A stretch of DNA of 58,532 bases from Pseudonocardiaceae bacterium (GCA_050700255.1 JBOHGX010000136.1:1-58532), one strand, 5' to 3'; counted from the stretch's first letter, positions 1 to 58,532 are shown. Translations and numbers: made by a program. The notes: generated by a model not told the origin, from the letters alone.

Positions 1-314
1 GTGCCGATGTAGTTGTGGCCGAGCTGCAGCGCCTCGCGCAGCGACAGCTCCAGCACCTTCTTCGCGCGCGGGGTGAAGGGGATGTGCCCGCTGGGCGCGT
101 GCTGTCCCTGGCCGATGATCTCCTCGACCTGCTGGCGCACGCCCTCCAGGGCGATACCCAACGACTCCAGCGCCTTGGCGGCGACACCCTCACCCTCGTG
201 GATCAGCCCCAGGAGGATGTGCTCGGTGCCGATGTAGTTGTGGTTGAGCATCCTGGCCTCTTCCTGGGCCAGGACGACCACCCGCCTCGCGCGGTCGGTG
301 AACCTTTCGAACAT
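1..314 (-). CDS. ClpC-like paralogue, N-terminal Clp_N repeat region only (5' partial; the ORF continues past the left window edge, so it is missing from the supplied ORF track)
   Basis: Minus-strand ATG at 314-312. Translation [105 protein letters not shown] is 103/104 identical to the N-terminus of the ClpC at 532. No stop codon before position 1. Confidence 0.85.
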
Positions 315-531
315 TCTCACTCCCTGACTGCTGCGCCGGCGGCCCTTCTCCACCTCTTGGCAGTGGATTCAGCACCGTGGGACCACTGTAGTAGGCCGCG
401 CTGTCATGCTCAGTGCCGCAAGCGGCTCTAGGCGGCAACATCGCCCGGACGGAGGTCCCGTCACCCTGGATAACGTGCGGTGACCGGGAGAGCCCCGGCA
501 CACCCAGACCGCCCGGTGAGGAGCGCTACTG

Positions 532-3060
532 ATGTTCGAGAGGTTCACCGACCGCGCGCGGCGGGTCGTGGTCCTGGCCCAGGAAGAGGCCAGGATGCTC
601 AACCACAACTACATCGGCACCGAGCACATCCTGCTGGGTCTGATCCACGAGGGTGAGGGCGTTGCGGCCAAGGCCCTCGAGTCGCTGGGGATCGCCCTGG
701 AGGGGGTGCGCCAGCAGGTCGAGGAGATCATCGGCCAGGGCCAGCAAGCCCCGTCGGGTCACATCCCGTTCACGCCACGGGCCAAGAAGGTGCTGGAGCT
801 GTCGCTGCGCGAGGCGCTGCAGCTTGGGCACAACTACATCGGCACCGAGCACATCCTGCTCGGGCTCATCCGGGAAGGCGAGGGCGTGGCCGCGCAGGTG
901 CTGGTCAAGCTCGGTGCCGACCTCAACCGGGTACGCCAGCAGGTGCTGCAGCTGCTGTCGGGTTACCAGGGCAAGGAGCCCACCGAGTCCGGCTCCGGCC
1001 GTGGCGAGGGCACCCCGTCGTCGTCGCTGGTGCTCGACCAGTTCGGCCGCAATCTCACCGCAAGTGCCCGCGAGGGCAAGCTGGATCCGGTGATCGGGCG
1101 CGGCAAGGAGATCGAGCGCGTCATGCAGGTGCTGTCTCGGCGCACCAAGAACAACCCGATCCTCGTCGGCGAGCCCGGCGTCGGCAAGACCGCCGTCGTC
1201 GAAGGCCTGGCGCAGAACATCATCAAGGGCGAGGTGCCGGAGACGCTCAAGGACAAGCAGCTCTACACCCTCGACCTCGGTTCGCTGGTCGCCGGCTCCC
1301 GGTACCGTGGTGACTTCGAGGAGCGCCTGAAGAAGGTCCTCAAGGAGATCCGCACCCGCGGCGACATCATCCTGTTCATCGACGAGGTCCACACTCTCGT
1401 CGGGGCGGGTGCTGCCGAGGGCGCGATCGACGCCGCGTCGATCCTCAAGCCGATGCTGGCCCGCGGTGAGCTGCAGACCATCGGTGCTACCACGCTCGAC
1501 GAATACCGCAAGCACATCGAGAAGGACCCCGCGCTGGAGCGCCGGTTCCAGCCGATCCAGGTCGGCGAGCCGCCCGTAGATCACACCATTGAGATCCTCA
1601 AGGGCCTACGCGACCGCTACGAGGCACACCACCGCGTCTCCATCACCGACAGCGCACTGGTTGCCGCCGCGACCCTGGCCGACCGGTACATCAACGACCG
1701 GTTCCTGCCGGACAAGGCGATCGACCTGGTCGACGAGGCGGGCGCCCGGATGCGGATCCGCCGGATGACCGCTCCGCCGGACCTGCGCGAATTCGACGAG
1801 AAGATCGCCGCGGTGCGCCGGGACAAAGAGTCGGCCATCGATGCCCAGGACTTCGAGAAAGCCGCGAAGCTGCGGGATTCCGAGAAGCAGCTGCTGGTGA
1901 AGAAGTCCGAGCGGGAGAAGCAGTGGAAGGCCGGTGACCTCGACGTCGTCGCCGAGGTCGATGAGGAGCAGATCGCCGAGGTGTTGGCGAACTGGACCGG
2001 CATCCCCGTGTTCAAGCTCACCGAGGAGGAGACCACTCGGCTGTTGCGCATGGAGGACGAGCTGCACAAGCGGATCATCGGCCAGCATGAGGCGGTCAAG
2101 GCCGTTTCCAAGGCGATGCGCCGTACCCGTGCAGGTCTGAAGGATCCCAAGCGGCCGTCCGGGTCGTTCATCTTCGCCGGCCCCTCCGGTGTGGGTAAGA
2201 CCGAGCTGTCCAAGGCGCTGGCGGAATTCCTGTTCGGTGATGACGACGCGCTCATCCAGATCGACATGGGTGAGTTCCACGACCGCTACACCGCATCCCG
2301 GCTTTTCGGTGCCCCGCCCGGATACGTGGGTTACGAGGAAGGCGGTCAGCTCACCGAGAAGGTGCGCCGCAAGCCGTTCTCGGTGGTGCTCTTCGACGAG
2401 ATCGAGAAGGCGCACCAGGAGGTGTACAACACGCTGCTGCAGGTGCTGGAGGACGGTCGGCTGACCGACGGCCAGGGTCGCACGGTGGACTTCAAGAACA
2501 CCGTGATCATCTTCACCACCAACCTCGGCACTTCGGACATCTCCAAGGCTGTGGGTCTGGGCTTCTCGGTAGGAAATGATGAGAGCTCGAACTACGAGCG
2601 GATGAAGAGCAAGGTCAACGACGAGGTCAAGAAGCATTTCCGTCCGGAGTTCCTCAACCGGATCGACGACACGATCGTCTTCCACCAGCTCACCGAGGAA
2701 GAGATCATCAGGATGGTCGATCTGATGATCTCCCGGGTCGAGGTTCAGCTACGTAATAAGGACATGGAGCTGGAGCTCACCACGATGGCCAAGAGGTTCC
2801 TGGCTAAGCGTGGATTCGATCCTGTGCTGGGCGCCCGGCCGCTACGCCGGACCATCCAGCGGGAAATCGAGGATCAGCTGTCGGAGAAGATCCTGTTCGG
2901 CGAGATCGAGCCGGGTCAGATCGTCATTGTCGATGCTGAGAACTGGGACGGCGAGGGCCCGACCGAGGACGCCAGGCTGGCGTTCCGCGGCGAGCCAAAG
3001 CCGTTGCGGGTACCCGACGCGCTACCGGTTGACCTGGGAAGCGCCCCAAGCGCCGACTGA
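532..3060 (+). CDS. clpC1: ATP-dependent Clp protease ATP-binding subunit ClpC1 (class I AAA+ unfoldase)
   Basis: 842-aa ORF. Two Clp_N repeats ([13 protein letters not shown] twice), two Walker A loops ([16 protein letters not shown]), middle-domain UVR-like segment. SD GGTGAGGAG about 8 nt upstream of the ATG. Confidence 0.98.
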
Positions 3061-3085
3061 TCAGCCCTTCGCGCGTGTCGGGCTC

Positions 3086-3119
3086 TGGTGCACGCCGTGT
3101 CGCGCGTTGGTGTGCACCG
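3086..3119. terminator. Candidate hairpin between convergent clpC1 and the ABM gene
   Basis: tggtgcacgccg (3086-3097) can pair with tggtgtgcaccg (3108-3119): 12 bp including 3 G-U pairs, 10-nt loop. No U-tract, and an alternative stem caccgcc/ggcggtg lies just downstream. Confidence 0.25.
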
Positions 3120-3142
3120 CCACGGTTCGAGGCGGTGCCGAG

Positions 3143-3463
3143 TCACCCCGGGGTACCGGGAGAAGGCTCGGCTGACTGCACGACCTCGAACTCGAGCAGG
3201 GAGGAGCCGGTGGCTACCGGTTTGGCCCGCGCGCCGGAGTGTGCCTCCATCGCCGGGCCGTTGCGCCAGTCCTGGAAGTGTTCCTCGGTCTCCCACTTGG
3301 TGTAGACGAAGTACCGGTTATCACCTGCTACGGGGCGCAGCAGCTCGAAGCCGAGGAAGCCCGGGGCGGACTCCACCGACCCGTGGCGGGCCGCGAATCG
3401 GCGTTCCAGCTCGGGACCCGCGCCTTCCGGCACCTCGATAGCGTTGATCTTCACGATGGCCAT
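3143..3463 (-). CDS. mhuD: ABM-fold monooxygenase, MhuD/IsdG-like haem-degrading monooxygenase
   Basis: 106 aa. MAIVKINAIEVPEGAGPELERRFA...LLEFEVV closely resembles M. tuberculosis MhuD as I remember it. Its position near clpC1/mutY/carbonic anhydrase mirrors the Rv3588c-Rv3596c region. Confidence 0.85.
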   Translation of the reverse strand: MAIVKINAIEVPEGAGPELERRFAARHGSVESAPGFLGFELLRPVAGDNRYFVYTKWETEEHFQDWRNGPAMEAHSGARAKPVATGSSLLEFEVVQSAEPSPGTPG

Positions 3464-3510
3464 GCAGCCAGCCTACGGCTAGCCGGACTTAGCTTTCGCC
3501 GGTATCGGGA

Positions 3511-4159
3511 TCAGCTCAGGAGCTTGGCGTCGTAGGGGTATGTGCAGAGCAGTTCTGCGCCCTCCGCCATCACGACCACTTGGTCCTCAAGCTTGACGCC
3601 GAACGGCGCGCCCACCTTCCCCGCGTAGCACTCCAGACAGAGGGCCATGTTCTCCCGGATCTCGCGCTGGGGGAAGAGCGCAAGGCCGTGGTCGTCGACA
3701 TACGGGATCACGTAGCCTTCGTAGCCGTTGGCACGGCCAGCCGCTCATTTTCCAGACCCAGTCCCGGAGCAGCGAGCCGATCGATTGGGCCCACTCGCGG
3801 GCCTTGACCTGGGGGTCGACGCCACCGAGCTGCCATGTGAAGGCCGGCCGAACGTCTCGGACTAGCTTCTGGGCGACGTGCATCGACTTCCTATACTCGA
3901 AGAGGCCGTCAGCGGGAACCACGCAGTAGCGCATGAAGGTGCCGGACGTCCACACTCCCATCACGTCGACCCCGGTGGCGTAGCGGATGTTCGCGGTGTC
4001 GTAGAACAAGCACACCGGCAGATCATGCAGTTTCATCATGTCCTGCAGCCGTTGCAGCCGCCTGGCGCGAAGCTGAACAAAGTCGATCTCGCTGAGGTTC
4101 GGCACTCGCAGCGCGCTGACGCGAGGCCGGATGGCCGAATCACGGCCCGGGTCGCTCAC
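3511..4159 (-). pseudogene. Decayed M24 family metallopeptidase (creatinase/prolidase/ectoine-hydrolase-like): intact N-terminal domain, frameshifts, and loss of most of the catalytic pita-bread domain
   Basis: About 140 aa of creatinase_N-like sequence (4159 down to about 3745), then the frame breaks at ..LLRDW. GLENERLAV continues in a second frame, and NGYEGYVIPYVDDHGLALFPQREIRENMALCLECYAGKVGAPFGVKLEDQVVVMAEGAELLCTYPYDAKLLS (the M24 C-terminus) in a third. Total span is about 215 codons versus about 390 for an intact enzyme. Confidence 0.7.
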
Positions 4160-5022
4160 GGGCGTTCACCGGGCAAGGCAAAGCAGCCGTCGATAGCCTG
4201 CTCCACAAGGCCATCGACGATCAGCGAGTCCAGGCACCGATCGCGCTGCTGGGCGTCGACCCAGACCTCGTCCAGCCGGGCCCGAGGTACGGGACTCGCC
4301 GTTGCGCGCAGTACGTCGAGCAGCAATCCGCGCACCTGGCGGTCGGTGCCGGCAAAGCGCTGCCCGGGTCGACCGGAGACGGTCCCGGCAGGCTTGCCGG
4401 CGCGAATCCAGGCGCACTCGCCGACCACCGGACAGTCGGCGCAGCGCGGGCTGCGAGCGGTGCACACGACGGCGCCGAGCTCCATCAGCGCGGCGGAGAA
4501 GCGGGCGGGCTGCGCCTGGGGCAGTACACCCTCCACATCAGACAGATCCCGACAGGTGGATGGCGCAGCAGGGTCGGCCCTACCACGCAACGCACGAGCA
4601 ACGACACGCCGGACGTTGGTGTCCACCACCGGCACGCGGTGCCCGTACCCGAAGGCCGCTACCGCTCGGGCGGTGTAGGCACCGATCCCCGGCAGAGTGA
4701 GCAGCACGTCCACATCCGAAGGGACGACGTCGTCGTGCTGAGAGGCGATGGCTACGGCGGACGCGTGCAGCCGCAGGGCCCGCCGTGGGTAGCCCAGCTT
4801 TCCCCAGGCGCGGACGGCGGCGCCGGGTGTCTCGGCGGCCAGGCTCGACGGTGTGGGCCAGCGGGCCATCCACTCGGTCCACACTCCGGTGACGCGATGC
4901 ACCGGAGTTTGCTGCAGCATGACCTCGCTGACCAGCACGCCCCACGGCGTGGTACCGGGCTTGCGCCAGGGCAGGTCACGTGCATGGGCGTCGAACCAGG
5001 TGATCAGTTGCCTCGTGTTCAC
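4156..5022 (-). CDS. mutY: A/G-specific adenine DNA glycosylase MutY
   Basis: HhH-GPD motif LPGIGAYTARAV and a 4Fe-4S cluster loop CTARSPRCADCPVVGEC. GTG start at 5022 overlaps the upstream stop as GTGA. The longer track ORF (to 5250) overlaps the carbonic anhydrase gene and is rejected. Confidence 0.92.
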   Translation of the reverse strand: MNTRQLITWFDAHARDLPWRKPGTTPWGVLVSEVMLQQTPVHRVTGVWTEWMARWPTPSSLAAETPGAAVRAWGKLGYPRRALRLHASAVAIASQHDDVVPSDVDVLLTLPGIGAYTARAVAAFGYGHRVPVVDTNVRRVVARALRGRADPAAPSTCRDLSDVEGVLPQAQPARFSAALMELGAVVCTARSPRCADCPVVGECAWIRAGKPAGTVSGRPGQRFAGTDRQVRGLLLDVLRATASPVPRARLDEVWVDAQQRDRCLDSLIVDGLVEQAIDGCFALPGERP

Positions 5023-5519
5023 GGTTGGGACGGCTGTACCTCGGCGAGGTCGCCGGTCTCGACATCCACCATGAAGCCACGCACCGCGGTGGTATTCGCC
5101 AGGAACGGGCTCCGCCGAACCCGTTCCACCGACTGCCGCACGTCCGATTCCGTGTCGCGGAATGTCCCGACCGCCCAAGTGGGACGCAGGCCGGTGGCCT
5201 CCTGAAGTTCGGACCAGAAGTCCTCGTCGGTGAAGGTCGCCATCCCACACTTGGTGTGGTGCAGCAGCATCACCTCGGTGGTTCCCAGTTTTCGCTGGCT
5301 GACCGCCAGGGACCGGATGATGTCATCGGTGACGACGCCACCGGCGTTGCGGATCACGTGTGCCTCGCCCGGCTGCAGGCCGAGTAGCTGGACCGGGTCG
5401 ATCCGGGCGTCCATACAGGCCACCACCGCGACGCGCAGGCCAGGCCGGGCCGCCAGCGCGCCGGGGCCGGTACCCGACCGGAGTGCGTTGCGGTCCACCA
5501 AGTCCTCTATCGCCGTCAT
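5019..5519 (-). CDS. Beta-class carbonic anhydrase
   Basis: 166 aa from MTAIEDL. Zinc ligand motifs VVACMDARI and HHTKCGM. SD GGAGGAGAGG upstream of the ATG at 5519. Confidence 0.9.
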   Translation of the reverse strand: MTAIEDLVDRNALRSGTGPGALAARPGLRVAVVACMDARIDPVQLLGLQPGEAHVIRNAGGVVTDDIIRSLAVSQRKLGTTEVMLLHHTKCGMATFTDEDFWSELQEATGLRPTWAVGTFRDTESDVRQSVERVRRSPFLANTTAVRGFMVDVETGDLAEVQPSQP

Positions 5520-6004
5520 GGGCCTCTCCTCCGCTGCGAGGTGCGATGGACGTTGTGAGACGCGAAATCCTAGGCCAACAGCGGTCGCGTCCAGGCATCG
5601 ACGAGCCATCCGGCAAACCGCTCGGGGATCCAGCCGCGTTCGTGGACGAGCAGCAGCGCGGCCGATCGTGAGCGCAGCACCTGACGACTGGGGCATGCAC
5701 ATCAGCGTGCAGGGACGGATTGTGCTTCAGGCGATCCCACTCTGTCGGGTATCGACTGGCTCTCGGAGCACTTCAGCGGCAAGCCGTATCCCGATCTTCG
5801 CGCTCTCCGGACACCTCGTGGGGAGCGTCGATCCCAGCGACGCATTCTTCGACCACGCAACCGAGCAGATGGCAGACCTCGTCAGGCTGCACCGCGCCAC
5901 CGGCAATTCCGAGGTTCTTGACCGCAACTTAGTGTGAGCGTGCCGAATCGGGTTGTAACTGCCCGCTTCACTACCTACTCTGGGCAGTGGGGCGAGGCGC
6001 GGTG

Positions 6005-7489
6005 ATGATGCCTGCCGATGCGTCGGCGGGCATACGTTGCTGGTCGCATCGAGACGAGGTGGTGAGTGTGGTCCGTTCTCGCTCCGCTGAGTTCGTACAC
6101 CCGGCTGAGTTCGTACACCCGGCGTTGTTCTACCGCGGCACCGCGGAGTACCTCAAAGGCACGGTGCCCTTCATTCGCGACGGGTTGGCCGCCGGCGAAC
6201 CCGTCGCCGTCGCCGTGCCAGGTCCGAACCTACGGCTCATCCTCACCGACTTGGGCGCCGACGCCGGGCGGGTGCGCCTGCTTGACATGATTCGTGCCGG
6301 CCGTAATCAGGGACGGATCATTCCCGGTGTGCTGCGTGCCTTCGCCGACGCCCACCCCGGCGGGCGAGTCCGGATTATCGCCGAACCCATGTGGTCTGCC
6401 CGAGCAACCATGGAATACCCGGCGTGTGTCCAGCACGAGGCGTTGATCGACCTCGCCTTCGCGGGGCGACCTGTCACGATCCTGTGCCCGTATGACGCCG
6501 ACCGTCTGGGCCCACAGACCCTCGCCGATGCCGAAGCTGGTCACCCGCTGCTGATTGATGCCAACGGTGAGCGAGCCAGCACCAGCTACCCGCCGGAACG
6601 CGTCAGCGCCGACTACAACCAGGCCTCACCGCCAGCGGTGGCTTCCAGCATCGTCTTCGACGCCACCAACCAGGCGCTCGTCCGCCAGTTCACCATCGAC
6701 CACGCTGCTCGCCTCGGCCTGGATGGTGATCATGCGGAACTCAAGCTGATCGTCGGTGAGCTGACGGCGAGCAGCCTTGCCCATGCCGGGCCGACTGGCA
6801 CGCTGTACGTGTGGGCTGAGCTGGGCTACCTCGTGTGCGAAGTCCGGGACGCCGAACACATCGTCGATCCGCTCGTCGGTCGCGATCCGGCTGAGCCGAG
6901 CCAATCACACGGCCGTGGTCTCATGTTAGCCAACTACCTGTCGGACCTGGTCCAGCAGCACACCTGCCCGCAGGGAACCACCACCCGGGTATATCTGAAG
7001 CTTCCCTCTCAGGATGAGACTTCCAACGACCCGGGTGAACCCATTTCCGCGGCGCGGCGCACCAGACGCGCACCGCCTCGATCGACGCCGTTGCCATGGC
7101 AGACCTACGAGGCACTGCACGCCGCTGAGCGCTTCGGGCGATACCTCCCGCAGGACGCCGCAGGCAGCGATCGGCCCCCTGCAGCCGTGGTGAGCACCGA
7201 GCGGCCCACCGCTGTGAGCAGCGAGCAGCCCAACAAGGACTGGTGCCCGGCGGAACCGGTACTCGAGGCCTTGACTGCGGTGGAGACGCTTGCTCGGGTG
7301 GTGGACCGGTGGCGCGCCAGGTTGGTGCGGCTGGCCCGGACACGCGGTGCGCCATGGACCGAGATCGGTCACTCGCTGGGCGTGAGCAAGCAGGCGGCAC
7401 ATGAACGCTACGGGCAAGCACGCAGACGGAGGGTCAGCCGGCAACTTCCTGGCCGCGTCGGTCCGCTGCCACCGGTTCAAGGCACGTAG
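6005..7489 (+). CDS. MEDS sensory domain + RsbW/SpoIIAB-like anti-sigma serine kinase (HATPase) + C-terminal HTH extension
   Basis: MEDS-like PALFYRGTAEYLKGTVPFIRDGLAAGEPVAV. Kinase-like block LIVGELTASSLAHAG...GRGLMLANYLSDLV. C-terminal WTEIGHSLGVSKQAAHERYG helix-turn-helix. Start uncertain (GTG 5987, ATG 6005/6008). Confidence 0.7.
   Translation: MMPADASAGIRCWSHRDEVVSVVRSRSAEFVHPAEFVHPALFYRGTAEYLKGTVPFIRDGLAAGEPVAVAVPGPNLRLILTDLGADAGRVRLLDMIRAGRNQGRIIPGVLRAFADAHPGGRVRIIAEPMWSARATMEYPACVQHEALIDLAFAGRPVTILCPYDADRLGPQTLADAEAGHPLLIDANGERASTSYPPERVSADYNQASPPAVASSIVFDATNQALVRQFTIDHAARLGLDGDHAELKLIVGELTASSLAHAGPTGTLYVWAELGYLVCEVRDAEHIVDPLVGRDPAEPSQSHGRGLMLANYLSDLVQQHTCPQGTTTRVYLKLPSQDETSNDPGEPISAARRTRRAPPRSTPLPWQTYEALHAAERFGRYLPQDAAGSDRPPAAVVSTERPTAVSSEQPNKDWCPAEPVLEALTAVETLARVVDRWRARLVRLARTRGAPWTEIGHSLGVSKQAAHERYGQARRRRVSRQLPGRVGPLPPVQGT
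6086..6121 (+). repeat. Perfect 18-bp tandem duplication (gctgagttcgtacacccg x2) inside the MEDS gene, in frame (AEFVHP AEFVHP)
   Basis: Read directly: 6086-6103 is identical to 6104-6121. Confidence 0.95.
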
Positions 7490-7495
7490 TCAGCG

Positions 7496-8245
7496 TTACC
7501 ACGCCCACTCAGAATGCAGCTCGGCATGCCAATAATGCGGGTACCACTGCTCGATCACGAAGCCCATCCCGACACCGCGAGCCAGTGACACGCTGCGTTC
7601 GAGCTTACGGGTGATCGGCGCACCGGGAGCGTCTTTGTTGTCCGACCACGATTCCCACTGGCGGATACAGGTTCGCGTACCAAGATAGGTGTTGCTGCAG
7701 CTGCTGGGTGGCGACCACACCTGGGTATGGAAGAAGTCCATGATCTTGCCGGTGTGCTGCTCAGTGATCGTTCCCCAGGCCTGGAGGCAGTACGCCTGTG
7801 GTGGGATCGTCCACTGCACGTAGTGCTGACGGCCTCCATCCGACGGCACTGGCACCAAGTTCTGGCAGGATCCGCCGCCGATCAGTTCCCGGTGAACCCG
7901 CTGCACGTAGTAAGTGCCGTGGTCGCGCCATCCGTCGAGCAATACCCAGTTTCCAGAGCGGATGAACCGCTCTGCATTGGCCGGTGGCCACCTCGTTGGG
8001 TCGCCCCACAACACTTCCGACTCATTACCCAGCGGTGTCCACGACCACTGCCCCACGGGGATGCCGCCGGAGTAGAACACCCCGACATGGCGCTGGTCCA
8101 TCATCGAGTATTGCCCGTAGTCCTCTGGCGCCGCGGCGGCGACGAGTTCTTCCGCGAACAGCAGCGAAGCGAGCAGAACGCAGGACAGCGCGGTACGAAG
8201 TGCCGACCCGATCAGGGGCCAGTTGGTGACTCTGAGGCGTATCAC
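7496..8245 (-). CDS. Secreted hypothetical protein, Trp- and Cys-rich, no family recognised
   Basis: 249-aa ORF with signal-peptide-like N-terminus (MIRLRVTNWPLIGSALRTALSCVLLASLLFAEELVAAAAP). 6 Cys and many Trp in the mature part. Coding-type GC3. Confidence 0.6.
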   Translation of the reverse strand: MIRLRVTNWPLIGSALRTALSCVLLASLLFAEELVAAAAPEDYGQYSMMDQRHVGVFYSGGIPVGQWSWTPLGNESEVLWGDPTRWPPANAERFIRSGNWVLLDGWRDHGTYYVQRVHRELIGGGSCQNLVPVPSDGGRQHYVQWTIPPQAYCLQAWGTITEQHTGKIMDFFHTQVWSPPSSCSNTYLGTRTCIRQWESWSDNKDAPGAPITRKLERSVSLARGVGMGFVIEQWYPHYWHAELHSEWAW

Positions 8246-8349
8246 GGCTCCCTACCGCGTAACGGCGTGATCAGTCCTGTTGTCTTATCGCGGGAGAGTA
8301 ACTAAACGTTACCGATCTGTCGCGGCGCGGACGTCGACCAGCGGATCTC

Positions 8350-9132
8350 TCACCCACCGGTGGTGGACGGCCGAGCTGGACGGCTGTCCCTGTCAACAGC
8401 GGTGATCGCCGCTGACCTCAAGCGCCATAGTGCGGCTGCGTGGAGCAGAATCGACACGGGCACGACGAAGGTCGGGAAGAGTACAAACGGGTATCTGGTG
8501 ATCAGGGAATTGGGCATGGAGAGGGCTAGCTGCTGGAACGCGGAGGGGGAGGTGAGAAATCCCAGGATCACCGCAAGCAACAGCTCGGCGATGCCAAGGA
8601 CGTTCCAGGAGCGCGCCAGCACGCGAGCGGACCGAAGATTCTTCATGACCGCGTAGGCGACCAGCGGTGCGGTTAGGCCGATGAGGGTGTCTCCGATGCC
8701 GGCATGGAGCGCGAACTCGGCTGGCATGATCTGCCAAAAGTATGCGACAAGGAATGACACGCCCAGGACGCGGTAGAGCTGAACCGCAATGAGCCAGGGC
8801 AGAGGGATTGTCGTGATCAGCATCCGGATCCGGTCGGATGCGGCGAGGCACCAGAGCCCGAAGATGATCGGGATTCCGATGCCGAAGGCAATCGCCGGGT
8901 TGGATGTGTCCGGTGTGGCAGCGAAGGCGCCCCTTGCTGCAAGCACGAACAGAAGTCCGATCCAGCCGAGCAGGATCGTCACGGAGACGCCGATGATCCA
9001 AGCCGGGCGGATCCCTGGCGTCGACCTTTGCGTAGTCACGGCCGCATATGCAATCCCAGCGATGATCAACGCCGCTAATCCCACGGGCACGGCAGTGATG
9101 ACCACGTTCAGCGGCGTCGGAACCATTTTCAC
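8350..9132 (-). CDS. Integral membrane protein (about 7-8 TM helices), family not recognised
   Basis: 260-aa hydrophobic ORF. Same strand as, and downstream of, the LAL regulator. Confidence 0.65.
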   Translation of the reverse strand: MKMVPTPLNVVITAVPVGLAALIIAGIAYAAVTTQRSTPGIRPAWIIGVSVTILLGWIGLLFVLAARGAFAATPDTSNPAIAFGIGIPIIFGLWCLAASDRIRMLITTIPLPWLIAVQLYRVLGVSFLVAYFWQIMPAEFALHAGIGDTLIGLTAPLVAYAVMKNLRSARVLARSWNVLGIAELLLAVILGFLTSPSAFQQLALSMPNSLITRYPFVLFPTFVVPVSILLHAAALWRLRSAAITAVDRDSRPARPSTTGG

Positions 9133-9221
9133 TCCCAGCGATATGAAGCCTCACCACCGCCCATCGTCGCCCCCAGCTGTCCCCACAACATCGGCCAGTT
9201 GACCGATCCCAACTTTCAACC

Positions 9222-9301
9222 GCCACATGGATGCTTATCGCTGTCGGCGGGCGGTCCTGGGGTGCCACATGGATGCTTATCGTTGTCCTTGGCGGCGGGC
9301 G
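9222..9301. repeat. Direct duplication (42-bp period) of the 3' end of the LAL gene
   Basis: gccacatggatgcttatcgCtgtc--ggcgggcg (9222-9253) versus gccacatggatgcttatcgTtgtccttggcggcgggcg (9264-9301). The second copy contains the LAL stop codon (9277-9279). Confidence 0.85.
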
Positions 9302-12255
9302 ACCTCGGCGGCCAGCTGGGAGCGGTTGTTGATGTCCAGTTTCTGGAACACGTGGGCGAGGTGGGTCCCGACTGTTCGGCGCGAGATGAACAGGCAGTCT
9401 CCGATCTGGCGGTTGGTCAGGCCCTCGGCCGCCAGCCGGATGACGCCAAGTTCGCTGTCGGTCAGGCTTTCCCAACCCACTGAGGGCCTCCGCGCGCGCC
9501 CCGTCCTTCGGCGCCGGATGCCCAAGCCCCGCAGCGTCGCCTCCACCCGGGCGGCTCCGCGTTGCGCACCGATCCGAAGGTAGAAGTCGAGGGCGTCCTC
9601 CAAGACCGGTACGGCTTCGGCCGCGCGCCCGGCCCGGCGCAGTGCCGCGCCGGTGTCCTCACAGGTCAGGGCAAGTTCCATGGTCTGTGGCAGCTGGCGG
9701 TAGTGCTGTACTGCGGCCAGCAACATGACTGGATCGTCGTCGACCAGGCCTTGGCAGCGCAGTGCAGCCCCGGCAGCCCCCGCCGCCTTGCTGCGCTGGG
9801 CACCGTCGGCTATCTCGTCAGCCACGGCTGCCGCTTGCCGCCGGTCGCCTGCTGCGACCGCCAAGCGGACCAGGTCGGGTCCCAAGAACCGGTAGGACAG
9901 GCAGAACCGCAGCGGAGCGGCCAGCTCCCAGGCATCCTCCAGCAGCGCCCGCGCCTGACCGGTGTCTGCGCGGGCCTCGCTGAGCAGAGCCTGGGTCCAC
10001 AGGCCCCACTCCAGGGGCCATCGGGCGCCAGCCGTCCGAACCCCACCGGCGACCGCGGTCAGCTGCCAGTCCTGGCGGACCGATGCGGCGAACTCGCCCT
10101 GAGCGTCGACCATGTGGGCTTCACCAGCGGTGAGGTTCCCCCGTTGCAGAGCAACCCAGGCGGCCACGCCGTGCAGCAGCGGAGCATGCAGGCGGATCCC
10201 GACCTCGTCGGCGAGCACCAGGCCGGCCTCCGCCTCGGCTACGGCGTCGGTCAGCTCGCCACTGACCGCTCGGTGCAAGGCCAGCATCGCGTGATGCAAC
10301 GGCAGCCACATGACGTTGCCTCGCTCCTCGCCCAGTTGCCTGCCCAGCTGAAGCGTCGCCAGGGCGTCGGCTGCGCGATCGGCATCCAGCAGCGCCAGCC
10401 CGAGGTAGAGGTGTGGGTGCAGGTGGCCGACCCGGGGATCTCGGCTGCGGGTCGCGATCTCGACGGCCCGCTGTGACAAACTGACCGCCTCGGCCACTTC
10501 GCCGCGGGCGTGGGCCGCAAGCGCCAGGGTTTCCCACGCCAGGCAGCTCGCGAAGTCGTCGTGTGGTCCCACCGCCCGGGCCCGCTGCGCCTGGGTGCAC
10601 GCACCGTGCGGGTCGCCGACGAACATCCTGATGTTGGCGGCCAGGGCCAGCGAGCCGGCCTGGTCGCGATCCGAAGCGCCGGGGACCCCGGCGACCGCCT
10701 CGAGCTCGGCGACGGCCGGTTCGAGCCAACCGAGTGCCCACAGCACTTCCCCCAGGGCCCGCCGCAGGACGACCTCGTGGACCGACCTGGGACCGCGGGC
10801 CAGCACCTCCTGAGCGACCTGTTCGGCGTCCTTGGGCCGCCCGGTCTGAAGCAGCAACGGTGCCAGCTCCGCGGCCACCGCCTCGCGGTCCGGATCGTCA
10901 GCGCTGGTCAGCACGAATGCCCGCTCGCATAGCTTGACCGCCACCGCCAGCGATCGGGGGGCGGCGTCGGAAGCTGCCTGCCGCAGCCATCTTCTCGCCT
11001 CGGGATCCGTGGCCGACGCTCCGAGGAACAGGTGGTCGGCCACCCGCCCCACGGGCGCACCGGCCGCGGTCAAGACCCTCGCCGCCTCCCGATGCAGGCC
11101 TTGGCGCAGCACTGGCGTGAGGTCGTGGTAAATCGCTTCCCGCATCAGCTCATGCCGGAAGGCCAATCCCATCGGGGACTCTGCCAGCAGGCTCGCCCGC
11201 AGGGCACTGTCGAGGTCGGGCAACAGCGCGACCGCGCTGCGGCCGGTCACCATAGACAGCTCGGCCACCGAGAACTCCCGCCCCAGCACCGCCGCCACCC
11301 TGAGGACTTCCAACGTCGCCGGCGGGAGGAAGCTCACCCGCCGCAGGATGGTCAGCGGCAAGGTGGGGGGCAGCGAGCGGTCGGTGACATCGCCGTGGTC
11401 GACCTCCAGACTTCCTTGCTCGCGCAGGGCCTTGATCAGCTCGATCACGAATAGCGGGTTCCCCGCCGCCCACGAGAGTTGTGCCGGCAGCGCGGTCCCG
11501 GGTGGCCCGCCGGCCACCGCTTCGGCCAGTGCGGTGACCGCTGAATCGTCCAGTGCGCCCAGTGCCAGCTGCGCTGCGCCGTGACTCACCAACTCCTCGA
11601 TCACCGACGCCAGTTCGGCGCGTTCAGGGAACGGCCGCAGCGTGACCAGCAGCGCCACCGGTAGGTCGGGCAGAGCTCGACCGATGGCCCGGACGGCGCG
11701 CAGGGTGGATGGATCGGCCCAGTGCAGATCCTCGAAGGCGACGACGACCGGCGCCTCGGTAGCCAGTCGCTGCAGCAGGGCCACCGATTCGTCGATGATG
11801 CGAAAACCGAGATCCGCGGCGGCAACGGCCGTCTGGGAGGTTGCCCAGGGCAATAACCGGCCCGTGTGCCCGGTGATGAGCCGACCGATCTCGGCCCGCT
11901 CCGGATCGGCCGAGTCAGCCTGCAGCCCGAAGGCCTCGATCAGCGCCCCGAGCGGCCGGTCGGAAGACAGCTCGTCGGTCGTACCCGAGAGGACCTGGAA
12001 GCCGTCTTCCTCCGCGTGGGCCAAGATCTCGGCGAGCAATCGCGTCTTGCCGATCCCGGCTTCACCGCGCATGACGGCGGCCCTGCCGGCGCTGCGGACG
12101 TCGCGGAGTACCCGCCGCAGCGTATCCAGCTCCAGGGATCGGCCAAGGAACGGGAAGGGTTCTGGCCGGCCGAGCAGTCGGGTATCCGCCGGCTGTGCGA
12201 TGAGCGGCGGTGCGATGAGCGGCTGCGTGCTGAACGGTTGGGCGCCCTCGGCCAC
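9277..12255 (-). CDS. Large ATP-binding LuxR-family regulator (LAL/MalT-like: AAA ATPase + TPR-like region + C-terminal LuxR HTH)
   Basis: 992 aa. Walker A GEAGIGKTRL, Walker B-like VVVAFEDLHWAD. C-terminal LTDSELGVIRLAAEGLTNRQIGDCLFISRRTVGTHLAHVFQKLDI. Confidence 0.9.
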   Translation of the reverse strand: MAEGAQPFSTQPLIAPPLIAQPADTRLLGRPEPFPFLGRSLELDTLRRVLRDVRSAGRAAVMRGEAGIGKTRLLAEILAHAEEDGFQVLSGTTDELSSDRPLGALIEAFGLQADSADPERAEIGRLITGHTGRLLPWATSQTAVAAADLGFRIIDESVALLQRLATEAPVVVAFEDLHWADPSTLRAVRAIGRALPDLPVALLVTLRPFPERAELASVIEELVSHGAAQLALGALDDSAVTALAEAVAGGPPGTALPAQLSWAAGNPLFVIELIKALREQGSLEVDHGDVTDRSLPPTLPLTILRRVSFLPPATLEVLRVAAVLGREFSVAELSMVTGRSAVALLPDLDSALRASLLAESPMGLAFRHELMREAIYHDLTPVLRQGLHREAARVLTAAGAPVGRVADHLFLGASATDPEARRWLRQAASDAAPRSLAVAVKLCERAFVLTSADDPDREAVAAELAPLLLQTGRPKDAEQVAQEVLARGPRSVHEVVLRRALGEVLWALGWLEPAVAELEAVAGVPGASDRDQAGSLALAANIRMFVGDPHGACTQAQRARAVGPHDDFASCLAWETLALAAHARGEVAEAVSLSQRAVEIATRSRDPRVGHLHPHLYLGLALLDADRAADALATLQLGRQLGEERGNVMWLPLHHAMLALHRAVSGELTDAVAEAEAGLVLADEVGIRLHAPLLHGVAAWVALQRGNLTAGEAHMVDAQGEFAASVRQDWQLTAVAGGVRTAGARWPLEWGLWTQALLSEARADTGQARALLEDAWELAAPLRFCLSYRFLGPDLVRLAVAAGDRRQAAAVADEIADGAQRSKAAGAAGAALRCQGLVDDDPVMLLAAVQHYRQLPQTMELALTCEDTGAALRRAGRAAEAVPVLEDALDFYLRIGAQRGAARVEATLRGLGIRRRRTGRARRPSVGWESLTDSELGVIRLAAEGLTNRQIGDCLFISRRTVGTHLAHVFQKLDINNRSQLAAEVARRQGQR

Positions 12256-13013
12256 TCTGGGCAGGGTACGCCGCTGTGCGAGTGGTTAGGGTTTCGCATC
12301 AGGGCCCTGAGCTGGGGACCCAGCCACGGCTTGCGACCCCAGGCCATCAGCTTGCCGGTGCTGATCGCGCTCCACTGACCCTGCCGGGCGTGGATCACCA
12401 TGAGGAATGCCACCGGGTCGGCCGAGATGTGGCAGTCGACCCGGCGAGAGGACGGTTCTTCCACCCGGACTGATCCATCGTCGAAGACGAAATGGAAGCG
12501 GTCTCCTCCCCGGATGCGGACGTCGAAAGTCGCCTGGACGCCGGCCGCGTTGGCGCCGTTGACCAGTGCCCGAGGATCGAGGGCGCCAATGATGGGAACG
12601 ATAAAACGTCCCAACGCCATCGCCGCATGGGCCGGCTCGATTCGCCACTTGCGCCCTTGCGACTGGGCGTCGATACGGTCGGCCAGGACAGCCGGATCGC
12701 GCTCGGGGTCGGACTTCACGCCGAGGGTGGTGGTGTCGGCCAGGTCCCGCATGTCCCGGATCAGCGAGTCACCGGCCGCACCGGCGAGGCTGGGTACCAC
12801 CTGATGGGCGCGGGAGAGATCACATCTCGCCAGGCCGGGCACGACAACCCAGGCCTGCGAGAGATGCATGGCGACCTCACCGAGGTTCCAGTCACCCACC
12901 GCATGAGGCTTTGGATCTTGGATGGATCTCAGCAGAGCAGTCACTCGCTGCACCTCCTTGTGGAGTGCATTCTGACCCTGCTGCCAGTCGGCTATCGATT
13001 CGCTTGTGACCAC
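11940..13013 (-). pseudogene. Decayed paralogue of the DinB-like (mycothiol maleylpyruvate isomerase N-terminal) + SCP2 protein
   Basis: Collinear with the gene at 13153-14028 but lacks 48 aa (EYFGG...HGYDIAHAA) in frame. A 1-nt indel removes the ancestral stop (LRNL* becomes MRNPNHSHS...). The ORF therefore reads on about 115 codons and overlaps the LAL gene start by 316 nt. The homologous part ends near 12286. Confidence 0.55.
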
Positions 13014-13152
13014 GTCAGCCCCTTGGGGTCCGTCGCTCAACGGGTTGCGCAGCGGTAACCTTAGGAACGGATCCAGGCCTTGCACATCGGGCAGATGACG
13101 TATGCGGCCGGGTCACGTTATCCGCCGGCGTCGAATGGCGCTACGTGAGTGA

Positions 13153-14028
13153 CTAGAGGTTGCGCAGCAAGGGCCTGAACCGGGGCCCCAGCCACGGCTT
13201 GCGGCCCCAAGCCATCAGCTTACCCTTAGCGATCGCGTTCCACTGGCTCTGGCGGGCCCAGAACACCATGACGAACGCTGCGGGATCAGCCGAGATATGG
13301 CAGTCGACTGGGCCGGAGTTCACCTCTTCTTCGACTCTGAGCGACCCGTCGTCGAAAACGAAATGGAGCCGGTCGTGCCCTCGAAGGCGGACGTCATAGG
13401 TGGCCCAGAGGCCGGCTGCCTTGTCACCGTTCACGAACACCCGAGGGTTGAGCGCTTGCAGGACCGGCACGAAGAACTGCCGCACCACTATGGCCGCATG
13501 GGCCGGTTCGATCCGCCACTTGCGACCTGCTGCGTGGGCGATGTCGTAACCGTGCATGATCGTCTCGTTCAACAGGTGCCCGGTCAGGGCTGATAACGGA
13601 AGGGTGGTGTCTTCGACGAACCACGGACGGAGCTCATCGGGAGAGTGTCCTGCACATCCCCCGAAGTACTCCTGCGCCCGCTGCTCGATGCGGTCAGCGA
13701 GGACAGCCGGATCACGCTCCAAATCAGATTTCACCCCCAGCACCGTCAGGTCACCCAGTTCCCACATGTCTTGCATCAGGGAGTCGCCGGCCACATCGGC
13801 GATGCTGGGAATCACCTCATAGAGCCGCGAGAGGTCCCGTCGTGCTAGGCCGGGCACGGCGATCCAGACCTGCGTGAGATGCATGGCCACCTCACCGAGG
13901 TTCCACTGGCCCACCGCCGGAGCCCCCGGGTCTTGGATGGATCGCAGCAGGGCCGTCACCCGCGCAACCTCGTCACGAAGTGCATCCTGGCTCTGCTGCC
14001 AGTCAACCTCAGATCCGCTTGTGCCCAT
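13153..14028 (-). CDS. DinB-like / mycothiol-dependent maleylpyruvate isomerase N-terminal domain + SCP2 sterol-carrier domain protein
   Basis: WNLGEVAMHLTQ and LTGHLLNETIMHGYDIAHA (DinB-type His-containing helices). C-terminal HISADPAAFVMVFWARQSQWNAIAKGKLMAWGRKPW (SCP2-like). ATG at 14028 with SD AAGGGG; alternative GTG at 14049. Confidence 0.8.
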   Translation of the reverse strand: MGTSGSEVDWQQSQDALRDEVARVTALLRSIQDPGAPAVGQWNLGEVAMHLTQVWIAVPGLARRDLSRLYEVIPSIADVAGDSLMQDMWELGDLTVLGVKSDLERDPAVLADRIEQRAQEYFGGCAGHSPDELRPWFVEDTTLPLSALTGHLLNETIMHGYDIAHAAGRKWRIEPAHAAIVVRQFFVPVLQALNPRVFVNGDKAAGLWATYDVRLRGHDRLHFVFDDGSLRVEEEVNSGPVDCHISADPAAFVMVFWARQSQWNAIAKGKLMAWGRKPWLGPRFRPLLRNL

Positions 14029-14138
14029 GTCAGCCCCTTGGCTCGCCACTCATCGCAGGTGTGCGCAGCCGTGACTGTAGAGACGAATCTGAGCTGTACA
14101 CATCCGCTGGATGACCGACTTTCCGGCGGATCGCGAGG

Positions 14139-14528
14139 CTAGTCCATGACCTTTGCTCGGTGGCGTCCAGCAGCGGAGATCGAAGCCCTGGCACAGGCTT
14201 GCAGTGCTCGGGTGAGATCGCCATGCCGGTCGAGGAACTCATCCAGCGCCGCGATTTCCAACGGGGTGACGGCTTCAGAGTTCGAGTCGACCACCACGGC
14301 GACGTGACCGTCGATGTCGTACCTGTCGAGGGATTCGAAGATAGCGTGCAGACCGGCTGAGTCCACGAAATCGACGGCGGACAGGTCAATCACGAGATGC
14401 GGCCGCTCATCATGGACCGCTTCGATCAGCGTGTCGGACAGCACCGACGCGGTCACCAGGTCTATCCTTCCGGTCACCGTGCACACCGTCGTGTTCGGTC
14501 GGGGACAGCTCAATGTTGCTGTCACCAT
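14139..14528 (-). CDS. STAS-domain anti-sigma-factor antagonist
   Basis: TVTGRIDLVTASVLSDTLIEAV...HLVIDLSAVDFVDSAGLHAIF is the typical SpoIIAA/RsbV pattern. Start uncertain (14528, 14552 or 14624). Confidence 0.8.
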   Translation of the reverse strand: MVTATLSCPRPNTTVCTVTGRIDLVTASVLSDTLIEAVHDERPHLVIDLSAVDFVDSAGLHAIFESLDRYDIDGHVAVVVDSNSEAVTPLEIAALDEFLDRHGDLTRALQACARASISAAGRHRAKVMD

Positions 14529-14811
14529 GTGTCCACCAAGTGGCGGCGGCATGGTTTCAAGCTGCTCGCGTGTCACGGGCCGACTCCTCCCCCCGGGCGT
14601 TACAGTCGAGCTCGGACCGTACACGCTCAGCTATGTGCGTCAACCAGGGCGTCAGGAAATCCTGACATCGGCAACGACGAGCCATGGTGGTAGGGCGCGA
14701 GGATGCTATCCCGAAAGTCCTTTATGTCGTTCTCGGACGAACGCTCTTGCGCAGAGCCGTAAGCTCTACGCGCACGCCTCGGCACGCAGTGTAGGCGGAG
14801 GGGGGAGGTCG

Positions 14812-15639
14812 ATGGGTTCCGCGCTCGATATAGCGGCTTACCGTCACGGGCAGGTTGTTGTGGTGCACCCGCGGGGGTTGCTCACGATACGCACCGGGAC
14901 GGAGCTGCGCCGGGCGTTGACCAAGGAACTGACCGATCACGGCCGTGTGGTGGTCGACCTCGACGGTTTCTCTGTGGGTCGCGCGTCGTGTGTGACGATT
15001 TTTCCCGCGGTGCTGACCCAGTGTGGCGGTTGGCCGGCCGCGAAACTCGCGCTGTGCCGGCCGGAGCCGGGAATGGCTCAGGCGCTGGCGGCCCGCCGGG
15101 TGTCGGCACTGGTACCGGTGTATCACTTGCTGCTCGAGGCCCAGGCCGCGATCGACTTGCGGCCTCCGGTGGTTCGGGTACGGGTGCAGCTGCCTTTCGA
15201 CGCCGGCGCCCCGGCGACCGCTCGGCGGCTGGTCCGCGAGATGTGTCCGCTGTGGCAGGTCGACGAGCAATCGCAGGATACCGCCCAATTCGTGGTCAGT
15301 GAGTTGGTGGCCAACGCGGTCGAACACGCGTGCACCGGTGTCGGCTTGACCCTGGAGCGGGGTCCGCAAGGTTTGCGAATAGCGGTGCGGGATTCATCAC
15401 CGGTGGGATTTCCCGGACCGGTGGAGCGCTCGACCGACCCGCTGGGTCAGGTACGCGGTCGGGGACTGGAACTGGTGGATACCCTCACCACGGCATGGGG
15501 CGTCGACGTCCAGCCCGACGGCAATACCGTGTGGGCTGAGATCACCACTAAAGCCAGTGGACCAGATTCCGGCCGGCAGCTCCCACACCTCGTGCCGGAA
15601 CACCCGGGTAATGCGGAAATCTGCTGGAATGCCGTCTAG
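14812..15639 (+). CDS. STAS domain fused to RsbW-like anti-sigma serine kinase (HATPase_c_2)
   Basis: ATG at 14812 preceded by GGAGGGGGGAGG. N-terminal STAS-like VVVVHPRGLLTIRTGTELRRAL...VVVDLDGFS. C-terminal FVVSELVANAVEHA...GRGLELVDTLTTAWGV. The upstream 166 codons of the track ORF are antisense to the STAS gene and are rejected. Confidence 0.8.
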   Translation: MGSALDIAAYRHGQVVVVHPRGLLTIRTGTELRRALTKELTDHGRVVVDLDGFSVGRASCVTIFPAVLTQCGGWPAAKLALCRPEPGMAQALAARRVSALVPVYHLLLEAQAAIDLRPPVVRVRVQLPFDAGAPATARRLVREMCPLWQVDEQSQDTAQFVVSELVANAVEHACTGVGLTLERGPQGLRIAVRDSSPVGFPGPVERSTDPLGQVRGRGLELVDTLTTAWGVDVQPDGNTVWAEITTKASGPDSGRQLPHLVPEHPGNAEICWNAV

Positions 15640-15646
15640 TCCTTGA

Positions 15647-15970
15647 GTATCTTGCTACCGCCAGGGAGGCGAAACGGAGCGGACACCGGTCACTCCGTGG
15701 TCTTGGTCGTTGAACTTCGGATTCAACCAAGCTGAGATCATCGAGGGTCAACGGCGGGAACTGATCTGTGCAGGACAGACCGCCATAGACGCTGACGGTA
15801 CACCCCAGCACGAAGGTGACATGCGCAGCCATGAGGCACTTACGCACTATGAGGTTCTGCGGACGCGACTCGGCCAGACCGGCGTGAGTCCGCCGATGAC
15901 ACTTCTGGGTATAAATCGGTTCGCCTTCCGCGAGCTCATGATCGAGTTGGAGGCGACTGCGGTCGACTGA
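15647..15970 (+). pseudogene. Probable remnant of a RidA/YjgF-family gene
   Basis: ICAGQTAIDADGTPQHEGDM and the C-terminal LMIELEATAVD resemble RidA signature regions. About 35 central residues are missing and there is no ATG/GTG start (only TTG at 15710). Local GC is lower. Confidence 0.35.
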
Positions 15971-16106
15971 CTCGCACTGCTGTGCCGCTCCTGCGGTAAT
16001 TACCCCGATTGGGGATGGCCGGGTCCCGTGGATACCGTAGCCAGCCGAGGATCGACGTCCCGACCACTGACCACTGATGATCTAGACCCGCGACATACCG
16101 GAGATT

Positions 16107-16874
16107 ATGACTGCGCCGCACTCGCCCACTAGTCCAGACGACACCAGCCGCAAGATCGACCTGAACCTGACCCACGTCGCCGCAACCGCCCTGGCTGCGG
16201 TGACTGCTGCCGTGCTCGGTTCCGAGCTCGGCGCTGCCGGCACCCTCATCGGGGCCGCGGCAGCCAGTGTGATCACCACCGTAGGCACCGCCCTGTACAA
16301 GGCATCCCTGGAGCGCAGCCGGGAAAGGGTTCGGTCTCTCGCTCACCGGACTCGGCCGTTGCCGGCCTCCCAGGGGAGGTCCAGGATCGAGCGCGTCTAC
16401 CCCGAGGCGGTGAACGCCCCGCTCGGCGATGAGCAGCGCACCGACGGTATCCGCAAACCGCAGGTCGCAGACCACTCCCGACGGTTTGCCACGCTGCGGT
16501 GGGGGGCGATGGTAGCGGGGGCACTCGGCGCCTTCCTGCTGGCCATGATGGTCATCACTGGCTTCGAGTGGGCCAGTGGCGGCACCGTTGGTGGTAATGG
16601 CAACGGCACGACCATCGGACGGGTAGTCACCGACCAGCCCGGACCGCGCAAGCCGGCAACCCCGCCCGTGTCGAACAGTCCGGCAGTGCCGGCGTCCGAG
16701 GCACCCACCGAGACCACCGAGACCACCGAGGCTCCCGAGACCACCAGCACCACGACCCCGGACGATGATGCCGACGTTGAAGAGAGTCCAAGCAAGACCT
16801 CCGACAGGCCAGCACCTAGCGAGGTGACGCCGACCCCGCCCCTCATACCGGGGCTCCCCGGCTTCGAAGGCTGA
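16107..16874 (+). CDS. Hypothetical membrane protein with Thr/Pro-rich C-terminal tail
   Basis: 255-aa ORF. Two hydrophobic segments (VAATALAAVTAAVLGS.., WGAMVAGALGAFLLAMMVITGF). Low-complexity PTETTETTEAPETTSTTTP tail. Confidence 0.55.
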   Translation: MTAPHSPTSPDDTSRKIDLNLTHVAATALAAVTAAVLGSELGAAGTLIGAAAASVITTVGTALYKASLERSRERVRSLAHRTRPLPASQGRSRIERVYPEAVNAPLGDEQRTDGIRKPQVADHSRRFATLRWGAMVAGALGAFLLAMMVITGFEWASGGTVGGNGNGTTIGRVVTDQPGPRKPATPPVSNSPAVPASEAPTETTETTEAPETTSTTTPDDDADVEESPSKTSDRPAPSEVTPTPPLIPGLPGFEG

Positions 16875-17129
16875 TCTACGAGCGGAGCGGCCAATCTGTG
16901 GCGATGGACATCCACGCCGCCGGCCAGCGGTGGCGTTTCCCTTTTCGTAACTCTTCGTTTGCATTGCGCCTCGCGTGAGTGGAAATATTGCTGCAAAAGA
17001 GTGGACAGGCTAGCCTCGTCGATCGCTGTCGGTAACACTTGCCGCGAGTGGTCAACAGCAACACCAGCAGGAGGGGGTTACCGCGGAGGTAGGTACCGGT
17101 GACCGATAAGGGTCAGTCAGCCAGCGATC

Positions 17130-17345
17130 ATCGCCGAGTGATACCCGCATTCCGTGCCCTGCGTGGGAGGGTGACTTGCAGGAACCGCGGCTTGACATTG
17201 GGTGCGGAACTTTTCCACCCCCTTCCCCCGGTCCAATCCCCGCATATCCTCGACCGGCCTCTCGGCCCTAGGCGCCAGATGCCCGGCGCCAGTTTGAATA
17301 CCCGCAGACGGTTCACGACATCTCGTAACTGGAGCGCAGTCAGCA
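17130..17345 (+). ncRNA. Candidate ydaO-type (cyclic-di-AMP) riboswitch in the rpf leader
   Basis: About 590-nt ORF-free leader upstream of an rpf gene. Segments GGGAGGGUGACUUGC, CCAAUCCCCGCAUAUCCUCGACC and GAAUACCCGCAG...CUCGUAAC resemble the conserved GGGGUGAAUC and AAUCCGUCAGCUAACCUCGUAA blocks of ydaO RNAs as I remember them. No covariance model was run. Confidence 0.35.
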
Positions 17346-17445
17346 TCATCGTTCTGCGCTGAAAAAGGGCCAACGGCTCCGTAGCCGTGAACGTGGCGAG
17401 GGGATATCGGCGCAACCTACGCCCCCTTCGGCACCTTTTCGGTGA

Positions 17446-18108
<663 letters not shown>

Positions 18109-18300
18109 TCCCACAGCGCATCACCGGCCGGCCATCCCGATGGCATCTCCGCGGAGGACGGCGCCCCCGTTGATGACCGACTAACCTCGGACGAGTTCTC
18201 GGAGCCACCCCGGAGCTGAGGTCCGCCGGACGGGGTCGTCCTTGCACCGGCGTTTGGGAAAGTCGGCGTCCGGGCATGCCCGGTAGTCAGCTAGGGAGCG

Positions 18301-19278
18301 GTGGTGATGCGTGGCGGCGCGTTGAGCAGTGTCGATATCGATCAGAATGGAGGGCCATTGACGCATCAGGGCCTGCTGTACGGGTCTGAGGAGGAGTTCC
18401 TCGCGGCCACTGTTCCCTTCATTCGGGATGGCCTGGACCGCGGCGACCCGATCCGAGTCGCAACCACAAGCCGTAATACCGGCTGGCTGCAGGTGGCGCT
18501 GGGTGCCGACGCCCGCCACGTGGCGTTCTGTGATAGCAGCCAGTGGTACCGGCATCCGGTGCGGACGTTGGCGGCGCTGCACCACACCGTGCAGGCGGCT
18601 GCGCCGGGCGGGCAGCGGCTGCGGATGATCGAAGACCCGATGTGCACTGCCCGCACCAGGCGGGAGAGCAAGGAGTGGGTTCGATACGAGTCACTTGTCA
18701 ATGCCGCACTGGCGCGGGTCAACGCCGCGTTGGTGTGCACCTACGACACCCGCCTCGTGGAGTCCGATGTCGTCGCGGAGGTCGCTCGGACCCATCCGGA
18801 GCTGGTGGTCGACGGAGGTTCCTGGCCCAGCCCCAGCTACGTCGACCCGGCGGTGTTCAACGCCGAATCCGACAAGTCGCCCTTGCCGGATCCGCCCCCA
18901 TCAGCCCTGCGGTTGAAGTTTGCCGGAGTGGGCCAGCTGTCCACCTTGCGCGGGTTCGTGATCTCCTACGTCACGTGGGCTGGAGCGGCCGTACACGCCG
19001 CCGAGCAGTTTGTGCAGGCGGTCGACGAGGTTGCAACCAACGCGATCAATCACGGCGGTGGGTCAGGCCTGCTGCGGGTCTGGACCGATCCGCAGCAGAT
19101 ATCGTGCGAGGTCAGCGACACCGGTGCTGGACTGCGCGACCCCTTGGCCGGGCGCCTGCCTACCGGCTTCACCGCGCGCGGACGAGGGCTGTGGTTGGCC
19201 CGCCAGTTGTGCGATCTCGTCGAACTGCACAGCGATCCGGGCGGCACGACCGTACGGCTGCATCTGACCCTGCCTTGA
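18301..19278 (+). CDS. MEDS sensory domain + RsbW-like anti-sigma serine kinase
   Basis: HQGLLYGSEEEFLAATVPFIRDGLDRGDPIRV (MEDS). FVQAVDEVATNAINHGGG...ARGRGLWLARQLCDLVELH (HATPase_c_2). Paralogous in architecture to the gene at 6005. Confidence 0.8.
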   Translation: MVMRGGALSSVDIDQNGGPLTHQGLLYGSEEEFLAATVPFIRDGLDRGDPIRVATTSRNTGWLQVALGADARHVAFCDSSQWYRHPVRTLAALHHTVQAAAPGGQRLRMIEDPMCTARTRRESKEWVRYESLVNAALARVNAALVCTYDTRLVESDVVAEVARTHPELVVDGGSWPSPSYVDPAVFNAESDKSPLPDPPPSALRLKFAGVGQLSTLRGFVISYVTWAGAAVHAAEQFVQAVDEVATNAINHGGGSGLLRVWTDPQQISCEVSDTGAGLRDPLAGRLPTGFTARGRGLWLARQLCDLVELHSDPGGTTVRLHLTLP

Positions 19279-19343
19279 CGGCAGGGACGGGCATTGCTAC
19301 CGCCTGGCTGTCTTCGGCCGCCGGCGGGCCGCGCCTGTCAGGG

Positions 19344-19718
19344 TCAGCTCTTCAGAGCATCCGGCACGCTGTCAGCGAAGGTGAAGTGCTCCCGCAGTCC
19401 GGTGGCGTCCAGCGCCAGGTTTGCGGTCCGGGAGTTGCACACCAGCCACAGTTCACGGTCTTCTTGGGTAGCGAGGTCATTGGCCTCGAAAAGCACGGAC
19501 AGCCCGGCAGAACCCAGGAACCGCACCCCATCGAGGTGTACCACCACGACCTGGGCGACAGTCAGCTGCGCAGTCAAGAAGGTGGCCAGTTCCGGTGCGG
19601 TCAGCGCATCCACCTCGCCCATGACAGTGACGACGCGTGCATCCTGACCGTGCTCGGTGACCTCCAGGCCGATGTCGGCGGGGAAGCCACTGCTCACATT
19701 CACAGTCACACTCTGCAC
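19344..19718 (-). CDS. STAS-domain anti-sigma-factor antagonist
   Basis: VVTVMGEVDALTAPELATFL...VVVHLDGVRFLGSAGLSVLF is the SpoIIAA/RsbV-like pattern. Convergent with the MEDS-kinase gene. Confidence 0.85.
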   Translation of the reverse strand: MQSVTVNVSSGFPADIGLEVTEHGQDARVVTVMGEVDALTAPELATFLTAQLTVAQVVVVHLDGVRFLGSAGLSVLFEANDLATQEDRELWLVCNSRTANLALDATGLREHFTFADSVPDALKS

Positions 19719-19938
19719 GATATAGCCCGGATCACGGGCAGGCGTCCGGCGGCCGGGCGAGGTTGCTGATCGGTGCTATCTCGTCGGTGTGCGGCAGCCC
19801 GGGGACCAACACCGCCAGATCGTCGCGGCCCGCTGCGTGTTCGTGCTCACACCTGAGTGGCCTGGTGGACACGGTCGGATCCGGAATGCGACGTCTGTAC
19901 TGAGCCTATCGGGCATCATGTGCACCGGAGGTGGTGGC

Positions 19939-20808
19939 ATGAACGAGCAGGCCGTCGCGCAGCACTACTCGCGCGGAGGGTTGGAGCAGCAGGTTCTTGA
20001 CCTGCTGACGACGATCGGTGCGGACCTTGAGCACCTGGATCTCGATCAACTGGCACCGGTCGACGAGTTCCATATTGGTGGCCGGTCGGCCACGGTGGAG
20101 TTGGTCAACCAGCTCGACCTCCGACCGGGGTTGCGGGTGCTCGACGTGGGCAGTGGGTTGGGCGGTACTGCCCGTTATCTGGCTCGTCAGCATGCTGTCG
20201 AAGTGACCGGTCTCGACCTGACCATGGAATACGTGCAGGTCGCCGCCTCGCTCACCCATCGAGCCGGACTCGCGGATCTCGCCCGGTTCCGCCAAGGCAG
20301 CGCGACAGAACTGCCGTTTCCCGATGGCTCGTTCGACCGCGCATGCATGCTGCACGTCGGGATGAACATTGCCGACAAGGCGGCCCTGTTCGCCGAGGTC
20401 CGGAGAGTTCTGGTGCCCGGAGGGCTCTTCGGTATCTACGACGTGATGCGCGTCGGGCCAGGTGACATCACCTTTCCCGTGCCGTGGGCCGCTACCTCTG
20501 CCACCAGCTTCGTCGCCGAACCGGAGTACTACCGGGAACTGCTCGCGAAGACCGGCCTCACGGTGCAGTCCCAACGTGACCGGCGGGACTTCGCGCTCGA
20601 CTTCTTCCGCGAGATGAGGGCACGAGCCGCCCAGAGCGGACCGCCCGTGCTCGGCTTGCACATTGTCATGGGCCCAGACGCACCGTTGAAGATCGCGAAC
20701 ATGGTCGACGGTCTGACCCGCGCCGTACTGGCTCCGACCGAGATGATCTGCCTCGCCGAACCTGCCCTCCCGCCATCAGCGGGCAGTCATATGCCCTGTG
20801 ACGGCTGA
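19939..20808 (+). CDS. Class I SAM-dependent methyltransferase
   Basis: Motif I VLDVGSGLGGTARYLA and post-I/II motifs. ATG at 19939; the first 50 codons of the track ORF lack support. Confidence 0.85.
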   Translation: MNEQAVAQHYSRGGLEQQVLDLLTTIGADLEHLDLDQLAPVDEFHIGGRSATVELVNQLDLRPGLRVLDVGSGLGGTARYLARQHAVEVTGLDLTMEYVQVAASLTHRAGLADLARFRQGSATELPFPDGSFDRACMLHVGMNIADKAALFAEVRRVLVPGGLFGIYDVMRVGPGDITFPVPWAATSATSFVAEPEYYRELLAKTGLTVQSQRDRRDFALDFFREMRARAAQSGPPVLGLHIVMGPDAPLKIANMVDGLTRAVLAPTEMICLAEPALPPSAGSHMPCDG

Positions 20809-20842
20809 GCATGACGAGCTGTTGGGGGCGGTTTGTGGCAGG

Positions 20843-23800
20843 TCACGGGCAGGGTGGGCGATAGGGTAGGTCCGGGGAAACGTACTGCTCCCACTTCGCG
20901 GGCGGGAGGGTGTTCCTGGCGGTGGCACAAATTCGCTGGATTGCTTGGTCGACGTTCATCCCCCACAGCCGCACGGTCTGGTCGGCGCTGCCGCTGGTCA
21001 GGGTGCGCCCATCGGAGCTGAACACTACGGCGTTGACGGTGTCGGTGTGGCCGGTCAGGGGTTGACCCAGGGGTGTGGGTTGGGTTGGGTCGGTGACGTT
21101 CCACAGCCGCACGGTCTGGTCGGTGCTGCCGCTGGCCAACGAGCGCCCATCGGGGCTGAAGGCCACCGAGCGAACGGTGTTGGTGTGGCCGGTCAGGGGT
21201 GGGCCCAGGGGTGTGGGGTGGGCTGGGTCGGTGACGTTCCACAGCCGCACGGTCCGGTCGGCGCTGCCGCTGGCCAGGGTGTGCCCATCAGGGCTGAACA
21301 CCACCGCGTCCACGGTGCTGGTGTGGCCGGTCAACAGCGCAGAGGGAATGCCCCACAGCCGAACGGTGCGGTCGTTGCTTGCGGTGGCCAGGGTGCGCCC
21401 GTCAGGGCTGAACACCACCGCGGTGACGTAGTTGGTGTGGCCGGTCAGGGGTGGGCCCAGGGGTGTGGGGTGGGCTGGGTCGGTGACGTTCCACAGCTGC
21501 ACGGTCTGGTCGGCGCTGCCGCTGGCCAACGAGCGCCCGTCAGGGCTGAACACCACCACGCCGGCGGTATTGGTGTGGCCGGTCAGGGGTGGGCCCAGGG
21601 GTGTGGGGTCGGCTGGGTCGCTCACGTTCCACAGCCGCACGGTCTGGTCGGAGCTTCCGCTGGCCAACGAGCGGCCGTCAGGGCTGAAGGCCACCGAGCG
21701 AATGGTGTTGGTGTGGCCGGTCAGGGGTGGGCCCAGGGGTGCGGGGTGGGCTGGGTCGGTGACGTTCCACAGCAGCACGGTCTGGTCTCTGCTTCCGCTG
21801 GCCAACAAGCGCCCGTCAGGGCTGAAGGCCACCGAGTAGACGATGTCGGTGTGGCTGGTCAGGGGTGGGCCCAGGGGTGTGGGGTGGGCTGGGTCGGTCA
21901 TGTTCCACAGCCGCACGGTACGGTCGTCGCTGGTAGTAGCCAGGGTGCGCCCATCAGGGCTGAACACCACCGCACCGACGGTGTCGGTGTGGCCGGTCAG
22001 GGGTGGGCCCAGGGGCGTGGGGTTGGCTGGGTTGACGACGTTCCACAGCCGCACGGTCCGGTCGGCGCTGGTGGTGGCCAGGGTGCGCCCGTCAGGGCTG
22101 AACACCACCCCTCTGACCGAGTCGGTGTGGCCGGTCAGCGGAGTAGATAAGGCGGCGTTCGCATCGGTAACCAGGGCCGTGTAGAGGTCCGGAGTCGGCC
22201 GCATGCGGTAGGCGGTGAGGTCGAGTTGCGCAGCCAAGGATACGTCAGTGCTGCGCTGCCGGTCAGCCTGGGAGATGATCTGGTTGAGGGTCGCGGTGTC
22301 GCGTTCCCGCTGTGCGGTGGTGCTTTGTTGAAGGGCAACGACCGCGGCTCCCGAGGCGATCAGTGCCAGCCCGGACAGCACGACGAGCACCGCGCGGCGC
22401 AGCCTGACGGTGCGGCGTTCCTGTGCTGTGGACGCGGCGAGAAATGCGGACGCAGCGGCGCTCAGGTCGGTCTCATGCGACTTCGAGGTCGCCCAGCTGC
22501 GGGCTGCTTCCAAGCGGCTTCCCCGGTACAGCCCAGCGGTATCGCGGCGGTCCCGGTCCCACCCAGCGGCGGCGTCTTCGAGTTCTTGGCGGATCAGGTT
22601 GCCAGCGCGGTCGGTGTCGATCCACTGGCGTAGTCGTGGCCAGGCGCGCAGCAGCGCCTCGTGGGTGATCTCCACACTGGCGGTGTCAAAGGTGAGCAAC
22701 CTCGCCCGGCCAAAGATCTCCAGCACCATGTCGACCGCGTCGGCAGACTCCGGCAGCGGCAGTGCCTCGACTAGCCATGCCCGAGGTAACCGGCGGCGGG
22801 TATCCCCGCTTGCGCGTTGGTCACTCACGTTGACCAGGCGTAGGAAGACCTGCTGGGCGACCTGCTGCTCGGCTGGGGTCAACCGAGTATATGAGCGTTC
22901 GGCAGTCGTGGCCAACGCCTGGCGAATCCCGCCCGTGCGCCGGTAGCCGGCCACCGTCAACATCTGGCCGTCGCGTTGTTGCCAGGTCGTCCGCAGCGCG
23001 TGCGCCAGGAGTGGCAGCGCCCCCGGGTCATAGCCGGCCGCATCGGCGTCGGCATCGTCGGTTAACCCGAGATCCCGCAGCAGCAGCTCGACCAGTCCCG
23101 GCTCCAGGCCCCGGCCCTCGGTCTGAGCCGGGCGAGTGATGACCTCGCGGAGCTGGCCTGCGCTCATCTGTTCCAGCGGCAGGTGCCCCTGCAGCACGGC
23201 CGACACGGCGCGGGAGCCCAGGCATTGGCCGTAGAAATCCGCCCGCACCCCGAGTACGACCAGCGCCGCCGCGTTGTGCGCCGCGGAATCCAGCGCGGCA
23301 ACGAACGCCTGGCGTTCGGTCTCCTGCCGGCATTCGGTGAAGATCTCTTCGAACTGATCGACGATCAGCACGATCCGCGGTGACCTGGGTGCTTTGTGCG
23401 GTTTTCCGTCGGTTACCTCCTGGTTGAGGAATGTGGCGAATCGGTCCGGATCACCAGCGACCACAGCCGCAACAGCCGGGTCGGCCCCGGTCACGGCGAC
23501 CACCCGGTCCACCAGGGCTGCCAGCGGATGTGCACCTGGAGTGGCGGTCACCACCAGCCAGTTGCGCGAGCCCGGCAATGCTCCACCGGCCAGGGCCGGG
23601 ATCAGCCCGGCGGCTAGCAGCGAGGATTTGCCCGCGCCGGAGGGGGCCACCAGCGCCAACGGCCCGCCTCCACCGAGGCGTTCATCGAGCCGGGCGACCA
23701 GATCAGCGGTGACCTGCGCTCGGCCGAAAAACCAGCGGGCCTGTTCGGGGCCGAACGCGGCCAGCCCGGGATACGGGCACAGATCGATGTCTGATTCCCC

Positions 23801-24040
23801 TCGCGCGGGCACGAGGGCGGCCAGCATGCCGCCGGTTCCCAAGATCTCATCAACGCTGTGCGCCACCTCAGAGGTGAGCCGCTTTTCCCCGCTTTCGAGT
23901 TTGCTCAAATAGCTCTTGCTGTAGTTCACCTTCGCCGCAAGCGCCGTGAGCGACAGTTTCCGCTCAATACGCAACCGGCGCAGCTCGGCCCCAGCGTTGC
24001 GCGAATCTTCCACACCGGGGGTGTCCTCGGTGTCATCCAT
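20843..24040 (-). CDS. XRE-type HTH + STAND/NACHT-like P-loop NTPase + single TM helix + nine WD40 repeats (NLR-like architecture)
   Basis: HTH LRRLRIERKLSLTALAAKVNYSKSYLSKLESG. Walker A APSGAGKSSL and Walker B IVLIVDQFEE. Hydrophobic AVLVVLSGLALIASGAAVVAL. Nine LTGHT..V..V.FSPDGR.LA..S.D.TVRLWNV.DP repeats. ATG at 24040 downstream of GAGGAGGTGG. Confidence 0.9.
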   Translation of the reverse strand: MDDTEDTPGVEDSRNAGAELRRLRIERKLSLTALAAKVNYSKSYLSKLESGEKRLTSEVAHSVDEILGTGGMLAALVPARGESDIDLCPYPGLAAFGPEQARWFFGRAQVTADLVARLDERLGGGGPLALVAPSGAGKSSLLAAGLIPALAGGALPGSRNWLVVTATPGAHPLAALVDRVVAVTGADPAVAAVVAGDPDRFATFLNQEVTDGKPHKAPRSPRIVLIVDQFEEIFTECRQETERQAFVAALDSAAHNAAALVVLGVRADFYGQCLGSRAVSAVLQGHLPLEQMSAGQLREVITRPAQTEGRGLEPGLVELLLRDLGLTDDADADAAGYDPGALPLLAHALRTTWQQRDGQMLTVAGYRRTGGIRQALATTAERSYTRLTPAEQQVAQQVFLRLVNVSDQRASGDTRRRLPRAWLVEALPLPESADAVDMVLEIFGRARLLTFDTASVEITHEALLRAWPRLRQWIDTDRAGNLIRQELEDAAAGWDRDRRDTAGLYRGSRLEAARSWATSKSHETDLSAAASAFLAASTAQERRTVRLRRAVLVVLSGLALIASGAAVVALQQSTTAQRERDTATLNQIISQADRQRSTDVSLAAQLDLTAYRMRPTPDLYTALVTDANAALSTPLTGHTDSVRGVVFSPDGRTLATTSADRTVRLWNVVNPANPTPLGPPLTGHTDTVGAVVFSPDGRTLATTSDDRTVRLWNMTDPAHPTPLGPPLTSHTDIVYSVAFSPDGRLLASGSRDQTVLLWNVTDPAHPAPLGPPLTGHTNTIRSVAFSPDGRSLASGSSDQTVRLWNVSDPADPTPLGPPLTGHTNTAGVVVFSPDGRSLASGSADQTVQLWNVTDPAHPTPLGPPLTGHTNYVTAVVFSPDGRTLATASNDRTVRLWGIPSALLTGHTSTVDAVVFSPDGHTLASGSADRTVRLWNVTDPAHPTPLGPPLTGHTNTVRSVAFSPDGRSLASGSTDQTVRLWNVTDPTQPTPLGQPLTGHTDTVNAVVFSSDGRTLTSGSADQTVRLWGMNVDQAIQRICATARNTLPPAKWEQYVSPDLPYRPPCP
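20960..22138 (-). repeat. Nine tandem coding repeats (138-bp period, one 114-bp unit) encoding the WD40 blades; very high nucleotide identity between units
   Basis: Long shared strings such as ggtcaggggtgggcccaggggtgtggggtgggctgggtcggtgacgttccacagccgcacggt recur near 21190, 21440, 21710 and 21855 on the plus strand. Confidence 0.95.
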
Positions 24041-24666
24041 AGCGACTCTGGCCACCTCCTCGACGTGTGTCTTACCGACATCTGCTCTGCAGGCGCCGGT
24101 GCTCGGCGTATCCGAAAACACGGCTACTACCCGCCACGAGGAGCGTACCGGTCACAAGCCATAGCGAGAGGCCGCGCCGGTGCCGGAACCTCGCCGGGGA
24201 CATCGGGACCCTTGGGGGCAGGCCGTCCTTCCCTAATCGTCGTGCGGCCACCGACTACGACGGGCCGCTTCGCGGTGTGTGGCGTCCGGAAATTCCGATC
24301 ACATTGGTGCCCATGGGGGTTGACCGGTGTACCCGCCACCGTGGTGGCGTGGTCAACCCTCGACAGCGGCGCTCCGGCCAGCAACGTTGGGGTTGTCCCG
24401 GCACCTGGGCACGTCGAAGGGCCCTGAACCACCCACTGGGACAACCGAGGCGAGTAGAAGGCGACCATGCGTAGACATCCAACAGGCCACCAAGCCAGTA
24501 AGGAGTAAGAAAAAATAAACCGGAACAGGTGGCCATTCAGAAGTCGCTCTTTCGGGAAATCGGAGCCAGAATCGAGTTCGTCGGCCTGCCGTCTATGGCG
24601 GCCCGACCCGATCCGGAGTCCGGTGCTCGCCCGCCGATACCCCGGAGGTATCCCGTTAATTCCCGC

Positions 24667-24713
24667 AAGGAGGACCTATTGTGCAAACCATACCCATTAC
24701 TACGAAAACTTAG
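24667..24713 (+). promoter_or_regulatory. Candidate 10-codon upstream ORF with a consensus SD in the SARP leader
   Basis: AAGGAGG (24667-24673), 7-nt spacer, then GTG CAA ACC ATA CCC ATT ACT ACG AAA ACT TAG (24681-24713). It ends 48 nt before the SARP ATG and lies in an AT-rich patch. Confidence 0.3.
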
Positions 24714-24761
24714 TGCGGACGCTATCTATCTCAGAAGCTGACCGGGATCGGAGACACAGCC

Positions 24762-25559
24762 ATGCAGATCAAGATCCTTGGACCGCTCGAAGCACGCGAA
24801 AACGGCATGTCGATCACGCCGGTCGCCCGCAAGCCGCGCCAGGTTCTCTCGCTACTGGCCTTACAGGCAGGCTCGGTGGTGACCGTGTCGTCCCTCATCG
24901 AGGAGCTGTGGGGCACGAAACCACCGGCGAGCGCGCTCACCACGCTGCAGACCTACATCCTTCAGGTCCGGCGCGGGATCGCCGCCGCACTCGGCTCGAA
25001 CGACAACGATCCCGCAAAGGATGTGCTCCGGACGTGTTACGGCGGTTACCTGCTCGACGTGGACCCCGGTGACGTCGACATGTACGTCTACGAACGGCGC
25101 GCCGCCAGCGGCAAAAAGGCCTTTGCGCACTCCGACCTCGAGCTCGCGTCGGCACTGTTGCGCCAGGCCCTCGACATGTGGCGGGGGGAAGTGCTCGTGG
25201 ACGTGCATGCAGGGCTGCGGATCGGAATGGAGGTGGCCCGGCTGGAGGAGAGCAGGCTCGGTGTGCTGGAGGCTCGAATCGAGACCGATCTGCGCCTGGG
25301 CAGGCAGGCGAACCTGCTTGCGGAGCTGTCGATGCTCACCGCTCTCTATCCGATGCACGAGAACTTCAGCGGTCATTTCATGCTCGCCCTCCACCGCTGT
25401 GGCCGGAAGAGCCAGGCGCTGGAGGTTTTCATCAAACTACGCAAGACCCTGGTCAACGAGCTCGGTATCGAACCATCGGCGCGCCTGCAGCGCCTGCAGC
25501 AGGCGATCCTGCGCTCGGACCCGGGCCTCGACGCGATCCGGCTGCTTACACCGGCATAG
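24762..25559 (+). CDS. dnrI: SARP-family pathway-specific activator (DnrI/AfsR/RedD type: OmpR-like winged helix + BTAD)
   Basis: [34 protein letters not shown]... plus the BTAD region [13 protein letters not shown]. Followed directly by the dnmJ-like aminotransferase, as in S. peucetius. In-frame TTA at codon 34 (24861-24863). Confidence 0.92.
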
Positions 25560-25588
25560 ACCGATATCGCCGTCTCAGGGGAGACCAC

Positions 25589-26797
25589 GTGTCCACTTAC
25601 GTGTGGGGTTATCTGGAGGAGTATCACCATGAGCGTGCCGACATCCTGGACGCCGTGGGGACCGTCTTCGAATCCGGCCAGCTGGTGCTGGGCGAGAGCG
25701 TCCGTTGCTTCGAGCAGGAGTTCGCCGCTTACCACGGCCTGCCGCACTGCGTAGGTGTCGACAACGGCACCAACGCCATCGCGCTGGGCCTGCAGGCGCT
25801 GGGAATCGGCCCCGGCGACGAGGTGATCACCGTATCGAACACGGCCGCGCCGACCGTGGTGGCGATCGACGCCGTCGGCGCGACACCGGTTTTCGTGGAC
25901 GTGCGCCCTGAGGACTACCTCATGGATACCGACCAGGTGCGGGCCGCGATCACCCCCCGGACCCGGTGTTTGCTGCCGGTGCACCTCTACGGCCAGTGCG
26001 TGGCCATGGCCCCGCTGCTAGACCTCGCCGCCGAGCACGGCCTCATGGTGCTCGAGGACTGCGCGCAGGCACACGGCGCACACCACCACGGGCGGATCGC
26101 CGGGACGATGGGCAATGCGGGGGCATTCTCCTTCTACCCCACGAAGGTCCTCGGCGGCTACGGCGACGGGGGTGCCACGATCAGCTCCGACGAGCAGGTC
26201 AACCGCAACCTGCGCCGCCTGCGTTACTACGGGATGGAAACGCAGTACTACGTGGTCCAGACCCCTGGGCACAATAGCCGGCTCGACGAGGTACACGCCG
26301 AGATCCTGCGCCGCAAGCTCAGCAGGCTCGACAACTACATCAACGGGCGGCGGGCGGTCGCTCGACGCTACCGGGACGGGCTCGGTGACCTCCCGGATCT
26401 CGCCCTGCCGGCGATCGCCGAGGGCAACGATCACGTCTACTACCTGTACGTGGTTCGCCACCCCGAACGGGACCGGATCCTGGAGGCGCTGACGGCCTAC
26501 GACATCCATCTCAACGTCAGCTACCGCTGGCCGGTGCACACCATGACCGGGTTCGCGCACCTGGGGTACGCCAACGCTTCGCTGCCGGTCACCGAGTGGC
26601 TGGCCAACGAGATCTTCTCCCTGCCGATGTACCCGTCGCTGCAGACCGACGTTCAGGACAAGGTGATCGATGCCCTGCGGGAGGTCGTCGGCAAAGGCGA
26701 GCCGGCCCGATCGGCGCACCAGGCAGACACCGTCCTTACACACTTTCTGCACGGTCCGACATCTGCCACATCGCACCCACCGAATCTCGCAGGCTGA
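25589..26797 (+). CDS. dnmJ: DegT/DnrJ/EryC1/StrS-family PLP aminotransferase (NDP-3-keto-6-deoxyhexose 3-aminotransferase)
   Basis: GTG at 25589 after GGGGAGA. Family blocks [38 protein letters not shown] (PLP Lys). The last 30 or so codons overlap the convergent ketoreductase gene by 62 nt. Confidence 0.9.
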
Positions 26798-27707
26798 TCC
26801 GCGGCTCCCAGGACAGCAGCCGACGGGCGAGACGGATGTCCAGCTGGGTCCAATCGCCGCCCTTGCTCTCCACCCGCTGGTGTCGGTACGTGATCATGCT
26901 GCGAGGGAACTCGGCCGCCTCGATGAGCCACTCCACCAAGGCACCGATCGGCACGGCCTCCCCACGTCCGACGTTGACGACGCGGCCGTCCACGGGGGCC
27001 TCGCCGGCCCGCACGATCGCGGCGGCGACGTCCCGGACGTCGATGAAGTCTCGCCGGGCGTCGGCGATGTTCAATTCTAGAACCTGATCGGCGGCCCGTG
27101 CGGCGTGCAGCCTGCCGATCAGTGTCGCCAAGAAGCTCTCCCGGGGCGGGTACGGCCCTGACATGTTCGCCGCCCGCAGCACGACCGCGTTCACCGCTCG
27201 TGCTCGCGCCACCCGCAGAACCGCCTGCGACACCGCGAGTTTGGTCCGGGCGTACGGGGTAATCGGATGCGGCGGGACCTCCTCATGCAGCAAGGTTCCC
27301 CGGGGAACGGGGCCGTACTCGTGGACCGAACCGATGTGCACGAGCCGCGGACGTTGCGGAAGCATCGCGACGGCCTCCAGCAGCCGGTCGACCAGGCGGA
27401 CGTGCGAATACGTCATCTCCTTCTCGGTGTCCCCCCACCCGCCTGCCGCGTTGACCACCACTTCCACCGGGCCGTCGCCGAGCAGATCGGCGATTTGCCG
27501 CGGGTCGGTCGCGGCGAGATCCATGGCGACGAATCGGTAGTCGGCAACGTGCGGCGCCCACCAGCGGGCCACTCCGAGGACCTCCCAACCCCGCTCCGCG
27601 AACGCAAGGCAGACCTGCCTGCCGACGCTGCCGGTGGCGCCGAGCACGGCGACCTTCGCCGGGGCCGGGCAGGCCTGGTTCGACACGGCTCCTCCCGAAA
27701 CAATCAT
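26736..27707 (-). CDS. dnmV: NAD(P)-dependent NDP-hexose 4-ketoreductase (extended SDR)
   Basis: [14 protein letters not shown] Rossmann motif and YARTK catalytic pair. ATG at 27707 overlaps the epimerase stop as ATGA. Third gene of a dnmZUV-like operon. Confidence 0.85.
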
Positions 27708-28321
27708 CGGAGGTACTGCCGGGGCCACAAGACCTCTTCGGCGGCAACGCAGGCGACGTAGTCCGGCAGTGCGCCGGCCGCTCTCGCGGCTTCCATGGTC
27801 GGGGCGGCGCTGTCCCGCTCGGAAAGAATCGGCACGAAGCCGGTGGGGATGGGCAAACCGAGTGCCGGGTCGAGGGCCGACACGGCGAGCTCGTGCTCCG
27901 GCACATAGCTCCCGGACAGCATGTAGACCATGACGGTGTCGTCCTCCAGGGCGAGGAAGGCATGGCCGACGCCGACAGGGAAGTACATCGTGCGGAAGTG
28001 CTTCTGGTCCAGCAGAACAGCGTCCCAGAAACCATAGGTCGGCGATCCAGCCCGGACGTCTACCACGATGTCCAGCGACCTGCCCCGCGCGCAGTACACG
28101 TACTTGGCCGTCCCCGGCGGGGTCACCGTGTAGTGGATGCCGCGGATCACTCCACATCGGGACCTGCTGTGGTTGGTCTGCTTCACCGGGAAGAGTGGGT
28201 GACCGACCGCGGCCTCAAAGATCGGGTGCTGAAACGGTGACACGAAAAGGCCACGGTCGTCGGGGAAGACTTCCGGGACGAACTCGAACGCACCTTCCAC
28301 CGCGAGTTCACGCGCTTCCAT
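27704..28321 (-). CDS. dnmU: dTDP-4-keto-6-deoxyhexose 3,5-epimerase family (RmlC fold)
   Basis: 205 aa. F.DDRG.F, VIRGIHY and HAFLALEDDTVMVYM are typical RmlC/DnmU/EvaD blocks. Confidence 0.9.
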   Translation of the reverse strand: MEARELAVEGAFEFVPEVFPDDRGLFVSPFQHPIFEAAVGHPLFPVKQTNHSRSRCGVIRGIHYTVTPPGTAKYVYCARGRSLDIVVDVRAGSPTYGFWDAVLLDQKHFRTMYFPVGVGHAFLALEDDTVMVYMLSGSYVPEHELAVSALDPALGLPIPTGFVPILSERDSAAPTMEAARAAGALPDYVACVAAEEVLWPRQYLR

Positions 28322-29528
28322 GACTGTTCTCTCCGAGCGCTTGGTCGCTGAGGTAGTCGACGCCGTCGATGAAGTTGAACGGATGCATGAAGCCGCCCGC
28401 CCGCACGTCCCGGTACAGCCTCGACAGTGGGTGAGAACCGGTGTAGGCGGCGCCGCCCACGATGACCAGACAGTCGTCCACGATGTCGACCGCGAGTCGG
28501 TTGACCATCATCTTGGCGTACTGGAACGGTGTCATCATTGACCGGCCACGCTCGCCAAGGTCGCCGCTGAGGTCACCGGAGAGCCGGTCGGCGTTGACTA
28601 GCGCAGCGGTCACCGTGGCCTGTACGGCATAGAGCCGGGCGTCGATCCGCGCGATCATGGTCCGTGTCGCGGCCTTGACGCGTCCCCTCCGGCGCAAGGT
28701 CTCCACGGCGATCGCGCGCGCCGCCTCGGCCAGGCCGAAGTAGATACCGAGCATGGTGATCGAGCTGACCGTCTGGCCCGCCAGAGCCGCGTCGTTGCGC
28801 TCACCGAGCACGCCACGCGGCAGGACGTGCTCCTCCGGGATCGGGCATCCGTCGAACACGATGTCGACGCTGCCCGACGAGCGCATGCCCATCCCGTCCC
28901 AGTTGTCCAGCACGCTCAGGCCTGGACACTGCCGCGCCACCACAGGAGCGGCCATCATCACCGGGCGGCCTTCGACATAGACCGGAGCCGAGACCACGAA
29001 GTGGGTGGCGATCCCGGCCATGCTCACCAGCGTCTTGCGCCCGGTCAACGAGTAGGTACCCGGGCCGGCCGGCGTGAGCGCGGTGACCGTGCTCGCGTCC
29101 TTGACGGCGCCGCACACCACCGCCTCACCGGCCCCCATCCGTCCCAGGAGCCCTTCGGCGAGCCTGCGCGCCGGCGCCGAACCGTGCTGCCATTCGTAGT
29201 TCAGCGTCAGGCCACGGCTGAACTGCATGTGCAGCGCCAGCGCGACGCCGGCGTCGGCCTTGGCCACCTCGCCGAGCACCAGCGCGACGTCGTGCAAGCA
29301 CCACAGCCCGAGGCCACCGTGCTCGATGGGAACGGTGGCTCCGAGTATGCCTTCCTTGCGCATCCGTTCGATCAGATGCACCGGGAAGGTGGCGGTGCGG
29401 TCGTTGTCCGCGGCCTCCGCTGCCAACGCAGGCAGCTGCGGGTGCAGGACGTCGAGCACCTGGCGCCCCTCGGCCGTCAGTGGTTCGCGCAATCCATCCG
29501 TGGTGACGGACATGAGCTCTACTGGCAT
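28308..29528 (-). CDS. dnmZ: Acyl-CoA-dehydrogenase-fold flavoenzyme, amino-sugar N-oxygenase (nitrososynthase, DnmZ/ORF36/KijD3/RubN8 type)
   Basis: 406 aa from MPVELMS (ATG 29528, SD GGAGAA). ACAD-like blocks. First gene of the Z-U-V order. The upstream 270 codons of the track ORF are rejected. Confidence 0.75.
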   Translation of the reverse strand: MPVELMSVTTDGLREPLTAEGRQVLDVLHPQLPALAAEAADNDRTATFPVHLIERMRKEGILGATVPIEHGGLGLWCLHDVALVLGEVAKADAGVALALHMQFSRGLTLNYEWQHGSAPARRLAEGLLGRMGAGEAVVCGAVKDASTVTALTPAGPGTYSLTGRKTLVSMAGIATHFVVSAPVYVEGRPVMMAAPVVARQCPGLSVLDNWDGMGMRSSGSVDIVFDGCPIPEEHVLPRGVLGERNDAALAGQTVSSITMLGIYFGLAEAARAIAVETLRRRGRVKAATRTMIARIDARLYAVQATVTAALVNADRLSGDLSGDLGERGRSMMTPFQYAKMMVNRLAVDIVDDCLVIVGGAAYTGSHPLSRLYRDVRAGGFMHPFNFIDGVDYLSDQALGENSHGSA

Positions 29529-29714
29529 GGTGTTCTCCGGTATCACTCCGCGGGAAATCGGATCGACTGGGCACCTCGACGCCAGCGTGGCGCCGGCCCG
29601 TGGAACCTCGCTTGAGAAGGAGTCCCGGTCGCTTGATCCACCAGCGCTCCAACCTTGCTCGAGGACTTGCCGGTGTGCTCGAAAGCGAACAGCCGGACGA
29701 GCGGAGGAGAGCCG

Positions 29715-30494
29715 GTGCGGATTGTCGACATCTCCAGTGCAGTGGATGCCTCGGCGTGGGAACCGGACCCCGTCGCGCACGACATCCTGTCCCCGCACGC
29801 GGCGGCCGAACACATGTGCGACGAGATGCGCGAGCACTTCGGGGTCGAGTTCGACCCGGCCGACCTGCCCGAGTCGGAGTTCTTGTCGTTGGACCGGCTC
29901 ACGCTGACCACCCACACCGGTACGCATGTGGACGCCCCATCGCACTACGGCTCTCGGGCGCACTACGGAGACGGCCGGCCGCGCAACATCGACGAGATGC
30001 CACTGGAGTGGTTCTTCGGCCCCGGCGTGCTGCTCGACCTCACCGGGTGCGAGACGTGGGTCGTCGGCGCCGCCGTCATCGAGAAGGAGATCGCGCGGAT
30101 CGGGTACACGCCTGAGCCGGGCGACATCGTCTTGCTCCACACGGGCGCGTCCGCGTGGGCGGGCACCCAGCGCTACTTCACGGCCTTTATCGGCCTCGAC
30201 GGTCCGGCCGTCAACCTGCTGCTCGACCTGGGTGTTCGGGTGATCGGCACCGACGCGTTCAGCCTGGACGCGCCGTTCGGCGACATTATTTCCCGTTACC
30301 GCCAGACCGGCGATTCCTCGGTGCTCTGGCCTGCGCACGTGACCGGGCGCACCCGCGAGTACTGCCAGATCGAGCGACTCGGCAATCTCGAAGCCTTACC
30401 GGTGCCGTACGGCTTCCGAGTCGCGTGCTTCCCGGTAAAGGTAGCCGGCGCCGGGGCAGGCTGGACCCGTGCGGTCGCAATCTTCGACGAGTAG
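29715..30494 (+). CDS. dpsY: Putative cyclase family protein (PF04199-like, DpsY/MtmY type polyketide cyclase)
   Basis: HTGTHVDAPSHY metal-binding motif. GTG at 29715 after GGAGGAGAG. Followed by the C-methyltransferase, as in dpsY-dnrX. In-frame TTA at 30396-30398. Confidence 0.75.
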   Translation: MRIVDISSAVDASAWEPDPVAHDILSPHAAAEHMCDEMREHFGVEFDPADLPESEFLSLDRLTLTTHTGTHVDAPSHYGSRAHYGDGRPRNIDEMPLEWFFGPGVLLDLTGCETWVVGAAVIEKEIARIGYTPEPGDIVLLHTGASAWAGTQRYFTAFIGLDGPAVNLLLDLGVRVIGTDAFSLDAPFGDIISRYRQTGDSSVLWPAHVTGRTREYCQIERLGNLEALPVPYGFRVACFPVKVAGAGAGWTRAVAIFDE

Positions 30495-30509
30495 GCCACC
30501 GGAGGAACT

Positions 30510-31721
30510 ATGTGTCGTATCTGCGGTGGTGACGTTCGCGAGTTCTTCGATTTCGGTCGTCAACCGTTGTCCGACACCTTCCCTACCGAAGAGGAGCTGG
30601 AGCACGAGTTCTTCTTCCGGCTGGCGGTGGGGGTGTGTGAGTCGTGCACCATGGTTCAGCTGCTCGAAGAGGTCCCCAGGGACCGCATGTTCCACCATGC
30701 CTACCCGTACCGTTCGTCGGGCTCGTCCAGGATGCGGGAGCATTTCGCGCGAACCGCGCGCACGCTGCTTGACACCGAGCTGGCCGGGACGGATCCCTTC
30801 TGCGTGGAGATCGGCTGCAACGACGGGATCATGCTGGGCGTGATCAAGGACGCCGGTGTGCGGCATCTCGGTGTCGAGCCGTCCGGGGGTGTCGCCGATC
30901 TCGCCAGGGCCTCGGGAGTACGGGTGCAAACCGATTTCTTCGAGGAACGCACTGCCACCGGGATCGCCGCGGTCGAGGGTCCGGCCGACGTGATCTATGC
31001 CGCGAACACGATCTGCCACATCGCTTATCTGGACTCGGTTTTCCGCGGAGTGGACGCCTTACTCGCACCGGGCGGCGTTCTCGTCTTCGAGGACCCGTAC
31101 CTCGGTGACATCGTGGAGCGCAACACATTCGATCAGATCTACGACGAGCATTTCTACCTGTTCTCGGCCCGCTCGGTGCGTGCCGCCGCCCGGAGATTTG
31201 GATTCGAGCTGGTCGACGTTGAGCGCCTGCCGGTGCACGGCGGCGAGGTCCGCTACACCATTGCCCGCTCCGGTGCGCGGCAGCCAAGTCCGGCGGTCGA
31301 CGCCCTGATCGCCGAAGAGGCTGACCGAGGGCTCGGCGAGTTCGGAACGTTCGAAAAGCTCGGTGGCGAGGTCAAACGGGTGTGCGCGGACCTCGTCGCC
31401 CTGTTGCGTGACCTCCGCGATCAGGATTGCCGGGTCACCGGTTACGGGGCTACTGCGAAGAGCGCGACGGTCACGAACTACTCCGGCATCGATGCCGAGC
31501 TGGTGCCGTGTGTGTACGATGCGACGCCAGCCAAGATCGGCCGCCTGATGCCCGGCTCGCACATCCCGATTCTCCCGGCCGCCGAATTCGCCGCGCCCTA
31601 CCCCGACTACGCGTTACTCTTTGCCTGGAACCATGCCGAAGAAATTATGGCCAGGGAAAAGGAATTCACGGCTCAGGGTGGTCGCTGGATCGTCTACGTA
31701 CCGGAGGTCCGGATCCTCTGA
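30510..31721 (+). CDS. dnrX: NDP-hexose C-3 methyltransferase (TylCIII/EvaC/KijD1/DnrX family) with N-terminal zinc ribbon
   Basis: MCRICGGDVREFFDFGRQPLSD.F, CESCTMVQL and EIGCNDG SAM motif. 403 aa. In-frame TTA codons at 31059 and 31614. Confidence 0.88.
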   Translation: MCRICGGDVREFFDFGRQPLSDTFPTEEELEHEFFFRLAVGVCESCTMVQLLEEVPRDRMFHHAYPYRSSGSSRMREHFARTARTLLDTELAGTDPFCVEIGCNDGIMLGVIKDAGVRHLGVEPSGGVADLARASGVRVQTDFFEERTATGIAAVEGPADVIYAANTICHIAYLDSVFRGVDALLAPGGVLVFEDPYLGDIVERNTFDQIYDEHFYLFSARSVRAAARRFGFELVDVERLPVHGGEVRYTIARSGARQPSPAVDALIAEEADRGLGEFGTFEKLGGEVKRVCADLVALLRDLRDQDCRVTGYGATAKSATVTNYSGIDAELVPCVYDATPAKIGRLMPGSHIPILPAAEFAAPYPDYALLFAWNHAEEIMAREKEFTAQGGRWIVYVPEVRIL

Positions 31722-31736
31722 ACTCCGACCTCCGGT

Positions 31737-33251
31737 TCACGAACCGCTGTCCCCCGGCAGGCGAATGGACAGCGCATGCCGGAAGACGTTCCGCGGATCC
31801 CAGCGCGCCTTGACCTGCTGGAGCCGGGAGTAGTTGTCCCGGTAGTAGAGCCGGTGCCAGGGCACCCCGCTGGTGTTCAGCGCGGGGTCGGCCAGATCGG
31901 CGTCCGCGTAGTTGATGAAGGCGCCCGCATAGGCCGCACCAGGATCCGGTACACCACCGGCGTTGGCGAACACCTCACGGTAGGAGTCGCGGATCCACCG
32001 CAGGTGCACGTCGTCCTCCTGGCCGTCGAACCAGAACACCGACCAGTACGCCTTGAGAACCGCGTCGCGGTGGGGCATGGCCGTGTCCTCGGGCCGGACC
32101 GCGTTAATCCGGCCGCCGTGCGAGTGCAGGTACACCGCCGCCGCGGGATTCTGGTAGCCCGCATCGGTGAGGTGCCGGTACAGGGCGGCAATCTGGTCAT
32201 CGGACCAGGAGGTGCGAAGGAACGCGGCCTTGGACTTGAACCTTCCCGACACCCCGGCGTACTCGTCCGGGGTGAGCGTCAGCGCCAGCCACGGCGTCGT
32301 CGCGACCTCCACCTCTGGTAGGACGCCGACGCCCTTGTTCACCGCCGCGATGAACTCGTCGGTCAGCTCGCCGCCGTCCCCGCGCCCGGCATCCACCGCG
32401 GTCTCCAGGGTGATCGGGCCACCGGCGGCCCGTGGCAGGGTCAGCCCGTTGTCGAGGTGCGCGCCGGGGCTCTCGGCCGAGCTGTTGCGCTCGTGCCACA
32501 CGCCGAAGTTCCGCACCAGGCGGCGAAAAGCCTCCTCGTTCAGGTCGGCCCACTGCCAACGCATGGACTTCTTCAGCACGGCCGGAGGGGGCGAGGGCAG
32601 CAGCGACTCCGGCGTATCCGTGCGCGTGTCGGGTGACCTGAACCAGTATTGGGTGACGACGCCGAAGCTGCCGCCACCGGCGCCGGTATGCGCCCACCAG
32701 AGGTCCCGGTTAGGGTCGCCGGGTTCCCGAGTGGCGACTACCGATCTCACCTCTCCCGAGGCGTCCACGACGACGACCTCGACGGCATACAGGTGATCCA
32801 CGGACAACCCGTAGCGGCGCGAGAGCGCTCCTCCCCCACCGCCGACCACATGCCCCCCGATGCCGATGCCAGGACACCGTCCGGCCGGGACGGTCACCCC
32901 CCAGCCGAGGAACAGCGTCCGGTAGATCGCGCCAAGGGTGGCGCCGGCCTCCACGGCGAAGGCTCGGCGGCGGGCATCGAAATACACCGCGTTCATCTCG
33001 GAGACGTCAAGCACGACCTCTACCGCGGGGTTGTCCACGAGCGCCTCGAAACAATGCCCACCACTGCGGATCGCGACCCGCTTGCCCTGCCGGACCACGT
33101 CCTCCAGCACCCGCACGACGTGTTCCGTCGCACCGACGACCCGGATCGCCTCGGGGTCCGCCCGAAACCGCCCGTTGATCCCGCGGCCGACCAGATCCGC
33201 ATAGCGTGGGTCCGCCCGGTCCACGGCCACCGGCCCCGGACGCGAATCCAT
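31737..33251 (-). CDS. FAD-linked oxidase of the BBE/VAO family with predicted bicovalent flavin attachment
   Basis: IRSGGHCFE (His site) and PAGRCPGIGIGGHVVGGGGG (Cys site). C-terminal BBE-like YINYADADL...YYRDNYSRLQQVKARWDPRNVF. ATG at 33251 after GGGAGAAGGA. Confidence 0.88.
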   Translation of the reverse strand: MDSRPGPVAVDRADPRYADLVGRGINGRFRADPEAIRVVGATEHVVRVLEDVVRQGKRVAIRSGGHCFEALVDNPAVEVVLDVSEMNAVYFDARRRAFAVEAGATLGAIYRTLFLGWGVTVPAGRCPGIGIGGHVVGGGGGALSRRYGLSVDHLYAVEVVVVDASGEVRSVVATREPGDPNRDLWWAHTGAGGGSFGVVTQYWFRSPDTRTDTPESLLPSPPPAVLKKSMRWQWADLNEEAFRRLVRNFGVWHERNSSAESPGAHLDNGLTLPRAAGGPITLETAVDAGRGDGGELTDEFIAAVNKGVGVLPEVEVATTPWLALTLTPDEYAGVSGRFKSKAAFLRTSWSDDQIAALYRHLTDAGYQNPAAAVYLHSHGGRINAVRPEDTAMPHRDAVLKAYWSVFWFDGQEDDVHLRWIRDSYREVFANAGGVPDPGAAYAGAFINYADADLADPALNTSGVPWHRLYYRDNYSRLQQVKARWDPRNVFRHALSIRLPGDSGS

Positions 33252-33436
33252 TCTCGATCCTTCTCCCGAGATCATGCCCACCGCGCCGTCCACTCCACGA
33301 CACCCCTTCCCGCCGGTTTCCGTGGACAGTAGAAGCGGGACACTCCGCGATCAATCATGTTCAAGCCGCACCCGAGACACATTCGACCAGAGCCCGGACC
33401 CATGAGCGGGGCTCACAAAAGCACGACTACGACCCG

Positions 33437-34264
33437 CTAGTGCGCGTTCTTGTTGCGGTAGAGATGCATGGTGAGCGGAGCGAATATCGCGACGATCAAT
33501 ACCGAGATCAGCAGCGACCACCCGACCTGCCCGAGGGTGGCGGTTCCGTGCATCAGGCCGCGGGATGCGGTCGCCGCGTGGCTCATCGGATTGACCCCGA
33601 CGACCACCTGCATCCAGCCTGGCATGGTATCCGGACTGACGAAGATGTTGCTGGTGAACAGCAGCGGGTAGATCACGATCATGCTGGTGCCGGATACCCG
33701 TTCCGGCACGCTCACCACCACTCCGAGCGCCGCGAAGATCCAGCTGACGCTGAACGCGAACACGATCAGCACCAGCATCGCCAGCACAACGCCGAGAACG
33801 CCGGCACCGGGGCGGAAGCCCAGGAGCACCCCGAGGCCGATGGTCATGGTCAACGCGATGAGATAGCGGACGATGTCGCCGAGAAGGTTCCCGACAAGTG
33901 TGGCTGGCTGCCAGAACGGCAGCGTCCGGAAGCGATCGAACACCCCCTTGTTGATGTCGGTGTTCAACGCCGTACCGGTGTAAACGGTCATCAGGATGAC
34001 GCTCTGCACCGCCACGCCGGGCAGGAAGAATTGCAGGTACTCGCCGGGGGAGCCGGCGAACGCGCCACCGAACAGGTAGGTGAATATGAGCAGGAAGATG
34101 AACGGCAGCAAAATGATGTCGATCAGCTGCGCCGGATAGTGCTTGAACGCCATCATCCCCCGCCACGTATGGGTCAGCGTGGCGGCCAGCGGGCTCGGGC
34201 GAGACGGGCGAGCGCTGGTGGACAGCGCCACTCGCAGGGTGCCGTCGACCGTAGACGTTGTCAT
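33437..34264 (-). CDS. drrB: ABC-2 type exporter permease (daunorubicin resistance DrrB type)
   Basis: 275 aa, 6 TM pattern. ATGA overlap with the upstream ATPase gene. Confidence 0.9.
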
Positions 34265-35241
34265 GCCGCATCCTCCTCACTGATTGAGCCGTCCTCGGCC
34301 TTGTGCCCGGTCAGCGTCAGGAAGACCTCGTCAAGGCTGGGCTGGCCGAGCGCGAACTCGCTGGCCTCAAGGCCCCGGTGCGACAGCGCGGCCAGGGCAC
34401 GCGTGGCCTTATCGGTATCGGAGACCCGCGCCGACAGCGCGACCGGGTCGGACTCCAGGTGCACCGGTACACCGAGCTCGCGGGTGAGGACCTGCGCAGC
34501 GTCGGACCGCTTCTCGGGATCACGCAGCCGCACGCTCAAGACGCCCGAGCCGATCGACGACTTCAGCTCCCCGGTGGTCCCCTCAGCGATGACCCTTCCA
34601 TGCTCGATGACCGCGATGCGGTCGGCAAGCTGGTCGGCCTCATCCAGGTACTGGGTAGTCAGCAGCACGGTGGTGCCCGTTTCGACGAGTGCCCTGACGA
34701 TGTCCCAAACCTGGTTGCGGCTGTTCGGGTCGAGCCCGGTGGTCGGCTCGTCGAGGAAGAGCAGTTCCGGTGTGACAACAATGCTCGCGGCGACGTCCAG
34801 CCGGCGGCGCATGCCTCCGGAAAACGTTCTCACCAGCCGATCACCGGCTTCGGCCAGGCCGAACGTGCCGAGCAGTTCACCCGCCCGGTCCCTTGCCTGC
34901 CGCCACGAGTATCCCTGCAGCCTGCCCATCAGGACCAGGTTCTCCGCCCCCGTCAGCCCCTCATCAACGGAAGCGAACTGCCCGGTGAGGCTGATCCGGC
35001 GACGCACCGCGTCGGCCTCCCGCACCACGTCGTGACCGTAGACGCTGGCGGTGCCACCGTCGGGCCGTAACAAGGTGGCCAGCATGCGGATGATCGTGGT
35101 CTTGCCGGCACCGTTCGGGCCGAGAACGCCGTAGACCACACCTGCCGGCACGGCAAGGTCGACGCCGTCCACGGCCTTGGTCGTGCCGAAGGCCTTGACC
35201 AGTCGCGACGTTTCTATCGCCAAAGTCGACTGCGAATTCAA
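34261..35241 (-). CDS. drrA: ABC exporter ATP-binding protein (daunorubicin resistance DrrA type)
   Basis: (M)[28 protein letters not shown]...GPNGAGKTT, signature SGGMRRRL, Walker [12 protein letters not shown] start at 35241 after AGGAG. N-terminus resembles DrrA as I remember it. Confidence 0.92.
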
Positions 35242-35462
35242 AGCCAGCTCCTAGGTATAGTCACCGAACCGGTACGCACTGTTGTGTTCGTCACGGTCGA
35301 CACCGTATCCGCCACCCAGGTCAGTTCTTGGCCGCAATCCGTCCCGACCTCGTCGTGGCTCTAGTGAATCTCGTCGAATCCTCAAGCCCGACCAAGAATG
35401 TTGCGGGATGGCGGGACGTCCGCGTTGAAACTCGACCGGAGCGAAGAATCCTAGGAGCAGGC

Positions 35463-37064
35463 GTGGCAGACACCGAGGTGGACGTCCTGGTGGTCGGCGG
35501 CGCGCTCGGTGGCCTGTCGGCGGCGATGTTCCTGGCCCGGCGCGGCGTGCGCGTGCTCCTGATCGAGCGGCACAGCGGGACGTCGATCTATCCGAAGGCG
35601 GCCGGCCAGAATCCGCGCACCATGGAACTCCTGCGCATCGGAGGCGTCGCCGAGGAGATCATGGGGGCCGCCAACATCCGTGGCCGGCAAGGCGATTTCA
35701 CCATCAAGATCGCGGAAACCGTCGGCGGCAAAGTCCTCCACACCTTCGCCGAGAGTTTCGAGGAGCTGATCGGGGCCACCGAGCGGTGTACCCCCATGCC
35801 GTGGGCGCTCGCCGCGCAGGACAGGGTGGAGCCGATCCTGCTCGCGCAGGCGGAGAAACATGGCGCGATCATCCACTTCTCCACGGAGCTGCTGTCCTTC
35901 GATCAGGACGGTGCGGGTGTGACCGCACGGTTGCGGAGCCGGACCAGCGACCAGGCGCAGGTCGTGCGAGCCCGCTATCTGGTGGCGGCGGACGGGCCAG
36001 AGAGCATGATCAGACAGCGGCTGGGGATCTTACGGCACGGCTATGGAACGCTGGCCCATTTCGTCGGGGTGATCTTCGAAGCCGACCTGTCCGCGGTCGT
36101 CCCGCCTGGTTCGAACGGCTGGTACTACCTGCAGAACCCGAAGTTCACCGGCACGTTCGGACCGACCGACCGACCGGATCGGCATACCTTTTTTGTGCAG
36201 TACGACCCAGAAGGTGGGGAATCGGCGGAGCAGTACACCGCGGCTCGGTGCACCGAGCTGATCAGGATCGCGGTGGACGCGCCAGAACTGGTCCCCACGC
36301 TGCTCGACATCCAGGTCTGGGAGATGGCGGCCCTGATCGCGGATCGGTGGCGAGACGGCCGGGTGCTCCTGGTCGGTGACGCGGCCAAGGTCACCCCACC
36401 CACCGGTGGCCTCGGCGGCAACACCGCGATCGGCGACGGTTTCGACGTGGCCTGGAAATTGGCCTCGGTGCTGAAGGGGCAAGCCGGCCCGGGCTTGCTG
36501 GACAGCTACGAACGGGAGCGCGAGCTCGTGGCCGACCTGGTGGTCAGTGAATCACTGAACATCTACGCCCATCGACTGGCCCCGCAGCTGATCGGCAGCG
36601 TTCCCGAGGGTCGCGGGACCGCCGAGGTCGTCCTCGGCTTCCGCTATCGCTCCGACGCCGTCGTCATCGATGACGACGATCGGGACCTGGTCGAGGATCC
36701 GTTGCGTCCCAGCGGCCGCGCCGGTTTCCGTGCCCCGCACGTATGGGTACGCCACGGCGGGGTTCGCGTGTCCACAGTGGATCTCTTCGGCGATGGCTGG
36801 GTGCTGATCGCCGGAAACGACCGTGGCGGATGGTGCGAAGCCGCCCGGCAAGTGGGAACTGAGCTCGGTATCCGGCTTGACGCCTACGCGGTTGGCACTC
36901 ACCTGGTCGATCTGGACTGCGTACTCGCGCGCGACTACGGCATCGCTTCGGCAGGGGCGAGCCTGGTCCGCCCGGATGGCATCATCGCTTGGCGCACCGG
37001 CAGCCGACCCGACGATGCCGTCACCACGCTCCGCGACACGCTCACCCGCGTGCTGGCTCGTTGA
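35463..37064 (+). CDS. dnrF: FAD-dependent aromatic polyketide hydroxylase (aklavinone 11-hydroxylase DnrF/RdmE type)
   Basis: GTG at 35463 after AGGAGCAGG. VDVLVVGGALGGLSAAMFLARRG dinucleotide fold and the GDAAKVTPPTGGLGGNTAIGD motif. 533 aa. Confidence 0.85.
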   Translation: MADTEVDVLVVGGALGGLSAAMFLARRGVRVLLIERHSGTSIYPKAAGQNPRTMELLRIGGVAEEIMGAANIRGRQGDFTIKIAETVGGKVLHTFAESFEELIGATERCTPMPWALAAQDRVEPILLAQAEKHGAIIHFSTELLSFDQDGAGVTARLRSRTSDQAQVVRARYLVAADGPESMIRQRLGILRHGYGTLAHFVGVIFEADLSAVVPPGSNGWYYLQNPKFTGTFGPTDRPDRHTFFVQYDPEGGESAEQYTAARCTELIRIAVDAPELVPTLLDIQVWEMAALIADRWRDGRVLLVGDAAKVTPPTGGLGGNTAIGDGFDVAWKLASVLKGQAGPGLLDSYERERELVADLVVSESLNIYAHRLAPQLIGSVPEGRGTAEVVLGFRYRSDAVVIDDDDRDLVEDPLRPSGRAGFRAPHVWVRHGGVRVSTVDLFGDGWVLIAGNDRGGWCEAARQVGTELGIRLDAYAVGTHLVDLDCVLARDYGIASAGASLVRPDGIIAWRTGSRPDDAVTTLRDTLTRVLAR

Positions 37065-38067
37065 CCGGCGTGGTGAGTTCCGTGGTGTCGTCACCGGTCC
37101 CGGTCGTCGCGTCATGGCGTGCCGAGCGAGCGAGTCGCTCCGACAGGCCGCGAACGTAGTCGATGAGCTCGGGCGGCTCGTGAATCTCGAACTCGATGTC
37201 GAACATGCCGATGGTAAGGGCAAGCCACTGCAGCGAATCGGCCGCGGTGCGCAGCTGGCAGGTCTGGTCGTCGACGGACTCCAGCACGCCGTCGGTGGGA
37301 CGTATCCGCTCCGCGATCACCTCGACCGGCGCGTGCAGGGTCACCAGTGCGCGGTACCGGGCGAACGAGGAGGTGATGGCCTGCGCAACGTATGCGGCTG
37401 CATCGGCGGTGGGCAATTCCCGTGGCCTGAACCGAACCCCGATCGCCAGCGGGGACTCCAAACGGTCGACACGGAAGCTCCGCCAGTCGTCCCGGTCCAG
37501 ATCCCACGCCATCAGGTACCACTTCCTGATGACATACGCCAGACGGTACGGCTCGACGACCCGCTTGCTTCCGATTCCGTCGCGCGTGCGGTAGGAGAAT
37601 CGCAGCCGCTCATGATCCCGGCACGCCTGAGCGATCACGGCGAGGTAACCCGGGTCCACGATGGGCCCGACCGTGATCAACGGCACCGTGTAGGTCTGCA
37701 GGGCGTTGACTCGGCGGCGCAGGCGGCTCGGCAGGACCTGTTCCAGCTTCGCCAGCGCGCGAACCGACGTCTCCTCGATTCCGGCCACCGTGCCGCCGGC
37801 CGCCGTGCGAAGCCCGACGGCTATCGCGACTGCTTCCTCGTCGTCGAGCAGAAGCGGCGGCAGGGCGGCTCCCGCCTCGAGCCGGTAGCCGCCCCCGACA
37901 CCCGAGATCGCGCGTACCGGATATCCGAGCTCCCGCAGGCGCTCGATGTCGCGGCGCAGGGTCCGGGGACTCACGTCGAGCCGCTCGGCGAGCCTCGGAC
38001 CCGCCCAGTCCCGGCAATTCTGCAACAGCGACAGCAGACGCAGCACGCGCGACGCCGTAGCAGCCAT
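37042..38067 (-). CDS. HTH-WYL-WCX transcriptional regulator (YafY/PafBC-like)
   Basis: N-terminal SRVLRLLSLLQNCRDWAGPRLAERLDVSPRTLRRDIERLRELGYPV. WYL core RVVEPYRLAYVIRKWYLMAWDLDRDDWRSFRVDRL. ATG at 38067. Its 3' end overlaps dnrF by 23 nt. Confidence 0.85.
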   Translation of the reverse strand: MAATASRVLRLLSLLQNCRDWAGPRLAERLDVSPRTLRRDIERLRELGYPVRAISGVGGGYRLEAGAALPPLLLDDEEAVAIAVGLRTAAGGTVAGIEETSVRALAKLEQVLPSRLRRRVNALQTYTVPLITVGPIVDPGYLAVIAQACRDHERLRFSYRTRDGIGSKRVVEPYRLAYVIRKWYLMAWDLDRDDWRSFRVDRLESPLAIGVRFRPRELPTADAAAYVAQAITSSFARYRALVTLHAPVEVIAERIRPTDGVLESVDDQTCQLRTAADSLQWLALTIGMFDIEFEIHEPPELIDYVRGLSERLARSARHDATTGTGDDTTELTTPVNEPARG

Positions 38068-38313
38068 AGCTCCCAGAATGCCACGAATCACGGTCAGGAC
38101 CTGGCCTAGATTGGGGCTGGCCGGCGAGCGTGGCCCCGGCGGGCAGGTGACGCTGGACAAGGACGCCGAGGAACAGTTGGTGCCAAGGGCACAACGAGGC
38201 TGCCCCAGCGGGGCTCAAGCCACACCCATCATGCTCGACCCGTCGACTAATACAACTGGGCCTGCACAGCGCTGCCGAATCGACATCGGCCGAGAAACGC
38301 CGAGAGGTGAACG

Positions 38314-39735
38314 ATGGCACTGCTGATCACCGACCCCGATCAGGACTACCGCTCCCCGGTCCGGCGGCTGGCACGACTACTGGACGCTGGCTCGGCAGTC
38401 GCGTTGCGGCCGCGTGATTCCAGTGGTGTGTATGCCGTGCGCGGCCGGATCGACGCAGCGATGGTAGTCGCTTATTGCACGGATGCCACCACGATGGGCG
38501 GTGCGATGGGTGTGGACGGGTGCCGGCACATCGTGGCGACGATCGAAACCGCGGTGCGGGAACGGTGCCCGGTGATCGGCCTGTGGCACTGCGGTGGGGC
38601 GCGATTGGCCGAAGGCGTGCGATCACTGCACGGGGTGGGACAGGTGTTCGCCGCGATGACCCGCGCGTCGGGGCGGGTGCCACAGATCTCGGTGATACTC
38701 GGCCCGGCTGCGGGGGGTGCAGCCTACGGTCCAGCGTTGACAGACGTGGTGATCATGGATCCGGACGGCAAGGTCTTCGTCACCGGGCCGGATGTGGTGC
38801 GGAGCGTGACCGGTGAGCAGATCGGAATGGACGGCCTCGGCGGCGCCGAGGCGCATAGTCGCAGGTCCGGCGTTGTGCACGTAGTCGCTGAGGACGAGGA
38901 GGACGCCTACCTGCGGGCACAGCGGATCACCGGTTTCTTTACGAAGCCCGGCTTCGTCGACCTGAGCGGGGTCCGGGACGAGGGGGACCCGTGCACGCTG
39001 CTACCCGACAAGCCGCAGCGCGCCTACGACGTTAAGCCGCTGCTGCGGCACATCCTTGACACCGATATCGACGGCAACAGCATGTTCGAGGAGTTGCAGG
39101 CCCGGTGGGCGGCCAACATCGTCATCGGGTTCGGCCGGCTCGGCGGGCGTGCGGTCGGCGTGATCGCCAACAACCCGCTCCGTAAGTGCGGCTGCCTCGA
39201 TGCACTGTCCGCGGAAAAGGCGTCCCGGTTCGTCCGCCTGTGCGATGCGTTCGGCATACCGCTGCTCGTGGTCGTGGACGTGCCCGGCTATCTGCCCGGC
39301 GTTGAGCAGGAATGGGGAGGTGTGGTTCGGCGGGGCGCGAAGTTGCTCCATGCGTTCGCCGAAGCGGTGGTGCCTCGCGTGACCCTGGTGACCCGCAAAT
39401 CCTATGGAGGTGCCTATATCGCGATGAACTCCCGCTCACTCGGCGCGACCGCGGTGTTCGCGTGGCCTACCGCGGAAGTCGCGGTAATGGGCGCCCGGGC
39501 CGCCGTGGGCATCTTGCATCGAAAGAAGCTGGCGGCCGCACCGGAAGAGGAGCGGCAGGCATTGCATGAGCTACTGGTGGCCGAACACGAGTGTGCCGTC
39601 GGTGGGCTCGAGCAAGCCTTGGCGATCGGCGTCGTGGACGAGGTCATCGACCCCCGCCACACGCGGCGCAAGCTCGCCAAGGCGCTGGCCGCCGCACCCA
39701 CGGTGCGAGGCGGTCACGGCAATATCCCCCTCTAA
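38314..39735 (+). CDS. Acyl-CoA carboxylase carboxyltransferase (beta) subunit, AccD6-like size class
   Basis: 473 aa. Carboxyl_trans blocks GGAMG, GGARL.EG, GPAAGGAAYGPALTD and KSYGGAYIAM. No biotin carboxylase/BCCP partner in the window. Confidence 0.88.
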   Translation: MALLITDPDQDYRSPVRRLARLLDAGSAVALRPRDSSGVYAVRGRIDAAMVVAYCTDATTMGGAMGVDGCRHIVATIETAVRERCPVIGLWHCGGARLAEGVRSLHGVGQVFAAMTRASGRVPQISVILGPAAGGAAYGPALTDVVIMDPDGKVFVTGPDVVRSVTGEQIGMDGLGGAEAHSRRSGVVHVVAEDEEDAYLRAQRITGFFTKPGFVDLSGVRDEGDPCTLLPDKPQRAYDVKPLLRHILDTDIDGNSMFEELQARWAANIVIGFGRLGGRAVGVIANNPLRKCGCLDALSAEKASRFVRLCDAFGIPLLVVVDVPGYLPGVEQEWGGVVRRGAKLLHAFAEAVVPRVTLVTRKSYGGAYIAMNSRSLGATAVFAWPTAEVAVMGARAAVGILHRKKLAAAPEEERQALHELLVAEHECAVGGLEQALAIGVVDEVIDPRHTRRKLAKALAAAPTVRGGHGNIPL

Positions 39736-39749
39736 TCGCAAGACTCCGG

Positions 39750-40985
39750 CTACCGCAGCCAGGCGGGCAGCTCGGTGAGGCGGGCGGTCTGCGAGCCTTT
39801 CCGTCCCCACCAGAGCTCCTCGAATGGGACAGCGAGCCGGGCTGCCGGGAACTCGCTGCGCAGTACCTGAATCATGGTCCTCGATTCGAGCAGGGCAAGC
39901 TGTTCGCCGATGCAGTAATGGGGACCGCTACCGAAGGTCAGCCGCAGGGTGAGACCGCGGTCCAGGCGCAGCGTGTGCGGCTCGGTGCGGCAGCGGCTGT
40001 CGGTGTTGATGCCCTCGATGTCGATCAGGACGGGTGCGCCTCGTCGCAGCCGAACACCCGCGATCTCCAGGTCGGTTGCAGCGAACCGCCACAACGTGTA
40101 GGGCACCGGCGGATGCAGGCGCAGGGTCTCCTCGACGAAGTCGGTCACGACCTGCGGACCCGCGTCCGCGTCGAGGTGACCCGCCAGGACGTGCGCGAGC
40201 AGGAAGCCGAGGAAGGATCCGGTCGTGTCGTGCCCAGCGAAGATCAGCCCGGTGATCATATAGATCAGGTACTCATCCGGGATATCGCCGAACTCGGCGC
40301 AGGCGCGCTCGTAGAGCACTCGGGTCATGGAGTCTTGCCCACCCTCACGGGCGGCCCGCACGGTCTGGGCAAGCACCTTCTCCAGCGCCGAAGGGTCGGG
40401 CTCCGCATCGCTCGCGGTGCCCAGCGCGATCGCCTTCAGGGTGCTGATCGCGGTCCGGACCGTGACCGGATCCGGGACCGGGACGCCGAGCAGGTCGCAG
40501 ATGACGAGCAACGGGAAGTGGTAGGCAAACCCGCTGATCAGCTCGGCGGGTTCGCCGGCCTGTTCGGAGGACTGCGCGAGCTCGGCGAGCAGATCGCGGG
40601 CGATCCCCTCGATCCGCTCCGAAGACGCGGCCAGCCGGCGCGGATTGAAGGCGGGCCCATGAATCCGGCGCAGTTTTCGGTGCTCTTCGCCGTCGACGGT
40701 AATGAGCGTGAAAGAGCGTAGTTCGGGCGCCGGGAAGTCCAGTCCTTCCTCGACACCGTGCCATGAGGCGGGCGCCAGCTCCGGATCCTTGACGAATCGA
40801 GGGTCGCCAAGCACCTGCCTGGCCAGCGAGTCCTCGGTGATGACCCAGACCGGCCCGCCGGCCGGGGCGTTGGCCTCGACGATGGGGCCGCCTTTGCGGA
40901 GCGCGTCGTGCATTTCCGGCTTGTGCTGAATGGACTGTACGGGGCACGTGAACGGGTCGACCCCGACACGAGGTGCCCCGCTCAC
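39750..40985 (-). CDS. doxA: Cytochrome P450 (DoxA-like anthracycline C-13/C-14 oxidase)
   Basis: I-helix AGHDTTG, EETLR and haem loop [15 protein letters not shown]- and C-termini (VDPFTCP..., ...[11 protein letters not shown]) resemble DoxA as I remember it. GTG at 40985 overlaps the upstream stop as GTGA. Confidence 0.85.
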
Positions 40986-41806
40986 GATGACCGCCCACTC
41001 GAACCCGGAAAATCCGGCGCCTTGGCGAGCACCGAGAAACCGGCGCCGTGCGGATCGACCAGGTCGGCGCGCCGCCCGAGCGGGGTGTCGGCGGGAGGAT
41101 TCCGGCTGGCGGCACCGAGTTGCACCGCGCACCGCACGGCCGCGTCACAATGCTCGACGCCGAAGGTGAGCGCCCAGTGTGGTCGCGCCGCCTGTGTCGG
41201 GTCCAGCTCCCTGGTTCCCCCGACGGGCTGGCCGTCGACCTGCCAGATCGGGTCGGTCAACCCGGGGCGCGAGAAATTCTTGGCCGCCATGCCGAGGACA
41301 TGGCCGTAGAACGTTTTCGCGCCCTCGATGTCCCCGGTGACCAGCTCGACCCAGTTCACCGACCGTGGCTGCCCGGTCACCTCGGCGCCGTCCATCGAGA
41401 TGCTCTGCCAGACCGCGAACGCAGCTCCCGTCGGGTCGGCGAAAACGGCCATTCGGCCGAGACCAAGCACTTCCATCGGCGACATAATGATCTCACCGCC
41501 CGCCGCCACTGCGCGTTGTGTCAACGCGTCTGCGTCGTCGGTCGCGAAGTAGACCGTCCAGGCTGCGGGCATGCCCAGCTGCTGGTCCGGGCCGTACGGC
41601 CGGTGGTACGGCGTGTCGATCTGGTGCTCTGCGACCGCGGCGGCCAGCTTGCCGTCGCGCGAGAGGGTGGTGTAACCGCCAGCTCCTGGGTCGCTGACCA
41701 CGGTCGCGGTCCAGCCGAACAGATCGCTGTAGAAGCGAGCAGAAGCTGCCACGTCCGGCGAACCGAGATCGAACCACGTCGGGGTGCCGGGTGGGTAGCT
41801 GGTCAC
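40982..41806 (-). CDS. dnrV: Two-domain VOC/glyoxalase-fold protein (DnrV type)
   Basis: 274 aa with duplicated VOC modules (WFDLGSPD..., WVELVTGD...). GTG at 41806 after AAGGAAA. Sits between the SDR and the P450, as in dnrU-dnrV-doxA. Confidence 0.7.
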
Positions 41807-42675
41807 TGTCGTTTCCTTTCGCCGTGTTCGGTGTCCCGCCCCAGGGCATCGACGCTGGAGTCCCACAGCCGGCAGGCAAGCTCGGGGGCCGCAGTCGGCC
41901 CACTGACCTCGCGTAACTGGCGGTCGGCGTAGTAGCCGCCGGGCACTAGGTCGGTGGCCGGCGCGGTCGCCAGCCAGACCAGGGTGTCGGCACCTTTCGC
42001 CGCGCTACGCAGGAACGGGTTGAGCCGGAAGTAGGGCGCGGCAACGGTCCCTCGACCGAACCGGGTGCGCACCTGGCCCGGGTGATAGCTGACCGGCAGG
42101 AGGTCCGGCCACCTCCTGGCGGCCTCGCGAGCGACGAGGATGTTGGCCTGCTTCGAAGTCCCGTAAGCACGGCCCGCCCCGTAGCGGGTTCGGTCGCCGT
42201 TGAGGTCGTCTGGGTCGAGCCTGCCTTCGGTATATGAGTCGGACGAGGTGATGATCAGCCGCCCGCCGTCGAGCCGGTCACGGAGCAGGTTGGCGAGCAG
42301 GAATCCAGCGAGGTGGTTGGTCTGGATCGTGGTTTCGAACCCGTCCGCGGTGATAGTCCGGGTCCAGAACAGGCCGCCCGCGTTGCTGGCGAGTACGTCG
42401 ATTCGCTCGTACCGGTCGCGCAGCTTTTCTCCGAGTTCCCGCACCTGGTCGAGATGCCTGAAGTCGGCGTGGAACGCCGTCGGGGCGTACCGGCCCACCG
42501 CGGCGGTCTCGTGCGTGACCGATTCGAGCCGGGCGGCGTCCCTGCCGACGACGATGAGCCGGGCGCTCAACCGGGCCAGCTCGATCGCGGCCGCCCGGCC
42601 GATGCCGGAGGTCGCGCCGGTCACCACGACCGTACGGCCGGTCAGGCTCGGCGCACTGTTGGTGTCCCCGGCCAT
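41803..42675 (-). CDS. dnrU: SDR oxidoreductase (retinol-dehydrogenase-like subgroup; DnrU-type ketoreductase)
   Basis: [19 protein letters not shown] and [13 protein letters not shown] at 42675 shares one nt with the ACP stop (TGATG). The 223 upstream codons of the track ORF are rejected. Confidence 0.75.
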
Positions 42676-42932
42676 CACACTTTTTCCCGCAGGCGGTCGT
42701 TGACGAACGCGACGAGCGAACCGGGAGTCGTGATCTCGGCTAGTTCTTCCTCCGGCAGCTTGAGCCCGTAGGTTCGTTCTATCCGGCTCGCTGTCTCGAG
42801 AACGGCGAGCGAGTCGTAGCCGAGATGATCGAAGGTGACGGCTTCGAAGTCGTCGTCCAGGTTGCCCGACTCGCCCTCGCCGGCGCATTCCCGCATGATC
42901 TGTTTCAGTTCGTCCAGGCTGAACTCGGCCAT
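42675..42932 (-). CDS. dpsG: Type II PKS acyl carrier protein
   Basis: 85 aa with phosphopantetheine site [10 protein letters not shown]. Confidence 0.92.
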
Positions 42933-43095
42933 GGTTGCGCCTTTCGTTCCGTCCGTTGGAGTCGCCGGCAGCCACTCTCGGCGCGCGCCGTGGAATCGCG
43001 CTTGAACAGCGACGGACTACGGGTTGTCCAGCGTGCTTCGAGCGCCGGTGGGCACGGTGAGGGCTCGCTGCCGACCGACTCGCGAAGGACTTGCC

Positions 43096-43536
43096 ATGGT
43101 GAATGCTCTGACGATTCTCGATTCGCCGGCGACCGATCCGAACCTCTACTTCGAGATTCAGCAGTTCTATACGCGGCAGATGCAGCTGCTGGATGCCGGC
43201 CGTACCGCGGAATGGGCCGGCATGTTCACTGAGGACGGCATCTTCGAGGTTGGAGCCAGGGCGGTGTCCGGTGCCGAGAACATCGCGCAGGCTGCACGTT
43301 CCGTGGCGGACGAGTTCGCGGAGACGGGGATCACCCGGCGGCACTGGATCGGGATGCTCATCGTGGAATGCGCCGCAGAGACCGTCGCGACCCGGTGTTA
43401 CGCCTTAATCCTGGAGATCCCCCCGGGCAGCGAGGTCGTGGTGCGCCGCAGCACGGTCTGTGAGGACACCCTCGTGCATTCCGGGACGGGCTGGCTGGTC
43501 CGGCATCGGCGAGTCACGCGGGACGGGATGGACTGA
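43096..43536 (+). CDS. NTF2/SnoaL-like superfamily protein (ActVI-ORFA/DpsH-like)
   Basis: 146 aa. ATG at 43096 after AAGGA. The pattern [25 protein letters not shown] is typical of NTF2-like small proteins. Divergent from the ACP gene. In-frame TTA at 43405. Confidence 0.6.
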
Positions 43537-43538
43537 GG

Positions 43539-45023
43539 ATGACTGTTCCCCTGACGGCGCCGCCGATACTGTCCCAGCCGGACACCCGGCTGCCGTCGCG
43601 GATCGCTAAGTCCGCCCTCGCCACGGACGGGCTCGGGGGCGGGATGTCACGGTTTGGGAACTGGTTCGCTGGCCGCGCGGAGCGCAGCACGCACTGGGTC
43701 CAGCGGTTGCACCTCGACGAGCTCGTCGGTTGGAGCCGAGATCCTGACACCGGGAACATCGCGCATCACAGCGGCAGGTTCTTCACTATCGAAGGTCTCG
43801 ACGTGCAAATTCCGGATGCTCCGGTGCCGCGCTGGGGTCAACCGATCGTCAACCAGCCCGAAGTCGGCATCCTCGGCATCATGATGAAGGAGTTCGACGG
43901 AGTGCTGCACTGCCTGATGCAGGCAAAGTTCGAACCCGGCAACTGCAACGGCCTGCAGCTGTCCCCAACGGTGCAGGCGACGCGGAGCAACTACACCAGG
44001 GTCCACCAAGGCAAGGGCGTTCCCTATCTCGAGTACTTCCGCCATCCTGCGGAGCATTTGGTCGTCGCGGACGTGCTGCAGTCGGAACAGGGCGCGTGGT
44101 TCTACCAGAAACGCAATCGGAACATGATCGTCCAGGTCGACGGGGATGTCGCGGCGGAAAAGGATTTTCACTGGCTCACCATCGGACAGCTGCACCGGCT
44201 GCTCACGGTCGAGAATCTGATCAACATGGATGCGCGAACAGTGCTTTCCTGCCTTCCTTTCGCCGGTACGGACCTGCTTCCGTTCTTCGACGATGCGATC
44301 GCCGGTCGGGACACCTTCCACGAGACGGTGGTCCGGTCCTGCAGTGCGGCGGCCGGCAGCCTCCATCCGACCTACGAGATCTTGAGCTGGATCACCGGAA
44401 TTCGGGCACAGGCCGAGGTGCGCACCCGCGGGGTTCCGCTCGCGCAATTGCCGGATTGGCATTGGGTCGATGGTGCGATCTCTCACGAGAGCGGCCTGTT
44501 CTTCGACGTCATCGGGGTGGACGTGGCCGGCGGGTCGCGCGAGGTCGCCAGCTGGACCCAGCCGATGATCGAACCGAAAGGAACCGGGATCGTTGCGTTC
44601 CTGATCCGGCGGATCGAGGGGGTATTGCACGCACTGGTGCACGCCCGCGTCGAGCCAGGCTATGTCGACGTCGTCGAGATCGCGCCTACCGTACAGTGCA
44701 CGCCGGAGAGCTTGCGGGTGTTGCCCCCGGGGGCGAGGCCGCGTTTCCTCGACACCATTCTCGAAGCCGCGCCCCACCAGATCCGCTTCGCGACGAATCT
44801 CTCCGAGGAGGGCGGCCGTTTCTTCAACGCCATCAACCGGTACCTGATTGCCGAGGCCGACGTGGATTTTGCCGAAGGCTCCGAGTATCGGTGGATGACC
44901 CTGCACCAGCTTGTCGACCTGTTACGACACAGCCACTATCTCAACGTCCAGGCCCGCAGCCTGGTGGCGTGCCTGCACAGCCTGTCGGCGGGGGCAGGCT
45001 TGGCACCGCTGGTAGCCCCGTGA
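43539..45023 (+). CDS. dnmT: NDP-4-keto-6-deoxyhexose 2,3-dehydratase
   Basis: 494 aa with a duplicated Nudix-like dehydratase fold. HHSGRFFTIEGL and QPEVGILG blocks occur in both halves. Confidence 0.9.
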   Translation: MTVPLTAPPILSQPDTRLPSRIAKSALATDGLGGGMSRFGNWFAGRAERSTHWVQRLHLDELVGWSRDPDTGNIAHHSGRFFTIEGLDVQIPDAPVPRWGQPIVNQPEVGILGIMMKEFDGVLHCLMQAKFEPGNCNGLQLSPTVQATRSNYTRVHQGKGVPYLEYFRHPAEHLVVADVLQSEQGAWFYQKRNRNMIVQVDGDVAAEKDFHWLTIGQLHRLLTVENLINMDARTVLSCLPFAGTDLLPFFDDAIAGRDTFHETVVRSCSAAAGSLHPTYEILSWITGIRAQAEVRTRGVPLAQLPDWHWVDGAISHESGLFFDVIGVDVAGGSREVASWTQPMIEPKGTGIVAFLIRRIEGVLHALVHARVEPGYVDVVEIAPTVQCTPESLRVLPPGARPRFLDTILEAAPHQIRFATNLSEEGGRFFNAINRYLIAEADVDFAEGSEYRWMTLHQLVDLLRHSHYLNVQARSLVACLHSLSAGAGLAPLVAP

Positions 45024-45847
45024 AGGGCATCATCGTGGCCGACGGCGCGGACGCACGCTTGCATCCGATCACCCTCGCGGTTCCCCGGCAGCTCCTACCG
45101 GTCGGCGGCAAACCGCTGATCTACTACCCGCTGTCGGTGCTCGTGCTGGCCGGGATCCGCAATATCCTGGTCATGGCGGCTGCGGCCGACCTGCCTCAGA
45201 TCCGGCGGCTACTCGGTGACGGCTCCCAGCTAGGGCTGGCCATCGATTACGCAGGGCAGGATCGCGCCGGTGGCCCGGTCGAGGCCTTCATCATCGGAGC
45301 GGACCACATCGGCGATGAGAACGTCGCTGTCATTGTGGACGACAACATCTTCCATGGCCACCAGCTCAGTGACCTGCTCGAACACCACGCTCACGACGTG
45401 CCCGGCTGCGTGCTGTTCCGCTGGTCGAATCGCGCGATCACCGGCCTGTACTTCTACCACAGCGACGTAGTGGACCTGGCCAAGGAGCTGGTGTTGTCCG
45501 AACAGGGCAAAAGGGACATCGCCGGGCTGAACCGCGCCTACTCCGACCGCGGCCGAACCCGCCTGGTCGATCTCGGGCGCGGGTTCGCCTGGTTCGACGC
45601 CGCGACGCCGGAGTCGCTCATGCGGGCGAGCCAGTACATCCACGCCCTCGAAGAGCGCCAAGGCGTCCGGATCGCCTGCCTGGAGGAGGTGGCCTTGAGG
45701 ATGGGCTTCATCACCGCCGAGGCGTGCCATCGCCTCGGTGCGCGACTCGCCAAGTCTGAGTATGGCCAGTACGTCATGGCCGTGGCCCAAGAACCGTCCC
45801 CCCAGAAAGAAACGGCCGCATTGCTGATGGCCGGCATCCGGAGGTGA
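45020..45847 (+). CDS. Degenerate glucose-1-phosphate thymidylyltransferase homologue (RmlA/DnmL fold, catalytic motifs lost, internal deletion)
   Basis: VKGIIVADGADARLHPITLAVPRQLLP versus canonical KGIILAGGSGTRLYP.T.AVSKQLLP. About 28 aa are missing between GCVLF and AITGLYFY (the region carrying the EEKP Lys). GELEITD is replaced by GKRDIAG. GTG at 45020 overlaps the dnmT stop as GTGA. Confidence 0.8.
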   Translation: MKGIIVADGADARLHPITLAVPRQLLPVGGKPLIYYPLSVLVLAGIRNILVMAAAADLPQIRRLLGDGSQLGLAIDYAGQDRAGGPVEAFIIGADHIGDENVAVIVDDNIFHGHQLSDLLEHHAHDVPGCVLFRWSNRAITGLYFYHSDVVDLAKELVLSEQGKRDIAGLNRAYSDRGRTRLVDLGRGFAWFDAATPESLMRASQYIHALEERQGVRIACLEEVALRMGFITAEACHRLGARLAKSEYGQYVMAVAQEPSPQKETAALLMAGIRR

Positions 45848-45853
45848 GGTCCC

Positions 45854-47161
45854 ATGCGCGTCCTGTTCACCACGTTCGCCGCGCGGTCCCACTTTTTCGC
45901 CCAGGTCACCGTGGCCTCTGCGTTGCGGACCGCCGGTCACGAAGTCATCGTCGCCAGCCAGCCGGATCTGACCGACGACATCGTGGCCGCGGGTCTGACC
46001 GCGGTCGCGGTCGGTCCCATGCTCAACCTCGAGCCCGAGACACAGCAGGCAAACGAGAGCTTCAACGATCGCAACCTTGGCGGCCTGGACATGGCCAACA
46101 CCCGGCACGATCCTTTCACCTGGGACAAGGCACTGGGCATGTTCACCGCGATGACGTCGTTCGTGTTCCAGAACGTGTGCCCGGAACCAATGGTGGACGA
46201 GCTGGTAACGCTGGCGGTCGACTGGAAACCGGACCTCATCGTCTGGGACCCGTTGACGTTAGCCGCGCCGGTTGCGGCCCGGCTCTCCGGCGCCGCACAC
46301 GCCCGGTTGCTCTTCGGTCCGGATCAGGTAGCCAGGAACCGGGCGGCTTTCCGGAAGCTACTCGGCCAGCAGCCGGCGGGGCAGCGCGACGACCCGTTGG
46401 CCGAGTGGCTGGCCTGGACCCTCGAGCGCAACGGCGGATCGGCGGCAGAGATCGGCGAAGAGATGGTGGTCGGCCAGTGGACCATCGACCCGACCCCGAC
46501 CTCCATGCGCGCCCCGCTGGACCTGCATTACGTTCCGGTCCGCTACGTGCCCTATAACGGGCCCTCCACGCTGCCGGGCTGGCTCCGGGAGCCACCGCCA
46601 TACCCCCGGCGCCTGTGTCTGACGCTCGGGGTGTCGCTGGGGGAGGCGCCGGACGGGGGTACGGTCGCCGCCCGGGACGTGCTGGCAGCCGTGGACGGCC
46701 TTGATGCCGAGGTCGTCGCCACCCTCCCGCCCGATCTGCTGGTCCGATTGGGAAAGCTGCCGTCTAACGTCCGGGCGGTGGATTTCGTGCCGTTGAACGC
46801 CCTGCTACCCAGCTGCGATGCCATCGTGCACCACGGCGGATCCGGAACGTTCATGACCGCGCTGTCCCACGGGGTGCCGCAGTTGATCGTGCCGGACATG
46901 ATATGGGACTCAATGGAGAAATCGCTCACGCTGACCGACTGCGGAGCCGGGAAGTTCATCAGTGATCCCGAGGAATTGTCGGCGGAACGGTTGAGACACC
47001 ACATCGTCGCGATACTCGACGACCCATCCTTCGCGGTCAGCGCGGCGCGGGTCCGTACCGAGATCGTGGGGACTCCAAGTCCTAACGACATTGTGCCGGT
47101 GCTCGAGAATCTGACGGCTGAGCAGCGCCGACTCCACTCCGATCCGACCGTCGCGGCTTAA
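45854..47161 (+). CDS. GT1-family (GT-B) deoxysugar glycosyltransferase (DnrH/DnrS/AknK type)
   Basis: [15 protein letters not shown]...; C-terminal donor-binding [34 protein letters not shown]. Confidence 0.9.
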
Positions 47162-47171
47162 CGTTGCGGTC

Positions 47172-47924
47172 ATGACAAGTTCTCATCGAGCGGTAATCGT
47201 CACCGGGGGTGGGTCGGGCATCGGTCGCGCAACCGCACGGGCGTTCGCCGAACAGGGCGACAGTATTCTCATCGTCGGTCGGACCCGTTCTGCGCTCGAG
47301 GACACGGCTACGGGCTACGACACTATTTACCCCCTCGCGGTTGACATCACTGATCCCGACGCCCCGACCGTCATCGCGGAGGCCGCACATCGTCAGCTCG
47401 GCCGAGTCGATGTCTTGGTGAACAACGCCGCCGCGGGCGGTTTCGGCGCGCTCGGCCAGCTCGACCGGGGGCTCGTCGAGGTGCTGACCGCGACGAACCT
47501 CGTCGCGCCGATCCTGGTGACCCAGGCCGTGCTCGACGCGCTGGAAGCCGCCTCGGGCATCATCGTCAATGTCGGCTCGGCCGGCGCGCTCGGCCTGCGC
47601 TCCTGGCCTGGCAACGCCGTGTACGGTGCGTCCAAGGCGGGGCTGGATCTCCTGACCCGTTCGTGGGCGGTTGAGCTTGGCCCACGAGGCATCCGTGTCG
47701 TGGGCGTGGCGCCCGGAGTGATCAACACCGAGGCGGGGAAACGAGCGGGGATGTCCCAGCAGGATTACGCGCAGTTCGTCGACGGGATGCGCGCGCAGGT
47801 ACCCATCGGCCGGATCGGCGAGCCGGCCGAGATCGCGTGGTGGATCGTCCAGCTCACCTCGCCGGAAGCCGGCTACGCGAGCGGCGCCGTCTTCGCCCTC
47901 GATGGTGCCCTTTCCGTGACCTGA
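47172..47924 (+). CDS. Classical SDR ketoreductase (aklaviketone reductase DnrE/AknU-like by context)
   Basis: [17 protein letters not shown] and YGASKAGLD. 250 aa. Confidence 0.8.
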
Positions 47925-48865
47925 CCGGGGTGGCGTTCGGCGTAGGTTTTGGCCGCGTTCAGTGTCATGAGGCTGTTGCGACTCAAGGCGCAGCGAACGA
48001 ACTCGCGGGCGTCTTCGACGGTCGCGAGTTCGCCGAGGACCCCGGCGACCGCCTCCGGGGCGATCGCCACGGTGTGCCGTGACGTGGCCACGGTTACGTC
48101 GCCGTCGTTGCGGATCGTCCACTGCCCAGTGTGGACGGACATCAACGCGGGCAGGCGCAGCTGCTTGTAGACGATCCGGTGCTCGGGGAAGCAGACTCGC
48201 ACCGAAACGGTGGTGTGCGTCGAGCCGTCCGCCGCGCGGGTGTCCATTTCCAGCACCTGGAGGTGGGGAATCTTCTCATCCACCGACACCCGGTCGACGT
48301 GCGGCAGCCGCTGCGCCCACTCCTTTGCTTGGTAAAGGAATCTGTAGACGTCGGCGGCAGCACCGTCTACCTGCACGGTGTCGTTGACAGTGATCAGTCG
48401 CTGGTCGCCTTCGCCGCGTTCGGCGGCAGCGCGCAGCGCGGCGAGCTCGGTTTCGCTGTTGCGATCGACGGCTCGGTGGATCCAGGCGATTGTCTCCGGG
48501 GTGCCATCGACCGCCCGGAATCGGTGCCTCAGCCGCACCCGGCTGCGCCCGCCGGCGAGTGCCTCGACAATCCACTCGCCACCCATCGCCGCCACGGGAT
48601 GCGCGGAAGCCTCCTGGTGGAACCGGATCCGCAGCCCGTCACGGTCGAGCTCGCGCCGGGAGGTCCAGCCGTGGGCCTTGCCGTTGGCCGTCGCCCAGAT
48701 CCGGATGCGTTCCTCGGTGTCGCCGTGTTCGAGGTGCTCGACATGGATCGTGGGGGGAAAGATCGTCGGCCAGTTGCCCACGTCGACGAGCAGCCTGAAC
48801 ACCTCCGGAGGCGGGGCCGAGACGACGATCTGGTGCTCGGTCTGGCGGACAGCTGACTCCGACAT
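47873..48865 (-). CDS. dpsF: Didomain aromatase/cyclase (SRPBCC x2; ActVII/DpsF type)
   Basis: Two polyketide_cyc2-like halves ([16 protein letters not shown]..., [18 protein letters not shown]...). Start probably ATG 48865 (SD GGGAAGG); alternatives 48871 and 48880. Confidence 0.88.
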
Positions 48866-48885
48866 GCGCATCCTTCCCACGGACT

Positions 48886-49671
48886 TCAGTAATTACCGAG
48901 ACCGCCGCAGACGTTGATCGCCTGGGCGGTGATCGACGCAGCGGTGTCGGACACCAGATAGCCGACGATGCCCGCCACTTCTTCTGGGCTGGAGTAGCGG
49001 CCGAGCGGGATCTTCGCGTTGAACCGTTCGAGCACGTCTTGCTCGGTGACGCCCCAGAAGTCGGCGTAGCGCTGCCGCACGCCCTGGGCCATCGGCGTTT
49101 CCACGTAGCCGGGACAGACGGCGTTGACGGTGATCCCGGTTTTCGCCAGTTCCAGGCCGAGCGCCTTGGTGAACCCGACCACTCCATGTTTGGACGCGCA
49201 ATACGGGGCACCGAGCACGACGCCCTGTTTCCCGCCGGTCGAGGCGATGTTGATGATCCGGCCGCGTTTGCGCTGCAGCATGCTGCCGGTGGTGAGCACG
49301 GCTTTCGTCACCCGGAAGACGCTGTTCAGATTGGTTTCGATGACATCGAGCCAGAACTCATCGGGAATCTCTGCGGTGACGCCTCCACCGCTACGACCGG
49401 CATTGTTGACCAGGATGTCGATCGGGCCGAAGCGGTCACCGGTGGCGGCCACCAGGTCGGCCACACCGTCTGCGTTTCGCACATCGCAGGGCCGGCCGTC
49501 GACTTCCAAACCGGACTCGCGCAGCTGCTTGACGGTCAGAGTGACGTTGTCTTCGTTGCGCGCGCACAGGAACACGCGTGCCCCGCTGCGGCCGAGGGCG
49601 CGCACCACCGCGAGACCGATGCCGCTTGTTCCTCCGGTGACCAGGGCAACCGGGCCGGCTTGGTCGGACAT
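48886..49671 (-). CDS. dpsE: Type II PKS C-9 ketoreductase (ActIII/DpsE type SDR)
   Basis: 261 aa from MSDQAGPVALVTGGTSGIGLAV, with NNAGRSGGG and YCASKHGVVGFTKALGLELA. SD AAGGGAGAG. Confidence 0.92.
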   Translation of the reverse strand: MSDQAGPVALVTGGTSGIGLAVVRALGRSGARVFLCARNEDNVTLTVKQLRESGLEVDGRPCDVRNADGVADLVAATGDRFGPIDILVNNAGRSGGGVTAEIPDEFWLDVIETNLNSVFRVTKAVLTTGSMLQRKRGRIINIASTGGKQGVVLGAPYCASKHGVVGFTKALGLELAKTGITVNAVCPGYVETPMAQGVRQRYADFWGVTEQDVLERFNAKIPLGRYSSPEEVAGIVGYLVSDTAASITAQAINVCGGLGNY

Positions 49672-49709
49672 GGCTCTCCCTTCGGTTGGCGCAAACGCTG
49701 ACATCCGCG

Positions 49710-49742
49710 GCTTGAGCTGCGCTTGACGACTCGGGTTCAAGC
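49710..49742. promoter_or_regulatory. GCTTGAG-N4-GCTTGAC direct repeat (11-bp period) followed by inverted TCAAGC in the dpsE/dnrG divergent promoter region
   Basis: CTTGAG 49711-49716, CTTGAC 49722-49727, TTCAAG 49736-49741. GCTTGA-N10-TCAAGC also forms a 6-bp palindrome. Confidence 0.35.
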
Positions 49743-49805
49743 GGCACGCGAGAGCGGCGGCACAGCGTCGTTCGGTGTCGTTGGGTGCAGGAGAGGAGAA
49801 CGTTG

Positions 49806-50207
49806 ATGCCGGTCCCACCATGCGCTGCCGCCGGCGAAGGAGCCGTCACGTTTGTCAACAGGTTTTCGCTGTACTGCTCACCTGACGAGTTCGAGCAGGC
49901 GTTCGCCGCCACGTCGGCGTTCATGGGCCGTCAGCCAGGCTTCCTCGGCCACACCCTGCTATGCCGCGCCGACGAGGGCAACGAACGCCAATATCTCAAC
50001 ATCGCCTGGTGGCGGGACACGGCGTCGTTCCGGGCGGCGATCGGCCATCCGGACTTCAGGCCGCATGCCGCCGCGTTGCGCGCGCTGAGCACCAGCGAAC
50101 CGAACCTCTACCTGACTCGCCAGCTGCGCATCGCGCCCGAGCTGGCTGCCTGGTCCGCCTCGGCCGCGTCGTCTGCGTCGTCTGCGTCGTCGAGGGAGGC
50201 AAGATGA
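49806..50207 (+). CDS. dnrG: ABM-family anthrone oxygenase (DnrG/AknX/TcmH type)
   Basis: VTFVNRFSL...FEQAF....FMGRQPGFLGHTLL...YLNIAWWRD is the ABM pattern. ATG at 49806 after GGAGAGGAGAA. ATGA overlap with KS-alpha. Ser/Ala tail encoded by a gcgtcgtct repeat. Confidence 0.8.
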   Translation: MPVPPCAAAGEGAVTFVNRFSLYCSPDEFEQAFAATSAFMGRQPGFLGHTLLCRADEGNERQYLNIAWWRDTASFRAAIGHPDFRPHAAALRALSTSEPNLYLTRQLRIAPELAAWSASAASSASSASSREAR

Positions 50208-51463
50208 CCCGCCGCGTCGTCATCACCGGCCTCGGCGTGATCGCCCCCGGCGGAATTGGGACCAAACCCTTGTGGGAGTTCCTCGTTTCCGGACGCACCG
50301 CGACCCGCGAGATCACCGCGTTCGACCCGTCGGCCTTTCGCTCCCGGATAGCGGCCGAGTGCGACTTCGACCCCGAACTGGCTGGCCTTTCTGAAACCGA
50401 CCAGAAACGCTTGGACCGGGCGGCTCAGTTCGCCGTGGTCGCCGGTCGTGAAGCCGTTGCGGACAGTGGTCTGGAAATCGACGAGCGGTCTGCGGCACGA
50501 GTAGGGGTGAGCCTCGGCAGCGCGGTCGGCTGCACCCAGAAGCTGGAGACCGAGTACGTCGCGGTCAGCGGCGGCGGGATGAACTGGCTGGTCGATCACA
50601 CCCGTGCGACGCCCTACCTCTACGACTATTTCGTGCCGAGTTCAATGGCCGCCGAGCTGGCTTGGCTGGTCGGTGCCGAGGGATCGACGGCCATCGTTTC
50701 GGCGGGGTGCACGTCGGGGATCGACTCGGTCGGCTACGCCTGTGAGCTCATCCGCGAGGGAGCGGCCGACGCGATGATCACCGGAGGCGTGGACGCGCCG
50801 ATCGCCCCGATCACCGTCGCGTGCTTCGACGCGATCAAGGCGACTTCCGATCGCAACGACGAGCCCGCTAGCGCATCGCGCCCGTTCGACTGCACTCGTA
50901 ACGGTTTCGTGCTCGGGGAGGGCGCCGCCATCCTTGTCCTCGAGGAGGCCCAGGTCGCTCTCAAGCGTGGCGCGCACATCTACGCCGAGATCGGCGGGTA
51001 CGCGTCGCGAAGCAACGCCTACCACATGACCGGCCTTCGCCCTGACGGCGCCGAGATGGCGGACGCCATCACCGCTGCACTCGACGAAGCGCGGTGTGCC
51101 CCTTCGTCGGTCGACTACGTCAACGCTCACGGCACGGCCACGAAACAAAACGATCAGCACGAGACCGCGGCGTTCAAGCGTGCGCTCGGCCAGCACGCCT
51201 ACCGGGTGCCGATCAGCTCGATTAAATCGATGATCGGTCACTCCCTGGGCGCGGTGGGGTCGATCGAGGTGGCGGCCTGTGCCCTGACCATCGAGCACGG
51301 TGTCATACCGCCGACGGCGAACCTCCACGAGCCGGACCCGGAGCTCGACCTGGATTACGTGCCCTTGACTGCACGCGAACAATCGGTCGACATCGTCCTC
51401 ACCGTGGGCAGCGGCTTCGGCGGTTTCCAGAGTGCCATGCTCCTCGGCCGTTTCGATCGATGA
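50204..51463 (+). CDS. dpsA: Type II PKS ketosynthase alpha
   Basis: 419 aa. Active-site VSAGCTSGIDS; HGTAT and GHSLGAVG His motifs. Confidence 0.95.
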   Translation: MTRRVVITGLGVIAPGGIGTKPLWEFLVSGRTATREITAFDPSAFRSRIAAECDFDPELAGLSETDQKRLDRAAQFAVVAGREAVADSGLEIDERSAARVGVSLGSAVGCTQKLETEYVAVSGGGMNWLVDHTRATPYLYDYFVPSSMAAELAWLVGAEGSTAIVSAGCTSGIDSVGYACELIREGAADAMITGGVDAPIAPITVACFDAIKATSDRNDEPASASRPFDCTRNGFVLGEGAAILVLEEAQVALKRGAHIYAEIGGYASRSNAYHMTGLRPDGAEMADAITAALDEARCAPSSVDYVNAHGTATKQNDQHETAAFKRALGQHAYRVPISSIKSMIGHSLGAVGSIEVAACALTIEHGVIPPTANLHEPDPELDLDYVPLTAREQSVDIVLTVGSGFGGFQSAMLLGRFDR

Positions 51464-51470
51464 GTGCATC

Positions 51471-52679
51471 TTGACCGCCACCGTGGTCACGGGCGTCGGG
51501 GTTGTCGCTCCGAACGGGCTGGGACTTCAGCGCTACTGGGATGCCTTGCTGCATGGTAGGACCGGGATCGGACCCATCGAGCGCTTCGACGCGAGCCCGT
51601 TCCCGTCCCGGCTGGTCGGTGCGGTCACCGATTTCGTAGCCAAGGACCACCTGCCGGGCCGCCTCCTTCCGCAGACCGATCCGATGACCCAGTACGCGCT
51701 TGCCGCTGCCGACTGGGCGATCCGGGATGCGGCGGTCGATGACTGCCCGTCCCCGCTGAGCATGGGCGTGGTCACGGCGGGTTCGTGCGGTGGCTTCGAC
51801 TTCGGCCAGCGAGAACTTCAGAAGTTGTGGGGCAAGGGCCCCGGCCACGTCAGCGCGTACATGTCCTTCGCCTGGTTCTACGCGGTCAACTCCGGGCAGA
51901 TCGCCATCCGGCACAACCTGCGGGGACCGGTCGGCGTCATGGTCGCTGAGCAGGCCGGTGGCCTCGACGCGATCAACCATGCCCGGCGCAAGGTCACCGG
52001 CGGCGCCACGATGATGGTCACCGGCGCGGTCGACTCCTCGCTGTGCCCGTACGGGATCGCCGCGCAGGTGACTTCCGGCCGGCTTAGCCGGTGCGATGAC
52101 CCCACCACCGCGTATCTGCCTTTTGACCGGCGGGCCTGCGGGCACGTGCCAGGGGAAGGCGGGGCGATCTTCACGATGGAGGACATCGTCCGGGCAAGGC
52201 AACGTGACGCCCGGATATACGGGGAGATCGCAGGCTACGGGGCGAGCTTCGACCCACCACCGGGTTGCGGCCGGGGCTCGAACCTGCGCCGTGCGATCGA
52301 AGCAGCACTCGCCGATGCCGGCCTCGACGCGTCCGAGGTGGCGGTGGTCTTCGCCGATGCCGCCGGCGTACCGGAACTCGACGCCGCCGAGGCGGCCGCG
52401 CTGGAAGCGGTATTCGGGCCTTATGGAGTACCGGTCACCGCGCCGAAGACGCTGACTGGACGGCTCTACTCCGGCGCCGGCCCCCTCGATGTGGTGACGG
52501 CGATGGTCGCACTTCGTGAGGGCATCATCCCCGCCACCGCAAATGTGTCCGAAGTGGACCCGGATTTCGCCCTCGATCTCGTCCTCGCCGAGCCCCGGCC
52601 GACCACCGGACGCGCCGCGCTGGTCCTGGCGCGCGGCTTCGGCGGTTTCAACAGCGCAATGATCGTGCGGAGGGCTTGA
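51471..52679 (+). CDS. dpsB: Type II PKS chain-length factor (KS-beta)
   Basis: KS fold with Gln replacing the active-site Cys ([13 protein letters not shown]). Start uncertain (GTG 51432, TTG 51471, GTG 51483). Confidence 0.92.
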
Positions 52680-53710
52680 TGAACGGTGACCTGTACCTGG
52701 TGGGCTGCGGCACGTGGCTACCGCCGGCGGTGACGACCGCGCAGGCCCTGGCGGCGGGGGACTGCGACGAGAAGCTCGCAACGATGGCGGCCATGCTGTC
52801 CGTGGCGGTCGCCGACAAGGAGCCGGCCCCGGAGATGGCAGCCCGGGCCGCCCGCGTCGCGCTGGACCGCGCGGGCTGTGGACCGTCGGACATCGATCTC
52901 ATCCTGCACGCGAGCCTGTATTCCCAGGGCTGTCACCTGTGGGCACCCGCGTCGTACGTCCAACGCGTCGCCGTGCGCAACCAGTGTCCGGCGATGGAGG
53001 TCCGGCAGGTCTCCAACGGGGGGATGGCGGCCATCGAGCTGGCCCGCGGCTACCTGGCCGCATCGCCGGAACGGTCCGCGGCCCTGATCACCACGGGAGA
53101 CCGGATGAGCTCGCCGGGTTTCGACCGGTGGCGCAGCGATCCGGGAACTGTCTACGCCGACGGGGGCACGGCGCTCGTGGTGTCGCGCCACGCGGGCTTC
53201 GCCAGGTTACGCAGCCTGGTGACGGTCTCCGATCCTGAGCTGGAGGGGATGCATCGTGCTGGGGACCCGTTCGGGGAGCCGATCCTGGTCGATCAGCCGA
53301 CGGTGGACCTCGACGCGTGTAAGCGAGAGTACGTCGCCGAGACCGGACAATCCTTCACCGCGACGCGGATCGCTGCCGGGCAGCAGGCGGCACTGGCCGG
53401 CGCGCTGGCCGCGGCTGGGGTCGGGCTCGGCGACGTCGACCGGATCGCGTTGCCGCACATGGGATGGCGGCGGCTGAAGGCTTGCTTTTTCACCCGGTTC
53501 GGCATAGACCCGGACATCACTACCTGGCCGTGGAGCCGGCACGTCGGTCACCTCGGTGCCGGCGACCCGATCGCTGGATTCGACCACCTGGTCAGTGCGG
53601 GCGCGCTCGGCCGAGGAGACCTGTGCCTGCTGGCGAGCGTGGGGTCCGGGTTCAGCTGGTCGTGCGCGATCGTCGAAGTGCTCGAACGCCCGTGCTGGGC
53701 CGACTCTTAA
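52679..53710 (+). CDS. dpsC: FabH-like KSIII priming enzyme of the DpsC type (Ser-His-Asp instead of Cys-His-Asn)
   Basis: [18 protein letters not shown] aligns with FabH AFDVAAACAGFTYAL, putting Ser at the Cys position. HLGAGD gives His and Asp five residues apart, as reported for DpsC. ATG at 52679 shares one nt with the CLF stop (TGATG). Confidence 0.85.
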
Positions 53711-53723
53711 GTAGCGGAATATC

Positions 53724-54806
53724 ATGAATCGCCGTGCAGTCGCGCTGATGTTCCCTGGCCAGGGTTCCCAGCACACCCAAATGGCCAGCGGCCTGTATCT
53801 GCACGAACCGGTGTTCACCGCGGCGATGGACGAGGTGTTCTCGGCCTTCGGCAACGAGGGCGAGCCGTTGCGCAGCGACTGGCTCGCCGAGCATCCGGCG
53901 GTCTCCATCGATCACGTCACCCGCGCGCAGCCGCTCCTGTTCGCGGTCGACTACGCACTCGGCCGGATGCTGCTGAGCTGGGGGATAAGGCCGGCTGCGC
54001 TGCTGGGCCACAGCGTGGGGGAGATGGCCGCTGCCACCCTCGCCGATGTCTTCACCCTGGACGACGCCGCCGCGCTCATCCTCGATCGGGTGCGACGCCT
54101 CGCCGCCGCGCCGCCAGGAGGCATGCTCGCGGTCGCCGCCGGAACGGAAGCGCTCGAACCATTCCTGACGGCGGAGGTGGTCGTGGCGGCGATGAACGCC
54201 CCACGCCAGACTATCCTCGCGGGACCGAACGACCCGCTCGACGCGGTTGCGGTGCGACTGCGCGACGCCGGCCTGACCTGCCAGCGAGTCCCGTCGCTCA
54301 CCGCGTTCCACACTCCCATGCTCGCCGAGGCCACCGGTTGCGCCATCGAGCGGTTCGCCGCCACGCCGGTGATGCCGCCTCGGATGCTGCTCTATTCCGG
54401 CTACACGGCTGAGCCGTTGACCGGCGAGAAGGTCGCCGATCCGGCCTACTGGGCCAGCCAACCCGTGGACGTGGTGCGCTTCTGGCCGGCGCTCGACGCA
54501 CTGCTAGGCCAGTGCGACGACGTTGTCTGCGTGGAGGCCGGTCCGGGGCAGGGGCTCGCCCGGATTGCACGGCGGCATCCCACCGTCCGAACCGGTCGCG
54601 GCGCCGTGGTGTCGCTGCTGCCCGCACGCCCCGGCCCCGCGGAACGGGACCGGGAATCGGTGGCCGCCGCCTTCGACACGCTCGCGGACTACCGGGCGAC
54701 GCTGGCGGTGACGAACCGGACCGGGACCTCGATGGTCAACGGCGCCCCGCCCGCACGCATCGCGTCCAATCCGGCGATGAGCCGCTCCCGCAGTTCCTGG
54801 CGCTGA
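53724..54806 (+). CDS. dpsD: Malonyl-CoA:ACP transacylase-like acyltransferase (DpsD type)
   Basis: FPGQGSQ and GHSVGE motifs. The last 39 or so codons overlap the convergent methyltransferase gene by 118 nt. Confidence 0.88.
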
Positions 54807-55549
54807 TCGACGGGAAGGTTCTGCCACAGCAACTGCATGCCCTGAGTATGCGACCAGTCCACCCACGCCTGCCCCGAAGGCGCGGTGAGCCGCACCGGCT
54901 CATCGACGACGGCGACCTCGCCGTATCCGGCCCGCGCCAAGGTCGCTTCCAGATCGGCGGCCCGCTCGAGCCAGCTGTTGAACCGCCGGACCAACGATTC
55001 GGGTTGCCATTCGGTCGGCAGGTAGCTCAGCAGTGACTGCGGGATCAGCGGGGTGAACATCGGTGGCAGAAATGGGAATGTTCCCTGGCGAAAAATTGGA
55101 CTGGTGAACGCAATTCTTCCACCGTCGGCGAGGATTCGAGCGTAACGGGCCAGTGCGGTGGGCGCTTCGGGAAGGAAAACTAAGCTGTAGCTGCCCGTCA
55201 CGACATCGAACGATCGGGCAGGAAGTTGCGGCTTTTCCCCGTCCATCACCCGCAGTTCGACATTCGTCACCCCGAGCCTGGCTGCTTCCCGTTTCGCCTC
55301 CTCGATCATGGCCGGGGCAAGGTCGATGCCTATTACGTGGCCACCCGGGCCGACCCGATCGGCCGCCGGAAACACGCACGCTCCCCGACCGCAGCCGACA
55401 TCGAGCACGCGTTCACCGGACGCTGGATCGGCAAGCTCGATCAAGCGACATCCCATCGGCGTGAAGAACTCGACGCCCAGGCGATCGTACCGTGTCGCTG
55501 CCCTCTGGAACACCTGCGTGACTTGCTGCTTGTAGATCGAGGCCTCCAC
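54689..55549 (-). CDS. dnrC: SAM-dependent methyltransferase (aklanonic acid methyltransferase DnrC/AknG type)
   Basis: 286 aa. [12 protein letters not shown] motif I. GTG at 55549 after AGGAG. Divergent from the cyclase gene, as in dnrC/dnrD. Confidence 0.82.
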
Positions 55550-55604
55550 ATGGGCTCCTGTATGTCAATTCTTTTTCGTGACTTCCCAGCGTCCGGGTCG
55601 CGTA

Positions 55605-55635
55605 TCGAGAATCGGTTGAGCGCGACTCGAGAATC
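55605..55635 (+). promoter_or_regulatory. Three heptamer direct repeats at exact 11-bp spacing (TCGAGAA / TTGAGCG / TCGAGAA): candidate SARP (DnrI-type) binding site
   Basis: TCGAGAATC at 55605 and 55627, TTGAG at 55616. Located in the dnrC/dnrD divergent intergenic region. Confidence 0.5.
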
Positions 55636-55782
55636 AATGGGTCAACGGCTTGGGAACGATCGGAATGCGCGGCCGGTCACTTGTGCGATCGCCGGGCGGC
55701 TCCCATAATTGCGGGTGAACCCAGTACGTCCGGATTCGACCGCTTCGCCGTGTGCAATTTCCAGCGAGGAGCGTTTCCTGCC

Positions 55783-56220
55783 ATGAGCCAGCAGATCGAG
55801 GTCGTCCGCCGCATGGTGGAGGCCTACAACACGGGCAAAACCGACGACCTCGAGGAGTTCATTCACCCCGAGTACCTGAATCCGGCGGCCCTTGAACATT
55901 ACCCGGACCTGCGTGGACCGGAGGCGTTCGCCAAGGCCGTCGGGTGGCTGAAATACGCGTTCTCCGACGAAGCCCACCTCGACGAGATAGGGTATGAGGA
56001 GCAAGGGGAATGGGTCCGGGCGCGCCTGGTGCTCTACGGCAGGCACGTGGGCAATCTGGTCGGCATGCCGCCGACCGGGCGCCGTTTCTCCGGCGAGCAG
56101 GTCCACCTTATCCGCGTGGTCGACGGGAAGATCCGCGATCATCGCGACTGGCCGGACTACCTCGGGACCTACCGGCAGCTGGGCGAACCGTGGCCCGAGG
56201 ACGGCGGTTGGCGCCCATGA
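55783..56220 (+). CDS. dnrD: SnoaL-like polyketide cyclase (aklanonic acid methyl ester cyclase DnrD/AknH type)
   Basis: 145 aa. [31 protein letters not shown]..., [24 protein letters not shown]. Confidence 0.88.
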
Positions 56221-57290
56221 CCGCCGATGCCATGGTCTTGTCCGGTCCGCGGGACGTCGATGCCCTCAGGACGCTGATCCGTCTTGGGAGCCTGCACACC
56301 CCCATGGTGGTGCGGGTGGCCGCCACCCTCCGGCTGGTCGACCACATCGAGGCCGGCGTCACGAGTCCGGAGGCTCTCGCCGCGAAGACCGGCACCGATC
56401 CATGCACATTGCTCCGGTTGATGCGCCACCTGGTGGCTATCGGAATCCTGGCGCGGACGGCTCCCGGCCACTTCGCGTCGACGGCGGTCGGCAAGATGCT
56501 CGCCAGCGATCACCCGGCAGCGCAGCGCGCCTGGCATGACTTGACCCAGGCCGTCGCGCGCGCCGATTTGGCGTTCACCCGGCTGCTGGACGCCGTGCGC
56601 ACGGGCAAGCCGACCTATGAGTCGGTGTACGGCAAGCCGTTCTACGACGACCTCGCGGCGACGCCCGAGCTGCACGAGTCCTTCGACTCCCTGCTCGCCT
56701 GCGACCAGGCCGTCGCCTACGACGGCCCGACTGCCGCCTATGACTGGACGGCGGTGAAACACGTGTTGGACGTCGGCGGTGGCCAGGGCGGGTTCGTGAC
56801 GGCGATCGCCCGCGCCGTTCCTCATGTCACGGCGACGGTCCTGGAGCGGCCCAAGACCGCGGACGCCGCCCGCCGGTACATCGCCGCCGAAGGGTTCTCC
56901 GATCGGATCGAGGTGATCGAGGGCGACTTCTTCGCGCCGCTGCCGCGAACCGCCGATGTCGTGATCCTTTCCTTCGTGCTGCTGAACTGGGCGGACGAGG
57001 ATGCACGACGGATCGTCGCGCGCTGCGCCGACGCGCTCACTCCCGGCGGCCGGATCCTGGTCTACGAACGGGATGATCCGCCGGAAGCGTCGACCAACGA
57101 AGAGTTCACCGAGCTCGATCTCCGGATGCTCGTTTTTATGGGCGGGCGCCTGCGCCTGCGCAACGAATGGGCTGGCTTGGCCGAAACCGCCGGGCTCGTC
57201 GTCGAGTCTGTGTCGCGGCTGCCGTCACCGACGGTGCCCTACGACCTGTCGCTCCTGGTGTTGGCGCCGCGCGACGAGGCAGCCGTATGA
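56217..57290 (+). CDS. dnrK: DnrK/RdmB-family SAM-dependent enzyme (carminomycin 4-O-methyltransferase or 10-decarboxylase/hydroxylase)
   Basis: 357 aa. Dimerisation domain plus [14 protein letters not shown] motif. ATGA overlap with the cyclase gene. Methyltransferase versus RdmB-like function cannot be decided by eye. Confidence 0.85.
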
Positions 57291-57303
57291 CACCTGTCAG
57301 TGA

Positions 57304-58236
<933 letters not shown>

Positions 58237-58238
58237 CC

Positions 58239-58532
58239 ATGTCGATTACCGCGACGGACAGCGAGCTGGGCCGCCATCTGCTCACGGTCCGCGGCTTCCA
58301 GTTCGTCATGGGCGCGCTCGGCGACCCGTACGCCTTGCTGCTGAGGGGCGAGACCGTCGATCCGGAGCCGATGGGCCGCCAGGTCCGGGAGCGCGGGCCA
58401 CTTTACCGGAGCAACATGGCCACCTGGGTAACTGCGGACGCTGCGCGGGCAGCCCAGCTCCTTCAGGACCCTCGGCTTGGTACCCGCCATCCGGACTCCG
58501 CGGGCGCCCAGGACCACGTCTTCCAGCAGGTG
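58239..58532 (+). CDS. P450-like protein, 5' partial (DnrQ/AknT/DesVIII-type glycosyltransferase auxiliary protein by position); runs off the right edge and is absent from the ORF track
   Basis: ATG at 58239 after [45 protein letters not shown] resembles the N-termini of EryCII/DesVIII/DnrQ-type proteins. The haem-loop region is not visible. Confidence 0.7.

What the first reader, a model, noticed from the sequence alone, without database searches (positions are those of the whole stretch)
20843..24040. NLR-like HTH-STAND NTPase-TM-WD40 protein whose nine repeats are nearly identical except at two short patches
One 1065-aa protein combines an XRE HTH, a P-loop STAND/NACHT-like NTPase (APSGAGKSS, IVLIVDQFEE), one predicted TM helix and nine WD40 blades encoded by 138-bp tandem units. 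The units share long identical nucleotide strings, which suggests concerted evolution or recombination. Amino-acid variation is concentrated in two patches per blade. After GHT the blades read DSVRG, DTVGA, DIVYS, NTIRS, NTAGV, NYVTA, STVDA, NTVRS, DTVNA. In the second patch they read ATTSADR, ATTSDDR, ASGSRDQ, ASGSSDQ, ASGSADQ, ATASNDR, ASGSADR, ASGSTDQ, TSGSADQ. This is the pattern described for fungal HET-E/NWD-type NLRs, where hypervariable positions line the propeller binding surface, and for bacterial STAND (Avs-like) conflict systems. The TM helix between NTPase and propeller and the N-terminal DNA-binding domain make the topology and output unusual. No obvious effector domain is present. 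The gene also carries three in-frame TTA codons.
Basis: partly seen in the sequence, partly recalled or inferred. Interest (0 to 1): 0.7.

Follow-up and report, generated by a model that had tools for sequence, protein, structure and literature searches.

The report
Membrane-anchored NLR-like sensor, variable WD40 propeller
This gene encodes an ordinary member of a very large actinomycete family of NLR-like switch proteins (DNA-binding head, nSTAND1 ATPase, one membrane helix, WD40 propeller whose contact residues vary from blade to blade). The kind is already described, but the sequence evidence suggests the propeller sits outside the cell, which nobody seems to have tested.

Summary
Window 20843-24040 (- strand) encodes a 1065-aa protein with an XRE HTH, an nSTAND1 STAND NTPase (402 bits, intact Walker A/B), one hydrophobic helix and nine WD40 units of 138 bp (unit 6 is 114 bp). 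Variation peaks at unit columns 7, 9 and 25. These are the published top-face contact positions R1-2, R1 and D-1. The same columns are most variable in 136 units from 16 relatives.

'Nearly identical' is overstated: unit DNA identity is 70-91% and the longest exact repeat is 67 nt. The three TTA codons are not unusual for this genome.

The kind is known: nSTAND1 conflict-system NTPases, 'Highly-Repetitive' bacterial WD40s with variable hotspots, and bacterial NLRs with internally conserved repeats. The TM helix and the HTH are the family norm, not oddities. 62 of 63 complete relatives have the helix, and 32 of 70 have an XRE HTH where others carry SARP, caspase, trypsin or TIR. No PADLOC defence model matches.

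Two new points. Family-wide evidence places the propeller outside the cell: positive-inside flanks, a terminal Cys pair, a relative with a solute-binding-domain fusion, and tail-anchored variants. The closest full-length relatives have 7+7 units, so the window's 6+3 array is either a real contraction or an assembly collapse.

The parts
20843..24040 (-). Complete CDS, 1065 aa plus stop: HTH-nSTAND1-TM-WD40x9-Cys tail
   Evidence: Start supported by homologue N-termini.
23822..23995 (-). XRE-type helix-turn-helix (aa 16-73), in the N-terminal effector/output slot
   Evidence: HTH_31 E=1e-13 and HTH_3 E=1e-10. Best PDB sequence hit is ClgR 3f51, E=7.5e-4. Helices at aa 10-76 in the model.
22538..23776 (-). 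nSTAND1 STAND NTPase module (aa 89-501)
   Evidence: PF20703 E=5.2e-120, profile positions 1-378 of 379. No PDB sequence relative. Whole-model Foldseek hits include full-length Apaf-1.
23621..23647 (-). Walker A, APSGAGKSS (aa 132-140)
   Evidence: S134, G135, G137, K138 and S140 are invariant in 60 homologues.
23345..23374 (-). Walker B, IVLIVDQFEE (aa 223-232)
   Evidence: D228, Q229, E231 and E232 are invariant.
22331..22393 (-). Predicted single transmembrane helix AVLVVLSGLALIASGAAVVAL (aa 550-570). The basic cluster RRTVRLRR lies on its N side.
   Evidence: KD 19-mer mean 2.49, with 5 K/R in the N flank against 2 in the C flank. A segment at this position occurs in 62/63 complete relatives. 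It is an unpacked, low-pLDDT helix in the model.
22139..22330 (-). Conserved helical stalk between the TM helix and the propeller (aa 571-634). Its last residues form the strand that closes the ring.
   Evidence: Helices 568-595, 600-613 and 617-629 and strand 633-635. The TM+stalk module matches 1813 cluster representatives at E<=1e-3.
20960..22138 (-). Nine tandem WD40 units (aa 635-1027) of 138 nt. Hypervariable columns 7/9/25 read S-R-A, T-G-D, I-Y-R, T-R-S, T-G-A, Y-T-N, T-D-A, T-R-T, T-N-A.
   Evidence: TRF period 138. Unit tables and per-column variation. WD40 x9 in Pfam. Blades have pLDDT 97-98. Closest solved structure is 2ymu.
21335..21448 (-). Short unit 6 (38 aa, linker IPSAL). In 14-unit relatives the equivalent short unit is unit 7, at the junction of two seven-unit halves.
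20846..20959 (-). Conserved C-terminal tail MNVDQAIQRICA...DLPYRPPCP. It holds the only two Cys after the TM helix: C1038 (20927-20929) and C1064 (20849-20851).
   Evidence: The terminal Cys pair is 24-26 residues apart in 52/62 relatives, and the last Cys is 1-5 residues from the C-terminus in 54/62.
24041..24761 (.). Divergent intergenic region shared with the SARP gene at 24762-25559(+). It presumably holds the promoter. A GGAGG lies about 14 nt before the ATG.
   Evidence: No convincing promoter or operator was found. The upstream ORF 24127-24468 looks non-coding.

Best explanation
The gene encodes a single-pass membrane protein of the actinobacterial nSTAND1 family of NLR-like receptors.

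Shown here:
- The domain order is XRE HTH, nSTAND1 NTPase with intact Walker motifs, one hydrophobic helix, a helical stalk, nine highly repetitive WD40 blades and a tail with two Cys.
- The blades differ mainly at the three canonical top-face contact positions.
- The gene stands alone, with no conserved partner gene.
- Relatives swap the N-terminal module between DNA-binding domains (XRE HTH, SARP) and death or immune effectors (caspase, trypsin, TIR, amyloid-motif pairs).

Inferred:
- The helix spans the membrane N-in/C-out. The HTH and NTPase are then cytoplasmic, and the propeller is displayed on the cell surface with its tail locked by a disulfide.
- A ligand, most likely a protein or peptide of variable non-self origin, binds the variable top face.
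- As in other STAND proteins, binding releases autoinhibition and drives NTP-dependent oligomerisation of the cytoplasmic module.
- Oligomerisation brings the HTH domains together so that they bind DNA and change transcription. This would resemble MalT/AfsR-type STAND regulators, but tethered to the membrane like ToxR/CadC.
- The ligand and the regulon are unknown.
For: Family and architecture:
- establish the domain layout and family.
- The family is very large: more than 1472 hits at E<=1e-20, more than 551 GTDB loci, and 1813 representatives carrying the TM+stalk module.

Sensor surface:
- Columns 7, 9 and 25 are the most variable in the window (entropy H = 1.45, 2.42, 2.28).
- They are also the most variable in an independent set of 136 units from 16 relatives (H = 3.6, 3.6, 3.4). 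Column entropies correlate between the two sets, Spearman 0.60, p = 1e-5.
- These columns are R1-2, R1 and D-1 of Wu et al. 2012.
- pN at these columns is 0.45-0.64, against scaffold pS of 0.09-0.46, in seven genes.

Topology:
- KD is 2.0-3.1 at the same position in 62/63 complete relatives.
- Mean K+R count is 5.7 on the N flank against 2.2 on the C flank.
- The post-TM part has a terminal Cys pair with 24-26 spacing in 52/62 relatives, and an even Cys count in 47/62.
- Relative L055 carries a Bmp/PnrA solute-binding domain (E=4e-43) after its WD40 on the same side of the helix.
- P0018, P0026 and P0027 end directly after the helix, as tail-anchored proteins would.

Output:
- 32/70 relatives have an XRE HTH and 6/70 a SARP domain in the same slot; 4 have caspase, 2 trypsin and 1 TIR.
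- No conserved neighbouring gene was found across 75 loci.
Against: - No experiment exists on any member of the family.
- All characterised STAND/NLR sensors work inside cells. A WD40 ectodomain on a STAND protein is unprecedented to my knowledge.
- Topology rests on hydropathy and charge rules. A KD of 1.9 or more is also reached by a buried NTPase core segment in 8/63 relatives, so hydropathy alone is fallible.
- Even Cys parity is only modestly enriched: 76% after the helix against 63% before it.
- The Bmp fusion is a single case, from a Chloroflexota MAG.
- I could not obtain model coordinates. Top-face mapping therefore relies on strand register plus the published rule, not on measured solvent exposure.
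- pN at the hot columns is near saturation, and pS for three codons is noisy. Relaxed constraint is not fully excluded for the older arrays (L005 ratio 0.93).
- Nine units in a 6+3 arrangement depart from the 7+7 of the closest full-length relatives. This copy could be mis-assembled or defective.
Confidence: 0.5

Rival explanations
1. A cytoplasmic NLR/Avs-like anti-phage sensor. The whole protein, including the propeller, faces the cytoplasm. The hydrophobic helix only tethers it to the membrane (monotopic or re-entrant) or mediates oligomerisation. The propeller binds a phage protein inside the infected cell.
For: - All characterised bacterial STAND defence proteins sense intracellular phage proteins (PMC13581612).
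- The closest homologue, P0001, lies beside a CBASS pair (CD-NTase plus Cap15), a reverse transcriptase and transposases.
- P0009 lies beside a GT4-conflict glycosyltransferase.
- Relatives carry caspase, TIR, trypsin or Bell/BASS-type partners.
Against: - The helix is 21 residues long, strongly hydrophobic, single, and flanked by a positive-inside charge asymmetry across the family.
- A terminal Cys pair is conserved, and one relative has a solute-binding-domain fusion on the propeller side.
- No PADLOC defence model matches.
- The window gene is not in a defence island.
- The output here is an HTH, not a toxic effector.
Confidence: 0.2
2. A signal-transducing transcription regulator of development or secondary metabolism, with no conflict role. 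It would be a membrane-bound, MalT/AfsR-style STAND regulator that senses an environmental or self-made cue, and here it might control the adjacent SARP gene or polyketide-sugar cluster.
For: - The gene is transcribed divergently from a SARP gene, at the edge of a probable glycosylated aromatic polyketide cluster.
- Six relatives are SARP-nSTAND1 fusions, a Rosetta-stone hint of a SARP link.
- DNA-binding heads dominate this part of the family, 38/70.
- STAND transcription factors such as MalT, GutR and AfsR are well established (cited in PMC13581612).
Against: - None of the window's neighbours is conserved next to any of 80 related loci, fusions aside.
- The contact residues are hypervariable and repeat number changes. 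Neither is expected for a receptor of one fixed cue.
- The same chassis carries caspase, TIR and trypsin heads.
- The TTA codons give no support.
Confidence: 0.2
3. The nine-unit array is not the true gene structure. Either the assembler collapsed a 14-unit (7+7) array of near-identical repeats, or this copy has suffered in-frame unequal recombination and is a decaying, non-functional paralogue.
For: - L005, L007 and L009 (55-70% identical in the non-repeat part) have about 14 units. L005 and L009 split cleanly as 7+7, with the short unit exactly at position 7.
- 50 of 62 complete relatives have 665-760 residues after the helix, against 495 here.
- Proteins with lower unit counts (8-11) come mostly from metagenome assemblies.
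- The array contains exact repeats of up to 67 nt.
Against: - The reading frame, stalk and C-terminal tail are intact.
- All nine units keep the full D-H-S-W tetrad residues.
- AlphaFold models all nine blades at pLDDT 97-98. An N-terminal strand (aa 633-635) has no partner other than the last blade, so the model is a closed ring. Eight-bladed structures fit it better than seven-bladed ones.
- An isolate genome (P0070, Streptomyces scopuliridis) has about 10 diverged units, which could not have been collapsed.
Confidence: 0.25

Closest known systems
nSTAND1 NTPase conflict-system proteins (Pfam PF20703; Kaur, Iyer, Burroughs & Aravind, eLife 2021, PMC8195603; linked to the EACC1 systems of eLife 2020, PMC7159879)
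   Same: Full-length match to the family HMM. The layout is a swappable N-terminal module, the NTPase, then C-terminal superstructure-forming repeats. The family is enriched in filamentous actinomycetes. Relatives carry caspase (EACC1-associated), trypsin or TIR heads.
   Different: The head here is an XRE HTH, implying a transcriptional rather than a toxic output. The searchable text of those papers does not describe a TM helix between nSTAND1 and the WD40 repeats, or an extracytoplasmic propeller.
'Highly-Repetitive' prokaryotic WD40 proteins (Hu et al., Sci Rep 2017, PMC5587647). Solved examples: Nostoc 2ymu and Thermomonospora PkwA 5yzv.
   Same: Internal unit identity is about 0.74. Every unit has a complete DHSW tetrad. 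Variation is concentrated at the predicted top-face hotspots, exactly as that paper reports for the class. 2ymu is the best PDB match, E=3.8e-190.
   Different: There are nine units rather than 7 or 14, and the unit is 46 aa with a Pro-rich linker. The array is attached to a STAND NTPase through a TM helix.
Fungal HNWD / HET-E, HET-D, NWD NLRs
   Same: A STAND NTPase is joined to internally conserved WD repeats that evolve by unit reshuffling, with diversifying selection on surface positions. This analogy to bacterial NLRs was already drawn by Dyrka et al..
   Different: The NTPase is nSTAND1, not NACHT. There is no HET domain. The units are 46 aa, and at 70-91% DNA identity they are less uniform than the 80-90% repeat-unit identity quoted for fungal and bacterial NLR repeats. 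The protein is membrane-anchored, with an HTH output instead of cell death.
STAND transcription regulators (MalT/LAL family, GutR, AfsR = SARP-NB-ARC-TPR)
   Same: [quoted passage not shown] Ligand- and ATP-driven oligomerisation is the expected way of controlling DNA binding. SARP-headed relatives mirror AfsR.
   Different: The NTPase clade differs. The sensor is a WD40 propeller rather than TPR or MalT-type. A TM helix is present and the sensor surface is hypervariable. A LAL-type regulator (AAA_16-TPR-LuxR) is encoded separately in the same window at 9277-12255.
Avs / bNACHT anti-phage STAND systems
   Same: Tripartite STAND logic, with the sensor at the C-terminus.
   Different: No PADLOC model of any Avs, bNACHT or other defence family matches. 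Those sensors are mostly TPR-like and cytoplasmic, and their effectors are nucleases, proteases and the like.
Actinobacterial single-pass receptors with extracellular beta-propellers (e.g. M. tuberculosis PknD, kinase-TM-NHL propeller) and membrane-tethered transcription factors (ToxR, CadC). Both recalled from my own knowledge.
   Same: They share the proposed topology: a cytoplasmic signalling or DNA-binding module, one TM helix and an extracytoplasmic sensor.
   Different: They have no STAND NTPase and no repeat hypervariability. The comparison is an analogy only and was not tested here.

Membership tests
nSTAND1 STAND NTPase (Pfam PF20703) | Match to the family HMM above the gathering score, over the whole profile | tested here: met
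   402 bits against a cutoff of 27.1; profile positions 1-378 of 379; aa 89-501.
nSTAND1 STAND NTPase (Pfam PF20703) | Intact Walker A (GxxGxGKS) and Walker B (hhhhDQFEE) motifs | tested here: met
   APSGAGKSS and IVLIVDQFEE are present. G135, G137, K138, D228, E231 and E232 are invariant in 60 homologues.
NLR-like / STAND tripartite receptor | N-terminal variable effector or output module, central NTPase, and C-terminal repeat sensor, with the module swapped among relatives | tested here: met
   The architecture is shown. N-terminal census of 70 relatives: HTH 32, SARP 6, caspase 4, trypsin 2, TIR 1.
NLR-like / STAND tripartite receptor | Ligand-triggered, NTP-dependent oligomerisation | not testable with these tools
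   This needs biochemistry (SEC-MALS or cryo-EM with and without ATP and ligand).
Highly-Repetitive WD40 (Hu et al. 2017) | Internal repeat identity of at least 0.7 | tested here: met
   Mean pairwise identity of the 33-aa cores is 0.74. My measure is not identical to their contiguous-eight-repeat rule.
Highly-Repetitive WD40 (Hu et al. 2017) | Residual diversity concentrated at the R1-2, R1 and D-1 top-face hotspots | tested here: met
   Columns 7, 9 and 25 are the most variable in the window and in 136 units from relatives. Positions were assigned by the Wu 2012 rule.
Fungal HNWD (HET-E/D/R, NWD) NLRs | NACHT NTPase domain | tested here: not met
   nSTAND1 is the top and full-length NTPase hit. 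No NACHT appears among the listed Pfam matches.
Fungal HNWD (HET-E/D/R, NWD) NLRs | WD units under diversifying selection at surface positions, with unit reshuffling | tested here: inconclusive
   pN/pS is 2.25 in the window and 0.9-3.6 in relatives at the hot columns, against 0.24-0.65 for the scaffold. Mosaic units are present. No recombination-aware site model was run.
Avs / bNACHT / other catalogued anti-phage systems (PADLOC-DB 2.0) | Match to a defence-system protein model | tested here: not met
   Only generic HTH models hit (HTH_VI, RmrA, CapH), all on aa 16-69.
Avs / bNACHT / other catalogued anti-phage systems (PADLOC-DB 2.0) | Location in a defence island | tested here: not met
   The window neighbours are a methyltransferase, STAS and MEDS partner-switching genes, a SARP gene and sugar/polyketide genes. 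Some homologues do sit beside CBASS or GT4-conflict genes.
Single-pass type II membrane receptor (N-in, C-out) | One hydrophobic span of about 20 residues with positive-inside charge bias, conserved in the family | tested here: met
   KD is 2.49. K+R counts are 5 against 2 here, and 5.7 against 2.2 on average in 62 relatives. The span is present in 62/63.
Single-pass type II membrane receptor (N-in, C-out) | Experimental exposure of the C-terminal domain outside the membrane | not testable with these tools
   Only indirect support is available: a terminal Cys pair in 52/62 relatives, the Bmp solute-binding fusion in L055, and tail-anchored variants.
STAND transcription factors (MalT/LAL, AfsR) | Sequence-specific DNA binding controlled by the NTPase | not tested
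   An HTH is present. No operator was identified in 24041-24761.

The most novel reading that the evidence does not exclude
The whole clade may be a family of transmembrane NLRs that work outside-in. It has at least 1800 50%-identity clusters and is typically built as head-nSTAND1-TM-2x7 WD40. In this reading, a repertoire of hypervariable WD40 propellers is displayed on the hyphal surface as antigen-receptor-like sensors of phage particles, competitors or non-kin. These sensors would signal across the membrane through a STAND NTPase to transcription (HTH or SARP heads) or to death effectors (caspase, TIR or amyloid heads). An NLR engine coupled to an extracellular sensor has, to my knowledge, not been described in any kingdom.
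Probability: 0.35. Interest if true: 0.8.

Novelty: new member of a known kind. Interest (0 to 1): 0.4.

Why it matters
As a single gene it adds little. It is one more HTH-nSTAND1-WD40 protein among thousands, and the highly repetitive WD40 with variable hotspots is published.

Its value is as a clean, compact example of two untested points about a very abundant actinomycete family.

1. The sensor propeller is probably extracytoplasmic. If so, these would be NLR-like receptors that read the outside of the cell. That changes which ligands to look for: surface-acting phage proteins, secreted effectors or kin signals, rather than intracellular phage proteins.
2. Nearly half of the close relatives output through a DNA-binding head. 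These proteins may therefore link non-self sensing to gene regulation, possibly including antibiotic clusters. SARP-headed fusions exist, and here the gene has a SARP neighbour.

Both points can be tested directly with fusions, ChIP and ectodomain pull-downs.

Tried and rejected
- PADLOC and NCBIfam scans gave only generic HTH or weak propeller hits.
- A PDB sequence search of the N-terminal 635 aa found only HTH proteins, so no solved nSTAND1 relative exists.
- The single-sequence AlphaFold run of the ectodomain (aa 608-1065) failed, with pLDDT 40, and was discarded.
- Model coordinates are not retrievable. Exposure of the variable residues could not be measured, and the blade count of the ring was inferred only from the strand pattern and Foldseek fits.
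- Synteny search: tblastn of eight window neighbours against 84 related loci found nothing except SARP domains fused to relatives. Clustering all neighbour ORFs found no conserved partner for HTH-type genes.
- The small ORF at 24127-24468, directly upstream, was considered as a Bell-like partner and rejected. It has a low-complexity P/G/R-rich translation, fails the GC3 filter, and shows no similarity to the L001 upstream gene.
- No unit-like DNA, donor cassette or paralogue occurs elsewhere in the window, so there is no DGR-like template.
- Promoter, terminator and palindrome scans of the gene and its upstream region gave nothing usable.
- The TTA/bldA idea was rejected on codon statistics.
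- Literature searches for a described TM or extracellular topology of nSTAND1-WD40 proteins found none in the searchable text.

Full report
**1. What is there**

The minus strand of window 20843-24040 carries an intact 1065-codon ORF. The ATG at 24040 is preceded by a GGAGG. It gives the N-terminus MDDTEDT..., which matches the N-termini of the closest homologues (MDDTSD, MDGTSG, MNDTPD). A longer GTG-initiated ORF starting at 24121 is therefore unlikely.

Pfam assigns aa 89-501 to nSTAND1 (PF20703) with E=5e-120, covering the full profile, and finds nine WD40 repeats. The first 88 aa match XRE-type HTH models (HTH_31, E=1e-13). The Walker A (APSGAGKSS) and Walker B (IVLIVDQFEE) residues are invariant across 60 aligned homologues, so the NTPase looks active. 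The only strongly hydrophobic stretch outside the NTPase core is aa 550-570, with a Kyte-Doolittle 19-mer mean of 2.49.

**2. The repeats**

Tandem Repeats Finder reports a 138-nt period over 20961-22138. The nine units start at aa 635, 681, 727, 773, 819, 865, 903, 949 and 995. Unit 6 is shortened to 38 aa (linker IPSAL), and unit 9 runs into the C-terminal tail.

The description 'nearly identical' is too strong:
- Pairwise DNA identity between units is 70-91%.
- The longest exact shared string is 67 nt.
- Mean amino-acid identity of the 33-aa cores is 0.74.

Per-column entropy is highest at columns 9 (2.42) and 25 (2.28). Next come columns 10, 39, 35, 7, 6 and 19.

The 'second patch' is largely two linked unit subtypes. 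Units 1, 2 and 6 have T19 (CTG at codon 20), TT or TA at columns 22-23, and R27. Units 3, 4, 5 and 8 have S/L19 (TTG at codon 20), SG, and Q27. Units 7 and 9 are mosaics of the two. Only column 25 varies freely.

All units keep H4, S24, D26 and W32, the residues of the DHSW tetrad.

**3. Where the variable residues lie**

A full-length AlphaFold2 model built on 60 homologues is confident: mean pLDDT 88.8, and 97-98 in the blades. In every unit:
- Strand A is columns 8-13.
- Strand B is columns 19-24.
- Strand C is columns 29-33.
- Strand D is formed by columns 41-46 and column 1 of the next unit.

So columns 6-7 are in the D-A loop, columns 9-10 open strand A, and columns 25-27 form the B-C turn. 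In WD40 propellers these elements make up the top face. Columns 35 and 39 lie in the C-D loop, on the bottom or rim.

The published sequence rule of Wu et al. 2012 uses the fingerprint (V/L/I)-R1-R2-(V/L/I) and the residue before the tetrad Asp (PMC3419727). Applied here, it makes column 9 = R1, column 7 = R1-2 and column 25 = D-1. Those three positions dominate top-face protein contacts in 29 complexes.

I could not obtain coordinates, so this is register-based mapping, not measured exposure.

An independent check used 136 distinct units from 16 relatives. They have their highest core entropies at columns 7 (3.61), 9 (3.56) and 25 (3.37), followed by 27 and 6. Column entropies correlate with those of the window (Spearman 0.60, p=1e-5).

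**4. Mode of evolution**

Nei-Gojobori counts over all unit pairs in the window give:
- dN/dS = 3.4 (pN/pS = 2.25) at columns 7, 9 and 25.
- dN/dS = 0.33 for the remaining core (dS 0.24).
- dN/dS = 1.1 for the linker.

In six related genes, the same columns (defined independently of each gene) give pN/pS of 0.9-3.6, against 0.24-0.65 for the scaffold. Hot-column pN (0.45-0.64) always exceeds scaffold pS (0.09-0.46).

Other signs of within-gene homogenisation:
- Units share non-preferred codons such as CCA, CCT and TTG.
- With hot codons masked, units are more alike within the gene (0.87) than to units of other proteins (0.77-0.84).
- For seven of the nine units, the nearest neighbour is another unit of the same gene.

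This fits homogenisation or recent duplication of units, with diversity retained at contact positions. It is not a formal site-model test, and pN is close to saturation in the older arrays.

**5. The family**

The best match is 73% identical. Most hits come from Pseudonocardiaceae MAGs, Streptomyces and other filamentous actinomycetes. Sources name them 'helix-turn-helix domain-containing', 'nSTAND1 domain-containing NTPase', 'NACHT and WD repeat domain-containing' or 'caspase, EACC1-associated type'.

A scan of GTDB species genomes found more than 551 loci. None is above 72% identity, so the source genome is not among them. The TM+stalk module alone (aa 494-640) hits 1813 50%-identity cluster representatives at E<=1e-3. 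Typical lengths are 1200-1450 aa.

Internal repeat identity across the family runs from 0.22 to 0.91. The highly repetitive state is therefore a feature of some lineages, including the window's, and not of the whole family.

nSTAND1 was defined by Kaur et al. 2021 as a STAND clade of predicted counter-invader systems (PMC8195603). 'Highly-Repetitive' bacterial WD40 proteins with diversity at hotspot sites were described by Hu et al. 2017 (PMC5587647). Dyrka et al. 2020 noted that bacterial NLRs, like fungal ones, have WD/TPR repeats with high internal conservation that may diversify rapidly.

**6. The 'unusual' features are the family norm**

Of 63 complete, non-redundant relatives of at least 900 aa, 62 have a hydrophobic segment at the same place, between the NTPase and the repeats. 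Its sequence varies while its hydrophobicity is conserved.

The N-terminal modules of 70 relatives break down as follows:
- XRE HTH: 32
- SARP (BTAD plus winged helix): 6
- Caspase: 4
- Trypsin: 2
- TIR: 1
- Unassigned: the rest

Some of the unassigned relatives, such as P0016, start with a motif that is repeated at the C-terminus of a small upstream gene (…NQAGRDL…). That is the Bell/BASS amyloid-signalling arrangement.

So the HTH occupies the effector slot. 'No effector domain' is better read as 'the output is DNA binding'.

No conserved neighbouring gene accompanies the HTH-type genes, and none of the window's neighbours recurs next to relatives. Contexts differ widely:
- P0001 sits beside CBASS genes, a reverse transcriptase and transposases.
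- P0009 sits beside a GT4-conflict glycosyltransferase.
- The window gene lies between a partner-switching/methyltransferase region and a SARP-led sugar/polyketide cluster.

No PADLOC defence model matches beyond the HTH.

**7. Topology (inference)**

The HTH and the NTPase must be cytoplasmic. If the single helix spans the membrane, the stalk, propeller and tail are outside. Five lines of evidence support this:
(a) The N flank is strongly basic. The window has RRTVRLRR, and relatives average 5.7 K/R in 15 residues against 2.2 on the C flank.
(b) After the helix, the window protein has exactly two Cys, C1038 and C1064, in a conserved tail (…RICA…DLPYRPPCP). A terminal pair spaced 24-26 residues occurs in 52/62 relatives. 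The last Cys is 1-5 residues from the C-terminus in 54/62. Post-helix Cys counts are even in 47/62. This is as expected for a disulfide in an exported actinobacterial domain. The parity argument rests on my own knowledge of cysteine usage in exported actinobacterial proteins.
(c) One relative (L055) continues after its WD40 repeats into a Bmp/PnrA-type solute-binding domain (E=4e-43). That domain class is extracytoplasmic.
(d) Three relatives end directly after the helix, like tail-anchored proteins.
(e) In the model the helix is unpacked and has low confidence, unlike the rest of the protein.

Caveats:
- Hydropathy alone can mislead. A buried NTPase segment also reaches KD 1.9 in 8/63 relatives.
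- The parity signal is modest.
- The fusion in (c) is a single case.
- No searched paper states this topology for nSTAND1-WD40 proteins. Kaur et al. 2020 do mention TM helices followed by extracellular binding-protein domains in EACC1-linked proteins.

**8. Nine blades**

The closest full-length relatives (L005, L007, L009) have about 14 units. In L005 and L009 these split clearly as 7+7, with the short 'IPxAL' unit exactly at position 7, the junction of two seven-bladed halves. Most complete relatives have 665-760 residues after the helix. The best PDB match, 2ymu, is described in the PDB as a 'highly repetitive propeller structure'.

The window has six units, the sixth being the short one, followed by three. 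It is therefore five units short and fits neither half.

The AlphaFold model nevertheless builds all nine blades with very high confidence. An orphan strand at aa 633-635 can only pair with the last blade, which implies a closed ring. Eight-bladed structures superpose better (TM 0.68-0.83, rmsd 3.3-4.2) than seven-bladed designs (TM 0.66-0.71, rmsd 5.3-6.5). I read this as one nine-bladed ring in the model.

AlphaFold tends to close idealised repeats, so this does not prove the biology. Lower unit counts (8-11) in relatives come mostly from metagenome assemblies, where near-identical tandem units can collapse. One isolate protein with diverged units has about 10. Real contraction and assembly artefact both remain open.

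**9. TTA codons**

TTA occurs 16 times in 14,834 codons of the other 40 predicted genes, and 15 of those 40 genes contain at least one. Three TTA codons in this gene is about 2.6 times the local rate and is not significant. The genome is about 67% G+C, less extreme than Streptomyces, so a bldA-type argument has no force here.

**10. Verdict**

It is wrong about what is unusual and about Avs/NACHT affinity.

The protein is a new member of a known kind. The most useful outcome is a family-level hypothesis that can be tested at the bench: an extracytoplasmic, hypervariable propeller coupled through a STAND NTPase to a DNA-binding head. A practical warning also follows, namely that the repeat count should be verified.

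Noticed in passing
window 24762-39735: A probable glycosylated aromatic polyketide gene cluster begins directly upstream of the gene. It includes a SARP regulator (24762-25559), a DegT-type sugar aminotransferase (to 26797), an NDP-sugar epimerase/dehydratase (26736-28157), a dTDP-sugar 3,5-epimerase (27704-28321) and an acyl-CoA-dehydrogenase-like gene (28308-30338). Further along are a sugar C-methyltransferase (30510-31721), a BBE/FAD oxidase (31737-33293), an FAD aromatic hydroxylase (35328-37064) and a carboxyltransferase (38314-39735).
   Followed up: partly
window 532-19718: The left flank holds a ClpC-like ATPase (532-3060) and a LAL-type STAND regulator, AAA_16-TPR-LuxR (9277-12255, - strand). 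It also holds a partner-switching set: two MEDS+HATPase genes (5987-7489, 18301-19278), another HATPase_c_2 gene (14314-15639) and a STAS gene (19344-19718). An Rpf-like transglycosylase-LysM gene lies at 17464-18108.
   Followed up: partly
L001 1321-1677 and 1681-4809: A 118-aa gene ends in ...AFGNSRVNQAGRDLRV. The nSTAND1-TM-WD40 gene P0016 follows 3 bp downstream and begins ...ASGEARINQAGRDLHY. A shared motif on an effector C-terminus and an NLR N-terminus is the Bell/BASS amyloid-signalling arrangement described by Dyrka et al. Similar upstream ORFs occur in 9 loci.
   Followed up: partly
L052, L060, L064, L067, L069, L074 (about 700-1400 nt before the match start): In these relatives a SARP domain (BTAD plus Trans_reg_C) is fused to the N-terminus of nSTAND1-TM-WD40. 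They form an AfsR-like but membrane-anchored architecture. In the window a stand-alone SARP gene is the divergent neighbour.
   Followed up: partly
L055 9777-12794: An Anaerolinea MAG relative has WD40 repeats after its TM helix, followed by a Bmp/PnrA-type ABC substrate-binding domain (E=3.8e-43). That domain class is normally extracytoplasmic.
   Followed up: partly
P0018, P0026, P0027 (583-586 aa): These HTH-nSTAND1 proteins end immediately after the hydrophobic helix and have no ectodomain. They look like tail-anchored versions of the family.
   Followed up: no
L003 10001-12907 (P0001) and its upstream genes: The closest homologue (73% identity) lies on a contig with a CD-NTase plus Cap15 (CBASS) pair, a reverse transcriptase and two transposase genes. 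Its C-terminus, CLLYTSPSPRDRTRS, at the contig end looks like translated sequencing adaptor, so the protein is truncated.
   Followed up: no
window 24317-24334: This is the only palindrome found in the divergent intergenic region (GGGTTGACCGGTGTACCC, imperfect). It lies about 280 nt upstream of the ATG, and its significance is unknown.
   Followed up: no
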